DNA from: Aureispira anguillae
GTDB taxonomy: Bacteria > Bacteroidota > Bacteroidia > Chitinophagales > Saprospiraceae
Direction of reading: 5' to 3'
Length of the DNA stretch: 64,000 bases
NCBI RefSeq assembly: GCF_026000115.1
Contig: NZ_AP026867.1
Coordinates: forward strand, 2,649,716-2,713,715
Shown piece after piece: positions 1-64,000 of the stretch. Each line of letters begins with the position of its first letter. Position 1 is the first letter of the stretch. Position numbers and translations under genes: made by a program. The notes under the pieces are model-generated. The model was given only the letters and a program-made list of their open reading frames with translations, was not told the DNA's origin and made no database searches.

Positions 1-60
1 AATAGCCATAAAATTTATATTCCATTAGGGCAAGGTAGTCTAGCCATTGGTAATATAGGA

Positions 61-1128
61 ATGGACAAAAAAGACTTTGATGTTTTAGTCGATGAAAAAC
101 TAGCGATTAACTGGGATACTTTTAATACTCATTTTACAGGGCATGGTGAACAAAATAAGGATAAGTACCCTTATGGGGATTGGCCTCGTTTCTTTTATTA
201 TTCTGGGAATGACCTTGGTTTTATTAAATGGACGGCAAAAAGGAAAACAGAAAATTTTTCTTGGACACCTCAAAAATCAATTTCGGCAGATTTTACAAAA
301 GCCAACATAAGAAATTTAAGTATTCAGTCTAAAGATCTAAAGATTGGTTTAAAATTTGGGAAAAACATTGAAAATCTTTCCCTTTCTGGTAGCATTGAAA
401 AATTTGATATTCAGTCCAATGATGCTCTTACTTCATTAAGTATTTATCCTAACATTTCAAATGATAACGCCTATCTATTGCCAGAACTTAATGCCTTAAA
501 AGAAATCACAAGTTTAAGCGTATATGTAAATCCTTTAGAACAACCCTTTGACTGTAAGAGTCTATTGCAGTTTGATAACTTAACACATTTAAACCTCTCA
601 GGTAATTTTATCAATCTTGGTTGTTTAAAAAGTTTTAATAATTTACAGAGCTTGGCAATAAGGTATGCCCCCAATTTGGAAAACTTACCTGAACTGAAAA
701 GCTGGAAGCAGCTAACATCATTCATAGCTTGGAATATCGAAGAAACTAAAGGAAAACTTTTGCGGAGTGAACTGAGAAAGTTAGCTAAAGATAGAGAATT
801 AGAATATTCATCGGTAGCGCAATTAAGAAAAAAAATTTGGTTCACTACTGAATATGGAATCCCTTTCTCTAGCTGGACTGGTAAAGAAGCAAAATTAGCG
901 ATTAAGACTTATAAAGCTACAGTTAAAAAATTAAAAAAAGCTAAAACAGAACGTGATATAAAAAATTTATTAATTGAATTTACCAAGACTTTCAATGATT
1001 TTTCAAATATAGAAACGATAGAACGTGAAGATATTGGAGAAGCTGTAAATCAATTAAGGCAAGTGCCTATGTTAATAATTGACGCTGATAAGGCAAATAA
1101 ATGGTTTGATGAAGTTAGAGCTTATTAA
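61..1128 (+). CDS. Leucine-rich-repeat-like protein (hypothetical)
   Basis: 355 aa ORF with repeated LxxLxLxxN-type segments (NLSIQSKDLKIGL, NIENLSLSGSIEKFDI, LTHLNLSGNFINLGCL) typical of LRR proteins. No catalytic motif recognised. Confidence 0.5.
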   Translation: MDKKDFDVLVDEKLAINWDTFNTHFTGHGEQNKDKYPYGDWPRFFYYSGNDLGFIKWTAKRKTENFSWTPQKSISADFTKANIRNLSIQSKDLKIGLKFGKNIENLSLSGSIEKFDIQSNDALTSLSIYPNISNDNAYLLPELNALKEITSLSVYVNPLEQPFDCKSLLQFDNLTHLNLSGNFINLGCLKSFNNLQSLAIRYAPNLENLPELKSWKQLTSFIAWNIEETKGKLLRSELRKLAKDRELEYSSVAQLRKKIWFTTEYGIPFSSWTGKEAKLAIKTYKATVKKLKKAKTERDIKNLLIEFTKTFNDFSNIETIEREDIGEAVNQLRQVPMLIIDADKANKWFDEVRAY

Positions 1129-1300
1129 GTAAGTTAAAAGAAAAAAACTACTGCCAACATTTTCTTTTCACCAACAGTGGCATAGGCATATATCTCTATC
1201 GAATGCGAGACATTTAATTAGGGTTATTCTAACTTAACCTGAATTTATGCTAAAAATCCATCGTTTTAAAAAAAACAATTCATCCAAACGAAATAAAACA

Positions 1301-2194
1301 ATGAAAAACCCTTTTATTATTCTTTTAACGATCTCCCTATTCTCATGTCAAGAATTGCCAGAATCGTCAGAATCAAAAAATTTCACGTCCAACCTAGAAC
1401 TAGAGGAATTGTACAAATCCGACCAAGCGGATAGGCAAACTGCAAATATTGATTGGGCTATCGTATCAAAAAGAGATAAACAACGAGAAGCTAGAGTTTA
1501 CGAATTATTGGATTCAAACAAAGTGATCACTTCTGAAGATTTTGCAAATGCAGCAATGATTTTTCAACACGGAAGCGATACGATTGCTTCAGGAATGGCC
1601 GTAAAATTAATGCAAAAAGCGGTTGATCTAGATTCCACCAGAAGTAAATGGTTGTTGGCTGCAGCAATCGATAGAGATTTAATGCGAAGAGGCAAACCTC
1701 AGATATATGGGACGCAATACACTCGGAAGGGAGAAGGCGAACTTTGGCAAATTCATGATTTAGACACCACCAAAATCTCCGACAAAAAAAGGCGTGAATA
1801 TGGAGTAGAAACCTTATCTGAGCAAAAAGAAAAATTGCGAATGATGAACAAGAAAAAATTGAGTGCGCTTTTGGAATCAGGAAAGAGCATAGATGCTATC
1901 ATAGAATTTATAAAAGCATCTGATTTAATAAATTCAGCATATGATGTATCAGAAAGAGGGATTAATAGTTTTGGCTATCAATTACTTGGAAGCAATAAAA
2001 ATAAAGCGGCACTTAAAATTTTTAAGTTGAACACCGAACTGTACCCAGAAGGGTTTAACACTTACGATAGTTATGGGGAGTGCTTATTAAAAATGGGAAA
2101 AATTGATGAAGGGATCAAAGCCTATAAAAAATCTCTTGAACTTAATCCAAATAATGCTGGTGCAAAGAAAGCCTTAGAAAAATTGCAATTTTAA
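1301..2194 (+). CDS. Lipoprotein with C-terminal TPR repeats
   Basis: Start trimmed to the internal ATG at 1301, giving the lipobox-like signal MKNPFIILLTISLFSCQ. The C-terminus has TPR-like helices (YPEGFNTYDSYGECLLKMGKIDEGIKAYKKSLELNPNNAGAKKALEKL). Confidence 0.55.
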   Translation: MKNPFIILLTISLFSCQELPESSESKNFTSNLELEELYKSDQADRQTANIDWAIVSKRDKQREARVYELLDSNKVITSEDFANAAMIFQHGSDTIASGMAVKLMQKAVDLDSTRSKWLLAAAIDRDLMRRGKPQIYGTQYTRKGEGELWQIHDLDTTKISDKKRREYGVETLSEQKEKLRMMNKKKLSALLESGKSIDAIIEFIKASDLINSAYDVSERGINSFGYQLLGSNKNKAALKIFKLNTELYPEGFNTYDSYGECLLKMGKIDEGIKAYKKSLELNPNNAGAKKALEKLQF

Positions 2195-2314
2195 TTTTTT
2201 GTTAGTAAGTAGATGGACAAAATTTACAATTTCATTTTCAGATTAGTTACATTTAACTCCTATACAGTACAGAGCCCATATATCTATAAACAGCAAAAAA
2301 TCAATCGTTAAGAA

Positions 2315-2881
2315 ATGGATAGTTATTGCCCTAGCAGCAAAAAAGATTGGAGAAATTGGCTTAAAAAAAACCATTTAATCGAGGATTCAATATGGTTAAT
2401 AATTCATAAAAAAGGTTCTCCAACCCCCAATCTAAATTGGAGTGAAGCCGTTGATGAAGCGCTTTGTTTTGGGTGGATAGATAGTACCAAAAAGACCATT
2501 GATAAAGAGAAGTATAAGCAATATTTTAGCAAGAGAAGACCCAAAAGTACTTGGTCTAAGGTGAATAAGGATAAAGTGAAAACCTTAATTGAACAAGACC
2601 TTATGCATGAAGAGGGCTACAAAAGCATTAAAATTGCAAAAGAAAATGGTTCTTGGACAATGTTAGATCAAGTTGAAGCACTTGTCATCCCTGAAGATTT
2701 AAAAGAAGAATTTGCAAAGCACAAAGGCTCCATCGAATATTTTGAGTCTCTAAGCAAGTCTGCTAAAAAGATTTTATTGTACTGGGTCATTTCTGCCAAA
2801 AGAACGGAGACTAGGCAAAAGAGAATTTTAGAAATTGCAGTAAATGCAAGTAAAAATTTAAAACCCAAACAATTTAGATAA
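2315..2881 (+). CDS. YdeI/OmpD-associated (DUF1801-like) family protein
   Basis: 188 aa. The N-terminus DWRNWLKKNH...IWLIIHKKGSPTPNLNWSEAVDEALCFGWIDSTKK is characteristic of the YdeI/bacteriocin-protection family. Confidence 0.6.
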   Translation: MDSYCPSSKKDWRNWLKKNHLIEDSIWLIIHKKGSPTPNLNWSEAVDEALCFGWIDSTKKTIDKEKYKQYFSKRRPKSTWSKVNKDKVKTLIEQDLMHEEGYKSIKIAKENGSWTMLDQVEALVIPEDLKEEFAKHKGSIEYFESLSKSAKKILLYWVISAKRTETRQKRILEIAVNASKNLKPKQFR

Positions 2882-2943
2882 AAAAGCTAATAACGGACAA
2901 AGCATAGAATAGCCATCCCTAGCAAAACTAATCCATCATACAG

Positions 2944-3438
2944 ATGAAAATTAGAAAATACTTTTGTAACTGTTTCCTCCTTTTAATTCCACTTTTCTTA
3001 TGGAATATCATACTCGTTGGTTATTTACCGAAAGCTTACAGTCCTGATATTTTTTGGAAAGACATCCCCAATTGGATTGGTTATAGTGAAAATATCTTGA
3101 GGCTTCTTGTATTTGTTGTTCCTGCATTAATGATTTTTTCATTAAAAACACGATTGCAAAAAATAGGATTCGGGATTTATTGGGTTGGAATGGTTATCTA
3201 TTTTTTATCTTGGATTAGCGTAATTCTCTACCCTCAATCAGATTGGACTACAAGCCTAATCGGGTTTATGGCACCAGCCTACACAACAATAATTTTCTTT
3301 GTTGGAATTGGATTCATTGGCAACAAATCCTTTTTAAAATGCTCCAATATGTCACTAATTTATATCGTATTATCCACTCTGTTTGTAATCTTTCATTCTG
3401 CGCATGCCTATATTGTTTTTCAAAGTCTAAACAAGTAA
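2944..3438 (+). CDS. Hypothetical integral membrane protein
   Basis: 164 aa with four or five hydrophobic helices and no recognisable domain. Confidence 0.45.
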   Translation: MKIRKYFCNCFLLLIPLFLWNIILVGYLPKAYSPDIFWKDIPNWIGYSENILRLLVFVVPALMIFSLKTRLQKIGFGIYWVGMVIYFLSWISVILYPQSDWTTSLIGFMAPAYTTIIFFVGIGFIGNKSFLKCSNMSLIYIVLSTLFVIFHSAHAYIVFQSLNK

Positions 3439-3570
3439 AATGATAAGATATTTGAGTAAGTTTGCAATAATAGTACACCAATTTTTCAAATTTCCCCTAA
3501 TCTTTTCGATCAATCAAAGCTAAAAAGCAATCAGAAAATTTGTCAAAAAAAATATTTATTGCGGTAATAG

Positions 3571-3601
3571 TTGCCTAGGAAAATATTTTACTTTACATTT
3601 G
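3571..3601 (+). promoter_or_regulatory. Candidate Bacteroidota sigma-A promoter (TTG-N20-TAcaTTTG) for the MarR gene
   Basis: TTG at 3571-3573 and TACATTTG at 3594-3601 match the Bacteroidetes -33/-7 consensus TTG...TAnnTTTG. It lies about 20 bp upstream of the ATG at 3622 and overlaps the cctaggaaaata motif. Confidence 0.35.
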
Positions 3602-3621
3602 CATTATAACAATTCAATAGC

Positions 3622-4071
3622 ATGGCAACAATAGACGAATTAACAAAGACCAAATTTACAGATGATAGGCATCGTTTAGTAACGAACATCATGTATACCT
3701 CAAACTGGATAAAGAATTTATTTACCGAGTTACTAAAACCCTATGGTCTATCTGTACAACAGTTTAATATCCTTCGAATCCTTCGAGGGGCTAAGGACTG
3801 GGTTGCCATGAATGATGTTAAACGTTTAATGATAGAAAAGGCACCTAATGCCACCCGCCTTTCCGATAAATTGTTAGAAAAAAAGTTAATAGAAAGAAAA
3901 AGAAGTGAGCAAGATAGAAGAATGGTCTATCTGCGAATTTCTGATGCGGGATTAGCGGTATTAGAGCAGTTGGACTTAATTAAAGAAGGAGAACATATTG
4001 ATTTTATTGGACGTATTACAGAGGAAGAAGCAAAAGCCCTAAACCTTGTTATTGATAAATTGAGAGGGTAA
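3622..4071 (+). CDS. MarR-family transcriptional regulator
   Basis: 149 aa with a winged-HTH MarR signature (LSVQQFNILRIL...ATRLSDKLLEKKLIERKRSEQDRRMVYLRISDAGLAV). Confidence 0.8.
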   Translation: MATIDELTKTKFTDDRHRLVTNIMYTSNWIKNLFTELLKPYGLSVQQFNILRILRGAKDWVAMNDVKRLMIEKAPNATRLSDKLLEKKLIERKRSEQDRRMVYLRISDAGLAVLEQLDLIKEGEHIDFIGRITEEEAKALNLVIDKLRG

Positions 4072-4090
4072 AAAATTTTTAATAAATATT

Positions 4091-4115
4091 TACCTAGGAA
4101 AATAAACCCTAGGTA
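4091..4115. promoter_or_regulatory. Inverted repeat TACCTAGG-N9-CCTAGGTA between MarR and DoxX genes (candidate MarR operator)
   Basis: A perfect 8-bp inverted repeat. The 12-mer cctaggaaaata (4093-4104) is also present at 3574-3585, overlapping the putative marR promoter. Confidence 0.3.
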
Positions 4116-4151
4116 ATAAAATCAAATTTATAATAAATAAAATTCAATACA

Positions 4152-4517
4152 ATGAAAAACAAGAACTTAATAATTTATAGAGTTGTTACTGGCTTATTAT
4201 CACTATTAATGCTTTTTAGTGCTGGGATGTATATCGCTCAGTATGAAATGATCAGCAAAGTATTTTTACAATTAGGGTATCCAACCCATATTATTTATCC
4301 ATTAGCAATTGCAAAAATACTGGGGCTTGTAGCGATTTGGACCAATAAATCAAAAATGTTAAAAGAATGGGCTTATGCTGGATTCGTATTTGATTTAATT
4401 TTAGCGATAATGGCACATGTAAGTATCAATGATGGCGAATATATGGGAGCAGTAATTGGGCTTGTGTTGGTTTCTCTTTCTTACTATTATAATGGAAAAA
4501 CAACTCAGGAAGAATAA
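4152..4517 (+). CDS. DoxX-family membrane protein
   Basis: 121 aa with four TM helices and DoxX-like N-terminus (LIIYRVVTGLLSLLMLFSAGMY). It is the canonical MarR-DoxX gene pair. Confidence 0.6.
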   Translation: MKNKNLIIYRVVTGLLSLLMLFSAGMYIAQYEMISKVFLQLGYPTHIIYPLAIAKILGLVAIWTNKSKMLKEWAYAGFVFDLILAIMAHVSINDGEYMGAVIGLVLVSLSYYYNGKTTQEE

Positions 4518-4722
4518 ACAAAACGCCCCTATGCTTCGTTGAGTATAGGGGTACCTACCAATCGCCTAATTGAAGCATTGTCTAAAGACTAAAACCACCA
4601 CAGCTAAAACTAATTTTTAGTTCTTTAACATTGAAATTGTTTAAAAATGTACTCCCAACCATGTACATTTCTCATTTTTGCAATGGAACTTTTATGCCCC
4701 CAAAAAAGTTAACAGAGAGTAA

Positions 4723-7700
4723 TTGAAAAATAACGAATATAAAAAAATGAAAAACAAAATCAATAGTATTTTTCTAGGGCTGTTAGTAATCGTAATGAGT
4801 ACCTCCTTACAAGCCCAATTTCCCCAAATAGGAATGGATATAGATGGTGAAGCTCTTGGTGATTGGGCTGGCTGGTCTGTAAGTTTAAGCTCAGATGGAA
4901 GTACATTCGCAATAGGAGCACCTAATAATGATGGAAATGGGTTCAATGCAGGACATGTCCAAGTGTATGGCTTGATCGGTAATACATGGGTGCAAATGGG
5001 GAATGATATAGAAGGTGAAGCTGTTGGCGACTGGCTTGGTAAGTCTGTCAGTTTGAGTTCGGATGGAACCGTTCTGGCTGTTGGAGGAGATGGAAATGAT
5101 GCCAATGGTGCCAATGCAGGTTATGTTCGTCTTTACGAATGGACAGGCAATGCTTGGGTACAGTTAGGAAACGATATAGATGGCGAAGCTGCTGGCGACT
5201 TATCGGGTTATTCAGTAAGTTTAAGTGCCGATGGAACTATTGTTGCTATTGGAGCCTATAAAAATGACGGAGCGGGTTCAGATGCAGGGCATGTTCGTCT
5301 TTATCAATGGACAGGCAGTGCTTGGGTTCAATTGGGAAATGACATTGATGGTCAGAGTGGCAATGATTATTTTGGTCATTCAGTAAGTTTAAGTGCTGAT
5401 GGAACTGTTGTTGCTATTGGGGCTTACAGAGGTGGGAATTTTGTAGGTGGAGGTGAAGTAATCGTATATGAATGGACGGGCACTATTTGGAATCAAAAAG
5501 GATACAATATTTTTGGAGAATCTGGCTGGGATTGGTCAGGTTTCTCAGTAAGCTTAAATGCAGACGGAACTGTTGTTGCTATTGGTGCGCCTAAAAATAC
5601 AGGGAATGGTCCAGATGCAGGGCATGTACGTATATACGAATGGGCAGGGACTAGTTGGGTACAGAGAGGAAATGATATTGATGGAGTTGGTGCTGACTTT
5701 TCGGGCATTTCAGCAAGCTTAAGTGCCGATGGAACCCTCCTTGCTGTTGGAGCTCATAAAAACAATTCAGATGCAGGGCTTGTCCGCCTTTATCAATGGA
5801 CAGGGAGTGCTTGGATACAAATCGGAAATGGCATAGCAGGTGAAGCTGTTGGCGATTTTTCTGGTAGAGCAATTAGTTTGAGTGCCGATGGGAGTGCTTT
5901 GGCTGTTGGAGCGTTCTATAATGATGTCAATGGTATGAATTCAGGGCATGCAAGAATTTATAGAATTGGTGGACTAACTGGAATTGCCTACAAAGATTAC
6001 AACCAAAACTGCCAGAAGGACAGCAACGAAATCAGCAATCTCCCCAATCAAACTTTTATCATTCAACCAGGCAATATTACTCCACAAACAGACGAAAATG
6101 GTTTATGGTTTGTAACCCATAGCCTCACTCCAGGAATCTATACCATTACCGCAGATACTACTCAAAGCAACTGGCAAGTAACGTGTCCCGCTACGCAGAC
6201 CTTTGTGGTTAACAATCTAGATAGTTTCACGGTTGCGCCTTCTTTTGGTTTTATTTCCAATACCCCTTGCCCCGCTCCTACTATTTCTATCCATGCTCCT
6301 TTTTTAAGACCTGGCTTTTCAGATCAAAAAGTTTATATCAAAGCGTGTAATGACTACGCTGGCTCTGATAAAATAGACAGTGTTTATGTAATTGTTGAAC
6401 TAGATTCTCTACTTACAGTAAATAGCGCTTCTTTAGCGTATACTTCACTAGGGGCTAATCGGTATCAAATCTATGTTGCAGACTCCCTTTATCCTGGGGA
6501 ATGCATTGATTTTTGGATGAGTACAACCCTTTCTACCCATGCTATATTGGGGCAAACCTTGTGCCTAAATGCAGAATTGTATCCTGTAGCTTCTTGTGCC
6601 TTGGATTCTATTCCCAATCCTTACCCTCTAGGTCAAGTAAGCCCTTGTCTTTCTTCTTGGGATCAATCGAGTTTGGACATTGAAGCAACTTGTTTGGGCG
6701 ATTCTGTCCGCTTTGTTGTTTATAACACAGGAGCCCCTAACCACGGTGATATGAATTGCTTTGCTCCTCTAAGAGTGTATTTAGATGGTTTGCTTATTTC
6801 ATTAGATTCAATACAGTTAGCAGGTGGAGATTCTGCGGTCTTTACATTTGAAGGGAATGGGCAAACATGGCGTTTAGAAACCAATCAACATCCTTTACAT
6901 CCTGGTAATTCTAATCCATCTGCTACTATTGAAAACTGTGGCACAGGAAACTGGACGCCAGGTCTAGTAAATAGTTTCCCACATGATGATGCAGATCCCT
7001 TTATTGATATCTTTTGTGGAGTGGTTCGAGGCAGCTATGACCCCAATGACAAAACTGGTTTTCCTTTAGGAGCAGGTGCAATGCATGACATTCTACCCAA
7101 TCAAAAAATAGAATATTTAATTCGATTTCAAAATACAGGAACAGACACAGCATTCAACATAAGAATTCTAGATACCCTCTCTACGGACTTTAATATTTTT
7201 TCTGTTCAATCAGGTGTATCCAGCCATGATTATACTTTTAAGATTCATGATTCAAGGGTGCTAGAATGGACTTTTATGAATATCATGTTGGCAGACAGTA
7301 ATACCAATGAACCTTTATCGCATGGTTTTATTACCTTTGAAGTGGAACAAAATCCTAATCTCCCCAATGGCACTTTATTGGAAAATAATGCTGGAATTTA
7401 TTTTGATTTTAATGCCCCCATTATTACCAACACAAGCCAGCATACTGTAAATGACAACATTATATTAATCACTAGTCGTCAAAAAATAGCCTTAGAAAAA
7501 GAACTAAACATTAAACTTTACCCCAATCCGACATCAGGTTTATTGCACATTGAGAAACAGAACAATGAAAAACTAGAAGTCATGATAATAAACCAATTGG
7601 GTAGCGTTCTGAAGCATAAAACGATTCTTAGACGAAATGACAGTATAGATTTGGAAGAATTACCGATTGGAATTTATTTTATAACGTTATCTAATGGAAA

Positions 7701-7734
7701 AAAATCGCTAACGGAAAAGGTTGTTAAACAATAA
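4723..7734 (+). CDS. T9SS-secreted surface protein with 8 FG-GAP beta-propeller repeats and C-terminal sorting domain
   Basis: Signal peptide, then eight repeats of about 60 aa (FGHSVSLSADGTVVAIGAY...GHVRLYQWTGSAWVQLGNDIDGE) with the FG...GAP integrin-alpha pattern. C-terminal LYPNPTSGLLHIE...IGIYFITLSNGK matches the Por/T9SS type-A CTD. Confidence 0.8.
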   Translation: MKNNEYKKMKNKINSIFLGLLVIVMSTSLQAQFPQIGMDIDGEALGDWAGWSVSLSSDGSTFAIGAPNNDGNGFNAGHVQVYGLIGNTWVQMGNDIEGEAVGDWLGKSVSLSSDGTVLAVGGDGNDANGANAGYVRLYEWTGNAWVQLGNDIDGEAAGDLSGYSVSLSADGTIVAIGAYKNDGAGSDAGHVRLYQWTGSAWVQLGNDIDGQSGNDYFGHSVSLSADGTVVAIGAYRGGNFVGGGEVIVYEWTGTIWNQKGYNIFGESGWDWSGFSVSLNADGTVVAIGAPKNTGNGPDAGHVRIYEWAGTSWVQRGNDIDGVGADFSGISASLSADGTLLAVGAHKNNSDAGLVRLYQWTGSAWIQIGNGIAGEAVGDFSGRAISLSADGSALAVGAFYNDVNGMNSGHARIYRIGGLTGIAYKDYNQNCQKDSNEISNLPNQTFIIQPGNITPQTDENGLWFVTHSLTPGIYTITADTTQSNWQVTCPATQTFVVNNLDSFTVAPSFGFISNTPCPAPTISIHAPFLRPGFSDQKVYIKACNDYAGSDKIDSVYVIVELDSLLTVNSASLAYTSLGANRYQIYVADSLYPGECIDFWMSTTLSTHAILGQTLCLNAELYPVASCALDSIPNPYPLGQVSPCLSSWDQSSLDIEATCLGDSVRFVVYNTGAPNHGDMNCFAPLRVYLDGLLISLDSIQLAGGDSAVFTFEGNGQTWRLETNQHPLHPGNSNPSATIENCGTGNWTPGLVNSFPHDDADPFIDIFCGVVRGSYDPNDKTGFPLGAGAMHDILPNQKIEYLIRFQNTGTDTAFNIRILDTLSTDFNIFSVQSGVSSHDYTFKIHDSRVLEWTFMNIMLADSNTNEPLSHGFITFEVEQNPNLPNGTLLENNAGIYFDFNAPIITNTSQHTVNDNIILITSRQKIALEKELNIKLYPNPTSGLLHIEKQNNEKLEVMIINQLGSVLKHKTILRRNDSIDLEELPIGIYFITLSNGKKSLTEKVVKQ

Positions 7735-7794
7735 CTTGAGTTTTTCAATCGTACGATCTTAATTTTTAAAATTCAGTAGGATTTTTTCTGTAGA

Positions 7795-8250
7795 ATGGCT
7801 TGGTTCAAAATTCCATTTACCCTCTATTTTGTTTCATTAATTATCAATCTTAAAATGTCCCCAACGCATATAATCATATTAGTTTTTGTAGGAATACTTG
7901 GGTTATTATTAATTGGTTTGGGGAATTTTATACTACAAAAAAAAGGGCTCAAAAACAAACTGCGGGGTTACTATAAGTACTCTACAATGTTTCTAATCGT
8001 AGTTACTGCCATTCTATTCTTATTAGAAAAAGCATCTAGAACTCGTTATGTTGATTTCAAATTAAATGACAACATTAAAATCGAGGTCGAAGCAGTTGAG
8101 AGAGAATCTTTTTTGGATAATCCTACTGATTTTACATTTTCTATATTAAATCTAAACACCAATAATGAGCTGACTTTTGATTATTTCACAAATAATTTAT
8201 ATCCCTTTAAGTTTTATATTAGAAGTTGTTTAAAAATGGAATTTTGTTGA
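7795..8250 (+). CDS. Hypothetical small membrane protein
   Basis: 151 aa with two or three TM helices and no domain. Start uncertain. Confidence 0.35.
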   Translation: MAWFKIPFTLYFVSLIINLKMSPTHIIILVFVGILGLLLIGLGNFILQKKGLKNKLRGYYKYSTMFLIVVTAILFLLEKASRTRYVDFKLNDNIKIEVEAVERESFLDNPTDFTFSILNLNTNNELTFDYFTNNLYPFKFYIRSCLKMEFC

Positions 8251-8772
8251 TAATGAGTACTAATTTTTAGATAAACAAGGCAAAAATTTTCTTCATAGCA
8301 GCGCTATGGAGAAAATTTTTAACGCAGAGTAGCTAGAAATTAGCTTTCATTAGCGATGTAAGGCTATTCTTAAACAACTTCTTAACCAAAGAAAACAAAA
8401 ACCAACTATTTATTGCTCAAAAAGATGGCCCAATTGGTATGTATTGGATTATTAATCTAACAACCCTTAAACAGGAAAATAGAAATACTGAGTTTTTGGC
8501 AGAGACAAATTTTAAATTAATAGAAATAGCAACCTTAAGCACCTTCCATAAAATTGAATTAACGAAGTCAAAAAATTAAAATATTTGCTTTCAAAGCAAA
8601 GCCCTCTTCTCTCAGCTTGCACGATGAGTAGACCTAAGTTTGAATTAAATAAAAAACTTGGCTTTTCTAGGCTCCAAAATCTACGATTTTGATTAAGGAA
8701 CGGTTATATTTATATCCACATGGCGGCTATCACAGCCCCAACTTGCAACCAAAATCAAATCGTTAAAAAATT

Positions 8773-9666
8773 ATGCTTAAGTATTTACTATCGTTTCTCT
8801 TTATTACTATTAGTACATTCAGTACTCATGCTCAAAATAGTTCTGATACCATCCCTTTTGTCCTAACTCCTTTTAACAACATCTACATTCAGACAATTCT
8901 AAATAAAGTTGATACCCTTAACTTAATGTTTCATACGGGGGAACAGGGGGCTTCAATTACCGAAGAGGCACTAGACAAAATTCGTCAACCAGATTCCATA
9001 TCCAATTCTATTGCTAATAGCTGGGGTGGTAATGGCAATGCTAAATTCTTTGAAAACAACCAACTAAAAATTGGAAAAAGCACCTTTGATAGTCTCACTA
9101 TTTGGGTCAATAAGCGCTCAGGTCAATTGACTGATGGTAAATTTGGTCCCAAGCTTTTTCAAGGAAAAATCATCGAAATAAATTACGACGAAAAGCTTTT
9201 TATCGTTCATTCTAAATTTGATAAAAGGAAACAACAGGCATTTCAAAAATTAAAGCTTGTCCAAAACAATGATTTGCTCTTTATTAAAGGAAGGCTCAAA
9301 ATTGGAAAAATTAAACGCTCCCAAAAATTTATGCTTCATACGGGCTATGGGGGAAATATTTTACTGGATGATAAATTTGTACAAAAACATCAGCTTGGAG
9401 GCAAACTAGAAATACTCGGTGAAAGTGCTCTGACTGATTCATACGGGCATAAAATTATTACTAAAAAAGCACTACTCCCCTCTTTTACACTTGGAAAAAA
9501 CAAACTGGACGATTTGTCAATTAGCTTTTTTGAGGGAGCCATTGGCAGGCAAAAAATCAGCGTTTTAGGGAATGGTGTGCTAAAGAATTATAACACACTT
9601 CTAGATCTTGACAAAGGGGTCATCTACTTAAAGCCAATCCAAAAAAGAGCGGACTGCCACACATAA
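8773..9666 (+). CDS. Secreted two-domain protein, retropepsin-like fold suspected with HTG in place of DTG
   Basis: Signal peptide. Two internally similar halves carry NLMFHTGEQGASITEEA and FMLHTGYGGNILLDD, resembling clan-AA aspartic protease DTGA loops but with His. Confidence 0.45.
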   Translation: MLKYLLSFLFITISTFSTHAQNSSDTIPFVLTPFNNIYIQTILNKVDTLNLMFHTGEQGASITEEALDKIRQPDSISNSIANSWGGNGNAKFFENNQLKIGKSTFDSLTIWVNKRSGQLTDGKFGPKLFQGKIIEINYDEKLFIVHSKFDKRKQQAFQKLKLVQNNDLLFIKGRLKIGKIKRSQKFMLHTGYGGNILLDDKFVQKHQLGGKLEILGESALTDSYGHKIITKKALLPSFTLGKNKLDDLSISFFEGAIGRQKISVLGNGVLKNYNTLLDLDKGVIYLKPIQKRADCHT

Positions 9667-9751
9667 CATTATAGTATTGTACCAATCCTTCATTCCATTT
9701 TAACACCACGTTGCGTTTTATGTACGCAATATTAGCCACAAGCAAAAAATA

Positions 9752-10867
9752 ATGAAAATAGGTATCACAATATTCATTTCCGTTCATGCAATAATTCATT
9801 TATTTGGCTTTTTCAAAGCATTTGGAATAGCCGAATTTAAAGCCATTTCCAATCCCATTTCAAAAACGTTTGGATTAATTTGGCTGCTAGCATTTGTGCT
9901 TTTCATTGCAACAATAATGCTACTACTTTATGCCTTTGATTACTGGTGGGCAACGGCAATTATTGCCCTGATTGTATCCCAATTTTTGATTTTCAACAAT
10001 TGGTCTGATGCAAAATTTGGCACAATAGCCAATATAATCATTCTCTTAGCGGCAATAATCGCATATTCAACAATTCAATTTACCAATAAGGTACAGGAAG
10101 AAAGAGAGCAGATTCATGAAAATGCTAAACATATACCTCAAAAAATTGTCACAGAAGCGTCCATTTTAAATTTGCCCAAAACTGTCCAAAAATGGCTAAT
10201 CAATAGTGGTGTAATCGGGAAACAAACCATCTTTAACGTTCATTTAGTTCAGGAGTTGCAACTCAAAATGAAGGAAGACCAAAAGGAGTGGAATACGGCA
10301 ACAGCTGACCAATATTTCACCATACAGCCCCCTGCCTTTAATTGGAAGATCAATATGCAGATGAATCCCTTTATAAATATTATTGGGCGGGATAAGTTTG
10401 AAAATGGCAATGGCGAAATGTCTATCAAAATGTTTTCATTGATTCCAATTGCTAATGCCAGCAATGACCAGAAAGTAAATGAAGCCTCCTTACAACGATA
10501 CTTAGCTGAAATTATCTGGTTCCCAACAGCTGCCTTAAGCCCTTACATAACCTGGGAGCCCATAGATAGCCAATCTGCCAAAGCAACCATGAGTTTTCAA
10601 GGAACAGAAGGATCTGGAATTTTTCATTTTGACAACAATGGTGAATTTGTCCAATTTACTGCTATGCGTTTTAAGGAAGTAGGTGATAAAGCACCAACCT
10701 TGTGGACGGTTAGTTCCACAAAAATTGAAGCACGCAATGGGATAAAAATACCTGTCGAATGCGAAGCAAAATGGACATTGGAAAACCAAGATTGGACTTG
10801 GTTAAAACTAAAACTAACCGATATTAAATACAATTTAACAGAAATACCCATGCCTCACAAGGGCTAA
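9752..10867 (+). CDS. Hypothetical membrane protein (4 N-terminal TM helices plus soluble C-domain)
   Basis: 371 aa. Hydrophobic N-terminus followed by a roughly 250 aa domain with no recognisable motif. Confidence 0.5.
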   Translation: MKIGITIFISVHAIIHLFGFFKAFGIAEFKAISNPISKTFGLIWLLAFVLFIATIMLLLYAFDYWWATAIIALIVSQFLIFNNWSDAKFGTIANIIILLAAIIAYSTIQFTNKVQEEREQIHENAKHIPQKIVTEASILNLPKTVQKWLINSGVIGKQTIFNVHLVQELQLKMKEDQKEWNTATADQYFTIQPPAFNWKINMQMNPFINIIGRDKFENGNGEMSIKMFSLIPIANASNDQKVNEASLQRYLAEIIWFPTAALSPYITWEPIDSQSAKATMSFQGTEGSGIFHFDNNGEFVQFTAMRFKEVGDKAPTLWTVSSTKIEARNGIKIPVECEAKWTLENQDWTWLKLKLTDIKYNLTEIPMPHKG

Positions 10868-10868
10868 A

Positions 10869-11618
10869 ATGCTCCTTATCAATAAAATGACCAAGCACTT
10901 GCTCTATTTCTTTAAAAAATTGCTAAAAATGGAACCTCTAAACTATTTAGTAGCTCTCTGCTTACTAACGCTCTTCTCTTGTAATTCTGCCAAGCAGCAG
11001 CCCCAACAAAATCGGTTCTTTGAAGGAACCATTATATATTCTATTGAATACTTACCATACTCTCCTAGATTTAAAGCAGATGATCTTAAAGAAGATCTCG
11101 GTTCCCAAATTATTACTACGTTAAAAGAAGGAAACTACAAAAAACAATATGTCTCTCCAAGTGGAAAAATAATTAGTGAAAGGTATCTTGATTTAAATAG
11201 TAAAAAATCTTATTTAAAAGAAATGGATAATGATACTATTTATTGGTTTGATATTACAAAAAGTGACAGCAGAACAACTTTTAAACCATTAAACGATACT
11301 ATTATCTCTAAATACCACTTAAAAGGGGTTGAAACAGAAAGTACCATTAAAATTCAAAGCTTAGGTATTGATACTCTGCAATTAAAAAGGACATTTTATT
11401 ATTCTAAAAAGTATAAAGTAAATCCTAATTGGTATAAAGATTACAATGAGGATAACCTTAATAATATAATTAAGTATGGAAAAGGAATTCTATTATTCGA
11501 ACTCCATAAAGGTTTGTTTTGGGAACAAAAAATATCTGTTGAAACAATAACTCCGAAAAAAGTCGATGACCTAGAATTTCTTCCCATAAATGAGAACACG
11601 CCATTAAGAGAATTATAA
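10869..11618 (+). CDS. Hypothetical lipoprotein
   Basis: 249 aa. Internal signal/lipobox LTLFSCNS. A start at an internal Met is likely. Confidence 0.5.
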   Translation: MLLINKMTKHLLYFFKKLLKMEPLNYLVALCLLTLFSCNSAKQQPQQNRFFEGTIIYSIEYLPYSPRFKADDLKEDLGSQIITTLKEGNYKKQYVSPSGKIISERYLDLNSKKSYLKEMDNDTIYWFDITKSDSRTTFKPLNDTIISKYHLKGVETESTIKIQSLGIDTLQLKRTFYYSKKYKVNPNWYKDYNEDNLNNIIKYGKGILLFELHKGLFWEQKISVETITPKKVDDLEFLPINENTPLREL

Positions 11619-11715
11619 ATTTACTAGTATCAAGACAGCAATACTTTTAACATTATACAATTCTTATTCCCAAAACCATTAAATTAATACCTCTTTATAA
11701 ATTAGCCCCCTTCCC

Positions 11716-12570
11716 ATGAAAAGATATATAATACCCCTTATTCTTATATTTGTTTCTGCGATCAACTGTTTGTGTCAAAAAACGGATACTTGGTTAAATA
11801 TTAAAATCCATTGCAACACTTGTACCAATAAAAACTGTGATACACTCATTGTAAAAAAGACATACAACTATGCATCTTGCATGGTAAAAAAAGATACCAT
11901 TTATTCAGCTAAAAAGGACAGCCAATCTTTATTAAGTGGTTTGTGTAATCCCATTATTCATTTCTATGATTTTGATTATTTGGTTTGTTCTGAACACCTA
12001 GTTGATTCTAATAAAAATTGGAAAGCGTATAAAATCCTCCAACTTAATCAACACATTTATTATCGTAAAACATTCCAAAGCAAACATTTAAAACTAGTAA
12101 AGTGCTACGATCAAAATTATTCCTTATTATCAACAGATTCTATCCTCTTACATAACGGAAATAAAAATAAGCATTCCTACTTTACCTCCTATTATCAAAA
12201 TGAAGAAAACGAGGTTGCTCAAACAAAATTTTGGTACTATATAAATGGTCAATTAAAGAAAACCGAAAGAGTAACTCAAACCGACTCACATAACTATAAA
12301 TTCGTTTCTGAATTCACCCCAAAAGGGGAGCAAAAAAAGATTCAATATTTTCAATTTGAGCCTACACCTTATGATAAAAATAAGTTTGAATGGATATTAA
12401 TTGAAGAGTCTACTTTTCGTCGAATAAATTCAGAACTTACCATCGAAAAACAAAAAAATCGTCATATAGAAAGTGAATCTACAATATACCTATATAAAGG
12501 GGAAAATTACTCCCGAAGAATTGAAAAAACAGGCTGCCTAATCAAGACTGTAATTAACCAAAAGCTATAA
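11716..12570 (+). CDS. Hypothetical secreted protein
   Basis: 284 aa with an N-terminal signal peptide and no domain recognised. Confidence 0.5.
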   Translation: MKRYIIPLILIFVSAINCLCQKTDTWLNIKIHCNTCTNKNCDTLIVKKTYNYASCMVKKDTIYSAKKDSQSLLSGLCNPIIHFYDFDYLVCSEHLVDSNKNWKAYKILQLNQHIYYRKTFQSKHLKLVKCYDQNYSLLSTDSILLHNGNKNKHSYFTSYYQNEENEVAQTKFWYYINGQLKKTERVTQTDSHNYKFVSEFTPKGEQKKIQYFQFEPTPYDKNKFEWILIEESTFRRINSELTIEKQKNRHIESESTIYLYKGENYSRRIEKTGCLIKTVINQKL

Positions 12571-12617
12571 TTAGCTACTGATAACGATATTATACCTAAC
12601 CTTTAACAATAAAAATC

Positions 12618-12851
12618 ATGAGTTATTTCAGTCTAAAGAAACGAACCATTCCTCAACTATTTTTATTAGTCCTTGGAGCTTTGGGGACTTTTAATACGCT
12701 TGCAGCTATCCTAAACTATGGGTTAAGAGAAAGCTCTCAAATAGTTGCTCTAGTGCTGTTTTTAGGTTGTATTTGGAGTGGTACTTCGCCCACCAAAGAA
12801 GAGGAAAAATTAGATCAAGAAGAACAATTTGATGATATACTTGACCGCTAA
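12618..12851 (+). CDS. Small hypothetical membrane protein
   Basis: 77 aa with two hydrophobic helices and an acidic tail. Confidence 0.3.
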   Translation: MSYFSLKKRTIPQLFLLVLGALGTFNTLAAILNYGLRESSQIVALVLFLGCIWSGTSPTKEEEKLDQEEQFDDILDR

Positions 12852-12882
12852 ATTGGCTCTAAGGATGACTGCTTTGATAAAA

Positions 12883-13575
12883 TTAATTTAGAATGGATAA
12901 TAAAAGAGAATCTATTTGATGAATGATTTTAAAAAAAGTATGATCGGGGCAATGCTGTCTGTGTACGCTATGGGTTTCTGTTTTACTATGAAAGGTAAGT
13001 GCCGAATAGCTTCCATCTAAAGCCAAGCGTCCACAATTTTCTATACCTAAACGCATAAAATTTGAATCCTCAAGCGTCGAAATTATTGCGTTCCATTTTT
13101 CTAACGTCAAAACATCATGTTGAATGTTATTCCTATACACTTTCCCTAAATATTCCCCTGTCAAATGATTGGTTAAAGAAAGTGATTCTTCCCCTTTTTT
13201 TCCTTGATTGGTATAAAAGGCTTGCGTTAAATAAATCATTGAATCCCTTCTAAAGATTTGAGTAAATTTGCCTCCTAAAAATCCCGAAAAACTAATGTCA
13301 TGATAAAAAGTGAGTAAGGTGTCTGAAAAATGGATTTTATCACTCCTGGAAGGTTTTAACCCCAAAAAAGTTAATAACGCTTTCTCCCATTCATACGAAA
13401 GAGAATCTAAAAGTTTTTCTTCTTTGGCTTTATCCCTTTTTTCTTGCTCTATCAAAGCCAAACTGTCCTCTAAACGCTTTTGACCTTCCTCTTTTTGTTC
13501 CATTAAAACTTCATGTTGAAAAGCAATGCAACACCAAAGTATAAAACAAAAAAGCATTAAAACGATATATCTCAT
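12883..13575 (-). CDS. Hypothetical secreted protein
   Basis: 230 aa with a signal peptide and an E/K-rich coiled segment. Confidence 0.5.
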   Translation of the reverse strand: MRYIVLMLFCFILWCCIAFQHEVLMEQKEEGQKRLEDSLALIEQEKRDKAKEEKLLDSLSYEWEKALLTFLGLKPSRSDKIHFSDTLLTFYHDISFSGFLGGKFTQIFRRDSMIYLTQAFYTNQGKKGEESLSLTNHLTGEYLGKVYRNNIQHDVLTLEKWNAIISTLEDSNFMRLGIENCGRLALDGSYSALTFHSKTETHSVHRQHCPDHTFFKIIHQIDSLLLSILN

Positions 13576-13795
13576 AGTGTTTTCTTTTACATAAGCCCCC
13601 TAAAGCTAAAAGATACAGCAATAAACAGAAATTCATACCTACTTTTAACCAAGTGTTTCTAAGCTATGACTAAAAATTATAGCCTTTGCGAGTTATAAAT
13701 GAAAAAATCACAAACAAAATCATAGATTTTGTTCTCAGCTATTGTAAATTGGAAACATCACAGGACTTTAGCGAACAGCAATTAAAACAAAAAAA

Positions 13796-14377
13796 GTGGA
13801 AGCAATCATACTTGAAATTTTTAGGGATACTACATTGACTGAAAATGAAATAACATATTTATCTGGTAAGTTGGAAAAAATAACACTCAAAAGGAAAGAG
13901 TTCCTTTTGCAAGAAGGCGAAACTGTTCATTCTATTAATTACATTCATAGTGGCTGCCTGCGAAGTTATTTCATTGATTCTTATGGGAAGGAACATACCT
14001 TACAATTTGCTATTAAAGATTGGTGGATTAGTGATTATATTGCTCTTTTTGGTCAAGAAAAAAACACAGCTGTCTCTTACATTGAATGTATTAAAGATGC
14101 TACTTTGTTTAAAATTTCAAAAAGAGATTTTGATAATCTTTGTATTGAAATTCCTCAAATAAGTCATTTATATATCAAAAAGCTAGAATCAGCATTTGCT
14201 GCCTTCCAAAAACGCATCCTTCAAAATTTAACCTTGCCAGCAAAAGAACGTTATACCAACTTTGTAAATACCTATCCGAACATTGAGCAAAATGTAAAAA
14301 ATTATCACATTGCTTCCTTTCTCGGAATCACGACCGAAAGTTTAAGTAGAATTCGAAAAGAAATTGCCAACGAATAA
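13796..14377 (+). CDS. Crp/Fnr-family transcriptional regulator (cNMP-binding + HTH)
   Basis: 193 aa. Beta-barrel cNMP-binding motif (FLLQEGETVHSINYIHSGCLRSYF) and C-terminal HTH (IASFLGITTESLSRIRKE). Confidence 0.75.
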   Translation: MEAIILEIFRDTTLTENEITYLSGKLEKITLKRKEFLLQEGETVHSINYIHSGCLRSYFIDSYGKEHTLQFAIKDWWISDYIALFGQEKNTAVSYIECIKDATLFKISKRDFDNLCIEIPQISHLYIKKLESAFAAFQKRILQNLTLPAKERYTNFVNTYPNIEQNVKNYHIASFLGITTESLSRIRKEIANE

Positions 14378-14602
14378 TTCCTTTCTTACCATACATCAAT
14401 TTTTAGGAATTTATTAAGCTCTATTTTTGTGTTATTATTTATAAAAATGGATAACTACCATCACTCCATTAAAAATCGTATGCGACTGATTACCAAAAAT
14501 GATAAAAGCTTGCCACACAAAGCACCAATCAACTAACAATCAACCAAATACAAGATGTTTTTTTTTTATAAAAAAGCAATGGAGTGTTAAACTACAATAG
14601 AC

Positions 14603-15457
14603 ATGATAAAAAAATTATTGGGGCTAGCTCCTAAATTGGAAATGGATGGATCCTACAGCCCATCTAAAATTGCTTTAAAATTAGCCACTGCTCCCACAAC
14701 CGATTTTGAGAATGTTTCGTACAAAAAATACAGGGGTAAGCAATCAAAAATCTTGGTGATTTTTACCGAGCAAAAAAACATGAAAATGCAAAATGGCAAA
14801 TTGTTTTCTACGGGCAATCATCCTGTAGAAGCTTTGTTGCCTATGTTGCATCTTAAAAATGCAGGATTTGAGTTTGTAATTGCTACTCCAACAGGAAAAC
14901 CCGTTGTCTTAGAAATGTGGGCTTTTCCAAAAAAAGACGAGCATGTAAACGCCATTTACAAGGAACTAAAAAATGACTTTGAAAAGCCCAAAAAATTGGC
15001 TAATTTTATTCTTGAATCCTTTGATGATTCAAGCTCCTATGCAGCTGTTTTTGTGCCTGGTGGACACGGTGCTATGATTGGTATTCCAGAAGATAAAAAC
15101 GTGGGAAAAATCTTAAATTGGGCGCATCAAAACAACTTATTTACGATAAGCCTTTGCCACGGGCCTGGTTCTTTTTTAGCAACAACACTTAATAAGCAAC
15201 CATTTATCTACAAAGGCTATAATATGTGTGTATTTCCAGACTCTATCGACAAAAAAACACCAATGGTTGGTTATTTGCCAGGGCAAATGCCTTGGGGTTT
15301 AAGCGAAAAATTAAAACAGCTAGGCGTGAATATCATGAATACAAAGTCAGATAATACCGTTTGCTTAGACAGAAGATTAATCACTGGCGCAAGCCCACTA
15401 GCTTCTAACGCCTTAGGCAAATTAGCCGCTAATACTTTACTTAAAGAATTAAAATAA
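14603..15457 (+). CDS. hchA: Hsp31/glyoxalase III (HchA-type DJ-1/PfpI chaperone-glyoxalase)
   Basis: Near-colinear with E. coli HchA: KLFSTGNHPVEALLPMLHLKNAGFEF, FVPGGHGAMIGIPED, ISLCHGPGSFLA (catalytic Cys), LITGASPLASNALGKLAA. Confidence 0.85.
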   Translation: MIKKLLGLAPKLEMDGSYSPSKIALKLATAPTTDFENVSYKKYRGKQSKILVIFTEQKNMKMQNGKLFSTGNHPVEALLPMLHLKNAGFEFVIATPTGKPVVLEMWAFPKKDEHVNAIYKELKNDFEKPKKLANFILESFDDSSSYAAVFVPGGHGAMIGIPEDKNVGKILNWAHQNNLFTISLCHGPGSFLATTLNKQPFIYKGYNMCVFPDSIDKKTPMVGYLPGQMPWGLSEKLKQLGVNIMNTKSDNTVCLDRRLITGASPLASNALGKLAANTLLKELK

Positions 15458-15752
15458 AAACGGCTCTCAACAATAAAAGCAGGCAACAAAGACTAGGGAT
15501 AAAACTAATGTCCATTTGTCTGTGTGATGCTACTAAATCGTAAATTTTGCTAGTCTCGTAAAGAAAAATCACTAGCAAGATTTATGATTTTAGTTTTAAG
15601 GGGCGTATATTGTATTAATGCTCCGTTGATTTTTAAACGCAGTAATGCTATTACTGAAGAGCAACTAAAACATAGAAAAAGTAAAAAGAGCTGGATGCCC
15701 ATCTATTTATTCCCAATAATGAATTAATAGTTCATTAACTTCTTATAAAAAC

Positions 15753-16490
15753 ATGAAAGCTTCAAATACCACACAGATTAAACCATCTGCTTTTTTCTAC
15801 AGCATACTCTTAATTCATTTAATAGCCCTCAGTTGCCAAAATCAAACGTTTAGTACCAATCAAATCCATGAACAAAGCCTTTCTGAAAACACGCTAGGTG
15901 AAGCAGATACCTCAAACTTGGAAAGTCTCCCCGAAACACCAGCTTCAAACAACCAAAATAGTACTCCCCATACAAACGAGCCAAACCTTTCTCTTCAAGA
16001 GAGAGCGGCAGCTTTGAAGAAAAAAGAACTTCCAGCATTAAAGAATTATTTCGACTTTGATGAGGCAGAACATTATGCTATAAAAACAAGCAGCAACGAT
16101 CTTCTCATCTTACAAAATAAAGTGCAAAAGTCAGGGGATGAAAACCTTCTAATGAGCATTCTATACTCCTATGAACCCCAACAAATAGAAGATGTTCATT
16201 TCTTAGAAAAGTTAGAATTACTAGGATTTACCAAAAAGCAAATTAGCACAAAAAAACTAGATCGATTAAACTACTTGTTTAGTACAAAAAAACATACTAA
16301 AGCTTATTTAATGGGCTGCGCTCCTGTATTTAGAGACATTATTGTATTTAAAAAACATTCCAAAATAATTGGCATCGCTAAAATTTGCTTTCAATGCATG
16401 AGGCATCACATCGTAGGCAGCAATCTAAATGTAAGAAATTTTGGGCAGTCAGGAGATTTTTCTAGATTAGCTATTTTATTGTATAAATAA
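15753..16490 (+). CDS. Lipoprotein with C-terminal Cys motif C-x(9-11)-FK-x4-IG-x3-ICFxC
   Basis: Lipobox LIALSCQ. The C-terminus (MGCAPVFRDIIVFKKHSKIIGIAKICFQCMRHH) aligns with the C-terminus of the ORF at 25914-26606. Confidence 0.5.
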   Translation: MKASNTTQIKPSAFFYSILLIHLIALSCQNQTFSTNQIHEQSLSENTLGEADTSNLESLPETPASNNQNSTPHTNEPNLSLQERAAALKKKELPALKNYFDFDEAEHYAIKTSSNDLLILQNKVQKSGDENLLMSILYSYEPQQIEDVHFLEKLELLGFTKKQISTKKLDRLNYLFSTKKHTKAYLMGCAPVFRDIIVFKKHSKIIGIAKICFQCMRHHIVGSNLNVRNFGQSGDFSRLAILLYK

Positions 16491-16509
16491 TAATAAATAA
16501 AAACAAATT

Positions 16510-17025
16510 ATGAGCAAAAAAATCTATTGTATTGTCCTCTTATTAATCGGAAATCTATTGTATTCTTGTGGTTTAAACAGTATAGAATATAAAGATGAAT
16601 TCGAAGCTAGCAAAATTGCTTGGTTGAATTTTAAAGAATCTTCTAACAATACTTATACCTATACGGTAGCGAATAGTTCTTGGGTAGGAGTTAGTTGGGA
16701 GACCAACATAAGCGTAAAAAATGGTGTTGTGGTACAAAGAAGTTTTGAAATTACGGGTACAGAAGGATTACCTGCCGATTTTCCAGAACATGAACTTCAA
16801 TGGAACGAAACAGAAAACGAAATTGACACGCATGACAATGGAGCTGAACCGATTACATTGGATGAAATTTATACCAAAGCCCAACAACACTGGCTTGTTC
16901 GCAGAAAAAATACGTTCACCACTTTTAGGGCAGAGAATGATGGAATGATTTCAACCTGCGGATATGGTGAAAAACAATGTTCTGATGATTGCTTTAGAGG
17001 CGTAAATATAATCCGTATTCAATGA
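16510..17025 (+). CDS. Hypothetical lipoprotein
   Basis: 171 aa. Lipobox LLYSCG. No domain recognised. Confidence 0.5.
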   Translation: MSKKIYCIVLLLIGNLLYSCGLNSIEYKDEFEASKIAWLNFKESSNNTYTYTVANSSWVGVSWETNISVKNGVVVQRSFEITGTEGLPADFPEHELQWNETENEIDTHDNGAEPITLDEIYTKAQQHWLVRRKNTFTTFRAENDGMISTCGYGEKQCSDDCFRGVNIIRIQ

Positions 17026-17099
17026 GTTATACAAATTTCAAATAAAATACTCACCAATGTATTCAACAACGTCTTTAAATAGATAGATCTGTAATTGGT

Positions 17100-17591
17100 T
17101 TAATTTCTAAGATCAAGTAGCGGAGCCGTTTTGTAAAAAAAATAGAGGTATAAAACCATCATCCCTAGTGTAGACAAAAGATTAAACAAATCGTTATAAT
17201 AACCTAAAGAGGAATAATTTTCTAAAGAAGGAGCTCCAAACGCAAAAAACCAACTTATAATAGAGATTAGTCCACTCCAAAATAAAAAGACACCTAGCTT
17301 AGATTTTCCTTTATAAAAGGTTTGTCCTTGTTCTTCTTGCTTTACAACCTTGTATCTTCTCCAAATAACATAAAAGGTAGGCATCAAAAACCACAACACT
17401 ATAACAAAGGCAATTACCAATCTCGCCTCAAACGTCAAGGATAAACTAGGGTTTTGCATAAACAGGATGACCTTTGCAATAAAAAAAAGAGAACCTCCCC
17501 AAATAAGTATCTCTACTATTTTGAGTTTTGAGGTTCTCTTCATTTCCTTTTCTCTTTTTTCTAATGTTTCATCTAATATTATATTTTCCAT
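17100..17591 (-). CDS. Hypothetical membrane protein
   Basis: 163 aa with four TM helices and no domain. Confidence 0.45.
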   Translation of the reverse strand: MENIILDETLEKREKEMKRTSKLKIVEILIWGGSLFFIAKVILFMQNPSLSLTFEARLVIAFVIVLWFLMPTFYVIWRRYKVVKQEEQGQTFYKGKSKLGVFLFWSGLISIISWFFAFGAPSLENYSSLGYYNDLFNLLSTLGMMVLYLYFFYKTAPLLDLRN

Positions 17592-17597
17592 ACTCTA

Positions 17598-18584
17598 TTA
17601 TAACAAAAACCCTTGATCAGAAGAATATGGTGCAGGAATGTTTTCATCTTTAACCATCTCTCGCATATCAATCTCAATTCCCCTAGCAATGGAAGTAATT
17701 GGAACATCGTTGTACGTTCCTTCAAAAGGGTTTTCAGAATAATCTCCTATTTTTTCCATTAAAAAATAAATCCATATCAATAGAGCCGACATCAGGGGAT
17801 TTATATACAAAAGCCAAATCTCTACTCCTTTAAAAAAATCAAGCATTGAAAGGGGCAAAAACATACAGAAGGCAAAATTGAACCAAAGAGCAGTAGATGC
17901 ATACTGTCGAGGGAATGGGAAGTTTTTAATTCGTTCTGACTTTCCTTGACCATCATAGAAGCAACGAACTAGTTTAAAAAGTTCCATATGACGAAAATCG
18001 TCAAAGTATCCCTTATCGTGTAATTCTTGCAAACGAAGGGACTGTTTAACTAATATTTGAGTAGCTATATTGGATTGCCCCATATAAGATTCGAGTTCTT
18101 CACTGTCAATAATTTCATCCAACTCTTCCTCTAATTTAGAAAAAAGTGTTTCGGCAATTGGAGGGGCATATTTACCTTTTATACGTTCGTTGGTGTGCTC
18201 CCACTCTTTGGATAGCCTCAACTGATAACGCAAGGCTGTTAACCAAGCAATATGTCGATGAATTAATTCTTGCTGAATGCTCTTTTTGTTGTTGCCATTA
18301 ACAAAAGACATAACCCCTGCTCCAAAAGAACGGCTATCGTTGACAATCCCTCCCCATATTTTGCGTGCTTCCCATGTCCTATCGTAAGAACTATTGTTTT
18401 TAAAACCTAAATAAAAAGCTACAGCAATACCAATAATACTAACAGGTTGCCAAGGTAGAGAAATGTCTAAGTTGGTATAATGAGCAATAGCTCCAATGAC
18501 TCCAGAATAAATAAAACCAATAATGAATGGCCACTTTGACCACCGAACAGTCATCCAAAAACTGTAATTTCGTTTTGTATACAT
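17598..18584 (-). CDS. Bestrophin-like (UPF0187/YneE) anion channel family protein
   Basis: 328 aa. N-terminal TM hairpins with ISLPWQPVSIIGIAVAFYLGFKNNSSYDRTWEARKIWG, typical of bacterial bestrophin homologues (PF01062). Confidence 0.65.
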   Translation of the reverse strand: MYTKRNYSFWMTVRWSKWPFIIGFIYSGVIGAIAHYTNLDISLPWQPVSIIGIAVAFYLGFKNNSSYDRTWEARKIWGGIVNDSRSFGAGVMSFVNGNNKKSIQQELIHRHIAWLTALRYQLRLSKEWEHTNERIKGKYAPPIAETLFSKLEEELDEIIDSEELESYMGQSNIATQILVKQSLRLQELHDKGYFDDFRHMELFKLVRCFYDGQGKSERIKNFPFPRQYASTALWFNFAFCMFLPLSMLDFFKGVEIWLLYINPLMSALLIWIYFLMEKIGDYSENPFEGTYNDVPITSIARGIEIDMREMVKDENIPAPYSSDQGFLL

Positions 18585-18749
18585 AGGAATTCTTTATATT
18601 TTTTTAGTGAAAAAGATTTTTTTTGTGACATAAAAATCGCAGCACAGCATGAAAGATAATAGAAAAATTTAAGTAATATCCTGTCTTTCTAATTATTTAG
18701 AACAAGTGATCCATTTTTTATAAAAAACAAGAACCAAACTAGCTATAAA

Positions 18750-19796
18750 ATGAAATGTATTTTTTGGATAGCAATCATCTTTCTGTCAACCTCCTGTAAA
18801 TCAAAAAACAGAAAAATTAATGTCGCTAAACCTGAGCATCTAACAGAAAATAATGTTCCACAAATTGGACAATACATCACTGAAATATTTGAAGATTCTA
18901 AAGGGAATATTTGGTTTGGGACATTAGAAAAAGGCGTTGCCAAATACGATGGGCTTACTCTCTCCTATTTTACCCAAAACGATGGCTTACCCAGTAATAC
19001 AATTTCAAGTATTGTAGAAGATAAAAAGGGTACCCTATGGTTTGGAACACATGCAGGGCTATCCAAATATGATGGTAAGTCATTCATCAATTTTACTGAA
19101 AAAGACGGTCTCTGTCACCTTAGAATAAGTAATTTACTTCTGGATAGCAACGATAATTTTTGGATCGGCACATGGGGTGGCGTTTGCCAATATGATGGAA
19201 CTAAATTTACCAACTTTTTAATTCCCTATGCGCCTGTAGATACTTACCTCAATGAAGATACTAAAGATTGGGTAACTGAAATTATGGAGGACTCAAAAGG
19301 AAATATCTGGTTGGGTAGGGATGGTTATGGAGCTAGTAAATACGATGGTCAAAAATTTGTTCATTTCACAAAAGCAGATGGGCTTTACTCTAATAATGTG
19401 CAAGAAATTCAAGAAGATAAAAATGGAAATATTTGGTTTGGAACGAGGGTAGCAGAAAAAGATCATCCCGATGAAAACAAACGATTTGGTAAGGGAGGAA
19501 TAACTAGATGCAATGAAAAAGGTTGTACGCATTTCCCTGAAATAGAAGGGCTAAACAACAGTGACACCTATGCAATTTATAAAGATAATTCTGGCAATCT
19601 ATGGATTAGCACCTTGAACAACGGTATGTATAGATATGATGGTAAAGCATTTAAAAATTATCCTATCCCCATCCCCATCATGAGCATAATGGAAGATAAA
19701 AATGGAAAGTTATGGTTCGGAGGTGCTGGTGGTTTATACGCTATCGATACAAAAGGAACGATTGCGAATATTACCGTTAAAGGTCCTTGGAAATAA
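18750..19796 (+). CDS. Lipoprotein made of two-component-regulator propeller (Reg_prop) repeats
   Basis: Lipobox FLSTSC. Repeated units (IWFGTLEKGVAKYDG, LWFGTHAGLSKYDG, FWIGTWGGVCQYDG, IWLGRDGYGASKYDG, LWISTLNNGMYRYDG) are the Reg_prop/Y_Y_Y sensor beta-propeller signature. No kinase domain is present. Confidence 0.7.
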   Translation: MKCIFWIAIIFLSTSCKSKNRKINVAKPEHLTENNVPQIGQYITEIFEDSKGNIWFGTLEKGVAKYDGLTLSYFTQNDGLPSNTISSIVEDKKGTLWFGTHAGLSKYDGKSFINFTEKDGLCHLRISNLLLDSNDNFWIGTWGGVCQYDGTKFTNFLIPYAPVDTYLNEDTKDWVTEIMEDSKGNIWLGRDGYGASKYDGQKFVHFTKADGLYSNNVQEIQEDKNGNIWFGTRVAEKDHPDENKRFGKGGITRCNEKGCTHFPEIEGLNNSDTYAIYKDNSGNLWISTLNNGMYRYDGKAFKNYPIPIPIMSIMEDKNGKLWFGGAGGLYAIDTKGTIANITVKGPWK

Positions 19797-19831
19797 TACT
19801 ATTAAATCATCTAACAAAATCATACTTAACC

Positions 19832-20326
19832 ATGAAACAGACAATTCATCTACTCCTATACTTATTGGCTGGATCATTTTTTTATTCATGTGAAACAGCC
19901 CAAAGTAATTCAATAGAGAAAACAATAGAAGAGTATTATCAAGTATTCAATCAACGTCAAGAATTTGAACGATTTTTAGATTTTTACGACAAAAACATTA
20001 TACTCGAAGATATAATTAATGGTGATAGCATTGTAGGCAAACAAAACCTCAAAGATTTCTTGGATTGGTCTAATCCTGGTTTTGAACGGTTAACAGAAAA
20101 TAGCTTGGTCGTTGTTGACAAGATCATCGATAAAAACAATGCTGTTATTAAGGGTTATTTTACCGCTTTTAAATGGGGTGGCAAGCTGTTTGAAGCCATG
20201 CATTTTACAACAATTCTAACGTTTGGCAAATCTGGAAAAATAATCAAACAAGTGGATTGGGTGAATTATCCTTCAACGCTTATCAATTATAATGAACGAA
20301 AGAATTCCAATAAATGGATCAATTAA
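19832..20326 (+). CDS. SnoaL/NTF2-like lipoprotein
   Basis: Start trimmed to the internal ATG at 19832 (MKQTIHLLLYLLAGSFFYSC lipobox). IEEYYQVFNQRQEFERFLDFYDKNIILED is typical of the NTF2-like fold. Confidence 0.5.
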   Translation: MKQTIHLLLYLLAGSFFYSCETAQSNSIEKTIEEYYQVFNQRQEFERFLDFYDKNIILEDIINGDSIVGKQNLKDFLDWSNPGFERLTENSLVVVDKIIDKNNAVIKGYFTAFKWGGKLFEAMHFTTILTFGKSGKIIKQVDWVNYPSTLINYNERKNSNKWIN

Positions 20327-20574
20327 TCCTCATTCTAGTCCTCTAAACATTGGCGTTAGTCTATCCGTAGCCACTCCTTTTGGACTTATAGAGTAGTTTT
20401 TTTCTTCGTAGTTTTTTAACAAAATTTGCAATTTTAGTCTTGGGATTGCTTATCTTCATTGGTATAACAGCCATACCAACACAAAGCTAGACAATTGATA
20501 ACAAACGACATTTAATTTAAAACAAAATTAAATATCATTTTCCCATAAGCATCTGACTAAAAATTTATATAAAA

Positions 20575-22194
20575 TTGACTAGGGAACAAAAGAAAATATA
20601 TCGTGCAGATCTTTTCCAGCATTTAGATGGCATTGTAACTGCCCCCACTGCTTATGCTCTTTACAAAAAAGGGGTGCTAGATCTTATTCTAGCAGAAAAA
20701 AGCATCTCACTCTCCAAATTGACACAAACATTTAGGGCCAATGAAGGTTATCTCAATATCGCCTTGCACACCTTAGCATCACAAGGGTGGCTTAGGCACA
20801 CCATTAAAGCGGATAATGAGATTGAAATTGCCACCACAGCACTCAGTGAACTTGCCTTTAAATACATTCCCAAGTACAAAGATGTTGTTGAGCTGTTGCA
20901 AATTTCTGGCAAATATCACCCTAGAAAATTTGAGCTAGAACCCTTTCTTTTTTTGGAAAGCATCTTTAAGAAATATAGCAATAATTATGGCTTGGAGCTT
21001 TCTAACGATGAAAAACAACGGCAAATTCAACGTCAAGTACTAAAACATATTGAGGGCATTATAGTTGGTCCAACAGTTGTTGCGCTTGGGATGAGTGGTA
21101 TGTTCCACAATTATTTTATGGAAGCCTCTTTCCAACCAGAGGAGTTTCACAAGGATGGAGCAAGTTTTGGGCGATTGTTGGATTTTTTTGTTTTTCTAAA
21201 TTGGTTCGAAAAAAAGAACCAGACCTACCGATTTACAGAGAAAGGGATGTTTTATGCCCGCCGTGCAAGTGCTTATGGCGTAACCGTTTCCTACATTCCT
21301 ATGTTTAGAAAAGTGGAAGAATTAATTTTTGGCGATCCTGAAATATTTTGGCGTTTGCCCAAAAATGCCAAAGAAATTCACGTGGATAGAACCATGAACG
21401 TTTGGGGTAGCGGAGGAGCACATGCTGCCTATTTCAAAGTAGTAGATAAGATTATTATTGACCTTTTTAATCAACCTATAGAGCAACAACCCAAAGGGAT
21501 TGTAGATATGGGCTGTGGAAATGGGGCATTTTTAATTCATTTATACGAAGTCATTGAACAAAGAACAATTCGAGGAAAATTGCTGGAGGAATATCCATTG
21601 TTTTTGGTAGGAGCAGATTTTAATCAGGCAGCTCTAAATGTCACTCGTACAAACATTATTCAAGCCAATATTTGGGCAAAATTGATTTGGGGAGATATAG
21701 GTCGCCCTGATCTGTTAGCAAAAGATTTGGAAGAAAATTATGGCATTCAATTAAAAGATTTACTAAATGTCCGAACCTTCCTAGATCACAATAGAATATG
21801 GAGTAAGCCCATTGATAATCGTTCCCCAAAAGAAAGTTCATCGACGGGAGCCTATGCATTTAGAGGGCAACGGATTTCAACAACAGCGGTTGAAAATAAT
21901 TTAAGAGAACACCTCACTAAATGGTCGCCCTATGTAGAAAAATATGGCTTATTATTGATCGAGCTCCATACCATTCCTCCTGCTCTTGCTGCTTCCAATC
22001 TTGGAAAAACAGCCGCAACAGCCTACAATGCAACACATGGTTTTTCGGATCAATACATTGTTGAAGTGGATATATTTAATAAAATCGCTGAAGAAGCAGG
22101 CTTGTTTCCAGATAAAAACCATTTTACAAAATTTCCGAACTCAGACATCGCTACAGTAAGTATCAACTTATTAAAAAAAGACACAAACCAATAA
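20575..22194 (+). CDS. SAM-dependent (O-)methyltransferase-like protein with duplicated N-terminal winged-helix dimerisation-like domains; TTG start
   Basis: 539 aa. Two N-terminal repeats (LFQHLDGIVTAPTAYALYKKGVLDLI and VLKHIEGIIVGPTVVALGMSGMF) resemble the O-MT dimerisation domain. SAM motif I is GIVDMGCGNGAF. There is no in-frame ATG for more than 170 codons, and the ORF opens at TTG 20575 right after an in-frame TGA. Confidence 0.6.
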   Translation: MTREQKKIYRADLFQHLDGIVTAPTAYALYKKGVLDLILAEKSISLSKLTQTFRANEGYLNIALHTLASQGWLRHTIKADNEIEIATTALSELAFKYIPKYKDVVELLQISGKYHPRKFELEPFLFLESIFKKYSNNYGLELSNDEKQRQIQRQVLKHIEGIIVGPTVVALGMSGMFHNYFMEASFQPEEFHKDGASFGRLLDFFVFLNWFEKKNQTYRFTEKGMFYARRASAYGVTVSYIPMFRKVEELIFGDPEIFWRLPKNAKEIHVDRTMNVWGSGGAHAAYFKVVDKIIIDLFNQPIEQQPKGIVDMGCGNGAFLIHLYEVIEQRTIRGKLLEEYPLFLVGADFNQAALNVTRTNIIQANIWAKLIWGDIGRPDLLAKDLEENYGIQLKDLLNVRTFLDHNRIWSKPIDNRSPKESSSTGAYAFRGQRISTTAVENNLREHLTKWSPYVEKYGLLLIELHTIPPALAASNLGKTAATAYNATHGFSDQYIVEVDIFNKIAEEAGLFPDKNHFTKFPNSDIATVSINLLKKDTNQ

Positions 22195-22218
22195 ATAGCT
22201 TAGATAAACGCTTTCCCC

Positions 22219-22812
22219 ATGAATAATCAGGCAAGTAAAAAACTTAAACGAACACTCAAAGTTGTTGGGTTCTTATTGGTTTTAACTCTTATATTTAGGG
22301 GGTGGATTTTTAGGCAAAGTATTTCATATACTCCAATTGGCACCAGAAACCATATCAAACTTACCGATAAAAAATTAATCGCAACGCTAAAACTGGAACA
22401 AGAAAAACAAACGAATACCAGCCTTGACGAAATCATAAAAATTGCTCGAAACAAAACGAATGAAAACTTGTCATTCACAACCGAAAAAAGTTCAAGGAAC
22501 CCAAACCAAGCACTAAAAGTTGGCAAAGCAAATTGTATCGCTTATTCCGCCTTGTTTAATTCGATTGCCAATTACCTTATTAATGCTCAAAACCTTGAAA
22601 CAAAATACAAAGCAATTCATTGGATCGGAAAAATTGATTTTATGGGCATCGATTTACATCAATTCTTTGAAAGTACTTTCTTTAAACAGCATGATTATAA
22701 CGAAATACTAAACCTCGAAACAGGAGAAAAAATCCATATCGATCCAACCATCAGTGACTATCTCAAAATTCACTCGGTCTCTTCTAAAATCAATTCAGTA
22801 GAAAATAAATAA
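22219..22812 (+). CDS. Transglutaminase-like cysteine peptidase domain protein
   Basis: 197 aa with an N-terminal TM anchor. Cys-His-Asp pattern in order: KANCIAYSALF ... AIHWIG ... IHIDPT. Confidence 0.5.
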   Translation: MNNQASKKLKRTLKVVGFLLVLTLIFRGWIFRQSISYTPIGTRNHIKLTDKKLIATLKLEQEKQTNTSLDEIIKIARNKTNENLSFTTEKSSRNPNQALKVGKANCIAYSALFNSIANYLINAQNLETKYKAIHWIGKIDFMGIDLHQFFESTFFKQHDYNEILNLETGEKIHIDPTISDYLKIHSVSSKINSVENK

Positions 22813-22949
22813 GCAACAATCTACGCACTCTTTTTACCTTAGAAGTGATTAAGACAACTTTAGAGCAAAAAGATTCTACAGAGAGAACGTTTTAAGAAAA
22901 AATGTCGTTCTAGAATAGGTATAACTAAGAAAACAATACCTCCCCGACA

Positions 22950-23771
22950 ATGAAATTAACCGTAAATGATATAACCCCCATAGAAACTTATCCTTACTTA
23001 GAAGTTGGTTCTTCTAATTTAGAGCACCTCTCCTTTCCTCAACTTTTACATAAATCACTCCCGATTTATCTTGGAGAATGGGTTAATGAAAACGCTAAAG
23101 TCGATTTAATTATTATTTGTTCAGATTTGCAAGGAATCATTGAAGAAGCTGGAGAACACTATCTATTGGGAGAAAAGTTACCTGCATTTTTAAAATTATT
23201 AATTGAAATGGATTTATCTCCCAATAATAAAATTGGGGTATTCTTATGCGGGGATCTATATACTTCAATAAAAAAAAGAGGTTCCAGCGGAGATGTAAGA
23301 ACTGTTTGGAAAGAATTTAAAAAACATTTCTCTTGGGTTGTTGGCGTTGCTGGAAATCATGATCTTTTTGGAAATTCAAATGAAAAAGAAGCTTTCAAGG
23401 CATTAGAAGGCATTTACCTACTTCATCAAGAGGCAATAAACATAGATGGAATTAGAATCGGAGGAATTAGTGGAATTATAGGTCGGGATGACAAAATTAA
23501 TCGTATAGAAGAAAGTCACTATCTAAAAAACCTTAGGAAGCTATTAAAAAAGAAAATAGATTTTGTTTTACTTCATGAAAGCCCTGATTACCCATCCTTA
23601 AATCAAATTGGGAATCCTAAAATAAGAGTAGAGATAGAACAAGCATCTAAATCAAAAATCTGTTGTGGACATTGTTTTTGGCAAAAAACATTAGTTGAAT
23701 TTGAAAATGAAACACAAGTGTTGAATACAGATTCTAAGGTTGTAATCTTACAAATAAAGAAAAATCTATAA
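22950..23771 (+). CDS. Calcineurin-like metallophosphoesterase
   Basis: 273 aa. Motifs LIIICSDLQG (DxH-like), FLCGDLY (GD), VVGVAGNHD (GNHD), LLHESP. Confidence 0.65.
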   Translation: MKLTVNDITPIETYPYLEVGSSNLEHLSFPQLLHKSLPIYLGEWVNENAKVDLIIICSDLQGIIEEAGEHYLLGEKLPAFLKLLIEMDLSPNNKIGVFLCGDLYTSIKKRGSSGDVRTVWKEFKKHFSWVVGVAGNHDLFGNSNEKEAFKALEGIYLLHQEAINIDGIRIGGISGIIGRDDKINRIEESHYLKNLRKLLKKKIDFVLLHESPDYPSLNQIGNPKIRVEIEQASKSKICCGHCFWQKTLVEFENETQVLNTDSKVVILQIKKNL

Positions 23772-23823
23772 ATACACAAAATTTGCGTAAGTTGCTATTT
23801 TGCCTTCCATTATATCATAAAAG

Positions 23824-24846
23824 ATGAAACCATTAAAAAATAAAGATTACATAAAAGGAAGTTTATTTGGTATGGCTATTGGCGATGGCTTTGGATACCC
23901 CACTGAATTTCTATCAATAAGTGAAATAGTAGAAAAATGGCCTCCAACTGGTCCTGATAAACCAGAAGGGAATCCAATTCTTGTCACCGATGACACCCAA
24001 ATGGCTATTGCTGTTGCCAAAGCTCTTATGGAAAGCGAAAACCAAGGCTTCTCGCCTTCTTTATTAGAGCAAAAACTCACTAAATATTATATTCAATGGC
24101 TGAATGATCCTAAAAATAACCGAGCTCCAGGCATGACTTGTATCAGAGCCTGTGAAAGATTAGAAAAGGGGCTAGCCTGGGAAAAATCTGCTGAATTAAA
24201 TTCCAAAGGTTGTGGTGCAAATATGAGGGTTGTACCTGTAGGGCTTCTGTCCCAAAAAGGTCTATCTGAAAATAAAATTGGAGCAATTGCACAATTTCAA
24301 TCTGCACTGACTCATGCACACCCCACTGCATTAGCCGCATCTGAAATTACGGCTATTACTATCGCTAAATTAATCAATGGTGTTCGGCATCAAGATTTAC
24401 TATCTGAACTACTTAATTATTCTGAAAAGCAAAAGAAAATTTATCATAGAAATTATTTAAAAGAAATATGGGATCGTCCTCCATTCAGAACCCCTGAAGA
24501 ATATATAACACTTGGATGGGAACAAGTTATCGATGTTTTATTAAAAGTAAAAGAAGGTCTTAGAAAAAATGAAACTAAAACAAACCCTTGCTTAATCAGT
24601 GGCGAAGGTTGGATTGCAGAAGAAGCTTTTGCTACAGCATTACTTTGCTTTTTGTTATTTCCCCAAAGCCCTACTAAAGTCTTAAAAAGAGCTGTTGTTA
24701 CCTCTGGCGATTCTGACTCCATTGCATGCCTTGCTGGAGCTTTTAGCGGAGCCTATTGTGGTTTGGAAAGTTTTCCAATAGATTGGGTAAATAGAGTCGA
24801 GTACAAAAAGGATCTAGAATCCATTGCAGCGTTCTACAAACAATAA
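23824..24846 (+). CDS. ADP-ribosylglycohydrolase family protein (ARH/DraG-like) 1
   Basis: 340 aa. GMAIGDGFGYPTEF, VTDDTQMAIAVAKAL and C-terminal TSGDSDSIACLAGAFSGAYCG are diagnostic ARH metal-binding motifs. Confidence 0.8.
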   Translation: MKPLKNKDYIKGSLFGMAIGDGFGYPTEFLSISEIVEKWPPTGPDKPEGNPILVTDDTQMAIAVAKALMESENQGFSPSLLEQKLTKYYIQWLNDPKNNRAPGMTCIRACERLEKGLAWEKSAELNSKGCGANMRVVPVGLLSQKGLSENKIGAIAQFQSALTHAHPTALAASEITAITIAKLINGVRHQDLLSELLNYSEKQKKIYHRNYLKEIWDRPPFRTPEEYITLGWEQVIDVLLKVKEGLRKNETKTNPCLISGEGWIAEEAFATALLCFLLFPQSPTKVLKRAVVTSGDSDSIACLAGAFSGAYCGLESFPIDWVNRVEYKKDLESIAAFYKQ

Positions 24847-24933
24847 GGTCAAATACAAAACAGTATTTATACGATCCACGTACCCTTTCTTTTTATTAAT
24901 TAAACTTTATGACTATTATCTTATATAATTAAA

Positions 24934-25872
24934 ATGAACAGTAATATTGTAACGAGAGCATTTTTAGGCTTAGCAATTGGAGATGCGCTCGGTTTGCCTG
25001 TAGAATTTATAGAAAGAAAATACTTAAAAGAAAACCCCGTTAAAGATTTTACCGAATTTGGTACGCACAATCAACCTAAAGGAACTTGGTCTGATGATAG
25101 TTCTTTAACGTTTTGCTTAGCTCAAACTTTAACTAATGGATATCATCTAAAAGAGATTGCGGCTTCCTTCGTTTGTTGGTATAATGAAAATTATTGGACA
25201 GCTAGAGGTCATGTTTTTGATATTGGAGCTTCTACTTCTAAAGCCATACAAAATATCATTAAAGGAATTCCTCTGTCTAAAGTTGGAGGCGCTAGTGAAA
25301 GGGATAATGGAAATGGATCCTTAATGAGAATACTCCCACTCTGCTTCTATCTAAAAGATTTTGAAATTGAAAAAAGGTTTGCGGTTATTAAGGAGGTTTC
25401 ATCAATAACTCATGCCCACTCTCGCTCAATTCTTTGTTGCTTCATTTATATTGAAATTTGCATTCAAATTCTAAAAGGTGAAAGCAAAAGGAATGCGTAC
25501 TATGAAGCTGTCGCAATAGTAAATGACTATTGTGCCAATCATAATCAATTAAAAAAAGAATGCTTCCACTTAAAAAGAGTACTTGGATATTTATTGGAAG
25601 AAGTTCCTGAACATGAAATCTACAGTAGTGGTTACGTTGTCCATTCATTGGAAGCAGCAATTTGGTGCTGGTTAAAAGAAGACTCTTACGAAAAGGCTGT
25701 TTTAAAAGCTGTAAATCTTGGCGATGATTCTGATACTATTGCATCAATTACAGGTGGTCTAGCAGGTCTTTCGTCTAAAACAAATGAAATTCCTAAAAAA
25801 TGGATAAAAGACTTAGCTAAAGTTGATGAAATCATTATTTTAAGTAATGAGATATTTCAAAAATATTTCTAA
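24934..25872 (+). CDS. ADP-ribosylglycohydrolase family protein (ARH/DraG-like) 2
   Basis: 312 aa. LGLAIGDALGLPVEF, WSDDSSLTFCLAQTL and LGDDSDTIASITGGLAGL. A paralogue of the preceding gene. Confidence 0.8.
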   Translation: MNSNIVTRAFLGLAIGDALGLPVEFIERKYLKENPVKDFTEFGTHNQPKGTWSDDSSLTFCLAQTLTNGYHLKEIAASFVCWYNENYWTARGHVFDIGASTSKAIQNIIKGIPLSKVGGASERDNGNGSLMRILPLCFYLKDFEIEKRFAVIKEVSSITHAHSRSILCCFIYIEICIQILKGESKRNAYYEAVAIVNDYCANHNQLKKECFHLKRVLGYLLEEVPEHEIYSSGYVVHSLEAAIWCWLKEDSYEKAVLKAVNLGDDSDTIASITGGLAGLSSKTNEIPKKWIKDLAKVDEIIILSNEIFQKYF

Positions 25873-25913
25873 AGTAGCTATAAAGAAGAGCTTTCACTCT
25901 ATTTTTTTATGAA

Positions 25914-26606
25914 TTGAAGGTATTTCAAAAATTAACTACTCGCCTATCAATTTTTGTATTATCAATAAAACTAAAACCTAAAATGACTCCCACCCAAAGC
26001 AACTATAAGCACCTAAGATACCTCCTACTAATATTTTTCAGTATTATTGTAATTGGTTATCTTCTCCCTAAAAAGAATCTTTCTTCCGACAAAGAAGAAA
26101 AAAATAAAACCGTAGCGGTTGAGAACCCCAAAATTGAATACGATAAGAAGGAGTTTTTTGACGACCTAGTGTATGAAGGTTTAGAACGTCTAAATACAAT
26201 TATTGATTCAAGCGATGAAGTCAGAGCTTATAACTGGAATGGAAATTCAGGAAATGCAGCAAATGTTTTCCATCATATTGTAGATGGTTATGGAAAATTT
26301 AGGACTGGGCTTAGTCAAGCCATTATTTTATCCCCAACTGAGGTATTAGAATTAAAAGAAATTATTGCAGATCATTCAATCTACGCCGAAGAGAATTCAG
26401 ACTGTTTTATTCCCCATATTGCTTTCGTATATTTTAAAAATCAGGCAGTCATTGGGCAATCCAACATTTGTTTTTTGTGTGCAGGAATAAAAAGTATCCC
26501 TAAATCAACAAAAGCATTAAATATTTTGGGGGTTAGAAAATTAAGAAAATTCTGTGAATCACTAGGTTTAAAAATCGTTGATGGCTCTGAGCCTTTAGAA
26601 TATTAA
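25914..26606 (+). CDS. Membrane-anchored protein with C-terminal Cys motif C-x(9-11)-FK-x4-IG-x3-ICFxC
   Basis: 230 aa. An alternative start is the ATG at 25983. It has a TM anchor. The C-terminus (SDCFIPHIAFVYFKNQAVIGQSNICFLCAG) is paralogous to the C-terminus of ORF 15753-16490. Confidence 0.5.
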   Translation: MKVFQKLTTRLSIFVLSIKLKPKMTPTQSNYKHLRYLLLIFFSIIVIGYLLPKKNLSSDKEEKNKTVAVENPKIEYDKKEFFDDLVYEGLERLNTIIDSSDEVRAYNWNGNSGNAANVFHHIVDGYGKFRTGLSQAIILSPTEVLELKEIIADHSIYAEENSDCFIPHIAFVYFKNQAVIGQSNICFLCAGIKSIPKSTKALNILGVRKLRKFCESLGLKIVDGSEPLEY

Positions 26607-26682
26607 CAAAAGCTTTATCTTATAAATAAAATTTATTATTCGTTAAATTTATTGCGTTCAGTCCTAACTCAAAACCCATCAT

Positions 26683-27750
26683 ATGATATTCGCACTTAAA
26701 TCATATTCTTTACTCATCTTGGCATTTATCATTATTGCTTGCAATGACCCTAATCTCAAAAAATCAGATACCAATACTCCTGCTCCGAGAGCATTAAACG
26801 ATAAAATTACAATGCCTAAAAATGGTTTTAACAGTGGGCTATTAGATAGTCGTCGCAATTTGTGGTTTGGAAGTAATGGCGGTGGTCTTTATTGTTATAA
26901 TGGAAGCACTTTTGTGCAGTATACGGAAGATGATGGCTTGTGTAATAATCAACTCTATTCAATAATTGAAGACCAAGAACATAACTTGTGGCTGGGTACT
27001 CAAAATGGATTATGCAATTATAATAGAAAAATATTCACCCACATTTCGATCCCTTTTAAAGATACAACAAGTAGTTGGCTGGATGAGGTTTATCCAATTA
27101 TTAACCCTAATGCTGTTCATTCTTTGGCACAAGATAAGGAAAATAATATTTGGATTGGAACAGCAGGAGGCGGTGCCTATTGTTATGACGGTATGCATTT
27201 CAACGCTCATTTATCTGAGATCGGTACCAAACAACCCGATAGTTTATATCATAACTGGATTCCAAGTATCGCAGAAGATTCAGATGGGAATATTTGGTTG
27301 GCTTCTATGACCCATGGAGGAGTTAGTCGTTATGATGGAAAAATATTTACTCAATTTATGCCTAAGGACGGTTTGAGTGATGATATGGTTCGAACTATTT
27401 TCAAGGATCGATCGGGCAAATTATGGTTTGGTTTTAATGGTAACAGAGGCAGTGCTTTAACCTTTTATGATGGAAAAACGTTTAAAAACTTAACAAAAGA
27501 GGATGGGCTTTGCAGCACAAGTATTTTAGCAATTTTTGAAGATAAAAAAGGAAATATCTGGCTAGGTTCTGGTAGAGGAAACTTATGTATTTATGATGGA
27601 GAAAGCTTTGCTGAATTTACTTCAAAAACGGGGGAAACGTTCTCAGAAGTATTTTTTATTTTAAGCGATTCTGATGAGAACATTTGGTTTGGGGGAAAGA
27701 ATGGGCTATGGCAGTTTGATGGAGAAGCCGTAATAAATATGATGGAATAA
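26683..27750 (+). CDS. Lipoprotein made of Reg_prop beta-propeller repeats
   Basis: Lipobox IIIACND. Repeats LWFGSNGGGLYCYNG, LWLGTQNGLCNYN, IWIGTAGGGAYCYDG, IWLGSGRGNLCIYDG. A paralogue of 18750-19796. Confidence 0.7.
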   Translation: MIFALKSYSLLILAFIIIACNDPNLKKSDTNTPAPRALNDKITMPKNGFNSGLLDSRRNLWFGSNGGGLYCYNGSTFVQYTEDDGLCNNQLYSIIEDQEHNLWLGTQNGLCNYNRKIFTHISIPFKDTTSSWLDEVYPIINPNAVHSLAQDKENNIWIGTAGGGAYCYDGMHFNAHLSEIGTKQPDSLYHNWIPSIAEDSDGNIWLASMTHGGVSRYDGKIFTQFMPKDGLSDDMVRTIFKDRSGKLWFGFNGNRGSALTFYDGKTFKNLTKEDGLCSTSILAIFEDKKGNIWLGSGRGNLCIYDGESFAEFTSKTGETFSEVFFILSDSDENIWFGGKNGLWQFDGEAVINMME

Positions 27751-27776
27751 AAGAATTTATTGTTCTAAGATTTTAG

Positions 27777-27801
27777 CCCCTATTACAGCGTTTAATAGGG
27801 G
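27777..27801 (+). terminator. Stem-loop CCCCTATTA-N7-TAATAGGGG downstream of Reg_prop gene (weak U-tract)
   Basis: 9-bp perfect stem with a 7-nt loop, 27 bp after the stop at 27750. The same CCCCTAT/ATAGGGG stem type occurs at 4525-4553 after the DoxX gene. Confidence 0.3.
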
Positions 27802-27947
27802 TTAAAAGCAAAGTGGTCTAGCATCTAAAATTGCCCTCTGATATAATTCACAAAATTGAAAAAAAGCATAAAAAAATTGCCTTGGAGGACATCCTTGATG
27901 ATGGATAATAAAACGAACCAAAAGCATAAATTAAAAAGAACAAGAAT

Positions 27948-28916
27948 ATGAAAGCAGTTACATTTGTTAAATACGGAACACCAGAGGTGCTTCAGTTAGA
28001 AAGCATCAAAAAACCGATCCCTAAAGCTGATGAGATATTAATAAAAATTAATGCCATACCTGTTACTACAGAAGATCCTTTGCTAAGAAGAGGAGAACCG
28101 TATTTTACGAGACTATTTTTAGGCTTAACCAAACCCAAAAATTCTGTCTTAGGGGCTGAGTTTTCAGGCGAAATAGAAGCGATCGGTCAAAACGTTACCC
28201 TATTTAAGATAGGAGATAAAGTTTTTGGGCATTCTGGGCAAAATTTGGGCTGTTATGCAGAGTATGTTTGCGTTAAAGAAAAAGGTCTACTACTAAAAAG
28301 ACCGCCCAATATGAGCGCTGAAGAGGTAGCACCTGTCTGTACATTTATGGCTGCTTGGAATTTTATGGTAGCTCTTGCCGAGGTAAAACACCATCAAAAA
28401 GTTCTTATTAATGGTGCTTCTGGAAGCGTAGGTTCTGCTGCGGTTCAAATTGCAAAAACATTTGGAGCAAATGTCACAGGAGTGTGTAGTACGGCTAATA
28501 TTAATTTGGTAAAATCTTTAGGTGCCGATAAAGTCATTGATTATACCACTGACCAATTTACGAAAAATGGAGCGCTCTATGATATTGTTTTTGATGTTGC
28601 TAATAAGAGTTCATTTTATAGTTGTAGAAATTCTTTAACTAAAAACGGAATCTACCTAAATCCTGTCCTTAAAATTTCTACTCTTATCCAAATGCTCTGG
28701 ACTAATTTTTTTAGTAAAAAGAAAGTAATGTTTTCAGCAACAGGTCTCCAACCCATTTCAAAACGTAAAACCTTCCTAAAAGAGCTCACCAAACTTTTTG
28801 AAACAGGAAAATTAAAAACGATCATTGACAAAAGGTATAATTTAGAACAAATCGTTGACGCTCACAGATATATTGAGAGCGGAAATAGAAAGGGAAATGT
28901 CATTATAAATCTGTAG
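27948..28916 (+). CDS. Medium-chain (zinc-type) dehydrogenase/reductase, quinone-oxidoreductase-like
   Basis: 322 aa. MKAVTFVKYGTPEVLQLESIKKPIPKADEILIKINAIPV (GroES-like N-domain) and NGASGSVGSAAVQIAKTFGANVTGVCS (Rossmann GxGxxG). Confidence 0.75.
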   Translation: MKAVTFVKYGTPEVLQLESIKKPIPKADEILIKINAIPVTTEDPLLRRGEPYFTRLFLGLTKPKNSVLGAEFSGEIEAIGQNVTLFKIGDKVFGHSGQNLGCYAEYVCVKEKGLLLKRPPNMSAEEVAPVCTFMAAWNFMVALAEVKHHQKVLINGASGSVGSAAVQIAKTFGANVTGVCSTANINLVKSLGADKVIDYTTDQFTKNGALYDIVFDVANKSSFYSCRNSLTKNGIYLNPVLKISTLIQMLWTNFFSKKKVMFSATGLQPISKRKTFLKELTKLFETGKLKTIIDKRYNLEQIVDAHRYIESGNRKGNVIINL

Positions 28917-29160
28917 TAAAAGAAAAATTAACGGCGTAATGAGAAAAAACAACTAGGCAATTATCCTTCATTTTACCCTATGCTTTCAGTTATAAATTAC
29001 TGAAAGCGTAGACTTCTTAATATCTACTTGACCTCCTCCTTATCTTTGCATAAATGGACAAAACATAAAAGATGCAAGCCCTTTAGCAGCACATAAAGCA
29101 CAGGCTCCAAACTAAGTATACCCTACCTTTTTACATCGATAAGTTAATTTGTATTTAAAA

Positions 29161-29201
29161 ACCATTAATGCAACACTGTTGCATTAATGGTTTTTTATTT
29201 T
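29161..29201 (+). terminator. 13-bp perfect hairpin ACCATTAATGCAA-N5-TTGCATTAATGGT + T-tract (rho-independent terminator and/or operator 45 bp upstream of MerC-like gene)
   Basis: accattaatgcaacactgttgcattaatggt followed by tttttatttt, and preceded by aaaa (potentially bidirectional). Confidence 0.5.
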
Positions 29202-29237
29202 ATCTTTGTAGCATTATTCCCATTAAAACAATGCTAA

Positions 29238-29657
29238 ATGATCTTATCACAAAAATCTGACACATTTGGAGCCATTGCAAGTACGTTATGTCTTATTCAT
29301 TGTATAAGCACTCCATTTATCTTTGCCCTCCAAACCTGTTCGGCAAGTTGCTGTAAAAATTCTCCTGGATGGTGGCAAGCAATAGATTATCTTTTTTTAG
29401 GGATTTCTTTTTTTGCGGTTTGGCAGTCTGCCAGAACGACTTCAAAACACTGGGTGGCTTATGCACTTTGGGCAAGTTGGATTGGAATTTTTGTTGTGCT
29501 ACTAAATGAAAAGCTAGCAATTCTACCAGTCCTCAACCATCTGCTTTATGTGCCTGCATTAACCTTGGTTGTGTTACATCTCTATAACCAAAAATATTGT
29601 CACTGTTCAGGTACTGAATGCTGTAATTTTTCTACGAATTCCAAAGAAGTTTCTTAG
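29238..29657 (+). CDS. MerC-like metal-transport membrane protein
   Basis: 139 aa with four TM helices. N-terminal LCLIHCISTP (CxxHC) and a Cys-rich loop CSASCC. The C-terminal CHCSGTECC is typical of Bacteroidetes MerC-domain proteins. Confidence 0.5.
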   Translation: MILSQKSDTFGAIASTLCLIHCISTPFIFALQTCSASCCKNSPGWWQAIDYLFLGISFFAVWQSARTTSKHWVAYALWASWIGIFVVLLNEKLAILPVLNHLLYVPALTLVVLHLYNQKYCHCSGTECCNFSTNSKEVS

Positions 29658-29690
29658 CACTAAGATCAATAACTTTTAACGTTTATTAAA

Positions 29691-29882
29691 ATGATACCAT
29701 CTACTTTTGAACAATGGGTGCACTGCATCACAAACGACTGTAAAATTAATTTAACCAAAGACTTCGCCCAAAAACGACTGGCTGTATATCAAAATAGGAA
29801 CAATCCTGAGACTCAAAAATTCCTTTCGCTATTTGGTGAACAACATTTAGAAAATATTATTAACTGGTTTAAACAAATATGA
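29691..29882 (+). CDS. Small protein (63 aa) translationally coupled to COG0523 GTPase
   Basis: Stop TGA overlaps the start of the next gene (ATATGA at 29877-29882). No domain recognised. Confidence 0.4.
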
Positions 29883-31102
29883 GTACTATAAATAAATTAC
29901 CCACAACTGTTCTGAGCGGTTTTCTAGGAGCAGGAAAAACAACATTATTAAATCATATCTTACACAACAAACAAGGCTTAAAGGTTGCTGTTATTGTCAA
30001 TGATATGAGTGAAGTAAACGTTGATGCCAACTTAGTAAAAAATGAAAATATACTCTCTCGCACAGAAGAAAAATTAGTAGAAATGAGCAATGGCTGTATT
30101 TGCTGTACGCTCCGAGAGGATTTAATGATAGAAATAGAACGTTTGGCCAAGGAAAATCGCTTTGACTATTTACTGATTGAAAGTACAGGCATTAGTGAAC
30201 CCATACCCGTTGCGCAAACATTTAGTTTTGTTGATGAAGAAAATGGCATCGACCTTTCTAAGTGGAGTTATATTGATACGATGGTTACGGTTGTTGACGC
30301 TTATAATTTTTTTGCAGATTTTGGCAGCCCAGAAACGTTAATGGATCGAGCATTAACAAATATAGAAAACGACAATCGAACGATTGTCAATCTTTTAATA
30401 GACCAGATCGAATTTGCCAATGTAATTATTCTAAATAAAACAGATCTGGTATCTAAAGAACAGTTGGGCTTTTTAGAAGCCACGATCCATAAGCTCAACC
30501 CTAATGCAAAAATCATAAAATCCACTTTTAGTAACGTTAATCCTACAGAAATCCTTAATACCAACCTTTTTGATTTTGAAGAAGCCGAACAAAGCGCAGG
30601 TTGGATTGAAGAGTTGAATAAAGAGGAACATACACCTGAAACCGAAGAATATGGAATCGGTTCATTTGTCTATCGTAGCAGAATGCCTTTTGAACCAAAC
30701 CGATTTTGGAATTATGTACAGCATGAATTTCCAAATACAGTTATACGAAGTAAAGGCTTATTTTGGTTGGCTTCTCGCCCCAACCAAGCATTGGTTTGGG
30801 GGCAAGCAGGAGGCTCACTAAAAGCAGATAGTGCGGGCGTTTGGTGGAGCAGTATGCCTTACGAGCAACGCATACAATATCTAGCATTTACAGACAATCG
30901 AGAACTCATTGAATCCAGTTGGGATAAAGATTTGGGGGATAGAATCAATGAAATTGTTTTTATTGGTCGAAATATGGATGAAACGCTAATTCGAGAACAA
31001 CTTAATCAGTGTTTGTCTACAAAAGAAGAACTTCCTTCCCAATATTTGGAAAAAGGCTATCATGACGAATGGCCCATCCAGAGAACACATCCTATCGATT
31101 AA
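29879..31102 (+). CDS. COG0523-family G3E GTPase (CobW/ZigA-like putative zinc metallochaperone)
   Basis: 407 aa. P-loop [18 protein letters not shown], metal-binding GCICCTL (CxCC), NKTDL. The C-terminal CobW_C-like domain has the acidic/His stretch [16 protein letters not shown]. Confidence 0.8.
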
Positions 31103-31133
31103 GCGGGATTGTTCCTTATCTAGAAAGAAAAAA

Positions 31134-31170
31134 GCCTAATTAAGCAGTTCACTTAATTAGGCTCATTTTT
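31134..31170. terminator. Bidirectional rho-independent terminator between convergent COG0523 and SBBP genes
   Basis: Stem gcctaattaag / cttaattaggc (11 bp) with loop cagttca. It is flanked by gaaaaaa upstream and tcattttttgg downstream. Confidence 0.55.
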
Positions 31171-31191
31171 TGGCTCAAATTGGTCTTTCGC

Positions 31192-34100
31192 CTATTCTTT
31201 TATCATTTTGATAACCGTTCTCTCTTTACCTGAAACGACAGCTACAAAATAAATTCCAGCAGGCAAAAATTGTACAGGCAATGTTATTTTTTTAGTAGCT
31301 GTATAATTTTGATCCAAGACAACCTTACCACTCACATCTAGTACACTGACGTTTAACAAATTAATATATTCAGACAGTTCTATCATTAACAAATCCTTTG
31401 TTGGTATGGGATAATATTTTATCGCTTCAAATAATTGTTTCGTATCCTTTACTCCTGAAATAATAACATTCATACAATTGGAAGTATCAATACAATTATT
31501 GCTTGTGATGATAACGGCATAATTTCCGTTAGCAGGAGGCGTATAACTCTGATTATTTGCTCCTATAATTAAGGTATTTGTATTGCAATCCAACCATTGA
31601 TAAATTGCTCCTGATATATGGTTAGCCATTAGGGTATTTCCTGTTAAATTGATTTGGGCATTGACTGTATCGATCGTTAGATTCAGTGTTATAATCGAAT
31701 CGCAACCCATTCCATTTACCAAGGTATCTGTTGCTGTTGTGCTACTCGTATAGGTCACTCCATTTGTCCATGTATAAGCCCCACAAGCTGTTGCAGATAC
31801 CGTGCTTGTTGTTGCATTATTGATCGTTAAATTCAAGGTTACAATCGAATCGCAACCCATTGCATTTACCAAGGTATCCATTGCCGTTGTACTACTCGTA
31901 TAGGTCACTCCATTTGTCCATGTATACGAACCACAAGCCGTTGCGGATACCATGCTTGTTGTTGCATTATTGATTGTTAAATTCAGTGTTACAATCGAAT
32001 CGCAGCCCATTGCATTTACCAAGGTATCCATTGCCGTTGTGCTGCTCGTATAGGTCATCCCATTTGTCCATGTATAAGCCCCACAAGTTGTTGCAGATAC
32101 CGTGCTTGTTGTTGCATTATTGATTGTTAAATTCAGTGTTACAATCGAATCGCAGCCCATTGCATTTACCAAGGTATCCATTGCCGTTGTGCTGCTCGTA
32201 TAGGTCATCCCATTTGTCCATGTATAAGCCCCACAAGTTGTTGCAGATACCGTGCTTGTTGTTGCATTATTGATTGTTAAATTCAGTGTTATAATCGAAT
32301 CGCAACCTATTGCATTTACCAAGGTATCTGTTGCCGTTGTACTGCTCGTATAGGTCACCCCATTTATCCATGTATAAGCCCCACAAGCCGTTGCAGATAC
32401 CATGCTTGTTGTTGCATTATTGATCGTCAAATTCAAGGTTATAATCGAATCGCAACCCATTGCATTCACCAAGGTATCTGTTGCTGTTGTGCTACTCGTA
32501 TAGGTCATTCCATTTATCCATGTGTACGTGTCACAGGCACTTGCGGATATGGTAGAGGATGTGTTAGAACATATACGTCCTCTAAATTTAGCTAAAAATC
32601 CATCATAAACTCCTCCTCCATGAACATTCTGATGCCCACCCAAAGCTATATCTGTAATAGATTGTGTCCAACCTGCCAAATATATATTACCCGCAGAATC
32701 GGCAGCACAAGCAACCCCTTCATCTCTACTGATCCCCCCATAATAGGTTCCCCATTGGCGAGCACCACTGCTGTCAAACTTAACCAAAAATGCATCAAAA
32801 GTTCCTCCCCCATAAACATTTTGATGCCCTACTGAGGCTATATTTGTAGTAGATCCAGTATATCCAACCAAGAACACATTACCCTCTCTATCCACTGAAA
32901 CATTCTCTAACTTATCTCTGCTACTCCCCCCATAATAAGTTCCCCATTGGCGTACTCCATTGTTATTAAATTTAACCAAAAACGCATCGTAGTCCGTCCA
33001 AGAACCGTGTATATTTTGATGACCATTAAAAACAATATTATTAAGCGATCGAGTAGACCCACCTAGAAAAACATTCCCCTGTATATCTACAGCGATACGC
33101 CCTTCTCGATCAGAACTATTTCCTCCATAATAAGTCCCCCACTGACGTACGCCATTATTATTCAATTTAACTAAAAAAACATCATCAACGCCTCCTCCAT
33201 GGGTAGCTTGATGGGCATTTGAAACGATATTGTTAAGAGATCGAGTAATTCCACTCAAGAATACATTACCTTGCGTATCGATAGCCGTTCCCAAACCAAG
33301 TTCATCGTCATTCCCTCCATAATAAGTCGCCCACTGACGCACACCGCTGCTGTTAAACTTGACCAAAAACGCATCGACGTTTCCTCCAAAATTATTTTGA
33401 TGTCCTCCCACAGTAGCTATATTGTTAAGTGATCCTGTAGTTCCACACAAGAATACATTATCTTGTCCATCTATTGCTATACTTGTACCTTCATCACTAT
33501 TATTTCCCCCGTAGTAAGTCGCCCACTGACGAACACCACTACTGTTAAATTTGACCAAAAACGCATCCAAAGTTCCTCCCCCATAAACATTTTGATGTCC
33601 TCCTGACGCTATATTATTACTTGATTCCGTAATCCCTGTTAAAAATATATTGCCACTTCCATCCGATACACAATCATATCCACCATCAAAATCACTGCCT
33701 CCATAATAAGTCGCCCACTGGCGGACACCATTACTGTTAAATTTAACTAAAAAGGCATCTGTATCTCCTCCAAAAGTATTTTGATGTCCTCCTGACGCTA
33801 TATTGGTAGTAGAATAAGTGTTTCCTGCTAAAAAAACGTTGCCACTAAGATCTACTGTGCATGAATAACCAAATTCATAGTTATTGCCCCCATAATAAGT
33901 TGCCCATATTAAGCTAGGATCAATAATTAAATCTTTATTGGTGTCATAATTGGCTAATTTAAACGATATAGTATGATCACTTAATTGAAATTGGGTTGAA
34001 ATTTCATGCGTTCCTTGAAAAGAAACGGGCGCTTGCTCCGTAATACTTCCCATCCTATTGGAAATCGTAAAACTACCATTCTCGTTCATTTTTATCGTTT

Positions 34101-34707
34101 CGTGATCTTTGAAATGGATTTGTATTTGATTAGGGTCTGCACCAGCATGTACGATGAAGTCATACTTTAGCCCCTGCTCCGTACTGTAAACCACCCAATC
34201 AATACCAGGGTATATGTCTTGATAAATAAGCTTCTGAAAACTATGTACTTTTAGAGCCTCTTTATTATAATAATTGATGTAATCTTGGCTTTTTCCCTCT
34301 GTCATAATAGTTGCATTCGGATTCGCTCCTACCAATTCCATATCCATACGATACGTTTCTAGCCGAATTTGGTCACGCAATCGCTCTTGTTCTTTGCGTT
34401 CTGTGGGGGTAAGGTTTTTAGAATTCTGTTGGTATCCTTTAGGATAATGCACCTTACTAAATTGATAAGCGATTCCCTTCGGTAACATAAAAAGTTGCAA
34501 TGCTCCTTTTTGATAATGATACCTAACATTAGGCGCAGCGTGATTATTGTGATTTTGTATTTGTCCTTTATTCTCTTCAAAAAAAGTCGGTTTTTCTTCT
34601 AGGAATTTATTAGCCTGATTCACCGTCATTTTTTGAGCCTCAACAGCAAAATGATTGCCTAATAAAAATAATAAAGTAGTGTAAAAAATAAAAAATGAGC
34701 ACTTCAT
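31192..34707 (-). CDS. Giant T9SS-secreted protein: about 10 SBBP beta-propeller repeats + 6 tandem 50-aa Cys repeats + C-terminal sorting domain
   Basis: Signal peptide. SBBP units (ATYYGGNNYEFGYSCTVDLSGNVFLAGNTYSTTNIASGGHQNTFGGDTDAFLVKFNSNGVRQW) occur ten times. Six copies of CxxYTWxNGxTYTSSTTAxDTLVNAxGCDSIxTLNLTINNATTS follow. The CTD is KYYPIPTKDLLMIE...AGIYFVAVVSGK. Confidence 0.8.
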   Translation of the reverse strand: MKCSFFIFYTTLLFLLGNHFAVEAQKMTVNQANKFLEEKPTFFEENKGQIQNHNNHAAPNVRYHYQKGALQLFMLPKGIAYQFSKVHYPKGYQQNSKNLTPTERKEQERLRDQIRLETYRMDMELVGANPNATIMTEGKSQDYINYYNKEALKVHSFQKLIYQDIYPGIDWVVYSTEQGLKYDFIVHAGADPNQIQIHFKDHETIKMNENGSFTISNRMGSITEQAPVSFQGTHEISTQFQLSDHTISFKLANYDTNKDLIIDPSLIWATYYGGNNYEFGYSCTVDLSGNVFLAGNTYSTTNIASGGHQNTFGGDTDAFLVKFNSNGVRQWATYYGGSDFDGGYDCVSDGSGNIFLTGITESSNNIASGGHQNVYGGGTLDAFLVKFNSSGVRQWATYYGGNNSDEGTSIAIDGQDNVFLCGTTGSLNNIATVGGHQNNFGGNVDAFLVKFNSSGVRQWATYYGGNDDELGLGTAIDTQGNVFLSGITRSLNNIVSNAHQATHGGGVDDVFLVKLNNNGVRQWGTYYGGNSSDREGRIAVDIQGNVFLGGSTRSLNNIVFNGHQNIHGSWTDYDAFLVKFNNNGVRQWGTYYGGSSRDKLENVSVDREGNVFLVGYTGSTTNIASVGHQNVYGGGTFDAFLVKFDSSGARQWGTYYGGISRDEGVACAADSAGNIYLAGWTQSITDIALGGHQNVHGGGVYDGFLAKFRGRICSNTSSTISASACDTYTWINGMTYTSSTTATDTLVNAMGCDSIITLNLTINNATTSMVSATACGAYTWINGVTYTSSTTATDTLVNAIGCDSIITLNLTINNATTSTVSATTCGAYTWTNGMTYTSSTTAMDTLVNAMGCDSIVTLNLTINNATTSTVSATTCGAYTWTNGMTYTSSTTAMDTLVNAMGCDSIVTLNLTINNATTSMVSATACGSYTWTNGVTYTSSTTAMDTLVNAMGCDSIVTLNLTINNATTSTVSATACGAYTWTNGVTYTSSTTATDTLVNGMGCDSIITLNLTIDTVNAQINLTGNTLMANHISGAIYQWLDCNTNTLIIGANNQSYTPPANGNYAVIITSNNCIDTSNCMNVIISGVKDTKQLFEAIKYYPIPTKDLLMIELSEYINLLNVSVLDVSGKVVLDQNYTATKKITLPVQFLPAGIYFVAVVSGKERTVIKMIKE
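31663..32560 (-). repeat. Six in-frame tandem 150-bp repeats (two copies 100% identical) inside the SBBP gene
   Basis: The unit recurs at 31741, 31891, 32041, 32191, 32341 and 32491 (...ctcgtataggtca...). Blocks 31981-32130 and 32131-32280 are identical. Confidence 0.85.
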
Positions 34708-34944
34708 AAAAATTATACTTTAATCTGTAATTGGAAATAATGCTCAAAGATACCCTAAAAGGATTCCAATTAGTTTGTTGGATCATTGCAGTTATAATTA
34801 TATTACACCTAAAGTAGTAGCAAAAAACTTTATGCAAAAAATTAAAACACTATCAATCAAACTTTTAAAACTCAAAAAACCACCTCACAACTTTTCTACC
34901 TCTAAACAAAAGAGATAAAAAATAAAGAAATACCAACAATTATC

Positions 34945-36417
34945 ATGAATCGAGAAATACAGCATTTATACGCAGAGCTATCGACCAAAGACAAAGATGA
35001 ATTATGGAAAGATTATGCGCAGTCTCCCAAAATGCTACGCTATCTTCAACTTTTGGAAAGTGCTCAGTTGTTCAATACTCCCAAAGCCATTCAATTTATT
35101 TATGAAGAAGATTACACCGCCGTAGAAGATCAGATTTTGACCAATCGCTTTTATAAATTGCGGAAAGTATTGCGTATAAAATTATTGAATAAATTAAAAA
35201 ATGTACTCCGAAGCCATACCGAAGAAGAAATAGAATTAAAATTTTTGCAGTTATTGTTCTTCAAAAACGAACATGCTTATGTCTTGGACAAAGCACAGAA
35301 ATTGGAAAAAAAATATTGGGAAGCGAATTTATTTGAGTTATTGCCAGATCTACTCCATCTTATCATTTCGACCTTACATTTCCACAAGTCTCGTAATGTA
35401 GATGAAATAGCGGAATACATTGAGAAGCTAGATTTAGCCAATGAATTGCAATATACGCTCTATAAATTTAAAAATTCCATTAATTCGTTTAGGCTGCACG
35501 TTTTGGGTGTTTATAATCTTTCTGAAATAAGTGAACACTACAATACTACCATTGCTAAAATGAAACGAAAATCTAACGACTGGAAACAATTCACAAGATT
35601 TCGTTTAATATACCATTATGCTAGTTTTTCCATTGGTTCTAAACTCCAAAATGTTGTCCACAAATCAGGAAATGCACTAACCCGTCACCTAAATCAGCTA
35701 GAAAAAATATTAGCAGAACATCCCGAGATGCCTATCATGGATTATATCACCAATCATAGACTATATTACCTTAATTCAATTCTTTTAAATAAAGCCGTTT
35801 ATTGGTACCAAAAGGGGAAAACAAAAAAAAGCTATCAATGCATCTTGGATTATGAAACACTTAGAGCAGAAGTCCCAGAAATAGCACTTCCCGAATCAGG
35901 ACCAGATTTTGATAATATTTTATTGTGTTGCTGGGCTGCTAAAGAGTACAAAACTATGCTCGCATACACCCAGAAATTAAAAGAATTCCAAATCAGTAAT
36001 GTTGCTCTAAAAACGCAAATTCCTTATTTTGTCTATCAATTATTGGCTTATACTGGTTTATACCCAAAAGAAAAACATCCCAACCCCTCTCAATTGACCC
36101 TAGTAGCAGAAAAATTCTTAGAGACTGCTGCTGAAAGTTTTGATTGGGTTTATGGTGTTTTAGGAACCTTTACTATGCTCTATGGGGATTACAAACGAAG
36201 TAGAAAACTCCTAGAACACCCTCCCTTAATTACCGAATACCAACAAGCGGAATACAATATTCCTACCATAGAATTGTTGGATGCTATAGAAGCGAATAAT
36301 TACGAAGCGATAATTACCCTCACAAGAAAAATACGCCTGTTCAAGAAAAAAAATACTGATAGAGACATATTAACTCATTTAGAAGAATTAGAAATGTTAA
36401 CCAAGTTATTTTTGTGA
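34945..36417 (+). CDS. Hypothetical protein
   Basis: 490 aa, soluble and helical. No recognisable motif. Confidence 0.5.
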   Translation: MNREIQHLYAELSTKDKDELWKDYAQSPKMLRYLQLLESAQLFNTPKAIQFIYEEDYTAVEDQILTNRFYKLRKVLRIKLLNKLKNVLRSHTEEEIELKFLQLLFFKNEHAYVLDKAQKLEKKYWEANLFELLPDLLHLIISTLHFHKSRNVDEIAEYIEKLDLANELQYTLYKFKNSINSFRLHVLGVYNLSEISEHYNTTIAKMKRKSNDWKQFTRFRLIYHYASFSIGSKLQNVVHKSGNALTRHLNQLEKILAEHPEMPIMDYITNHRLYYLNSILLNKAVYWYQKGKTKKSYQCILDYETLRAEVPEIALPESGPDFDNILLCCWAAKEYKTMLAYTQKLKEFQISNVALKTQIPYFVYQLLAYTGLYPKEKHPNPSQLTLVAEKFLETAAESFDWVYGVLGTFTMLYGDYKRSRKLLEHPPLITEYQQAEYNIPTIELLDAIEANNYEAIITLTRKIRLFKKKNTDRDILTHLEELEMLTKLFL

Positions 36418-36483
36418 TCGTTTTTTAATGAATTGTGATCTAACAACCTAGCAAATAACAATCTGTTCTAATATACCCAAACT

Positions 36484-37095
36484 ATGCCATTAAAGACCAA
36501 AGAAGCCGTTTGTAATTGGGTCAATGAAAAATTAAAACAACACCAAATACAAAATAAGAAGAAGTTTTTGAAGTATGATTCTTGTATAAATCTATGGGTG
36601 AGTAATATACTTCGCCCTAAGAAAGTACAAGTTCCCATTTATACTACTAAATGGAAACTAAAAATACTTCGTTCCTTGCAAAAGTTATTTTACGGCCCAG
36701 AAGAAATGAAAATGGAGCATTGGTGTTCAAGGATAGATTTTTCTAAAATTATCTGGGCTGATCAATGGAAAAAATATCCTTTTACTTATGAAATCGCCCT
36801 CCCTAAATATACAACAGAGCATAAATACTGCTGGGAAATTAGTCTTAATCATGCATTTTTTCAAGAGGACTTACAATTTGGAGTAAGACCTATCCATGTT
36901 TATAAATATACAGTAGACATGGGAAAAGGTCCTCTCATTGTTAACAAAAACAACGGCAAAATATATGCCTTAGGGAGTGGAGTGATGCTCATCGATTGCA
37001 TTAAAGATTTTGAACATTTTATAATGCAACAACATTCTGACCTGCAGTGGGATTGCTATGAAGTCAAATCCTCCAACTTCCCATTCTATTCTTGA
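36484..37095 (+). CDS. Hypothetical protein
   Basis: 203 aa. No recognisable motif. Confidence 0.5.
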   Translation: MPLKTKEAVCNWVNEKLKQHQIQNKKKFLKYDSCINLWVSNILRPKKVQVPIYTTKWKLKILRSLQKLFYGPEEMKMEHWCSRIDFSKIIWADQWKKYPFTYEIALPKYTTEHKYCWEISLNHAFFQEDLQFGVRPIHVYKYTVDMGKGPLIVNKNNGKIYALGSGVMLIDCIKDFEHFIMQQHSDLQWDCYEVKSSNFPFYS

Positions 37096-37241
37096 ACTCT
37101 ATTTTTTCCCTAAATTCAAAAAACAGTCATTAGTGTTTAGTTGGACAAATTTTTTAACAAAAAAAAAGAACGCAACCGTAATGAAAGTAGATTACTTAGT
37201 TCTACATTTAAGCGTTTTTTTCACTCCCTAAAAATAAAATC

Positions 37242-37604
37242 ATGAAAAATACCTCCATTAATGTACTTAGCTTATTGTTTTGCCTACTATTTTTTCTTAC
37301 CTCGCCAGCAACAATCAATGCTGCAATAGAATATAACCCTCCCGTTAAAAAGACAAAAGTTGTCCAAAAAAAGCATAAAAAAAGAAAGGCTGCTTCTCGT
37401 AAAAAAAAGATAAAAAAAGAAAGCCGATTATCTCCTATGGTCGTCCTTCTTTTATTATCAGTGGTTTTTATTACAGGAGTTGTTTTGCTAATTGTTGGAT
37501 TGGTGCAGATGAACCCCGTACTTTGGATTACTGCATTGTGTTTGTTGGGAGCCTTCTTATTAACACTTTTCCTTTTTCTTTTCAAAAAGAAAATTAGACG
37601 TTAA
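37242..37604 (+). CDS. Small secreted/membrane protein with Lys-rich segment
   Basis: 120 aa: signal peptide, KKTKVVQKKHKKRKAASRKKKIKKE, then two TM helices. Chosen over the antisense ORF 37208-37585 because of the signal peptide and TM architecture. Confidence 0.35.
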   Translation: MKNTSINVLSLLFCLLFFLTSPATINAAIEYNPPVKKTKVVQKKHKKRKAASRKKKIKKESRLSPMVVLLLLSVVFITGVVLLIVGLVQMNPVLWITALCLLGAFLLTLFLFLFKKKIRR

Positions 37605-37923
37605 TTTTTACTTATTTTCAGTTGCAAATCACTTGCCCCTTTTAATCTAAAAATCTCTTTACACTTAGCTAGCAAGGTCTCCTTTAAACGTATAAATGGA
37701 GACTTTGTCATTTCTATGCCCTTCCTAAAAATTGCCAATCATCCTATTCAACCTTCTTGATCGATTCCCCCAAAAGTCCTTTGTTATCCGTTCAGTTTTT
37801 TTTGCATCTATAACAACTCGTATCGCTATAAATTACTGAACATTCATCATGCCTAAACCAACATCTACAGCATCTATATTGGCATCTATAATATAGTTTT
37901 TATGAATAATCTATTTGCGCTAG

Positions 37924-40257
<2,334 letters not shown>

Positions 40258-40284
40258 TCTGCTGCTCCCCAAGGCACAATAACG

Positions 40285-40325
40285 ATAGCGGTTTAGGTTT
40301 TTATCTAAGCCGCTATTTCTGTTAT
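40285..40325 (+). terminator. Putative rho-independent terminator after katG
   Basis: atagcggtttag / ctaagccgctat stem (one G.U pair) with loop gtttttat, followed by ttctgttattt. Confidence 0.4.
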
Positions 40326-40577
40326 TTACAGAGCAACTATCCCATTTTGTATTCAATTACCTCCGATCTTCCTAAGATATAGTCACAACCATTACCACTA
40401 ATTTATCTCTCAACAATAGATATTTTTAGGAATTAAGGATAAAAGTTCTTGTTCATCTTATTTAAACAGTATATTTATAGATGAAGGGTTATACTTAGGG
40501 ATGAACGTACAACTTAAATGTTCATTGCTTAATTCTAATTGTAACACATTATTGTCTCATCGTTAAAAGAATTTTAT

Positions 40578-41009
40578 ATGGCAGATAGTTTCAACAAAAA
40601 AGAACGTGAAAAGAAAAAGGAAAAAAGAAGAAAAGAAAAAGCAGAACGAAAGCTAAAACAAAAACTAGAAGGAAACAAAACCGAAGAATTCATGTATTTG
40701 GATGAAAATGGGAATCTCACTCCCATAAAACCAGATCCTAGTAAAAAAACTGAAATTAATCTCGAAGACATTGAAATCGGTGTTCCGAAAAAAACGGACC
40801 TAGAAGAAGAGCTTGTCCAAACTGGTGTTGTCAAGTTTTTTAACACAGAAAAAGGGTATGGATTCATTACTAAAAAAGATTCCAACGAAAGTATATTTGT
40901 CCATGTTAACAACCTCATTGATGAAATAAAAGATAAGGACAAAGTTGCTTTTGAAGTAGAAATGGGGGCTAAAGGTCCCATTGCTGTAAATGTAAAGTTG
41001 CTCCCTTAA
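40578..41009 (+). CDS. Cold-shock-domain protein with about 75-aa K/E-rich N-terminal extension
   Basis: C-terminal CSD GVVKFFNTEKGYGFITKKDSNESIFVHVNNL (RNP1-like KGYGFI, RNP2-like VFVHV). The N-terminus is KKEREKKKEKRRKEKAERKLKQK. Confidence 0.75.
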   Translation: MADSFNKKEREKKKEKRRKEKAERKLKQKLEGNKTEEFMYLDENGNLTPIKPDPSKKTEINLEDIEIGVPKKTDLEEELVQTGVVKFFNTEKGYGFITKKDSNESIFVHVNNLIDEIKDKDKVAFEVEMGAKGPIAVNVKLLP

Positions 41010-41229
41010 AAATATCGACCAATTACAAAATACACACTGTAAGATTTAAAATCTATCAAATTTCACCTTTTGCGCTCCACAGAACAGGTGGCTGCGAATG
41101 CTGCATCGTCAGTTGGGGAAACACGCTGCTTCTTGGTGTATTTTCTTAAACTGGCGTTAAAGTTTTTTATTATTTATTCCCTTCATAATTTAAAAGGCTC
41201 TTTCGTTTAAGTTTGCCTAAATAAAAATA

Positions 41230-41643
41230 ATGACCGAATTATCACCAGAATATTTCAAGCTTGTAGCAGAGCAATTAGTTTTAATTAGTGTTTTTCTTGG
41301 AGGAATTTCTACTACTATTTTGGGCACAATCATTATGCATGAAAGTGATGATAAAATACTCAAGTTTATGATCTTGGGATTATCGCTTGCAGCAGTATCA
41401 TTTATCGTCTCGGTTATCGGGATGAATAAAGTGCTAATGGTTTTAGCTCCCGACTCTCCTTACCAAAATAAAAATGAACTATTGTTTTACCCTCGTTTAA
41501 TTGGTGGGCTATCCTTTTATTTAGGTATCTATTCACTCCTTTTTGTTATAGGGTTGACGGGATGGATGAAATCCAAGAAAATAGGTATTTTTACAACAAC
41601 AATCGGAATTTTGAGTGCCTATCTAATATTTATCTTAACCTAA
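41230..41643 (+). CDS. Hypothetical membrane protein
   Basis: 137 aa with four TM helices. Confidence 0.45.
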   Translation: MTELSPEYFKLVAEQLVLISVFLGGISTTILGTIIMHESDDKILKFMILGLSLAAVSFIVSVIGMNKVLMVLAPDSPYQNKNELLFYPRLIGGLSFYLGIYSLLFVIGLTGWMKSKKIGIFTTTIGILSAYLIFILT

Positions 41644-42008
41644 GAAAAAAACTTAGTCGTAAATAGATAATACTCCGTTGCTTTTTTAGTTTATTAAGCC
41701 ATCAAAACTCATAACACTGATAACCAACATAGTACATTTTTAATGGGTTTATTTTTTCTAAGTACGTTGAGAGAGAAAAGAGCAGGTTAAAAATTGGCGT
41801 ATAAGTAGGGTAATCAATACCTATTGTTCTTTTTGCATTAGCTTCGCTGCTACTCCGTGGTGCCCAATGAATTTATTTAAATACTACTAGAGTAGAATTT
41901 AAATAAATGAACCAAACCAAAAACGCTAGGACTGGATGACTTCTTGGACAAAGTATCTTCTTGAAAACTTAGGCTTTCAGAAACTCGCTTCGCTCAGATA
42001 TGAGCTTT

Positions 42009-42037
42009 ATTTTAATAGATTGAGAATCTATTAAAAT
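42009..42037. terminator. AT-only 13-bp perfect hairpin (attttaatagatt-gag-aatctattaaaat) between convergent genes
   Basis: Lies in the 640-bp non-coding gap between the + gene ending at 41643 and the - gene ending at 42291. Possibly a bidirectional terminator or a protein-binding palindrome. Confidence 0.25.
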
Positions 42038-42290
42038 GAAGGGAACCAAAAACCTTCATGCTATGCCTTTGGTACCTTGCACCAAGCTTACGCAGTTCCC
42101 TACGGTCATCTTATAGAAAAATAACAGTTTTCTGCGGCGTACTTTGTTCCCAATCAGTCATATGCCCACCCAAAAACACTCCTAAAAACATTCAAAAGAA
42201 ATTTATTGCAAATAATAGCATCTAAAACACTTGGAGCAATACATTTATTTTACTCCTGAAAGCGTATAAGTAGCTTTAATAAGTCCTACA

Positions 42291-43526
42291 TTAATCCATT
42301 GTCTGAGCCAGCTTATTCCCTCCAATAAATAGCACTCCGCTTAAAAACAAGGTCGTCACAAAACAAAGAAAAATAACTAGAGGACTAATTTCTAGCGTTA
42401 TAACCTCCATGATTCCATATGCCAATGCGGGGAAGGTTAGATAAAAACCTAATATTGAAGAGGCGTATTTTGAATTGCTCATTCTTGTAATAAATGACAT
42501 TACCAAAGGTGCAAAAATAGACGTCAATGCAGTAAACATTATATATTCAATAATCCACAGTAAGACATAGTTATTGTCAAGGAAAATTGCTGTGAATATT
42601 GCTAAAATAGTAAACGCAAACAACAAATAAAATCCTGCGATTTGATGCCATGTATTTGAAGTCTCAGTCCTATATCTAGCAAAAACAAATAACAGAACCA
42701 ATGCTACAATATATCCGAAACCATTTCCCTTAAGTACTTCGTATAAATTCAAACCATTAATTTTAAATAAAGCATCCATTTTTATTCCTGCGAGCTCCAT
42801 AATAAATGTAAAAATAAAAAGCCCCACCATTAATAGTGCTAGTTGGAGCTTGGGCGTTGGGACTAAATCTATATATTGTTCATTCTCTTTCTCCAACTCT
42901 AAAATTGAATCATTTAAACCTTTAGGTTCGTTCTTTTGAGGAAAATAACGCTCGGAAAATGATAACTTATTCTGAATCATTAAAAACAAAATACCACTTC
43001 CCAATGTTGCAAGAACAAAAAGATCAAAACCTCTAAAAAATAGATTGGTATCAAAATAAGACATTGGAATAAAAGATAAAAATCCGCCGATTTCTATAAA
43101 AATGAATAACACCATAAAACCTATATCACGTTTCTTGTCACTCCTCTTAAACAACCAACTTAACAAGATGTACAAATTAACTCTAACCAAACCAAAACCT
43201 AATACCAACAAAGCAATGCTTAAATACACACTTTGATCCATTAATAGTACTAAAAATCCAGCTATCAACATTCCAAATCCTAAGAAAATTGCACGTTTTT
43301 GCCTCAACCAAACATCGGTTATCAGCCCCATAAAAAATGGAGCTATTCCAACTAAAACAATAAACCAATTACATAACTTATCAACAGAGGTATAATCTAA
43401 CTTCAAACCATCTTCAGATATAGCATGTATAACAAATACACCTCTAAATCCATAAAAAATCATTCTCTCTAAAAGGGCCATTAAGAACAACAAAATTAAG
43501 CTGTAAGTTATTGAAAGGTTTTTCAT
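42291..43526 (-). CDS. Polytopic membrane transporter (MFS/POT-like)
   Basis: 411 aa with 10-12 predicted TM helices. The N-terminal half has MFS-like hairpins. No certain family assignment. Confidence 0.45.
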   Translation of the reverse strand: MKNLSITYSLILLFLMALLERMIFYGFRGVFVIHAISEDGLKLDYTSVDKLCNWFIVLVGIAPFFMGLITDVWLRQKRAIFLGFGMLIAGFLVLLMDQSVYLSIALLVLGFGLVRVNLYILLSWLFKRSDKKRDIGFMVLFIFIEIGGFLSFIPMSYFDTNLFFRGFDLFVLATLGSGILFLMIQNKLSFSERYFPQKNEPKGLNDSILELEKENEQYIDLVPTPKLQLALLMVGLFIFTFIMELAGIKMDALFKINGLNLYEVLKGNGFGYIVALVLLFVFARYRTETSNTWHQIAGFYLLFAFTILAIFTAIFLDNNYVLLWIIEYIMFTALTSIFAPLVMSFITRMSNSKYASSILGFYLTFPALAYGIMEVITLEISPLVIFLCFVTTLFLSGVLFIGGNKLAQTMD

Positions 43527-43764
43527 CTTGAAATGTAGATATGGAATGAGTACATTATTTATCTTAGCTTAACGCTAGTACCCAATCAATCCTATTTTGT
43601 AAAAAAAAGTTCAAAATAGAAGATAATAAACTCCTTACCCCTTCCCTATATCTTTTTCGCTCTTACTTGCTTTATTTACAAATAATAAAGATATATTGTT
43701 AGTGTATACGAAACTAACCGTTACAACGCACCTATTTAAAGCTTAATTTCTTATAAATCAACCC

Positions 43765-44163
43765 ATGAAAAACCGACACCCTTTACTACTAATTTTATCT
43801 TTACTGACCGCTTTTCCCACACTAAGCTTTGCTCAACACGGTTCTGGAGGAGCTGGTGCAATGGGAGTATTTGTCATCGTGATCATTGTTTGGTTGGCTA
43901 TTGTAGCTATTCTATCGCTTATTGTTCTTATTCTTAACGTAAGAGCTTACCACAACAAAACAGGCACTAAAACTAGAATAGCAGGAATCGTACTCTCTGT
44001 CATATTATTTGCACTCTTTCTTTTAGCGGTAGTAAGTGATTTTGTACCTGCCATACTCGGATTAATTTTATCTATTGGTTCTATTCTTCATTTGTCATAC
44101 AAAGAACGCATTGTGTATAAAAATGAGCACGATAACATCCTAGACGATGCAAACGATTATTAA
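43765..44163 (+). CDS. Small membrane protein with signal peptide
   Basis: 132 aa with a signal peptide (LSFAQ) and three TM helices. Confidence 0.4.
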   Translation: MKNRHPLLLILSLLTAFPTLSFAQHGSGGAGAMGVFVIVIIVWLAIVAILSLIVLILNVRAYHNKTGTKTRIAGIVLSVILFALFLLAVVSDFVPAILGLILSIGSILHLSYKERIVYKNEHDNILDDANDY

Positions 44164-44312
44164 TTAACGCCCTTCTTAGTTGAATCATTAAATCCCAACG
44201 AATTTCTAAATCCTTTTGGAGCATAAAGCATCCCGAATCTTAAAATCAATCTAAAATTCGGGATCGTTTATTGTTAACAGCCCAATTGATCCTAATTAGC
44301 AATTTAGGTTTA

Positions 44313-45515
44313 TTAAATCAATGCCATTTTTTTGTTAAGTACCTCAGCATAAAATGCTTCTATTTGTACGCAAAAGTTATCCATAGAAAATTTTTGCAGG
44401 GCAATAGATTGACCGTTTTTGCCAATTTTTTCCCTTTTTGCAGGATTTGTTATTAAATCGCCAATGCTATCAGACAACACTTTGATGTTTTTTGCAGGAA
44501 CAAAAATGACCTCCTCTTCATTTTCGGGAATTTCATCAAACCCAGAAACCTCATTCAAAATCACAGGGCATCCCACAACCATACTTTCAATAGCAGAAAA
44601 CCCTAGCCCCTCTTTATAACTTGGCAAAACAACTAGATCAGATGCTTTTAATAAATCAGGCATATCGTTTCGTTGAACTTCCGTAATAATGCATTCAAAA
44701 TCTATATTTTTTGTTTTTTCTCTAACCTCTAATAGATATTCATTGGAGCCTGAGTTGGTGCTTCCAGCCAAAACGCAAACTATCGTTGATTTTAATTCAG
44801 ATGGCAAGGCTTGAATGGCATTTAGCAAATCCAACTGCCCTTTCCTTGGAGAAAATCGACTGGGGCAAGTTATGACCATCTTTTCATTTGAAACATTCAT
44901 GCCTTTTCTCCCCCTTTCTCTTTCCCCACTTGAAAATAAGTCTACATCTACAGCCGCAGCAATTCCAAAAACTCCCGCTTTGCACCCATGATTTTTGGCA
45001 ATATCAATATAATATTGACTGATCTGAACTAACCCATCCAAAGGCAAATGATAGATAAATTGTGACCGAGCAATTCCAAAAGGACTATCTTCAGTAGACA
45101 TTTCACAGGTGGTAGCCACTAGTTTGGGGCGAATCGCTTCAGGCATTCCCTTTATTGCAATTGAAGCAGACAATATGGTATCATGACTCAAAGCATGAAT
45201 AATATCAACCTTATTATTGACAATCGTTTTATGAATCGCCTCTGACCTAGAAAACATAGCCCACTCCCATCCAACATAACCATCTATACTGCCAAAAGTA
45301 GTACCTAAAATCGTAATAGATCCTCCAGTTTCTTCGATTTGTTGGATTACTTTTTCCCTAGGAGCCTCTGCGGTAATTAAATGCACTTTCATGGCTAACT
45401 TAACCAAAGAAAGTGTCAATACTTCTGCAAAAGTTTCTGCTCCTCCTGTTAACGGAGGCATTGTTGGAGCAACTACACATACCGATAGTGCTTTTCCCGC
45501 TTCAAATGATTTCAT
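44313..45515 (-). CDS. Glycosyltransferase family 4 (GT-B, group 1)
   Basis: 400 aa. C-terminal domain PSRFSPRKGQLDLL...DLVVLPSYKEGLGFSAIESMVVGCPVI is the E-x7-E GT4 retaining-GT signature region. Confidence 0.8.
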   Translation of the reverse strand: MKSFEAGKALSVCVVAPTMPPLTGGAETFAEVLTLSLVKLAMKVHLITAEAPREKVIQQIEETGGSITILGTTFGSIDGYVGWEWAMFSRSEAIHKTIVNNKVDIIHALSHDTILSASIAIKGMPEAIRPKLVATTCEMSTEDSPFGIARSQFIYHLPLDGLVQISQYYIDIAKNHGCKAGVFGIAAAVDVDLFSSGERERGRKGMNVSNEKMVITCPSRFSPRKGQLDLLNAIQALPSELKSTIVCVLAGSTNSGSNEYLLEVREKTKNIDFECIITEVQRNDMPDLLKASDLVVLPSYKEGLGFSAIESMVVGCPVILNEVSGFDEIPENEEEVIFVPAKNIKVLSDSIGDLITNPAKREKIGKNGQSIALQKFSMDNFCVQIEAFYAEVLNKKMALI

Positions 45516-45525
45516 TTTTTATATT

Positions 45526-46422
45526 TTAACTACTAATTCTTCTAAAAAAATAATTTCCTTCGCATACTTGTTGCTCTGGTTGATAGCCCAAATTCTTCAT
45601 CAAAACCAAGATGTCTTGATGACTTACATTAGCCTTTTTGAGTAGTGATTCTTTTATTTCAAAGATCAAACAACGTGGTTCAAATTTTTGAATAGAATTA
45701 CTCATTCCTTTTAGAATATCAAACTCAGCTCCTTCGGCATCAATTTTTATAACATCTATCTTATTTAGACTACTCTGTTTAATCCAGTCATCAAATTTGT
45801 GCACCTCAACCTCTTGGATAATTGCACCATTGCCAAAAAAAGATCGTACCGCAGCATCGTGTACGCCCCAATTTTTATCCCCATAGAGCGATAATGTTTC
45901 CGATTGATTTCCAAGCGCAATTTTTTGAAGGCTTATTGCAAGATGATTTGCTTTGCTGTTCTCTATAATTCTTTTTTGAGAATCGTTTGTCGGTTCAAAG
46001 GCGATTACTTGCCCCCCTCCTAACGATTTCAATTTTTGGGCAGCAACCAAAGAATGTATGCCTATATGAGCCCCCACATCAATAAAAACATCGTTAGGCT
46101 GCAACTCATTTCGGATAAGCGCTAAAGTTTGAGGTTCGTATTTCCCTGTAAAATAAATGCAGCGTTGAATATTATCTCTAAGGTCTAATGTCAAGTTTAA
46201 CCCCAAACGATTTGCTTTTACGATAGGATCAACATTCCACCACTTTGGTTGTAGTGACAAGGGCAATGGTTCTGAGATAAGATTAGGATCAACCAAACGC
46301 ATACAAGCACGTTCATAGCCCTGACTCGTCATTGAATCTTGTGTTAAAATTTTGGCGACATAAGGTCTAAGATATCGGATTGGTACTAATTTCTCCGCTT
46401 TTATTAAGGTGCTCAATTTCAT
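45526..46422 (-). CDS. FkbM-family methyltransferase
   Basis: 298 aa. DVFIDVGAHIGIHSL (SAM motif I) and IDVIKIDAEGAEFDILKG are typical FkbM. Confidence 0.75.
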   Translation of the reverse strand: MKLSTLIKAEKLVPIRYLRPYVAKILTQDSMTSQGYERACMRLVDPNLISEPLPLSLQPKWWNVDPIVKANRLGLNLTLDLRDNIQRCIYFTGKYEPQTLALIRNELQPNDVFIDVGAHIGIHSLVAAQKLKSLGGGQVIAFEPTNDSQKRIIENSKANHLAISLQKIALGNQSETLSLYGDKNWGVHDAAVRSFFGNGAIIQEVEVHKFDDWIKQSSLNKIDVIKIDAEGAEFDILKGMSNSIQKFEPRCLIFEIKESLLKKANVSHQDILVLMKNLGYQPEQQVCEGNYFFRRISS

Positions 46423-46452
46423 TATTGTATCTTCCTTTTACTACCTATTGAA

Positions 46453-47649
46453 TTAAATTTTTAATGCACAACCCCTGCTTTCGAGTTTATTAACACGTCT
46501 TTTGATTTCAATAATATCACTGACAATACCACAAGTACATTTTACTTGCTCGTGCACCACTCCAAAGTCATCACTCAATACAAATCCAGGATAACTAACA
46601 GCAGTAGGGTCTGCAAAACTTAAAATCCCTAATTCTCCAGAGGCTTGAACGGTTAAATTTTGGGGATTTCTGGCTCTTGCATAAAGCCAAGGCGGACAAT
46701 GTTTTTTGTGGTGCTTGCATTCAAAAATAACTGTATTTAGCTCGACCATATTGTAAACATCTCGCACATACTCCTCGTTGAGCAAACCAAATGCTTCGAC
46801 AATTCGTTGCGTCAACTCCTTGCGCTCAACAATATCCCCTTGCCGAGATTTCCAACCTCCCATTGTCACAATTAAACATCGGTCTAGTAAATTTAAATTT
46901 CCTGTTTTGGCAAGCTCTTTGGTTGTATCCAAAACTAAAGCAGGAGGTCCAATAATGACAATCTTTTTGCCATTCTTATCTTGATCTACCTTTCTCAAAT
47001 CACTCACCAACTGTTCTACTTTAAATTCATCATTTGAAACATAAAATTTACTAGGAAAATAAAGTGAAACGCCTGTGATTACGTACGAAATCCAAAGGTG
47101 TTTAATCTCTTCAAGCTTGGGGCTAAGACAATATAAATCCAGATTAGATTGAGGAATTTCAAAAACCTCTTGAACCCCCGCTGCAACGGAAGCAAAAAAA
47201 CGCATTAATGTAGTATTATCCCTAGGCACCTGAGATACCGTCCCTTTTGTCCCACTACTTGTCGTAAGCATAACACTATCATCCCAGTTAGACTGTACAA
47301 ATTTTAAGTCATTTTTAAATATCGCAGAAGGTAAAAGAGGAATTTTATTTAAATCGAATTCATCCTCCTCTATATTAAAATTCATTCTTTTACAGTAATC
47401 TGCATAATAAGGGTTGCTATTAATATGATGACGAATAATTGCTTTCAAAAATTCTGTTAACTTCTTCCTGCTTTTATTAAAATCTTGCAAAAAAACATCA
47501 TCTGAGGATAGAAATTCATCAATCGCTGATATACCACCAACCTTATCTTCTACTAAATTATTTGATTTTAATCCCATTATTACTATTTTTTTTATTATCA
47601 ATATAAGTGCGGTATTGTGGATATTTATCTTGAAACCAATACTGCTCAA
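46453..47649 (-). CDS. luxE: LuxE-family acyl-protein synthetase (fatty acid--protein ligase)
   Basis: Colinear with Photorhabdus/Vibrio LuxE: MLTTSSGTKGTVSQVPRD (TSSGTxG), TMGGWKS, VELNTVIFECKHHKKHCPPWLYARARNP, SYPGFVLSDDFG, RRVNKLESRGCAL. An alternative start is the ATG at 47577. Confidence 0.8.
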   Translation of the reverse strand: MSSIGFKINIHNTALILIIKKIVIMGLKSNNLVEDKVGGISAIDEFLSSDDVFLQDFNKSRKKLTEFLKAIIRHHINSNPYYADYCKRMNFNIEEDEFDLNKIPLLPSAIFKNDLKFVQSNWDDSVMLTTSSGTKGTVSQVPRDNTTLMRFFASVAAGVQEVFEIPQSNLDLYCLSPKLEEIKHLWISYVITGVSLYFPSKFYVSNDEFKVEQLVSDLRKVDQDKNGKKIVIIGPPALVLDTTKELAKTGNLNLLDRCLIVTMGGWKSRQGDIVERKELTQRIVEAFGLLNEEYVRDVYNMVELNTVIFECKHHKKHCPPWLYARARNPQNLTVQASGELGILSFADPTAVSYPGFVLSDDFGVVHEQVKCTCGIVSDIIEIKRRVNKLESRGCALKI

Positions 47650-49057
47650 GATTCGGTCTTAAAGAGTAATACCTGCCCATATCCGACCATGGTCTTTCAA
47701 TGCTTACGAGCCTTACCATTGGATGCATTCCGTGCATTCCATCGTGCGTAAAACCTGATCGAAAAATACGAGACCACCCCAGTTCAACTAATCGACAAAT
47801 CCCATTTGACGCCCATTCATCTCGATAATCTTTTATAATCGACCACGGGTAAACACTTAAGGTCTGATTGTCTCTATTAAAATGTTTTGAAATAGCACTC
47901 AAATCATCTACAGGATGTATAAATATAGTTCTGGTCAGAGGATGATTAATTTCGTTTGCTTCTTCTTCATCCATTACCACAATTGCCCAGTCGTCTCCGT
48001 TTTCGACATTTAACCCTACATAATTTGCTTCCAAAAGAGAAATAGAACGGTTAGCTAAGACATCAATGTTTTTATTTAAAAAGGGGACATTTTTGGAAAA
48101 AACTTTAAAGTATTTTTTTAGTTCTACCAAAAAAGCATCTAAATCACCTTTTACATAGGCTCTTTGTGTATTAAAACAGGCTTCTTGATCGTAATACGAA
48201 CAATCTTCAATCAATCTAAAAGCAGCCTTTTCCATATCACATTGATTCAAGTCTATCGCACTAGCACTCCATCTTGGTCCATATTCTGCAAAAGGTACAT
48301 TTGCTGGTACCTTTTTCTTTATAGCTTCTACGGCACTTTTTCCTCCCCATACACAAACAGAGTCCGAGGCATTAATAAATGCGGTTCCTATCTCATCATT
48401 TTGATGCCAATACCCAAGGGATAAAGATCTTGTTATTGGATGATCTGGGTCTGCTTCAATAAAACATTGAACAAAACCTATTGGTGTTACAGGATCACGG
48501 CTGGGAAGTTTTGCAAAATTTCTGTTTTTTGTCATGATCCCCCGCAAAAGGCTGTAGATAGATGCCAATGGGAGATTTCCTACAAGATAATGCAAGGCTA
48601 AGCCCCTTGGGAAAGCACGCACGTATGACATCTGGGTAGGAATCCATTCGTCAAAAATCCTTTCATTACCAAACTCAGATTCAATTTGGTCATACATATG
48701 GAAACGTTGCATCATAAAATCCCCAATTGTCTTATAATCTCCCTCTATCACAATATCAGAATACTGTGTAAGTAGCGGAGCATAAGTTTCTGCCATTTTC
48801 CTTCCTTGCAAGGCAGATTGATCCCAAAGGTTTCCTACTTTATTTAGAAAAATAGCAATGTCAGAAGTTGTTAATTCTTGTAACTCTTTCGCTATTTTTT
48901 TTCCTTCTTCCAATACCAACTCTAAATCTTTAGCTGTAATTTTTGGCATTCTTATCTCTATCCCACTATCGTACCTAAACGTTACCCGCTCCTCATCCTC
49001 AGAAGAGAGGTAATATTGTTTACCATTAATTATTTTAGGCAAATCGATTGATTTCAT
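47558..49057 (-). CDS. luxC: LuxC-family acyl-CoA/acyl-protein reductase (fatty aldehyde-forming)
   Basis: 499 aa. [77 protein letters not shown] and [25 protein letters not shown] match LuxC block by block. Confidence 0.85.
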   Translation of the reverse strand: [499 protein letters not shown]

Positions 49058-49068
49058 AATTGATGTTT

Positions 49069-49623
49069 TCAGTTTTTAAAATATTTTTGAACAAAGCTTA
49101 ACAGGTCTAGACAAATATCTGTTGCATAAGCACTTTTGTCATTTTGCCTCCCTGACAGTAGGTGAATTCTTTGGGAAACACCAAAATTGATTCCTGCTTG
49201 CATGTCAGTGTCATGGTCGCCAATCATCCAACATTCAGAAGCTTTTTTATCAAAATCAATACAAGCTTGTTCCAGCATTCCTGTTTGAGGTTTACGACAA
49301 AAACAGGCATCTTCTGCCGTATGAGGGCAGTAATAAAATTTTATTTGATCGTTAGAAAGTTGAAGTGATTTTTGAATATAACAATTTGTATTTTCAACAA
49401 ATGTTTCTTCTATTAAACCACGACTGATTGGGGACTGATTTGTAACAACAGCAATCGGTATCCCCATTGAAGCAATAAATTGTAAAGCTTCTACCGAACC
49501 AGCAACAAATTCAATCTCATCAGACTTTAGAATATAAGGTTCCTTATGTTTCAAAATAACACCATCTCTATCGATCAGCAGTAGATTGGGTGGAGGGTTA
49601 TTTTTATTGAATAACGTACGCAT
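49069..49623 (-). CDS. gmhB: D-glycero-D-manno-heptose 1,7-bisphosphate phosphatase-like HAD-IIIA hydrolase
   Basis: 184 aa. LLLIDRDGVI (DxD nucleophile), AVVTNQSPISRG, CFCRKPQTGML (Zn-binding Cys-rich loop of GmhB), MIGDHDTDMQAG. Confidence 0.75.
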   Translation of the reverse strand: MRTLFNKNNPPPNLLLIDRDGVILKHKEPYILKSDEIEFVAGSVEALQFIASMGIPIAVVTNQSPISRGLIEETFVENTNCYIQKSLQLSNDQIKFYYCPHTAEDACFCRKPQTGMLEQACIDFDKKASECWMIGDHDTDMQAGINFGVSQRIHLLSGRQNDKSAYATDICLDLLSFVQKYFKN

Positions 49624-49633
49624 TGAATTATCA

Positions 49634-50164
49634 TTAATTTGAAGGATTTAATTCGTCCGATAAGCGTTTTAACACATCGGGAATATGGGATGGGAATGCA
49701 ATTTTTTCAGGCAAATGATTTATATCAAACCACTTGACCTGCCCTATTTCTATTCCATCTGGCAAAGCAAAAAAATCACCCATTGGTTCAGCGGTATAAT
49801 AGACACAAACATTCTCACCATAATCACTATGATCCGTAGGTTCCATCCAAATACCATGATACTCCTTAAGTTTGACCTTTATTCCAGTTTCTTCAAACAC
49901 CTCTCGAATAGCACAATCTTTAGGGTGTTCATTCCATTCACAATAGCCCCCTGGAATATCCCAGAAGCCATCCCATGGAGCAATCAACCGTTTCACCATT
50001 AACACTTTATTCTTATCTAGCACTAATGCTCCAGCGCAGCACCTTGGGTTTCTCCAAAATTCTGTATGACATTGAGAACACTTATAGGGCAACTCTTTGT
50101 TAGCAGGTGCTCCACAGTTTGAGCAAAAATTCATTTTATCTATTTTTTTTAGCAATAGCCTCAA
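49634..50164 (-). CDS. NUDIX hydrolase with N-terminal zinc ribbon
   Basis: CSNCG...CSQCH ribbon, then Nudix box GGYCEWNEHPKDCAIREVFEETGI. An alternative start is the ATG at 50134. Confidence 0.7.
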   Translation of the reverse strand: MRLLLKKIDKMNFCSNCGAPANKELPYKCSQCHTEFWRNPRCCAGALVLDKNKVLMVKRLIAPWDGFWDIPGGYCEWNEHPKDCAIREVFEETGIKVKLKEYHGIWMEPTDHSDYGENVCVYYTAEPMGDFFALPDGIEIGQVKWFDINHLPEKIAFPSHIPDVLKRLSDELNPSN

Positions 50165-50900
50165 TCGCTAGGTTTAATTTTGAAGAGTCATTGGGGAATC
50201 GTAAAAGGTGGACATCAGGAAGCGTTTCGAAAACAGTACTTGTTCTATCGGTTGCCTGAAAAATTTCTTCAAACCCAGCTTGCTTTAGCAAATTGGTCAG
50301 CATTGTTCGTGAAAGTAGACTTTTATGCTGTCCCCACTGATGCGAAAGGCGGTTAATAAATCTTGCTGAACGCATTCCATCATCGGGCCAGCGATGAATT
50401 TTTGAATCCTCCAAAACATCGTGATCCATTTCTGCCTGTTTTCCCATAATGATAAGTTCAGCAATGTTCTTTGCATCTGGGCAAACAATTCTAATTTTTC
50501 CTCCAGGAGCCAAAACTCGATAGCATTCTTTTAGTAAAAAACAAATATCATCATAGTAAAAATGCTCGATGATATGCTCAGCAAGAATCGCATCAACACT
50601 ATTGTCTTTGAGGGGCAGTTTTAAAAGTAAATTTACAGGATATACATTCTTACCCAATCGGTGGGTATCAAAACCAATCCATCCATCTGCAACCGTAGTT
50701 CCCGAACCAAGGGCAATATTAACTTGGTCTAAAGACGCTAAATGTTTTTCTAATTTTCGTACTTTTATTTGATTCTTAAACAACCGATATAGTTGTTTCG
50801 GAAAGGACAAAAATTCTTTTACTAGATCTTTTTTCGTTAGTGGCACAAATCCCCAATCATCCTTTTCATCAACTCTCCAATTTGGTTCTCTAGTTACCAT
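50136..50900 (-). CDS. Class I SAM-dependent methyltransferase
   Basis: 254 aa. IALGSGTTVADGWIGFD (motif I-like) and RVLAPGGKIRIVCPD (motif post-II). Confidence 0.65.
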   Translation of the reverse strand: MVTREPNWRVDEKDDWGFVPLTKKDLVKEFLSFPKQLYRLFKNQIKVRKLEKHLASLDQVNIALGSGTTVADGWIGFDTHRLGKNVYPVNLLLKLPLKDNSVDAILAEHIIEHFYYDDICFLLKECYRVLAPGGKIRIVCPDAKNIAELIIMGKQAEMDHDVLEDSKIHRWPDDGMRSARFINRLSHQWGQHKSLLSRTMLTNLLKQAGFEEIFQATDRTSTVFETLPDVHLLRFPNDSSKLNLAIEAIAKKNR

Positions 50901-51637
50901 AAATCTGCTTTTCTATGTGGCATTAAATCGATTAGCTTATCCAATGAGTCTACAGAAAACGTAGGCATTGGGATGGAGTTTAATGCCAAATTATTGTTCC
51001 CAATATAAACCGTTTTGTACCCTCTATTAATGGCAGGTAACATATCAGCCTCATAACTATTTCCAACAAATAGGACAAAGTCTTTAGGTGTTAAATTGAT
51101 TGTTTCCTCCAATTGCTTAAATACATTAGATGAAGGTTTTCGCCAGCCACATTCACTAGATAAAATGATCTCATCAAAATAGCCTCCTAATTGATGGGTC
51201 TCAAAGACTTTATTTAATAAAGACTTAGGGATTGCTGTATTTGAAAGGGCTATAATTTCTCCTCCACTCTCCTTTAAATCTTTTAGCAATTCTCTTGCTC
51301 CCTCCAAAGGAGTCAAATAAGTAGTTTCGGCTCCTCCAAAAAGCTGCCAAGCTACTTCTTCCAATATTTCTAACGAAATATTGAGTTTAAAATGATCGAG
51401 TGTATTTTGCAGTATCGTACTAGCAGGGATTTGGTCATCTGACAATCGAAAGTTTTCTTTCATCAATTGATCAATGCCATAATACAGCAATTGGGTCAAT
51501 GATTTTTCATCCATCCCCGTTTTTTCAATGAGCGCTTTGGGCAGTGCTTTTAATTCGGGCATTGCTTCATCAACTAACGTTCCTCCCAAATCAAAAACCA
51601 CGATATAGCGCCCTTCTGTGAAATTGTATTTATTCAT
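50894..51637 (-). CDS. HAD-IA family hydrolase/phosphatase
   Basis: 247 aa. VVFDLGGTLVDE (DxG motif I), ALSNT (motif II), VGNSYEADM (motif IV region). Confidence 0.7.
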   Translation of the reverse strand: MNKYNFTEGRYIVVFDLGGTLVDEAMPELKALPKALIEKTGMDEKSLTQLLYYGIDQLMKENFRLSDDQIPASTILQNTLDHFKLNISLEILEEVAWQLFGGAETTYLTPLEGARELLKDLKESGGEIIALSNTAIPKSLLNKVFETHQLGGYFDEIILSSECGWRKPSSNVFKQLEETINLTPKDFVLFVGNSYEADMLPAINRGYKTVYIGNNNLALNSIPMPTFSVDSLDKLIDLMPHRKADLW

Positions 51638-51651
51638 TGTTTATGTTTATT

Positions 51652-52440
51652 TTACCTTTGAAAGCCTCCTTCACTTGCTATGGTCTGACCAGTTATCCAC
51701 CGTGCATAATCACTATGTAAAAAATGCACCAATCGAGCAGCATCTTTGGGCATTCCCCATCTTCCAGAGGGGAACATATCTGCAACTTGATCGTATAGCT
51801 CACCAGTAAGATAACCAGTGTCCGTAGGACCTGGATTTACGCAGTTAACCCGAATGTTATGTGGTGCAAGTGCTGTAGCTACTTGCTGACACATTCCCCG
51901 AATGGCTTCTTTTGAAAGTGCATATGCAATTTCATCAATCATAGGTCCCAAGTATTGACCACTAGTAAATAAAGTGATTGCCCCTCCCTTTTCCTTATCT
52001 ATTTGTTGGGCAAACGCTTGAATCATAAGCATCGAAGCCCTTACATTAATAGAAAAATGATTGTCAATATGTTCTGATGTCCATTCAAAGATTGGAGCAT
52101 GAACAGAATAAGCATGATTTAGGATCAAACCATCTAAGCTACCTGTTACTTTAGTGGCAGCTTTTATGATTTTTTCTGGTTCATCTGATTTGGATAAATC
52201 AGACGGTGGCAATGCTGTTACTTGATAACCTTTAGCCCTAAGTTCCTTTTCCAAGGAAAATACAAAATCGGTCGTTGCATCTGGATAAGCTCGATCCTTA
52301 TCGTAATTGGAATTTCCATGAATAATAACATGACCTTTTGCTTTTGCACAAAGCTCTGTTATCGCCGTTCCGATGCCTAATGATCTACTAACCCCAGTTA
52401 CTAGTAAGGTTTGATTTTCTAAAGATAAATTACTTTCCAT
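51652..52440 (-). CDS. Short-chain dehydrogenase/reductase (classical SDR)
   Basis: 262 aa. LVTGVSRSLGIGTAI (TGxxxGxG) and a YxxxK-region in the mid-protein. Rossmann fold. Confidence 0.7.
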   Translation of the reverse strand: MESNLSLENQTLLVTGVSRSLGIGTAITELCAKAKGHVIIHGNSNYDKDRAYPDATTDFVFSLEKELRAKGYQVTALPPSDLSKSDEPEKIIKAATKVTGSLDGLILNHAYSVHAPIFEWTSEHIDNHFSINVRASMLMIQAFAQQIDKEKGGAITLFTSGQYLGPMIDEIAYALSKEAIRGMCQQVATALAPHNIRVNCVNPGPTDTGYLTGELYDQVADMFPSGRWGMPKDAARLVHFLHSDYARWITGQTIASEGGFQR

Positions 52441-53347
52441 TTTCTAATCGTCTATTTATAAATACGTTAGTTGGACCTTTTCTTCCTACTATTCCTTCAA
52501 AACCAGCATCTAAAAGCGCCTTGGTTATTTTCTTTCGATCAACATATTTGTCATGTATTTCTACAATCAAAATTCTTACTCTCTGAAACCATTTTGGATT
52601 GTCCAATATAGCAGGTTCCTCAGCTCCTTCAATGTCCATTTTTAATATATCCACAATATCCATATTATGGCGATCAAAAACAACATCTACAGGAATTGCT
52701 TCAACTTCTTCAGGAGGAAGTTTGTGGTTGTACTCAACACGTCCTTCATTAGATTGGCGTTTATCTGCAATGTCCTTATTAACAGTACTTGAACTCCACC
52801 ACTCATTTGGATACAAGGTTACAGATCCCACACTAGATTGAATCGCCGCAGTCTCAACCCCCCAAGAGAAATTATTATTTGAAGCATTTTTCTTTATCAT
52901 TTCTACGTTGTGGCTAACAGGTTCTACACAAACTACTTTTGCATTGGGAAACCTATTCTGAAAGTAAAGTGATGTTAATCCAATATTAGCCCCTAGATCC
53001 ACAACACTTTTGACATTCGGCACAATTGACTCATAATCAAAATCATAAATATTTTGTATAAAATTCTCTCTTAAGATATAGAGATCACTTTGATTTTGAC
53101 GAAACTCAAGCACCAAGGGTCTATTGTGTAGCGTAAGTTTAATTTTAGCAGTTTCTCTAGATATCAAAGGCTGAAAAAACATCCCCATGTGGTATTTTTT
53201 AAGCCAAAAAGCAAGCGTTTTAAATTCTTCTTTTGATACTTGTTCTTTTGCTTGTTTTTTTTCTTCAGACCATTCTGAAAATTGTCTTTTTGCCACTTGA
53301 TAGAGTGACATTTTGGGATCTCCATCCCGACGTAAGTACTTAAACAT
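52430..53347 (-). CDS. FkbM-family methyltransferase
   Basis: 305 aa. VVDLGANIGLTSLYF and ILKMDIEGAEEPAIL. Confidence 0.7.
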   Translation of the reverse strand: MFKYLRRDGDPKMSLYQVAKRQFSEWSEEKKQAKEQVSKEEFKTLAFWLKKYHMGMFFQPLISRETAKIKLTLHNRPLVLEFRQNQSDLYILRENFIQNIYDFDYESIVPNVKSVVDLGANIGLTSLYFQNRFPNAKVVCVEPVSHNVEMIKKNASNNNFSWGVETAAIQSSVGSVTLYPNEWWSSSTVNKDIADKRQSNEGRVEYNHKLPPEEVEAIPVDVVFDRHNMDIVDILKMDIEGAEEPAILDNPKWFQRVRILIVEIHDKYVDRKKITKALLDAGFEGIVGRKGPTNVFINRRLENGK

Positions 53348-53414
53348 AAATTTTAGTTATTTATTTATAATAGTCCGTCCTATAGTGTTATGCACAGTTT
53401 TTAACAGACTAATG

Positions 53415-54104
53415 TTATTTAGACCAATTCAAAAAACTTGAATAGGCTTTTGGTATTCCAATATGCATCGAAGGTTTTCCGTGGTTATAATAACCAAGCT
53501 TACCTAATGCTGCTAATGGTTTGAATAGATCGTCTTCGTTTAGAAATTCAAGTGGATCATTTTTTAAAACTGCTAACGCTTGTTTATCTATCACCATCAT
53601 TCCAACATCAACATGAGTCATTGCCCCATCATTCTTAGAATAGATTTTGATTCCATTGCTATCAAGCATTATATTTGCATTCTCCTTTGCTATTTCTTTT
53701 TCACAGACAGACAAACATGCCAGATGTTCATCCTTAACTGCATGGAGTAGTTTTTTCAGATCAACAGTAGGATATACGTCCCCATATGTAAAAATAAATT
53801 GGGGAGGCAGGCAACTTTCTGCAAATTTCAATGCTCCAATAACGCCTAATGGATAAGGTTCTATCGTGGCTGATATTTTCAAATTTCCATTTGATTGATG
53901 CAACCAATTCATAGCTGCCTCCCAAACCTGATCTGCCCCCACTCCTAACAATAAGTGAACACGTTCACAGTTCACACTAGACCAATAGTCTAATACTTTG
54001 TGAAGAAAAACCCCACTGGGAACAGGTGCTAAGATTTTAGGACTATCCTTAAGAATATCTTTCATTCTTGTTCCCTTTCCACCGCATGCTATTACAACTT
54101 CCAT
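53415..54104 (-). CDS. Sugar-phosphate nucleotidyltransferase (heptose-1-phosphate guanylyl/nucleotidyltransferase-like)
   Basis: 229 aa. N-terminal VVIACGGKGTRMKD is the NTP-transferase G-x-G-T-R motif. The heptose-1-P substrate is inferred from context. Confidence 0.7.
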   Translation of the reverse strand: MEVVIACGGKGTRMKDILKDSPKILAPVPSGVFLHKVLDYWSSVNCERVHLLLGVGADQVWEAAMNWLHQSNGNLKISATIEPYPLGVIGALKFAESCLPPQFIFTYGDVYPTVDLKKLLHAVKDEHLACLSVCEKEIAKENANIMLDSNGIKIYSKNDGAMTHVDVGMMVIDKQALAVLKNDPLEFLNEDDLFKPLAALGKLGYYNHGKPSMHIGIPKAYSSFLNWSK

Positions 54105-54110
54105 AAGATA

Positions 54111-54701
54111 TTATTTAGAAAGTCTTTTTCTTATTTCTGCGCAAATCACATGATGCAAGCAAACATGAATAGACTCTGTAACAGGCGTAATATATTCTTT
54201 CTCTGGTGTTGGAACGACTAAGGCGACATCGCATAATTTAGCAAATGTTCCTCCTCCTGCGCCCGCAAATCCAATTGTTTTGGCACCACGTGATTTTGCT
54301 AATTCAATAGCCTTTACAAGATTTCCAGACCATCCACTACCACCATGTACAGAAAACAGCACTAAAATATCATCTTTTTTAATCCATGGGTCCAACATTC
54401 CATACCAAGCATTTTCCCAATCTGTATCGTTGGTCCATGCTGTATGCGCACTATAATTACTAACTAAATCCAGTGTGCGAAACCCACCGTTGTCTCCTGT
54501 TGCATACTTTGCCAAATCAGCTACAAAATGAGCTGCTGTTGAAGCAGAGCCCCCATTACCAACAGAATAGATAACATTATCCGTTTTATGTACTGATAAA
54601 ATTAAATCTACTGCTTTTTGTACAGACTCTAAATCAACCTTTTGCATTGATTTAATCATTTCTTCGGTAGCTACTTGTAAGCTATTTTCTACTGTGTTCA
54701 T
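54111..54701 (-). CDS. gmhA: Sedoheptulose-7-phosphate isomerase (SIS domain, GmhA)
   Basis: 196 aa. VIYSVGNGGSASTAAHFVADL and ILVLFSVHGGSGWSGNLVKAIELAKSRGAKTIGFAG match GmhA. Confidence 0.8.
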   Translation of the reverse strand: MNTVENSLQVATEEMIKSMQKVDLESVQKAVDLILSVHKTDNVIYSVGNGGSASTAAHFVADLAKYATGDNGGFRTLDLVSNYSAHTAWTNDTDWENAWYGMLDPWIKKDDILVLFSVHGGSGWSGNLVKAIELAKSRGAKTIGFAGAGGGTFAKLCDVALVVPTPEKEYITPVTESIHVCLHHVICAEIRKRLSK

Positions 54702-54707
54702 CTTTCT

Positions 54708-55634
54708 TTATTTTAATTTAAATTCTTTTACTTTATTTACCCCTTCTGTTGAAACAGTTGTTTCGACGATTTTAAACTCAAGTTTTTTGAGCGCATTAAT
54801 CACTTGTGTTCGTGTTTCAGATTTTCCACTAATAAGTACAAACCCTCCTGCTCCTGCTCCAATTGCTTTAGCACCACTAGCCCCTTTCTCTATTGCAGTC
54901 TGTATAATGGTATCTATGGTATCTGTTGTTGCCTCTGGTAAGCGTTTACATTTTGCAGCCCAATGACGGCGTAAAATGTCACCAAACATTTCTCCATCTT
55001 TTAATAAAATTGCTTTTTCAACTTCTTCGACTGAAGCTGGACGAGAATCATCGGTTCCATCCACATAAGAAGCTCCTAGGCTTTTTAATATTTTGCTTGC
55101 GTTTCTGCGAATACCCGTTTCAACCAATACAAAATTGTGCTCAAAAAGATACGCTAGACCATCCAACAAATCATTGCGTTTTTTTACGCTTATCTCACCA
55201 TTGGAATTCGCTACCATTTCAACACAGCCCCCCACTGCTGACGCTAATTGATCCTGAAAGCCAACGGGTTGATTTAATATTTCTCGTTCCCACTTGTAGG
55301 CCTTCAATCCAATATCAAGAGGCGTTTCTATTTTTCCCTTTTTTAAAAAATTACTTGCTGCTACCAGAGCCACAGCCACAGCCCCACTCCCTCCTAAACC
55401 AGCGCCTGGGCTTACTTCTGATTTAATATTCACATTAAAATTGGGATGTTCTTTTTTAAATAAATCATTTAACTGCGTAGAGTCATGTTTTATATCTGTT
55501 CCTACCGAAACTTTGACTTTTAATTTTAGAGATACAGCCAAAAGATGCGCTCCTGATTTTAGATAACATTCAGGCAGGTCAGTCCCTCCTCCAGCTAGAG
55601 AAAGTCTCAGAGGAGCATAAAATTCTAAATTCAT
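54708..55634 (-). CDS. hddA: GHMP-family sugar kinase (D-glycero-D-manno-heptose 7-phosphate kinase-like)
   Basis: 308 aa. N-terminal APLRLSLAGGGTDLPEC and GHMP motif SPGAGLGGSGAVAVALV. HddA-like architecture. Confidence 0.7.
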   Translation of the reverse strand: MNLEFYAPLRLSLAGGGTDLPECYLKSGAHLLAVSLKLKVKVSVGTDIKHDSTQLNDLFKKEHPNFNVNIKSEVSPGAGLGGSGAVAVALVAASNFLKKGKIETPLDIGLKAYKWEREILNQPVGFQDQLASAVGGCVEMVANSNGEISVKKRNDLLDGLAYLFEHNFVLVETGIRRNASKILKSLGASYVDGTDDSRPASVEEVEKAILLKDGEMFGDILRRHWAAKCKRLPEATTDTIDTIIQTAIEKGASGAKAIGAGAGGFVLISGKSETRTQVINALKKLEFKIVETTVSTEGVNKVKEFKLK

Positions 55635-55695
55635 GGTTTAATTTTTAATCGTTAATCATCAACTGTGCAGCACTCATGCCATAATCAACAGAGTG

Positions 55696-56625
55696 TCATA
55701 ATAGCGTAAGCCAATTAAATGTATCCTCCTTTCTACCTTCACATATACCTAAATAAGTTGTTTGTAGTTTTTGGGTAATCGGTCCAACTGCCCCATTTCC
55801 AATATCAATTTTATCAATACTAAGCACAGGAGTCAACTCCGCCAATGTTCCTGTAAGAAATATTTCATCTGCCCAGTAAAGTTCTGTTCTAGGAATATCT
55901 CTTTCAACTACCTGAATCTTGAAATGAGATCTTAAGAGATTAATACAATTACTTCTGGTAATACTTTCTAGAATTCCAGCAGAAATTGGAGGAGTAATCA
56001 CTTGACCATTTCTAACCATAAAAATAGTAGCTCCAGTAGTTTCAGCTACCAAACCTTTATCGTTCAACAAAATTGCTTCATCATAACCGCCATTAAGTGC
56101 ATCAATCATTGGTAGTTTAAAGGATTGATAAGCAGCTCCTGCTTTTAGCAAAGGCGACATACTCAAATCATTCATTCTTCTCCATGAGCTAACACAACAC
56201 TTAATTCCCTCTTGAATCGAGGGACTACGTTCAACAGGAAAAGCAACAATATAAGCTCCATTCTTCACCTCGCCATAGCCCTCACCATATCTACCTTTTT
56301 CAACATATACAGTAGGACGTACATAAATATGCCCTTCTAATTTTAGCGCATTAATTAAATCTATGATTCCAGCCTTAAGCTCTTCTTTAGTAAAAGGACT
56401 AGCAATGCGTAGGATTTTAAGCGCAGAAAATAACCTATTTAGATGTTGTTCAAGAGAGATCAAAGCATGAGATCCATCTTTTTGTTGATAACAACGTATC
56501 CCCTCAAATATATTCGCTCCACGTGTCGCTAATTCTGACCAAACATGAACCGTAGCATTTTCCCAAGGTTCTACGTTTCCATTAAACCAAATTAGAGAAG
56601 GCTGTTCCTGTTTTTTCATAATCAA
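55696..56625 (-). CDS. ilvE: Fold-type IV PLP aminotransferase, IlvE-like (branched-chain amino acid aminotransferase)
   Basis: 309 aa. IWFNGNVEPWENATVHVWSELATRGANIFEGIRCY, VRPTVYV and ETTGATIFMVRNGQVITPP..GILESITR are colinear with E. coli IlvE. Confidence 0.75.
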   Translation of the reverse strand: MIMKKQEQPSLIWFNGNVEPWENATVHVWSELATRGANIFEGIRCYQQKDGSHALISLEQHLNRLFSALKILRIASPFTKEELKAGIIDLINALKLEGHIYVRPTVYVEKGRYGEGYGEVKNGAYIVAFPVERSPSIQEGIKCCVSSWRRMNDLSMSPLLKAGAAYQSFKLPMIDALNGGYDEAILLNDKGLVAETTGATIFMVRNGQVITPPISAGILESITRSNCINLLRSHFKIQVVERDIPRTELYWADEIFLTGTLAELTPVLSIDKIDIGNGAVGPITQKLQTTYLGICEGRKEDTFNWLTLL

Positions 56626-57646
56626 TTGGGTTTATTTTAATTCTACATTCTTTTTTTGCGGCTAAATAAGCCATTTCAACAAACTGACTCGCTCGAACAC
56701 CATCTATGCCCGTTCCCAATAATTCTCCTCCATTTAGCAGAAAATCTACAAAATGATTCCATTCATTTTTCCAAGATTTATCCCCTCCTCTATAATCAAT
56801 AACTTCTTCTTTGAATGGTCCATTCGGGTCCCGTTTTCCAATTCTGAGTCGTTGCACATCATAGCTTCCACCAAGACCATTTATCTCAACATAACCCATT
56901 GTTCCATACAACTCCAATCGGAATCGATTTCGCCATTGCGTTATAGAAGAATTAACGGTAACTGAAACGCCATCTGAGCGGTGGAACAATGCTGTTGCAG
57001 TATCTTCTAGAGGAGCGATTGGGAAAACAAGCGTTGCAACATTGGCAGAAACAGCCTCAAATTCTCCAACAAACCACCTAAAAAGGTCAATACAGTGAAT
57101 CCCCTGCTCCATTAGTTGTCCACCTGCTGTTATTTCTACATCTGAACGCCACTCTTTTTCGCAATTTTCTCTTCCGCAGATGCCATACAAAGCTCTTCCT
57201 GTAATCGGTTTTCCAATTGCGCCACTTTTTATTAATTCATTCGCCTTTATCATAGCAGGATGGTGTCTATGATTAAAGCCACATTTTAGGATGACCTTAT
57301 TTTCTGCTGCCAATTGCACTAATTTTTGAGCATCACTTGACTTTCTTGTTAGTGGTTTTTCACAAAGGATGTGTTTCTTATTCTTTATAGCCGCTTGAGC
57401 TATTTCAAAATGCACATTAGGGGGGGTACAAATAACCACAATATCTATTTCTTCATCTTCAATGATATTTTTCCAATGTGGTACTGCTATTGCGTTTGCC
57501 TTTTGTGCAACTATCTTTACCTGCGTTTCGTCAACTCCTGCTATTGACTTTATTTCCGTATATGGATTTTCTTGAATAGATAGCAGCCTACGATTAGCTT
57601 GTAATCCTGAACCTACAATACCTATTTTCATTATTTGTTTATTCAC
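56582..57646 (-). CDS. Gfo/Idh/MocA-family NAD(P)-dependent oxidoreductase (WbpB-like sugar dehydrogenase candidate)
   Basis: 354 aa. MKIGIVGSGLQANRRL Rossmann N-terminus, EKPL motif (ILCEKPLTRK), and a C-terminal alpha/beta domain. Confidence 0.75.
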   Translation of the reverse strand: MNKQIMKIGIVGSGLQANRRLLSIQENPYTEIKSIAGVDETQVKIVAQKANAIAVPHWKNIIEDEEIDIVVICTPPNVHFEIAQAAIKNKKHILCEKPLTRKSSDAQKLVQLAAENKVILKCGFNHRHHPAMIKANELIKSGAIGKPITGRALYGICGRENCEKEWRSDVEITAGGQLMEQGIHCIDLFRWFVGEFEAVSANVATLVFPIAPLEDTATALFHRSDGVSVTVNSSITQWRNRFRLELYGTMGYVEINGLGGSYDVQRLRIGKRDPNGPFKEEVIDYRGGDKSWKNEWNHFVDFLLNGGELLGTGIDGVRASQFVEMAYLAAKKECRIKINPIDYEKTGTAFSNLV

Positions 57647-58904
57647 AGCCTGGTTTTAAATAGATTAAGTTTGTGTTTTTCACTTCATTTTGTTCATACA
57701 AATGCCATAGATCCATCAAAATGTTTCCATTCATTGCCTCTGATATATCCTGAACACTTATTCCCTTCGCACATCCTGATTTTAGAATAAGAACGACATC
57801 TGCATTTTGGATCGCTCCGATTGCGGTATCAAAGAGTTCTATATTTAGCGCTGTTTCTTTGACCATTGGATCAAAGGCCGTTATCGCTGCCTTGTACTGA
57901 TTTAAATATTGAATCACTTGCAAGCCTGGAGATCTTCTAAGCGTATCAGTGCCTTCTGTATATACAAGCCCTAATAGTGCAACCCGCTTATTCTCTAAAG
58001 AAGTAAATGCTTCTATTCTCTTAAAAAGGGTATCAATTCGATCCTCATTAATAGCAATTACAGTGTCAAATAAGGAGGTTTTTTTATTGGTCTTGCGCCC
58101 TATTTCCTGCAAAGAACGAATATCTCTGGCAAGCGTCCCTCCACTAAACCATGGTCCAGGAAGAAGTGGCATTCTATTGCTAATTCTTTGATCCTTTTTC
58201 ATGATTTCAACCACCTGATAAGCATCTGCTTGCATCGCTACTGCTATATCCGACAATTGATTTGAAAAACTAATTGATGTTGCTAAAAAAGAATTTATGG
58301 CATGCTTTGCCAATTCAGCTGTCCTGAGGTCACACAAAATTGGATTCTTATCAATCGAGGAAAGTAAATCTGCAATTTCTTTGGTATACGATCTGTCATT
58401 GGCTCCAATAACCGTCATATCTGGATTTTGAAATTTCTCTATTGCTTTTCCAAGTTGCAAATTTTCAGGTATATATGCGATTTTACTTCCATTCCTAATT
58501 TGCGCATCAGTTAATAACTTTTCGGTTGTTCCAATTGGAACTTGAGAACTAATCATATAATTCTTTATCGGCAAATCAGATAGCTTTTGCATAATTGCCT
58601 CAATAGAATCTAAACTACATACATCATTTTCATCAATGGGGGTATCAATTGTTATCCATACATAATCCGCCTTTGCCAAGGCTTCTATGTCCGAAACAAA
58701 TTCCAACCTATTTGCTGAAATTCCTTTAGTGATTAGCTCATTTAAATTGGGTTCAAATAAGGGCGCTTTTCCCAAATTTAATTGATCGACCTTTTCTCTA
58801 TCTTCATCAAAACCAATAATATGTTGAAAACTTTCGGACAGGGCAGCAGCCGTAACACAACCTAAGTGCCATAAACCAACAATAGCTATAGTTTTATTTA
58901 TCAT
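57639..58904 (-). CDS. Nucleotide-sugar 6-dehydrogenase (UDP-glucose/GDP-mannose dehydrogenase family; WbpA/TviB-like)
   Basis: 421 aa. TIAIVGLWHLGCVTAAAL (GxGxxG), a central dimerisation helix, and a C-terminal UDP-binding domain. Confidence 0.8.
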   Translation of the reverse strand: MINKTIAIVGLWHLGCVTAAALSESFQHIIGFDEDREKVDQLNLGKAPLFEPNLNELITKGISANRLEFVSDIEALAKADYVWITIDTPIDENDVCSLDSIEAIMQKLSDLPIKNYMISSQVPIGTTEKLLTDAQIRNGSKIAYIPENLQLGKAIEKFQNPDMTVIGANDRSYTKEIADLLSSIDKNPILCDLRTAELAKHAINSFLATSISFSNQLSDIAVAMQADAYQVVEIMKKDQRISNRMPLLPGPWFSGGTLARDIRSLQEIGRKTNKKTSLFDTVIAINEDRIDTLFKRIEAFTSLENKRVALLGLVYTEGTDTLRRSPGLQVIQYLNQYKAAITAFDPMVKETALNIELFDTAIGAIQNADVVLILKSGCAKGISVQDISEAMNGNILMDLWHLYEQNEVKNTNLIYLKPGCE

Positions 58905-59884
58905 TCTTTTAGGTAATTTATCATTCTTTCTACTGCGATTTCAACCGCTTTATCTGAATTATTGGGAGGATTCCAACCTATTTTTTCAACTTTAGAGACA
59001 TCTAACTGAACAACGGGTTGATCTCCAGGCCAGCCTATTTTACCACCAGTATAATTATAATCAACCCCTGATAAGCCCAAGGCTTTTGTGACATAATTTG
59101 CAATGGTAATAATAGATGTCACTTTTGTATTTCCTAGATTAAAAATCTCTACTTGATGATCGTTTGGAATTTCATAATTATCTAATAACCACAAGATTCC
59201 TTTGATGCAATCCTCGACCAAAAAATAACTTTTTGCCTGCTTCCCATCTCCTAGAATAGTGAGTTGAGTTGGATCCTCCTTCAACCTTGTAATAAAGTCC
59301 CTTATTGCTCCACGAGACATACGATTTCCCAATACATTTCCAAATCGAAAAATCCAGCCCCTTATCCCAAATAGATTGGCATAAGAAGAAATAAAAGCTT
59401 CAGCAGATATTTTGCCAGCGCCATACATAGATAATGGATACAAAGGAGCACTACTTTCCGTAACCTTTTGTTGCGACAAATTTCCATAGACAGCCCCAGT
59501 ACTAGAAAAAACGATGTCCTTTATTCCTTCCGCAACCATTGCATCAAGGATATTTCGAGTACCATAAACAGCAGAGTCAATATCAATTCGTGTATTCTTA
59601 ATGCCAATAGGGATATTTGCATTCCCCGCTAAATGCCAAACTTGTTGCTGGGACACCATTGCTTTACGAACAATATTTTCATCTTGAATATCTCCTTCAA
59701 TAAAGTTAAACCGTTCTCTTTTTTTTGCCTTTTCTAACCATGCCTGATTAGCATTTGATAGATTATCCAAAACTGTAATTGTTCGTCCTGAATCTAATAA
59801 AGCATCTACTAAATGGCTGCCTATAAAACCTGCTCCTCCTGTAACAATTACATTGTTAGGAATTGACTTAGGAATTGGTATCAT
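58901..59884 (-). CDS. Extended-SDR NAD-dependent epimerase/dehydratase (WbpP/TviC-like)
   Basis: 327 aa. NVIVTGGAGFIGSHLVDALL and a YxxxK catalytic region (MYGAGK). Confidence 0.8.
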   Translation of the reverse strand: MIPIPKSIPNNVIVTGGAGFIGSHLVDALLDSGRTITVLDNLSNANQAWLEKAKKRERFNFIEGDIQDENIVRKAMVSQQQVWHLAGNANIPIGIKNTRIDIDSAVYGTRNILDAMVAEGIKDIVFSSTGAVYGNLSQQKVTESSAPLYPLSMYGAGKISAEAFISSYANLFGIRGWIFRFGNVLGNRMSRGAIRDFITRLKEDPTQLTILGDGKQAKSYFLVEDCIKGILWLLDNYEIPNDHQVEIFNLGNTKVTSIITIANYVTKALGLSGVDYNYTGGKIGWPGDQPVVQLDVSKVEKIGWNPPNNSDKAVEIAVERMINYLKE

Positions 59885-60543
59885 ACATTTATCTTTGTTG
59901 CTGCATTATCAAATTCTGCCGCAGTATGTTTGGACATTTCATGTACCGTGCATTTTTGGAGAATAGCTGGCGTAACAGTACAAATATGGGGTCTTCCGAT
60001 CGCTGCACTTGTAATAGCAAACACCGTTCGTATACTCCCCACAATAATTTCGGTATCACTTCCTACTTCATCAATCCAATTTCTGACGCTAGCTATTTGC
60101 TCAACAGGATCAGCTCCTTGGTCACTAATTCTACCAAAAAACAAAGAAACATACCTAGCGCCAGCTTTTGCTGCCATAATTGCTTGAGGTGCCATCATAC
60201 AAGCGGTTGCATTAATAGCATACCCCTCGTCACTTAATTCCTTAATGATCGGAAGCAGTGATTTTCCATCTGCATCAACAACAGGTACCTTTATTACTAT
60301 ATTCTCTCCTAAACTTGCAAACTTCTTTGCTTGCTTTAGAATACTCTCTCGATCTTTCCCACTAACTTGAATAGAAACGGGTGCTCCATTTGCTGCTGCA
60401 ACCATTTTAATAAGATGAGAATCCACATCACTAATACCTTGTTTTTTTATAATCAAAGGATTCGTTGTAATCCCCTCTCCAACTCCAATATTGAACCAAT
60501 ATTTAATGCTTTCAATATCACAACTATCTACAAAAAATTTCAT
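59881..60543 (-). CDS. Fructose-6-phosphate aldolase / TalC-type short transaldolase
   Basis: 220 aa. MKFFVDSCDIESIKYWFNIGVGEGITTNPLII and IVIKVPV (Schiff-base Lys) are colinear with FsaA/TalC. Confidence 0.8.
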   Translation of the reverse strand: MKFFVDSCDIESIKYWFNIGVGEGITTNPLIIKKQGISDVDSHLIKMVAAANGAPVSIQVSGKDRESILKQAKKFASLGENIVIKVPVVDADGKSLLPIIKELSDEGYAINATACMMAPQAIMAAKAGARYVSLFFGRISDQGADPVEQIASVRNWIDEVGSDTEIIVGSIRTVFAITSAAIGRPHICTVTPAILQKCTVHEMSKHTAAEFDNAATKINV

Positions 60544-60736
60544 ATTATATTGTTTTTATAATACTCCTTGGATTAGTTACACACTGCATTTTTGAGCCCA
60601 TAAAATAGTTTTCAATTTTTATGAACTAAAGCATGAACGCAGTAAAAGGCAAACTATGAGCAAAAGGTGTTCAATAATTATTCACAGTCAACCAACTAAG
60701 TCCTACGCAGTCTCTTACGGAGTAATCTTTTATTAA

Positions 60737-61567
60737 TTAATTTTTATTTGCGGCTTGTATTATTTCCCTAAAATCTGGCACTACTAAATCATCACCATCC
60801 TCATTCATTAGTTTCAGACATTCCCGTGTAGCAAATTCAAAATATGCCAAAGCAACTTTAGGGTTTCGATCTATTTTGTGCGATGCAGATTCTACAGGAA
60901 TTAACTGCACTTCTTTTTCTAAATTTTTGGCAAAAGAGATTGCCTTTTTAACCTGATTAAATGAAACCCAAGGATCACTGGTTCCCGCAATAAAAGAAAG
61001 TTTGCCTTTTATTCCTTTGACATCATCAAGGGTAGTTTCAAATGTTTCAAAGTTATTTTTGATACAATCCTCTATAAAACTTGCATTGATAGAATAGCCC
61101 AATACTTCAGCAGATGGATTTCCAGCAAAATATGCCTCGAATACATTTTCGTCAGATGCTTCTGTAAGGGTATGTCTTACATCTACCACTGGAGCAATAA
61201 ATACAGTATTTAATTCTTTGTCCAATGCTCCCAATGCTCTTAGAGTTGCTCTTGCCGACAAACTCATGGAAACAATGACATTACACTTTGTGAAATTAAC
61301 TGCACTTATGACATCTTCAACCTGCTTAGATAAACTTGAATCTGAAATCTTCCCTGAACTTTCCCCCACATGGTTTCTAAAATCCATACGGTAAACCTTA
61401 AACCCATTCTGAGTTAGAAAATAACTTAAAGAAAAAATACGTTTGGCAGTAATACCAAAAGCTGGGGTAATCAAGACACTCCCCTTACAATCCCCCTCAT
61501 TTGGCTTGTCCACTGTAAGACTGATAACTTCCCCATTAACTTCTATTATTTCTTTTTTACTGATCAT
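60737..61567 (-). CDS. luxD: LuxD-family acyltransferase (acyl-ACP thioesterase/transferase)
   Basis: 276 aa. VLITPAFGITAKRIFSLSYFLTQNGFKVYRMDFRNHVGESSGKI, IVSMSLSARATLRA (active Ser) and VDVRHTLTEA align with Vibrio LuxD (NGFHVFRYDSLHHVGLSSGSI, ASLSARVA, VNLRDTLEKA). Confidence 0.8.
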   Translation of the reverse strand: MISKKEIIEVNGEVISLTVDKPNEGDCKGSVLITPAFGITAKRIFSLSYFLTQNGFKVYRMDFRNHVGESSGKISDSSLSKQVEDVISAVNFTKCNVIVSMSLSARATLRALGALDKELNTVFIAPVVDVRHTLTEASDENVFEAYFAGNPSAEVLGYSINASFIEDCIKNNFETFETTLDDVKGIKGKLSFIAGTSDPWVSFNQVKKAISFAKNLEKEVQLIPVESASHKIDRNPKVALAYFEFATRECLKLMNEDGDDLVVPDFREIIQAANKN

Positions 61568-62553
61568 TTAATTTAAATCTTTTATACACGCTAATTAGGT
61601 TTTAAAATATTGACGTTGTAAAAAAAACATTTTAATACCTGTATTATTTAGCCATAGTTTAATAGCAAACATAAGCCTATCTGCTCATGGATTAAGGCAA
61701 CTTAACCAATGACACTTTTAAAATAACTTCACTTTAAAGTCCTTCTTTATTCTATTGTTTAAAAAACCTTCAGGTTCATTTAACATGCTTATTCATTTCA
61801 AGACATACCTCTCCCTCAAGCACAACCAACCTTAGGCTATACTTCAATCTAGAGCAGAGGGTGCCCTAACAAAAAAATTTTTATTTTTTTAGTTCATTAG
61901 ATATTAGTAGGTAAATAACCAACCTAAGTTAGTTGCTTACCAGCAATGCTTTCCTATTCTGTAAATTTCACAACAACAGTTGCCTGATAGCCTGCAAAAT
62001 CAGTTGATTATGCACACAAAGACGCTTACCCGTTTAATTATTTAATTTAACCAAACAGATTAAAAACCATTGAAAATCAAATAGGTTTACCAATTTTTTT
62101 AGATAACTCTAAATACATAAGTAGGACGCAAGTATTTTCTAAAAAATACTTCATCTTCATCAAACACCTTTAACTTTATTATCAATAATTGTTGATTTGG
62201 GGTAAAAATCTATTATTACTTGATGATAATATTATGAATGAATGTAACGCCGTTTCTTATAAAAAAAGTTGAATATAACTTAATGAAATGGATAGAGGTT
62301 CTTCTATATAGATTATATATTTTGGAAGGTTTGGGAATAATGGATTTTAAATGTTTCTTTTTACAACAAAACAAATTTAGTCTAATTTATAACAAAATGC
62401 AAGGACTATATGAATATTTTTTATTCCAATATATTAATGTAATATTCAATAAAATCAACTATAGTCTTCTAATAGCTTTCCACTTAAGTATAGAAATATT
62501 ATACAATCCCTACCAGCACGCTATCCTAGACCTTGACCTAAAGAAAATTCTAA

Positions 62554-63432
62554 TTAATTAAAATCCTTTCCCCATGACTCCGCAATAAATTCAAGATAAT
62601 GTAAATTAGTTGGATACTCCCAAAGCTCAATAAGTCGGTGCCCTTTGTTCTCAATAATTTTAAATTTATGCTGAATACCATGCATTCTCAAATAATCACT
62701 CATGATTGGACTCCCCTTTCGGTTGTTATTCTGAACATATTGATCCTGATCCCCTATCAACAGCTCAATCTTTATATTGCTTTTTAGAATTTCATCCAAA
62801 TTTTTATCTACCGCCTGTTTTAGACGTTTGATTGCATAATCACTTACAAATGCACTAGAAACCACTGAAGCAAATTTAGTAGGAAAGTAAAGCGCAAAAT
62901 TCAAAGCCCCTGTTGCCCCTCTAGAATGTCCAATAACAGAAATTTGGGTACTTTCCATTGTTGTATGAAAATTTTCAGCACAAAATCGCCTGAGTTCTTG
63001 TTTTTTATCACTGGTGATCATTTCTTCATTGGGGTTGGTATACCACTGCATTTCATTTGTATTTGTCCCACCTCTTACTGCAACAATAACCATTTCAGGA
63101 ATAAGTTGATTCTTCATCCAATGATTTAGACTTGATACAGGGAATGCCTGAATAAATGTATTTTCATCTTCACCTTGACCATGCAATAGAATCAGAAGAG
63201 GATACTTTTTAGCCCTTTCTTGAGACCAATTTGAAGGAAGATAAACGTTGAAATCAACCTGCCCTCTACTCTTACTTGTAAAAGAAGAATGGGTATAATT
63301 ACCTGTTTTAAAAACTTTGGTTATGGCTTGATTATGTTGGCTTATACGGTCTCCAGTACAAGCCAACAATGCTATGGTTACGAATAAGCACCAATAAATA
63401 TTTTTTCCCATTTTGACGGTAGGTAAAATCAA
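62554..63432 (-). CDS. Alpha/beta-hydrolase lipoprotein (putative esterase)
   Basis: 292 aa. Lipobox IALLACTG, nucleophile elbow VIGHSRGATGAL, and LILLHGQGED upstream. Confidence 0.65.
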   Translation of the reverse strand: MILPTVKMGKNIYWCLFVTIALLACTGDRISQHNQAITKVFKTGNYTHSSFTSKSRGQVDFNVYLPSNWSQERAKKYPLLILLHGQGEDENTFIQAFPVSSLNHWMKNQLIPEMVIVAVRGGTNTNEMQWYTNPNEEMITSDKKQELRRFCAENFHTTMESTQISVIGHSRGATGALNFALYFPTKFASVVSSAFVSDYAIKRLKQAVDKNLDEILKSNIKIELLIGDQDQYVQNNNRKGSPIMSDYLRMHGIQHKFKIIENKGHRLIELWEYPTNLHYLEFIAESWGKDFN

Positions 63433-64000
63433 AGATTAAAATATTCTTTTTGTTGAACTACTTCCAGCATCACATCAGTAATATACGTCAAATCTTTTTC
63501 ATTGATAATATAAGGCGGCATAATGTAAATCATGTTTTTAAAGGGACGTATCCAAACTCCTTGTTGCACAAAAAATGCCTGAATGGCTCCTACCTCAACA
63601 GGATAATGAGTTTCTATTACTCCAATTGCGCCTAGGACACGTACAGACTTCACCAACTCATAGTTTAGCGCTTTTTGCAATTTATAGGTCAAAATTTGCT
63701 CTATTTTCGCAATTCGCTGTTCCCAATTGGATGCTATTAACAACGCTAAACTAGCATTAGCAACCGCACAAGCCAAAGGATTACCCATAAAAGTAGGTCC
63801 ATGCATCATTACCCCTGCTTCTCCATTACAAATGGTATTGGCAACGGTTCGGCTACAAATAGTAGCGGCTAAGGTCATGTAACCTCCCGTCAATGCCTTT
63901 CCAACACAGATAATATCGGGAATAATATCGGCATGTTCTACCGCAAACATCTTTCCTGTACGCCCAAATCCTGTTGCAATTTCATCAGCAATTAACAAAA
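63429..64000 (-). CDS. bioA: Adenosylmethionine-8-amino-7-oxononanoate aminotransferase (class III AT), 3' portion only - N-terminus beyond window end
   Basis: LIADEIATGFGRTGKMFAVEHADIIPDIICVGKALTGGYMTLAA (PLP Lys in VGKAL), and C-terminal VWIRPFKNMIYIMPPYII, typical of BioA. Confidence 0.75.
   Translation of the reverse strand, partial: LLIADEIATGFGRTGKMFAVEHADIIPDIICVGKALTGGYMTLAATICSRTVANTICNGEAGVMMHGPTFMGNPLACAVANASLALLIASNWEQRIAKIEQILTYKLQKALNYELVKSVRVLGAIGVIETHYPVEVGAIQAFFVQQGVWIRPFKNMIYIMPPYIINEKDLTYITDVMLEVVQQKEYFNL

Follow-up and report, generated by a model that had tools for sequence, protein, structure and literature searches.

A BCAT-like fold-IV aminotransferase at the core of a putative octose-type amino-sugar operon in Aureispira anguillae

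The window, by which we mean the whole 64,000-nucleotide stretch of Aureispira anguillae DNA that was analysed, has four overlapping genes on the minus strand at 55696-59884, whose products are a GalE-like SDR, a UDP-Glc/GDP-Man-dehydrogenase-family protein, a Gfo/Idh/MocA oxidoreductase and a fold-IV (IlvE-like) aminotransferase. The ORF positions agree exactly with the original prediction, and the four genes form the core of an operon of 19 genes, all on one strand (44313-61567). The explanation we favour, to which we give about an even chance, is that an aminotransferase derived from the branched-chain aminotransferases (BCATs) acts on a sugar here and replaces the usual fold-I enzyme in an octose-like amino-sugar operon. 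By analogy with known pathways, the product of the operon would most likely be a nucleotide-activated higher-carbon amino sugar, and its length is probably C8.

The operon, transcribed throughout from the minus strand, begins with the first gene of the cassette, encoding a LuxD-like acyltransferase (Acyl_transf_2; 60737..61567; Pfam PF02273, E=3e-20), which has orthologues in the loci L001, L002, L003, L004, L016 and L019 of other genomes and an NCBIfam LuxD score (82 bits) far under the 420-bit cut-off. A short transaldolase of 220 aa follows (59881..60543; Pfam TAL_FSA, E=1e-39), the best PDB matches of which are true short transaldolases (1VPX, 3R8R), with weaker matches to FSA, and its gene overlaps that of the SDR by 4 nt. 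The SDR (58901..59884; 327 aa; Pfam Epimerase PF01370, E=9e-47) and the dehydrogenase-family protein (57639..58904; 421 aa; UDPG_MGDP_dh N-terminal 2e-30, central 3e-20, C-terminal 4e-15) have genes overlapping by 4 nt, and the latter gene overlaps that of the Gfo/Idh/MocA protein (56582..57646; 354 aa; Pfam GFO_IDH_MocA 6e-26, C-terminal domain 6e-24) by 8 nt. Translational coupling links the aminotransferase gene (55696..56619; Pfam Aminotran_4 PF01063, E=2e-45) to the Gfo gene, with an overlap of 38 nt when counted from the ATG at 56619; the mechanical ORF begins at a TTG at 56625 (309 aa), and it is the ATG start that fits the 307-aa protein at NCBI.

Beyond the aminotransferase lie genes for a GHMP sugar kinase (HddA/LmbP-like; 54708..55634; Pfam GHMP N and C), a SIS ketose-phosphate isomerase (GmhA/LmbN-like; 54111..54701; Pfam SIS_2) and a sugar-1-phosphate nucleotidyltransferase (HddC/LmbO-like; 53415..54104), and further along is a GmhB-like HAD-IIIA phosphatase (49069..49623). 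The best NCBIfam matches of these four activation enzymes are those of the GDP-D-glycero-alpha-D-manno-heptose pathway (GmhA, HddA, GmhB, HddC), but all four score far under the equivalog cut-offs: gmhA 87 bits against 209, HddA 92 against 600, PRK08942 (for GmhB) 140 against 178, and HddC 59 against 300 in an end-to-end match. The operon also differs from heptose clusters in its dedicated transaldolase, which is needed in an octose pathway and not in those clusters.

The remaining genes are for an FkbM-family methyltransferase (52430..53347; Pfam PF05050, E=8e-17), kept beside the cassette in L001, L002, L003, L004, L005 and L019; a FabG-like short-chain dehydrogenase (51652..52440; Pfam adh_short_C2, E=2e-37) with orthologues of 55-66% identity in L001-L004; a HAD phosphatase of HAD_2 type by Pfam (50894..51637), L005 and L020 likewise having a HAD gene beside or close to that of the aminotransferase; a class I SAM methyltransferase (50136..50900; Pfam Methyltransf_11); a NUDIX hydrolase (49634..50164; Pfam E=5e-21), found again in L002, L003, L005, L017, L019, L020 (there fused to an SDR) and L021; a LuxC-type acyl-CoA/acyl-protein reductase (47558..49057; Pfam PF05893, E=8e-64); a LuxE-type acyl-protein synthetase (46453..47649; Pfam PF04443, E=4e-61); a second FkbM-family methyltransferase (45526..46422; Pfam E=1e-26, with a weak RfbT match); and, last, a GT4 glycosyltransferase (44313..45515; Pfam Glycos_transf_1, E=5e-29) with an orthologue of 57% identity in L003. 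Directly past this gene, a consensus scan alone gave a terminator-like hairpin of 15 pairs (44230..44264, minus strand), which is likely the operon end. Pfam and annotation listings contain no DegT-type or any other aminotransferase between 42 and 63.4 kb; BioA, at 63429-63998, is part of a separate unit.

The closest parallel is the lincosamide sugar pathway, whose pathway (PMC12945683, PMC7014725) and enzyme functions (PMC4351081 Table 2) are described. Each of the nine GDP-lincosamide enzymes LmbR/N/P/K/O/M/L/Z/S has one counterpart in the operon, these being respectively the transaldolase, SIS isomerase, GHMP kinase, GmhB-like phosphatase, nucleotidyltransferase, SDR epimerase, UDP-Glc-dehydrogenase-family protein, Gfo/Idh/MocA protein and aminotransferase (PMC4351081 Table 2), with homology to LmbL, LmbZ, LmbM and LmbR presumed from family membership and gene content only. 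The compact gene packing with small overlaps is also as in lmbRSOPZNML (PMC7014725). The operon differs in having no lincosamide synthetase, mycothiol/ergothioneine or propylproline genes, in adding LuxCDE, 3-4 methyltransferases, NUDIX and GT4, and in its host, a Bacteroidota species. The aminotransferase itself is the other difference, as LmbS/CcbS is a DegT-type fold-I enzyme and the slot is filled here by a fold-IV, BCAT-derived one.

On this model, the transaldolase would form a ketose phosphate (by LmbR analogy, octulose 8-phosphate from ribose 5-phosphate), which the SIS isomerase, GHMP kinase, GmhB-like phosphatase and nucleotidyltransferase would convert to an NDP-sugar. The SDR, the dehydrogenase-family protein and the Gfo protein, in the roles of LmbM, LmbL and LmbZ, would then epimerise this sugar and introduce a keto(-deoxy) group, and the ketone would finally be aminated by the fold-IV aminotransferase, with the amino group likely coming from glutamate. 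Methyl groups and a lipid-derived group would afterwards be added to the product sugar before the GT4 enzyme transfers it. We infer every chemical step here, together with the C8 length, the aminated position and the NDP-sugar level of the substrate. The proposed pathway does not account for LuxCDE, NUDIX, the second HAD phosphatase and the FabG-like SDR, which counts against it.

The original prediction had instead read the dehydrogenase, SDR and Gfo genes as a WbpA/WbpP/WbpB route to a UDP-2-acetamido-3-keto-uronic acid, and this is not supported. As in the Pseudomonas/Bordetella WbpA-WbpB-WbpE-WbpD-WbpI (WlbA-D) systems for UDP-ManNAc(3NAc)A, genes of the UDP-sugar-dehydrogenase, Gfo/Idh/MocA and aminotransferase families stand in a row. 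However, the dehydrogenase-family protein has Thr where the catalytic Cys belongs (GGTLARD, from a HMMER alignment to UGDH 4A7P) and an altered Rossmann motif, GLWHLG, both features being shared by 120/120 of its closest homologues. Without a Cys nucleophile it is not expected to form a uronic acid, and because of this replacement the label "NDP-sugar 6-dehydrogenase" holds at the family level only. The Gfo/Idh/MocA protein has an intact EKP motif, and in NCBIfam and the PDB it comes closest to inositol and levoglucosan dehydrogenases, with every match far under cut-off; WbpB/WlbA is not among its best 60 PDB matches. The SDR, with GalE-1 (3EHE) as its best PDB match, contains SSTGAVYG and YGAGK and has no TDE dehydratase motif. 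In further differences from the Wbp systems, the operon contains neither a WbpD-type N-acetyltransferase nor a WbpI-type 2-epimerase nor a fold-I WbpE, and its sugar would come from de novo synthesis through a transaldolase and the products of heptose-type activation genes. The flanking transaldolase, SIS, GHMP kinase, GmhB-like phosphatase and nucleotidyltransferase genes also point away from a Wbp-type route, being those of a heptose/octose-type pathway (PMC4351081). The idea that the aminotransferase regenerates 2-oxoglutarate/glutamate for a WbpB-like Gfo step likewise found no support.

The call of an IlvE-type fold-IV enzyme was, by contrast, correct. The aminotransferase, 100% identical to an NCBI Aureispira anguillae protein, is colinear with E. 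coli IlvE (PDB 1I1K, E=8e-54, query 9-307 against chain 6-305), as well as being identified by its ORF and Pfam match. It shares the fold and length of canonical IlvE (TIGR01122) and lies just above two NCBIfam BCAT equivalog cut-offs (NF005146, 290 against 279; TIGR01122, 268 against 246). Also kept are K159, E193, F36, G38, Y164, T257 and both alpha-carboxylate sites (R40 with the GT-x-A turn; Y95 with R97). The cut-offs passed and the carboxylate sites kept count against our reading, so ordinary keto-acid activity is possible.

The substrate pocket, which the original prediction proposed to examine, is nonetheless non-canonical. Tyr31, which in the O-pocket binds 2-oxoglutarate by its gamma-carboxylate (PMC8320979), is Arg here, and Ala258, which with W126 and Y129 is a reported substrate-stabilising residue of E. 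coli IlvE (PMC9309667), is Leu. E27, R31, T99, R106 and L258 form the signature of a near-monophyletic clade, 66 signature sequences falling inside a clade of 68; E27, R31, T99 and L258 are invariant (66/66) and 60/66 have R106. The clade has lost W126 and Y129, and R or H stands at position 128 in 58/66, although the assignment of the interdomain-loop positions 126-129 is alignment-dependent; the window enzyme has gained R106 and R128. The canonical pattern was seen only in distant matches, e.g., P0120. The closest solved structures, 6GKR (Thermobaculum terrenum TaTT, E=1e-70) and 6H65 (Haliangium ochraceum, E=3e-65), are BCAT-like transaminases of expanded specificity, and TaTT illustrates that a BCAT scaffold is able to aminate substrates without an alpha-carboxylate (PMC8320979). 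They lack the clade signature, having F or S at position 31 and I or H at position 258, and R97 is replaced in them (aligned residues Tyr and Met). By its sequence, the enzyme belongs to a separate aminotransferase clade with an altered, more cationic pocket, and it is most probably not an ordinary housekeeping IlvE. It also differs from canonical IlvE in lying in a sugar/lipid operon rather than with ilv genes.

Its nearest relatives are outside Bacteroidota, the best being from a cyanobacterium (68% identity). The cassette is syntenic in Halotia (L001), two metagenome contigs (L002, L003), an actinobacterial MAG (L004) and Frankia (L016), with identities of 40-68% for the four core genes and 25-68% for the rest. 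The aminotransferase therefore travels with the cassette in at least three named phyla (Bacteroidota, Cyanobacteria and Actinomycetota), a pattern that points to their horizontal spread together. In 10/10 loci examined the clade enzyme lies amid sugar-activation genes, and their Pfam and annotation listings contain no other aminotransferase. Two variant loci add an N-formyltransferase, which counts for amination, as that enzyme needs an amine. Synteny, coupling to Gfo and the changed pocket together uphold the view that a BCAT-fold enzyme occupies the aminotransferase slot of a sugar-modifying operon.

Loci lacking parts of the core are also instructive. L005, L019 and L020 carry the clade aminotransferase without the dehydrogenase-like and Gfo genes, so those proteins cannot be its obligatory substrate suppliers; the SDR of these loci is of the epimerase type, which leaves the source of the keto group there unexplained. 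Conversely, the block of SDR, Cys-less dehydrogenase-like and Gfo genes occurs in a Dehalococcoidales and a Bathyarchaeia locus, both with a transaldolase, SIS isomerase and nucleotidyltransferase (the former also with a GHMP kinase and HAD phosphatase), but with extra SDR genes and no aminotransferase, which would fit a block whose keto product can be either reduced or aminated.

A different order of events is conceivable, if rather doubtful, in which the aminotransferase acts on a keto-sugar or keto-cyclitol phosphate ahead of nucleotide activation. Such an order would resemble the kanosamine (NtdC-NtdA-NtdB) or streptidine pathways in its logic: Gfo would supply the ketone, with amination, a HAD phosphatase and a kinase following and nucleotidyl transfer last. 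The overlap of the Gfo and aminotransferase genes would suit this order, as would Gfo's matches to inositol and sugar dehydrogenases, a HAD phosphatase that follows the aminotransferase at once in L020 and two genes further on in L005, and an adjoining kinase (GHMP or APH) in the window, L001, L002, L003 and L021; R31, R106 and R128 would suit a phosphate as well as a diphosphate. Yet the three clade-bearing loci just described have no Gfo gene, heptose/octose-type phosphate handling is already covered by the GmhB-like phosphatase and GHMP kinase, and in L015 and L017, which have no aminotransferase, the block is accompanied by extra NDP-sugar-type SDRs, which suggests NDP-level chemistry.

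It is unlikely that the enzyme still uses amino/keto acids or a fatty aldehyde and supplies a non-sugar block later attached to the sugar, such as a keto/hydroxy acid (activated by LuxE and reduced by LuxC), an acidic amino acid or a fatty amine from the LuxCDE aldehyde. The BCAT-like scores and retained carboxylate residues would fit, most loci also contain LuxC, LuxD and LuxE, a FabG-like SDR and other genes for acyl handling, and the Thermobaculum enzyme takes amino acids and an (R)-amine (PMC8320979). However, the replacement of Y31, W126 and Y129, partly by Arg, disfavours branched-chain or fatty substrates, and no aminotransferase but this one is listed in the loci, two of which nevertheless carry an N-formyltransferase. 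In L005 and L020, moreover, the clade is found with none of LuxC, LuxD and LuxE. Of the two recruited roles originally suggested, sugar amination is favoured; fatty-aldehyde amination is not, since the clade can do without LuxC. That a housekeeping IlvE sits by chance in a polysaccharide/glycolipid operon is highly improbable, despite the equivalog scores, given that Cyanobacteria, Actinomycetota and metagenomic bacteria carry this gene in the same cassette, and given the 38-nt overlap, the pocket signature and the lack of a close Bacteroidota orthologue among the named proteins in the 120 best matches.

To our knowledge, the analogous amination in lincomycin and in all described nucleotide-sugar pathways is carried out by a fold-I enzyme, and we know of no fold-IV enzyme that aminates sugars. 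If our preferred reading of sugar amination is true, an offshoot of the fold-IV BCATs would have taken on a role held by fold-I enzymes in nucleotide-sugar pathways.

Four ORFs were found at 55696-59884, all on the minus strand and in the families of the original prediction, i.e., an NAD-dependent epimerase/dehydratase (SDR; 58901-59884, Pfam E=9e-47), a three-domain protein of the UDP-glucose/GDP-mannose dehydrogenase family (57639-58904; Pfam PF03721, PF00984, PF03720), a Gfo/Idh/MocA protein (56582-57646; also by Pfam) and a class IV aminotransferase (ORF 55696-56625; PF01063, E=2e-45). The aminotransferase likely starts at the ATG at 56619, in agreement with the 307-aa A. anguillae protein at NCBI (100% identical), and with that start its gene overlaps the Gfo gene by 38 nt; the other overlaps within the four are of 8 and 4 nt, and the SDR gene in turn shares 4 nt with the transaldolase gene upstream. 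All genes between 61567 and 44313 are on the minus strand and closely spaced, and the Pfam listing places the four in the middle of a 19-gene unit. Read 5' to 3', this unit opens with the genes of a LuxD-like acyltransferase and a short transaldolase, which precede the four ORFs in the order SDR, dehydrogenase-like, Gfo and aminotransferase. Next come a GHMP kinase, an SIS isomerase and a nucleotidyltransferase, followed by an FkbM methyltransferase, a FabG-like SDR, an HAD phosphatase, a methyltransferase and a NUDIX hydrolase, and finally a GmhB-like phosphatase, LuxC, LuxE, a second FkbM methyltransferase and a GT4 glycosyltransferase. The GT4 gene is followed by a terminator-like hairpin, and past this are an MFS transporter, KatG and unrelated genes. 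Promoter-like sites were not enriched, with 71 found against 64.8 +/- 8.3 expected in shuffled sequence.

Upstream of the cassette (62554-63998), bioA is truncated by the window end, leaving only its 3' part, and its 3' end shares 4 nt with the start of the gene for a putative esterase whose N-terminus is signal-like; given this overlap, the esterase appears to be part of a biotin unit and not of the sugar operon. Elsewhere, the window encodes a stand-alone 539-aa protein (20575-22194) that matches three AprA domains (N-terminal, winged helix and MT2-like methyltransferase; E=3e-118) with no PKS context, a tandem pair of ADP-ribosylglycohydrolases of 340 and 312 aa (23824-25872), and two large secreted proteins with type-IX secretion C-terminal sorting domains (4723-7734 and 31192-34707), one with FG-GAP repeats and DUF7619 and the other with DUF7948 and SBBP repeats.

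The original prediction had read the SDR, dehydrogenase-like and Gfo genes as a Wbp-type module for the oxidation of a UDP-sugar, and it was this part that gave way. The dehydrogenase-like protein does have the three-domain architecture of UGDH and WbpA (TIGR03026, 280 vs a cut-off of 190), but formation of a uronic acid by a UGDH-type enzyme needs a cysteine, via a thiohemiacetal and then a thioester. Alignment by HMMER to the UGDH 4A7P and four other PDB sequences of the family revealed GGTLARD in the window protein at the position of GGSCFPKD in these relatives, and GLWHLG in place of their Rossmann motif GxGYVG (GSGSVG in one variant). Both hallmarks of a 6-dehydrogenase, the catalytic cysteine of GGxCxxKD and the GxGxxG motif, are thus absent from it. 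The two changes recur in 120 of the 120 closest homologues and in 90 of 93 further ones, and as judged from these sequences the Cys-less proteins are a large, distinct subfamily and not the product of a decayed gene. Its members (window 57639-58904; homologues P0121-P0333), with Thr for the catalytic Cys and Trp for the second Rossmann Gly, range across Bacteria, the candidate phyla of the Patescibacteria, and Archaea (Bathyarchaeia and Nitrososphaerales); a Gfo/Idh/MocA gene is directly 3' of theirs in seven of the eight DNA contexts examined, and their public label, "UDP-glucose 6-dehydrogenase", is probably wrong. The Gfo partner is no better a fit to WbpB, as its top PDB matches are levoglucosan, inositol and aldose dehydrogenases, WbpB and WlbA are absent from its best 60 PDB matches, and it scores 98 against a cut-off of 450 with the archaeal UDP-GlcNAc 3-dehydrogenase model. 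With neither a WbpD-type acetyltransferase nor a WbpI-type epimerase in the operon, a Wbp-type route finds little to sustain it here.

A different precedent is the GDP-lincosamide pathway of lincomycin, whose nine functions are the transaldolase LmbR, which joins ribose 5-phosphate to a C3 unit, the isomerase LmbN, the kinase LmbP, the phosphatase LmbK, the guanylyltransferase LmbO, the epimerase LmbM, LmbL of the dehydrogenase family, the oxidoreductase LmbZ and the aminotransferase LmbS (PMC4351081 Table 2; PMC7014725; PMC12945683). For each of the nine (R, N, P, K, O, M, L, Z and S) the window operon has exactly one counterpart. Wang and colleagues reportedly found in 2020 that LmbM epimerises C6 and C4, that LmbL and CcbZ together perform a 6,8-dehydration, and that CcbS aminates C6. 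The compact, overlapping arrangement of the window genes is also like that of lmbRSOPZNML (PMC7014725). We infer orthology between the window and Lmb proteins from family membership and gene content; no protein of Streptomyces lincolnensis or S. caelestis was among the listed homologues of the dehydrogenase-like protein when the window and Frankia copies were the queries. The kinase, isomerase, phosphatase and nucleotidyltransferase have HddA, GmhA, GmhB and HddC as their best NCBIfam matches, and because all four score far under the equivalog cut-offs they are diverged paralogues of the GDP-heptose enzymes. Literature searches for this gene combination produced nothing beyond the lincosamide work, and no paper describing the cassette was found.

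The sole non-homologous element in this comparison is the aminotransferase, as the S function of the window comes from another fold. Nucleotide-sugar aminotransferases described so far are of fold-type I (bioRxiv 10.1101/2021.09.04.459008), and the window enzyme is not of that DegT/DnrJ/EryC1/StrS type. No fold-I enzyme was identified by Pfam in the 19-gene unit, and its only aminotransferase is of fold IV, so the missing DegT-type partner that had been remarked on is indeed missing. That enzyme is a PLP fold-type IV protein with a full-length PF01063 match (profile positions 2-223 of 223), and its colinearity with E. coli IlvE was borne out (1I1K, E=8e-54, residues 9-307 vs 6-305). It passes the equivalog cut-offs for a branched-chain aminotransferase (BCAT) narrowly (NF005146, 290 vs 279; TIGR01122, 268 vs 245.6). 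Apart from (R)-amine transaminases used in biocatalysis, fold IV is described as comprising only D-amino-acid aminotransferases, BCATs and aminodeoxychorismate lyase (PMC9309667).

It was the substrate pocket that set the enzyme apart. Y31 and R97 are lining residues of the O-pocket and hold the gamma-carboxylate of 2-oxoglutarate (PMC8320979), and in IlvE W127, Y130 and A259 (in a count that includes the initiator Met) stabilise the substrate (PMC9309667). The window enzyme has R31, a GTLA turn in place of GTAA, no Trp or Tyr in the interdomain loop, and additional arginines at 106 and 128; that is, the canonical BCAT pocket (Y31, W126, Y129, GTAA turn), whose conservation had been proposed as a check, is absent. 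An alignment of the 120 best matches with E. coli IlvE, and a neighbour-joining tree of it, showed that R31 and L258 are common to 66 of the 120 and that all 66 fall within one clade of 68. The pocket changes are near-invariant in these 66: E27 for His, R31 for Tyr, T99, and L258 for Ala occur in every one, R106 on the O-pocket loop in 60 and Y107 in 59, with Arg or His at position 128 in 58, and they lack Trp and Tyr where IlvE has W126 and Y129, positions 126-129 being alignment-dependent. Kept in the clade are the catalytic K159, E193, which binds PLP N1, and F36, G38, Y164 and T257, together with both BCAT alpha-carboxylate sites (R40 with the beta-turn, and Y95 with R97). As those sites and the catalytic residues are retained, so are the requirements for the use of glutamate and 2-oxoglutarate. 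The clade pocket would be more open than the hydrophobic pocket of a BCAT, with up to three extra arginines (again, positions 126-129 depend on the alignment), and a pocket of that kind would suit a phosphorylated or nucleotide-linked substrate. The nearest solved structures, 6H65 and 6GKR, do not have the clade signature; 6GKR is a Thermobaculum enzyme that takes amino acids and an (R)-amine (PMC8320979).

The closest relatives of the aminotransferase, from a cyanobacterium and metagenomic sequences, are situated in the same cassette. This cassette is found again in the cyanobacterium Halotia wernerae (L001), the metagenome contigs L002 and L003, an actinobacterial MAG (L004) and Frankia (L016), at identities of 40-68% for the four genes and 25-68% for the remaining ones. 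A NusG-family gene (L003 2267-2791), presumably related to UpxY-like antiterminators, is just upstream of the cassette in L003, and that locus is flanked on both sides by ABC-transporter ATPase genes, an arrangement that may hint at regulation and export of the polysaccharide type. Full sets of LuxC, LuxD and LuxE homologues sit inside the sugar operon of non-luminous bacteria (window 46453-49057 and 60737-61567; L016 177-4915), where they may supply a fatty aldehyde, an alcohol or an N-acyl donor, and in Frankia a luciferase-like monooxygenase gene is directly upstream of luxE. Two further MAGs, one of the Dehalococcoidales (L015) and one of the Bathyarchaeia (L017), have the block of SDR, Cys-less protein and Gfo protein together with transaldolase, SIS isomerase and nucleotidyltransferase genes, the former with a GHMP kinase and an HAD phosphatase as well; both have extra SDR genes and are without an aminotransferase, which fits a keto intermediate open to reduction or amination.

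Conversely, three loci have a clade aminotransferase but neither the dehydrogenase-like nor the Gfo gene. In the first, from Streptomyces (L005), it adjoins a transaldolase, with SIS, GHMP, HAD, nucleotidyltransferase, SDR, FkbM and formyltransferase genes also there; in a MAG (L019) it keeps company with transaldolase, SIS, GHMP, nucleotidyltransferase, SDR, LuxCDE and many methyltransferases; and in a metagenome contig (L020) it occurs with HAD, an APH-type kinase, a nucleotidyltransferase, an SDR-NUDIX fusion, a formyltransferase and an ABC transporter. A plasmid search yielded no close copy, the best match being a 40%-identical enzyme on Rhodococcus pSID (L021), whose gene has an unannotated GHMP kinase gene on one side and an APH kinase gene on the other. 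Across the ten clade loci, a nucleotidyltransferase and a GalE-like SDR accompany the aminotransferase in nine, the Rhodococcus locus listing neither and having sugar kinases, a NUDIX hydrolase and a phosphatase as companions; methyltransferases recur; the dehydrogenase-like/Gfo pair, present in six, is a frequent but optional partner; and in none of the ten do the Pfam or annotation listings contain a second aminotransferase. That the SDR acts as a 4,6-dehydratase where the pair is missing was rejected, as all orthologues have epimerase-type motifs.

Three of the variant loci that keep the clade (L005 10001-14620, L020 2847-9031 and L021 10500-13903) may represent a family of related but different products. 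The first two add a PurN-sized formyltransferase and a His_Phos_1 phosphatase, the last two share the APH-type kinase, and there is a phosphosulfolactate synthase (ComA) in L005, a wax-ester synthase in L020, and GHMP and APH kinases, NUDIX, an inositol monophosphatase and acyl-activating genes in L021. The plasmid GHMP kinase is an unannotated 370-codon ORF (about 10650-11990, or NZ_CP063453.1 at about 120.8-122.2 kb) with the GHMP-kinase motif LRISLAGGGTDLPDYS, which fills a gap in the gene table just upstream of the class-IV aminotransferase gene.

From these comparisons we propose that the BCAT-derived fold-IV enzyme would aminate the keto form of an NDP-activated higher sugar, standing in for the fold-I enzyme of a lincosamide-type route, a reading to which we give an even chance. 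The recruitment of a BCAT for sugar amination, one of the options raised originally, would thus stand on the non-canonical pocket and the synteny across phyla, with its keto-uronic setting of the Wbp type abandoned. A close rival, if an unlikely one, is that the enzyme acts before nucleotide activation, aminating a sugar phosphate or a cyclitol phosphate as in kanosamine biosynthesis, for which the nearby HAD and kinase genes speak. Slightly less probable is a role with a keto acid or fatty aldehyde that feeds the Lux part: the carboxylate sites are kept and the BCAT models are passed, but the clade is also found without Lux genes and the hydrophobic pocket is lost. A sphingoid-like route to a long-chain aminotriol, in which a LuxC aldehyde would pass through a transaldolase-catalysed aldol step before being transaminated, was set aside, since a route through sugar phosphates is indicated by the SIS, GHMP, GmhB-like and nucleotidyltransferase genes, and since the clade also occurs without LuxC. 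That a housekeeping IlvE is merely embedded in the operon is very improbable, being hard to square with the cross-phylum synteny.

What would be new here is a higher-sugar pathway of the lincosamide type in which the aminotransferase is non-homologous and which extends into lipid handling, the case for which is consistent comparative evidence. Stated in full, the proposal of a first natural fold-IV, BCAT-derived sugar aminotransferase that replaces the fold-I enzyme in a lincosamide-like amino-octose pathway, spread horizontally through Bacteroidota, Cyanobacteria and Actinomycetota, with aminotransferase-less relatives in Chloroflexota and Archaea and an undescribed methylated, lipid-linked amino-octose glycoconjugate as its product, is one that we advance tentatively, with doubt slightly outweighing belief. 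Should the enzyme be an ordinary BCAT, a conserved uncharacterised operon remains. If the proposed role is true, a natural sugar aminotransferase derived from a BCAT would be a clear non-homologous replacement and a new scaffold for the amination of bulky polar ketones. By gene content, the lincomycin-type higher-sugar route, with its transaldolase, heptose-like activation genes and Cys-less dehydrogenase-like/Gfo pair, extends beyond the antibiotics of Streptomyces, and its variants in many phyla, including Archaea, point to C8 sugars in cell-surface glycans or glycolipids.
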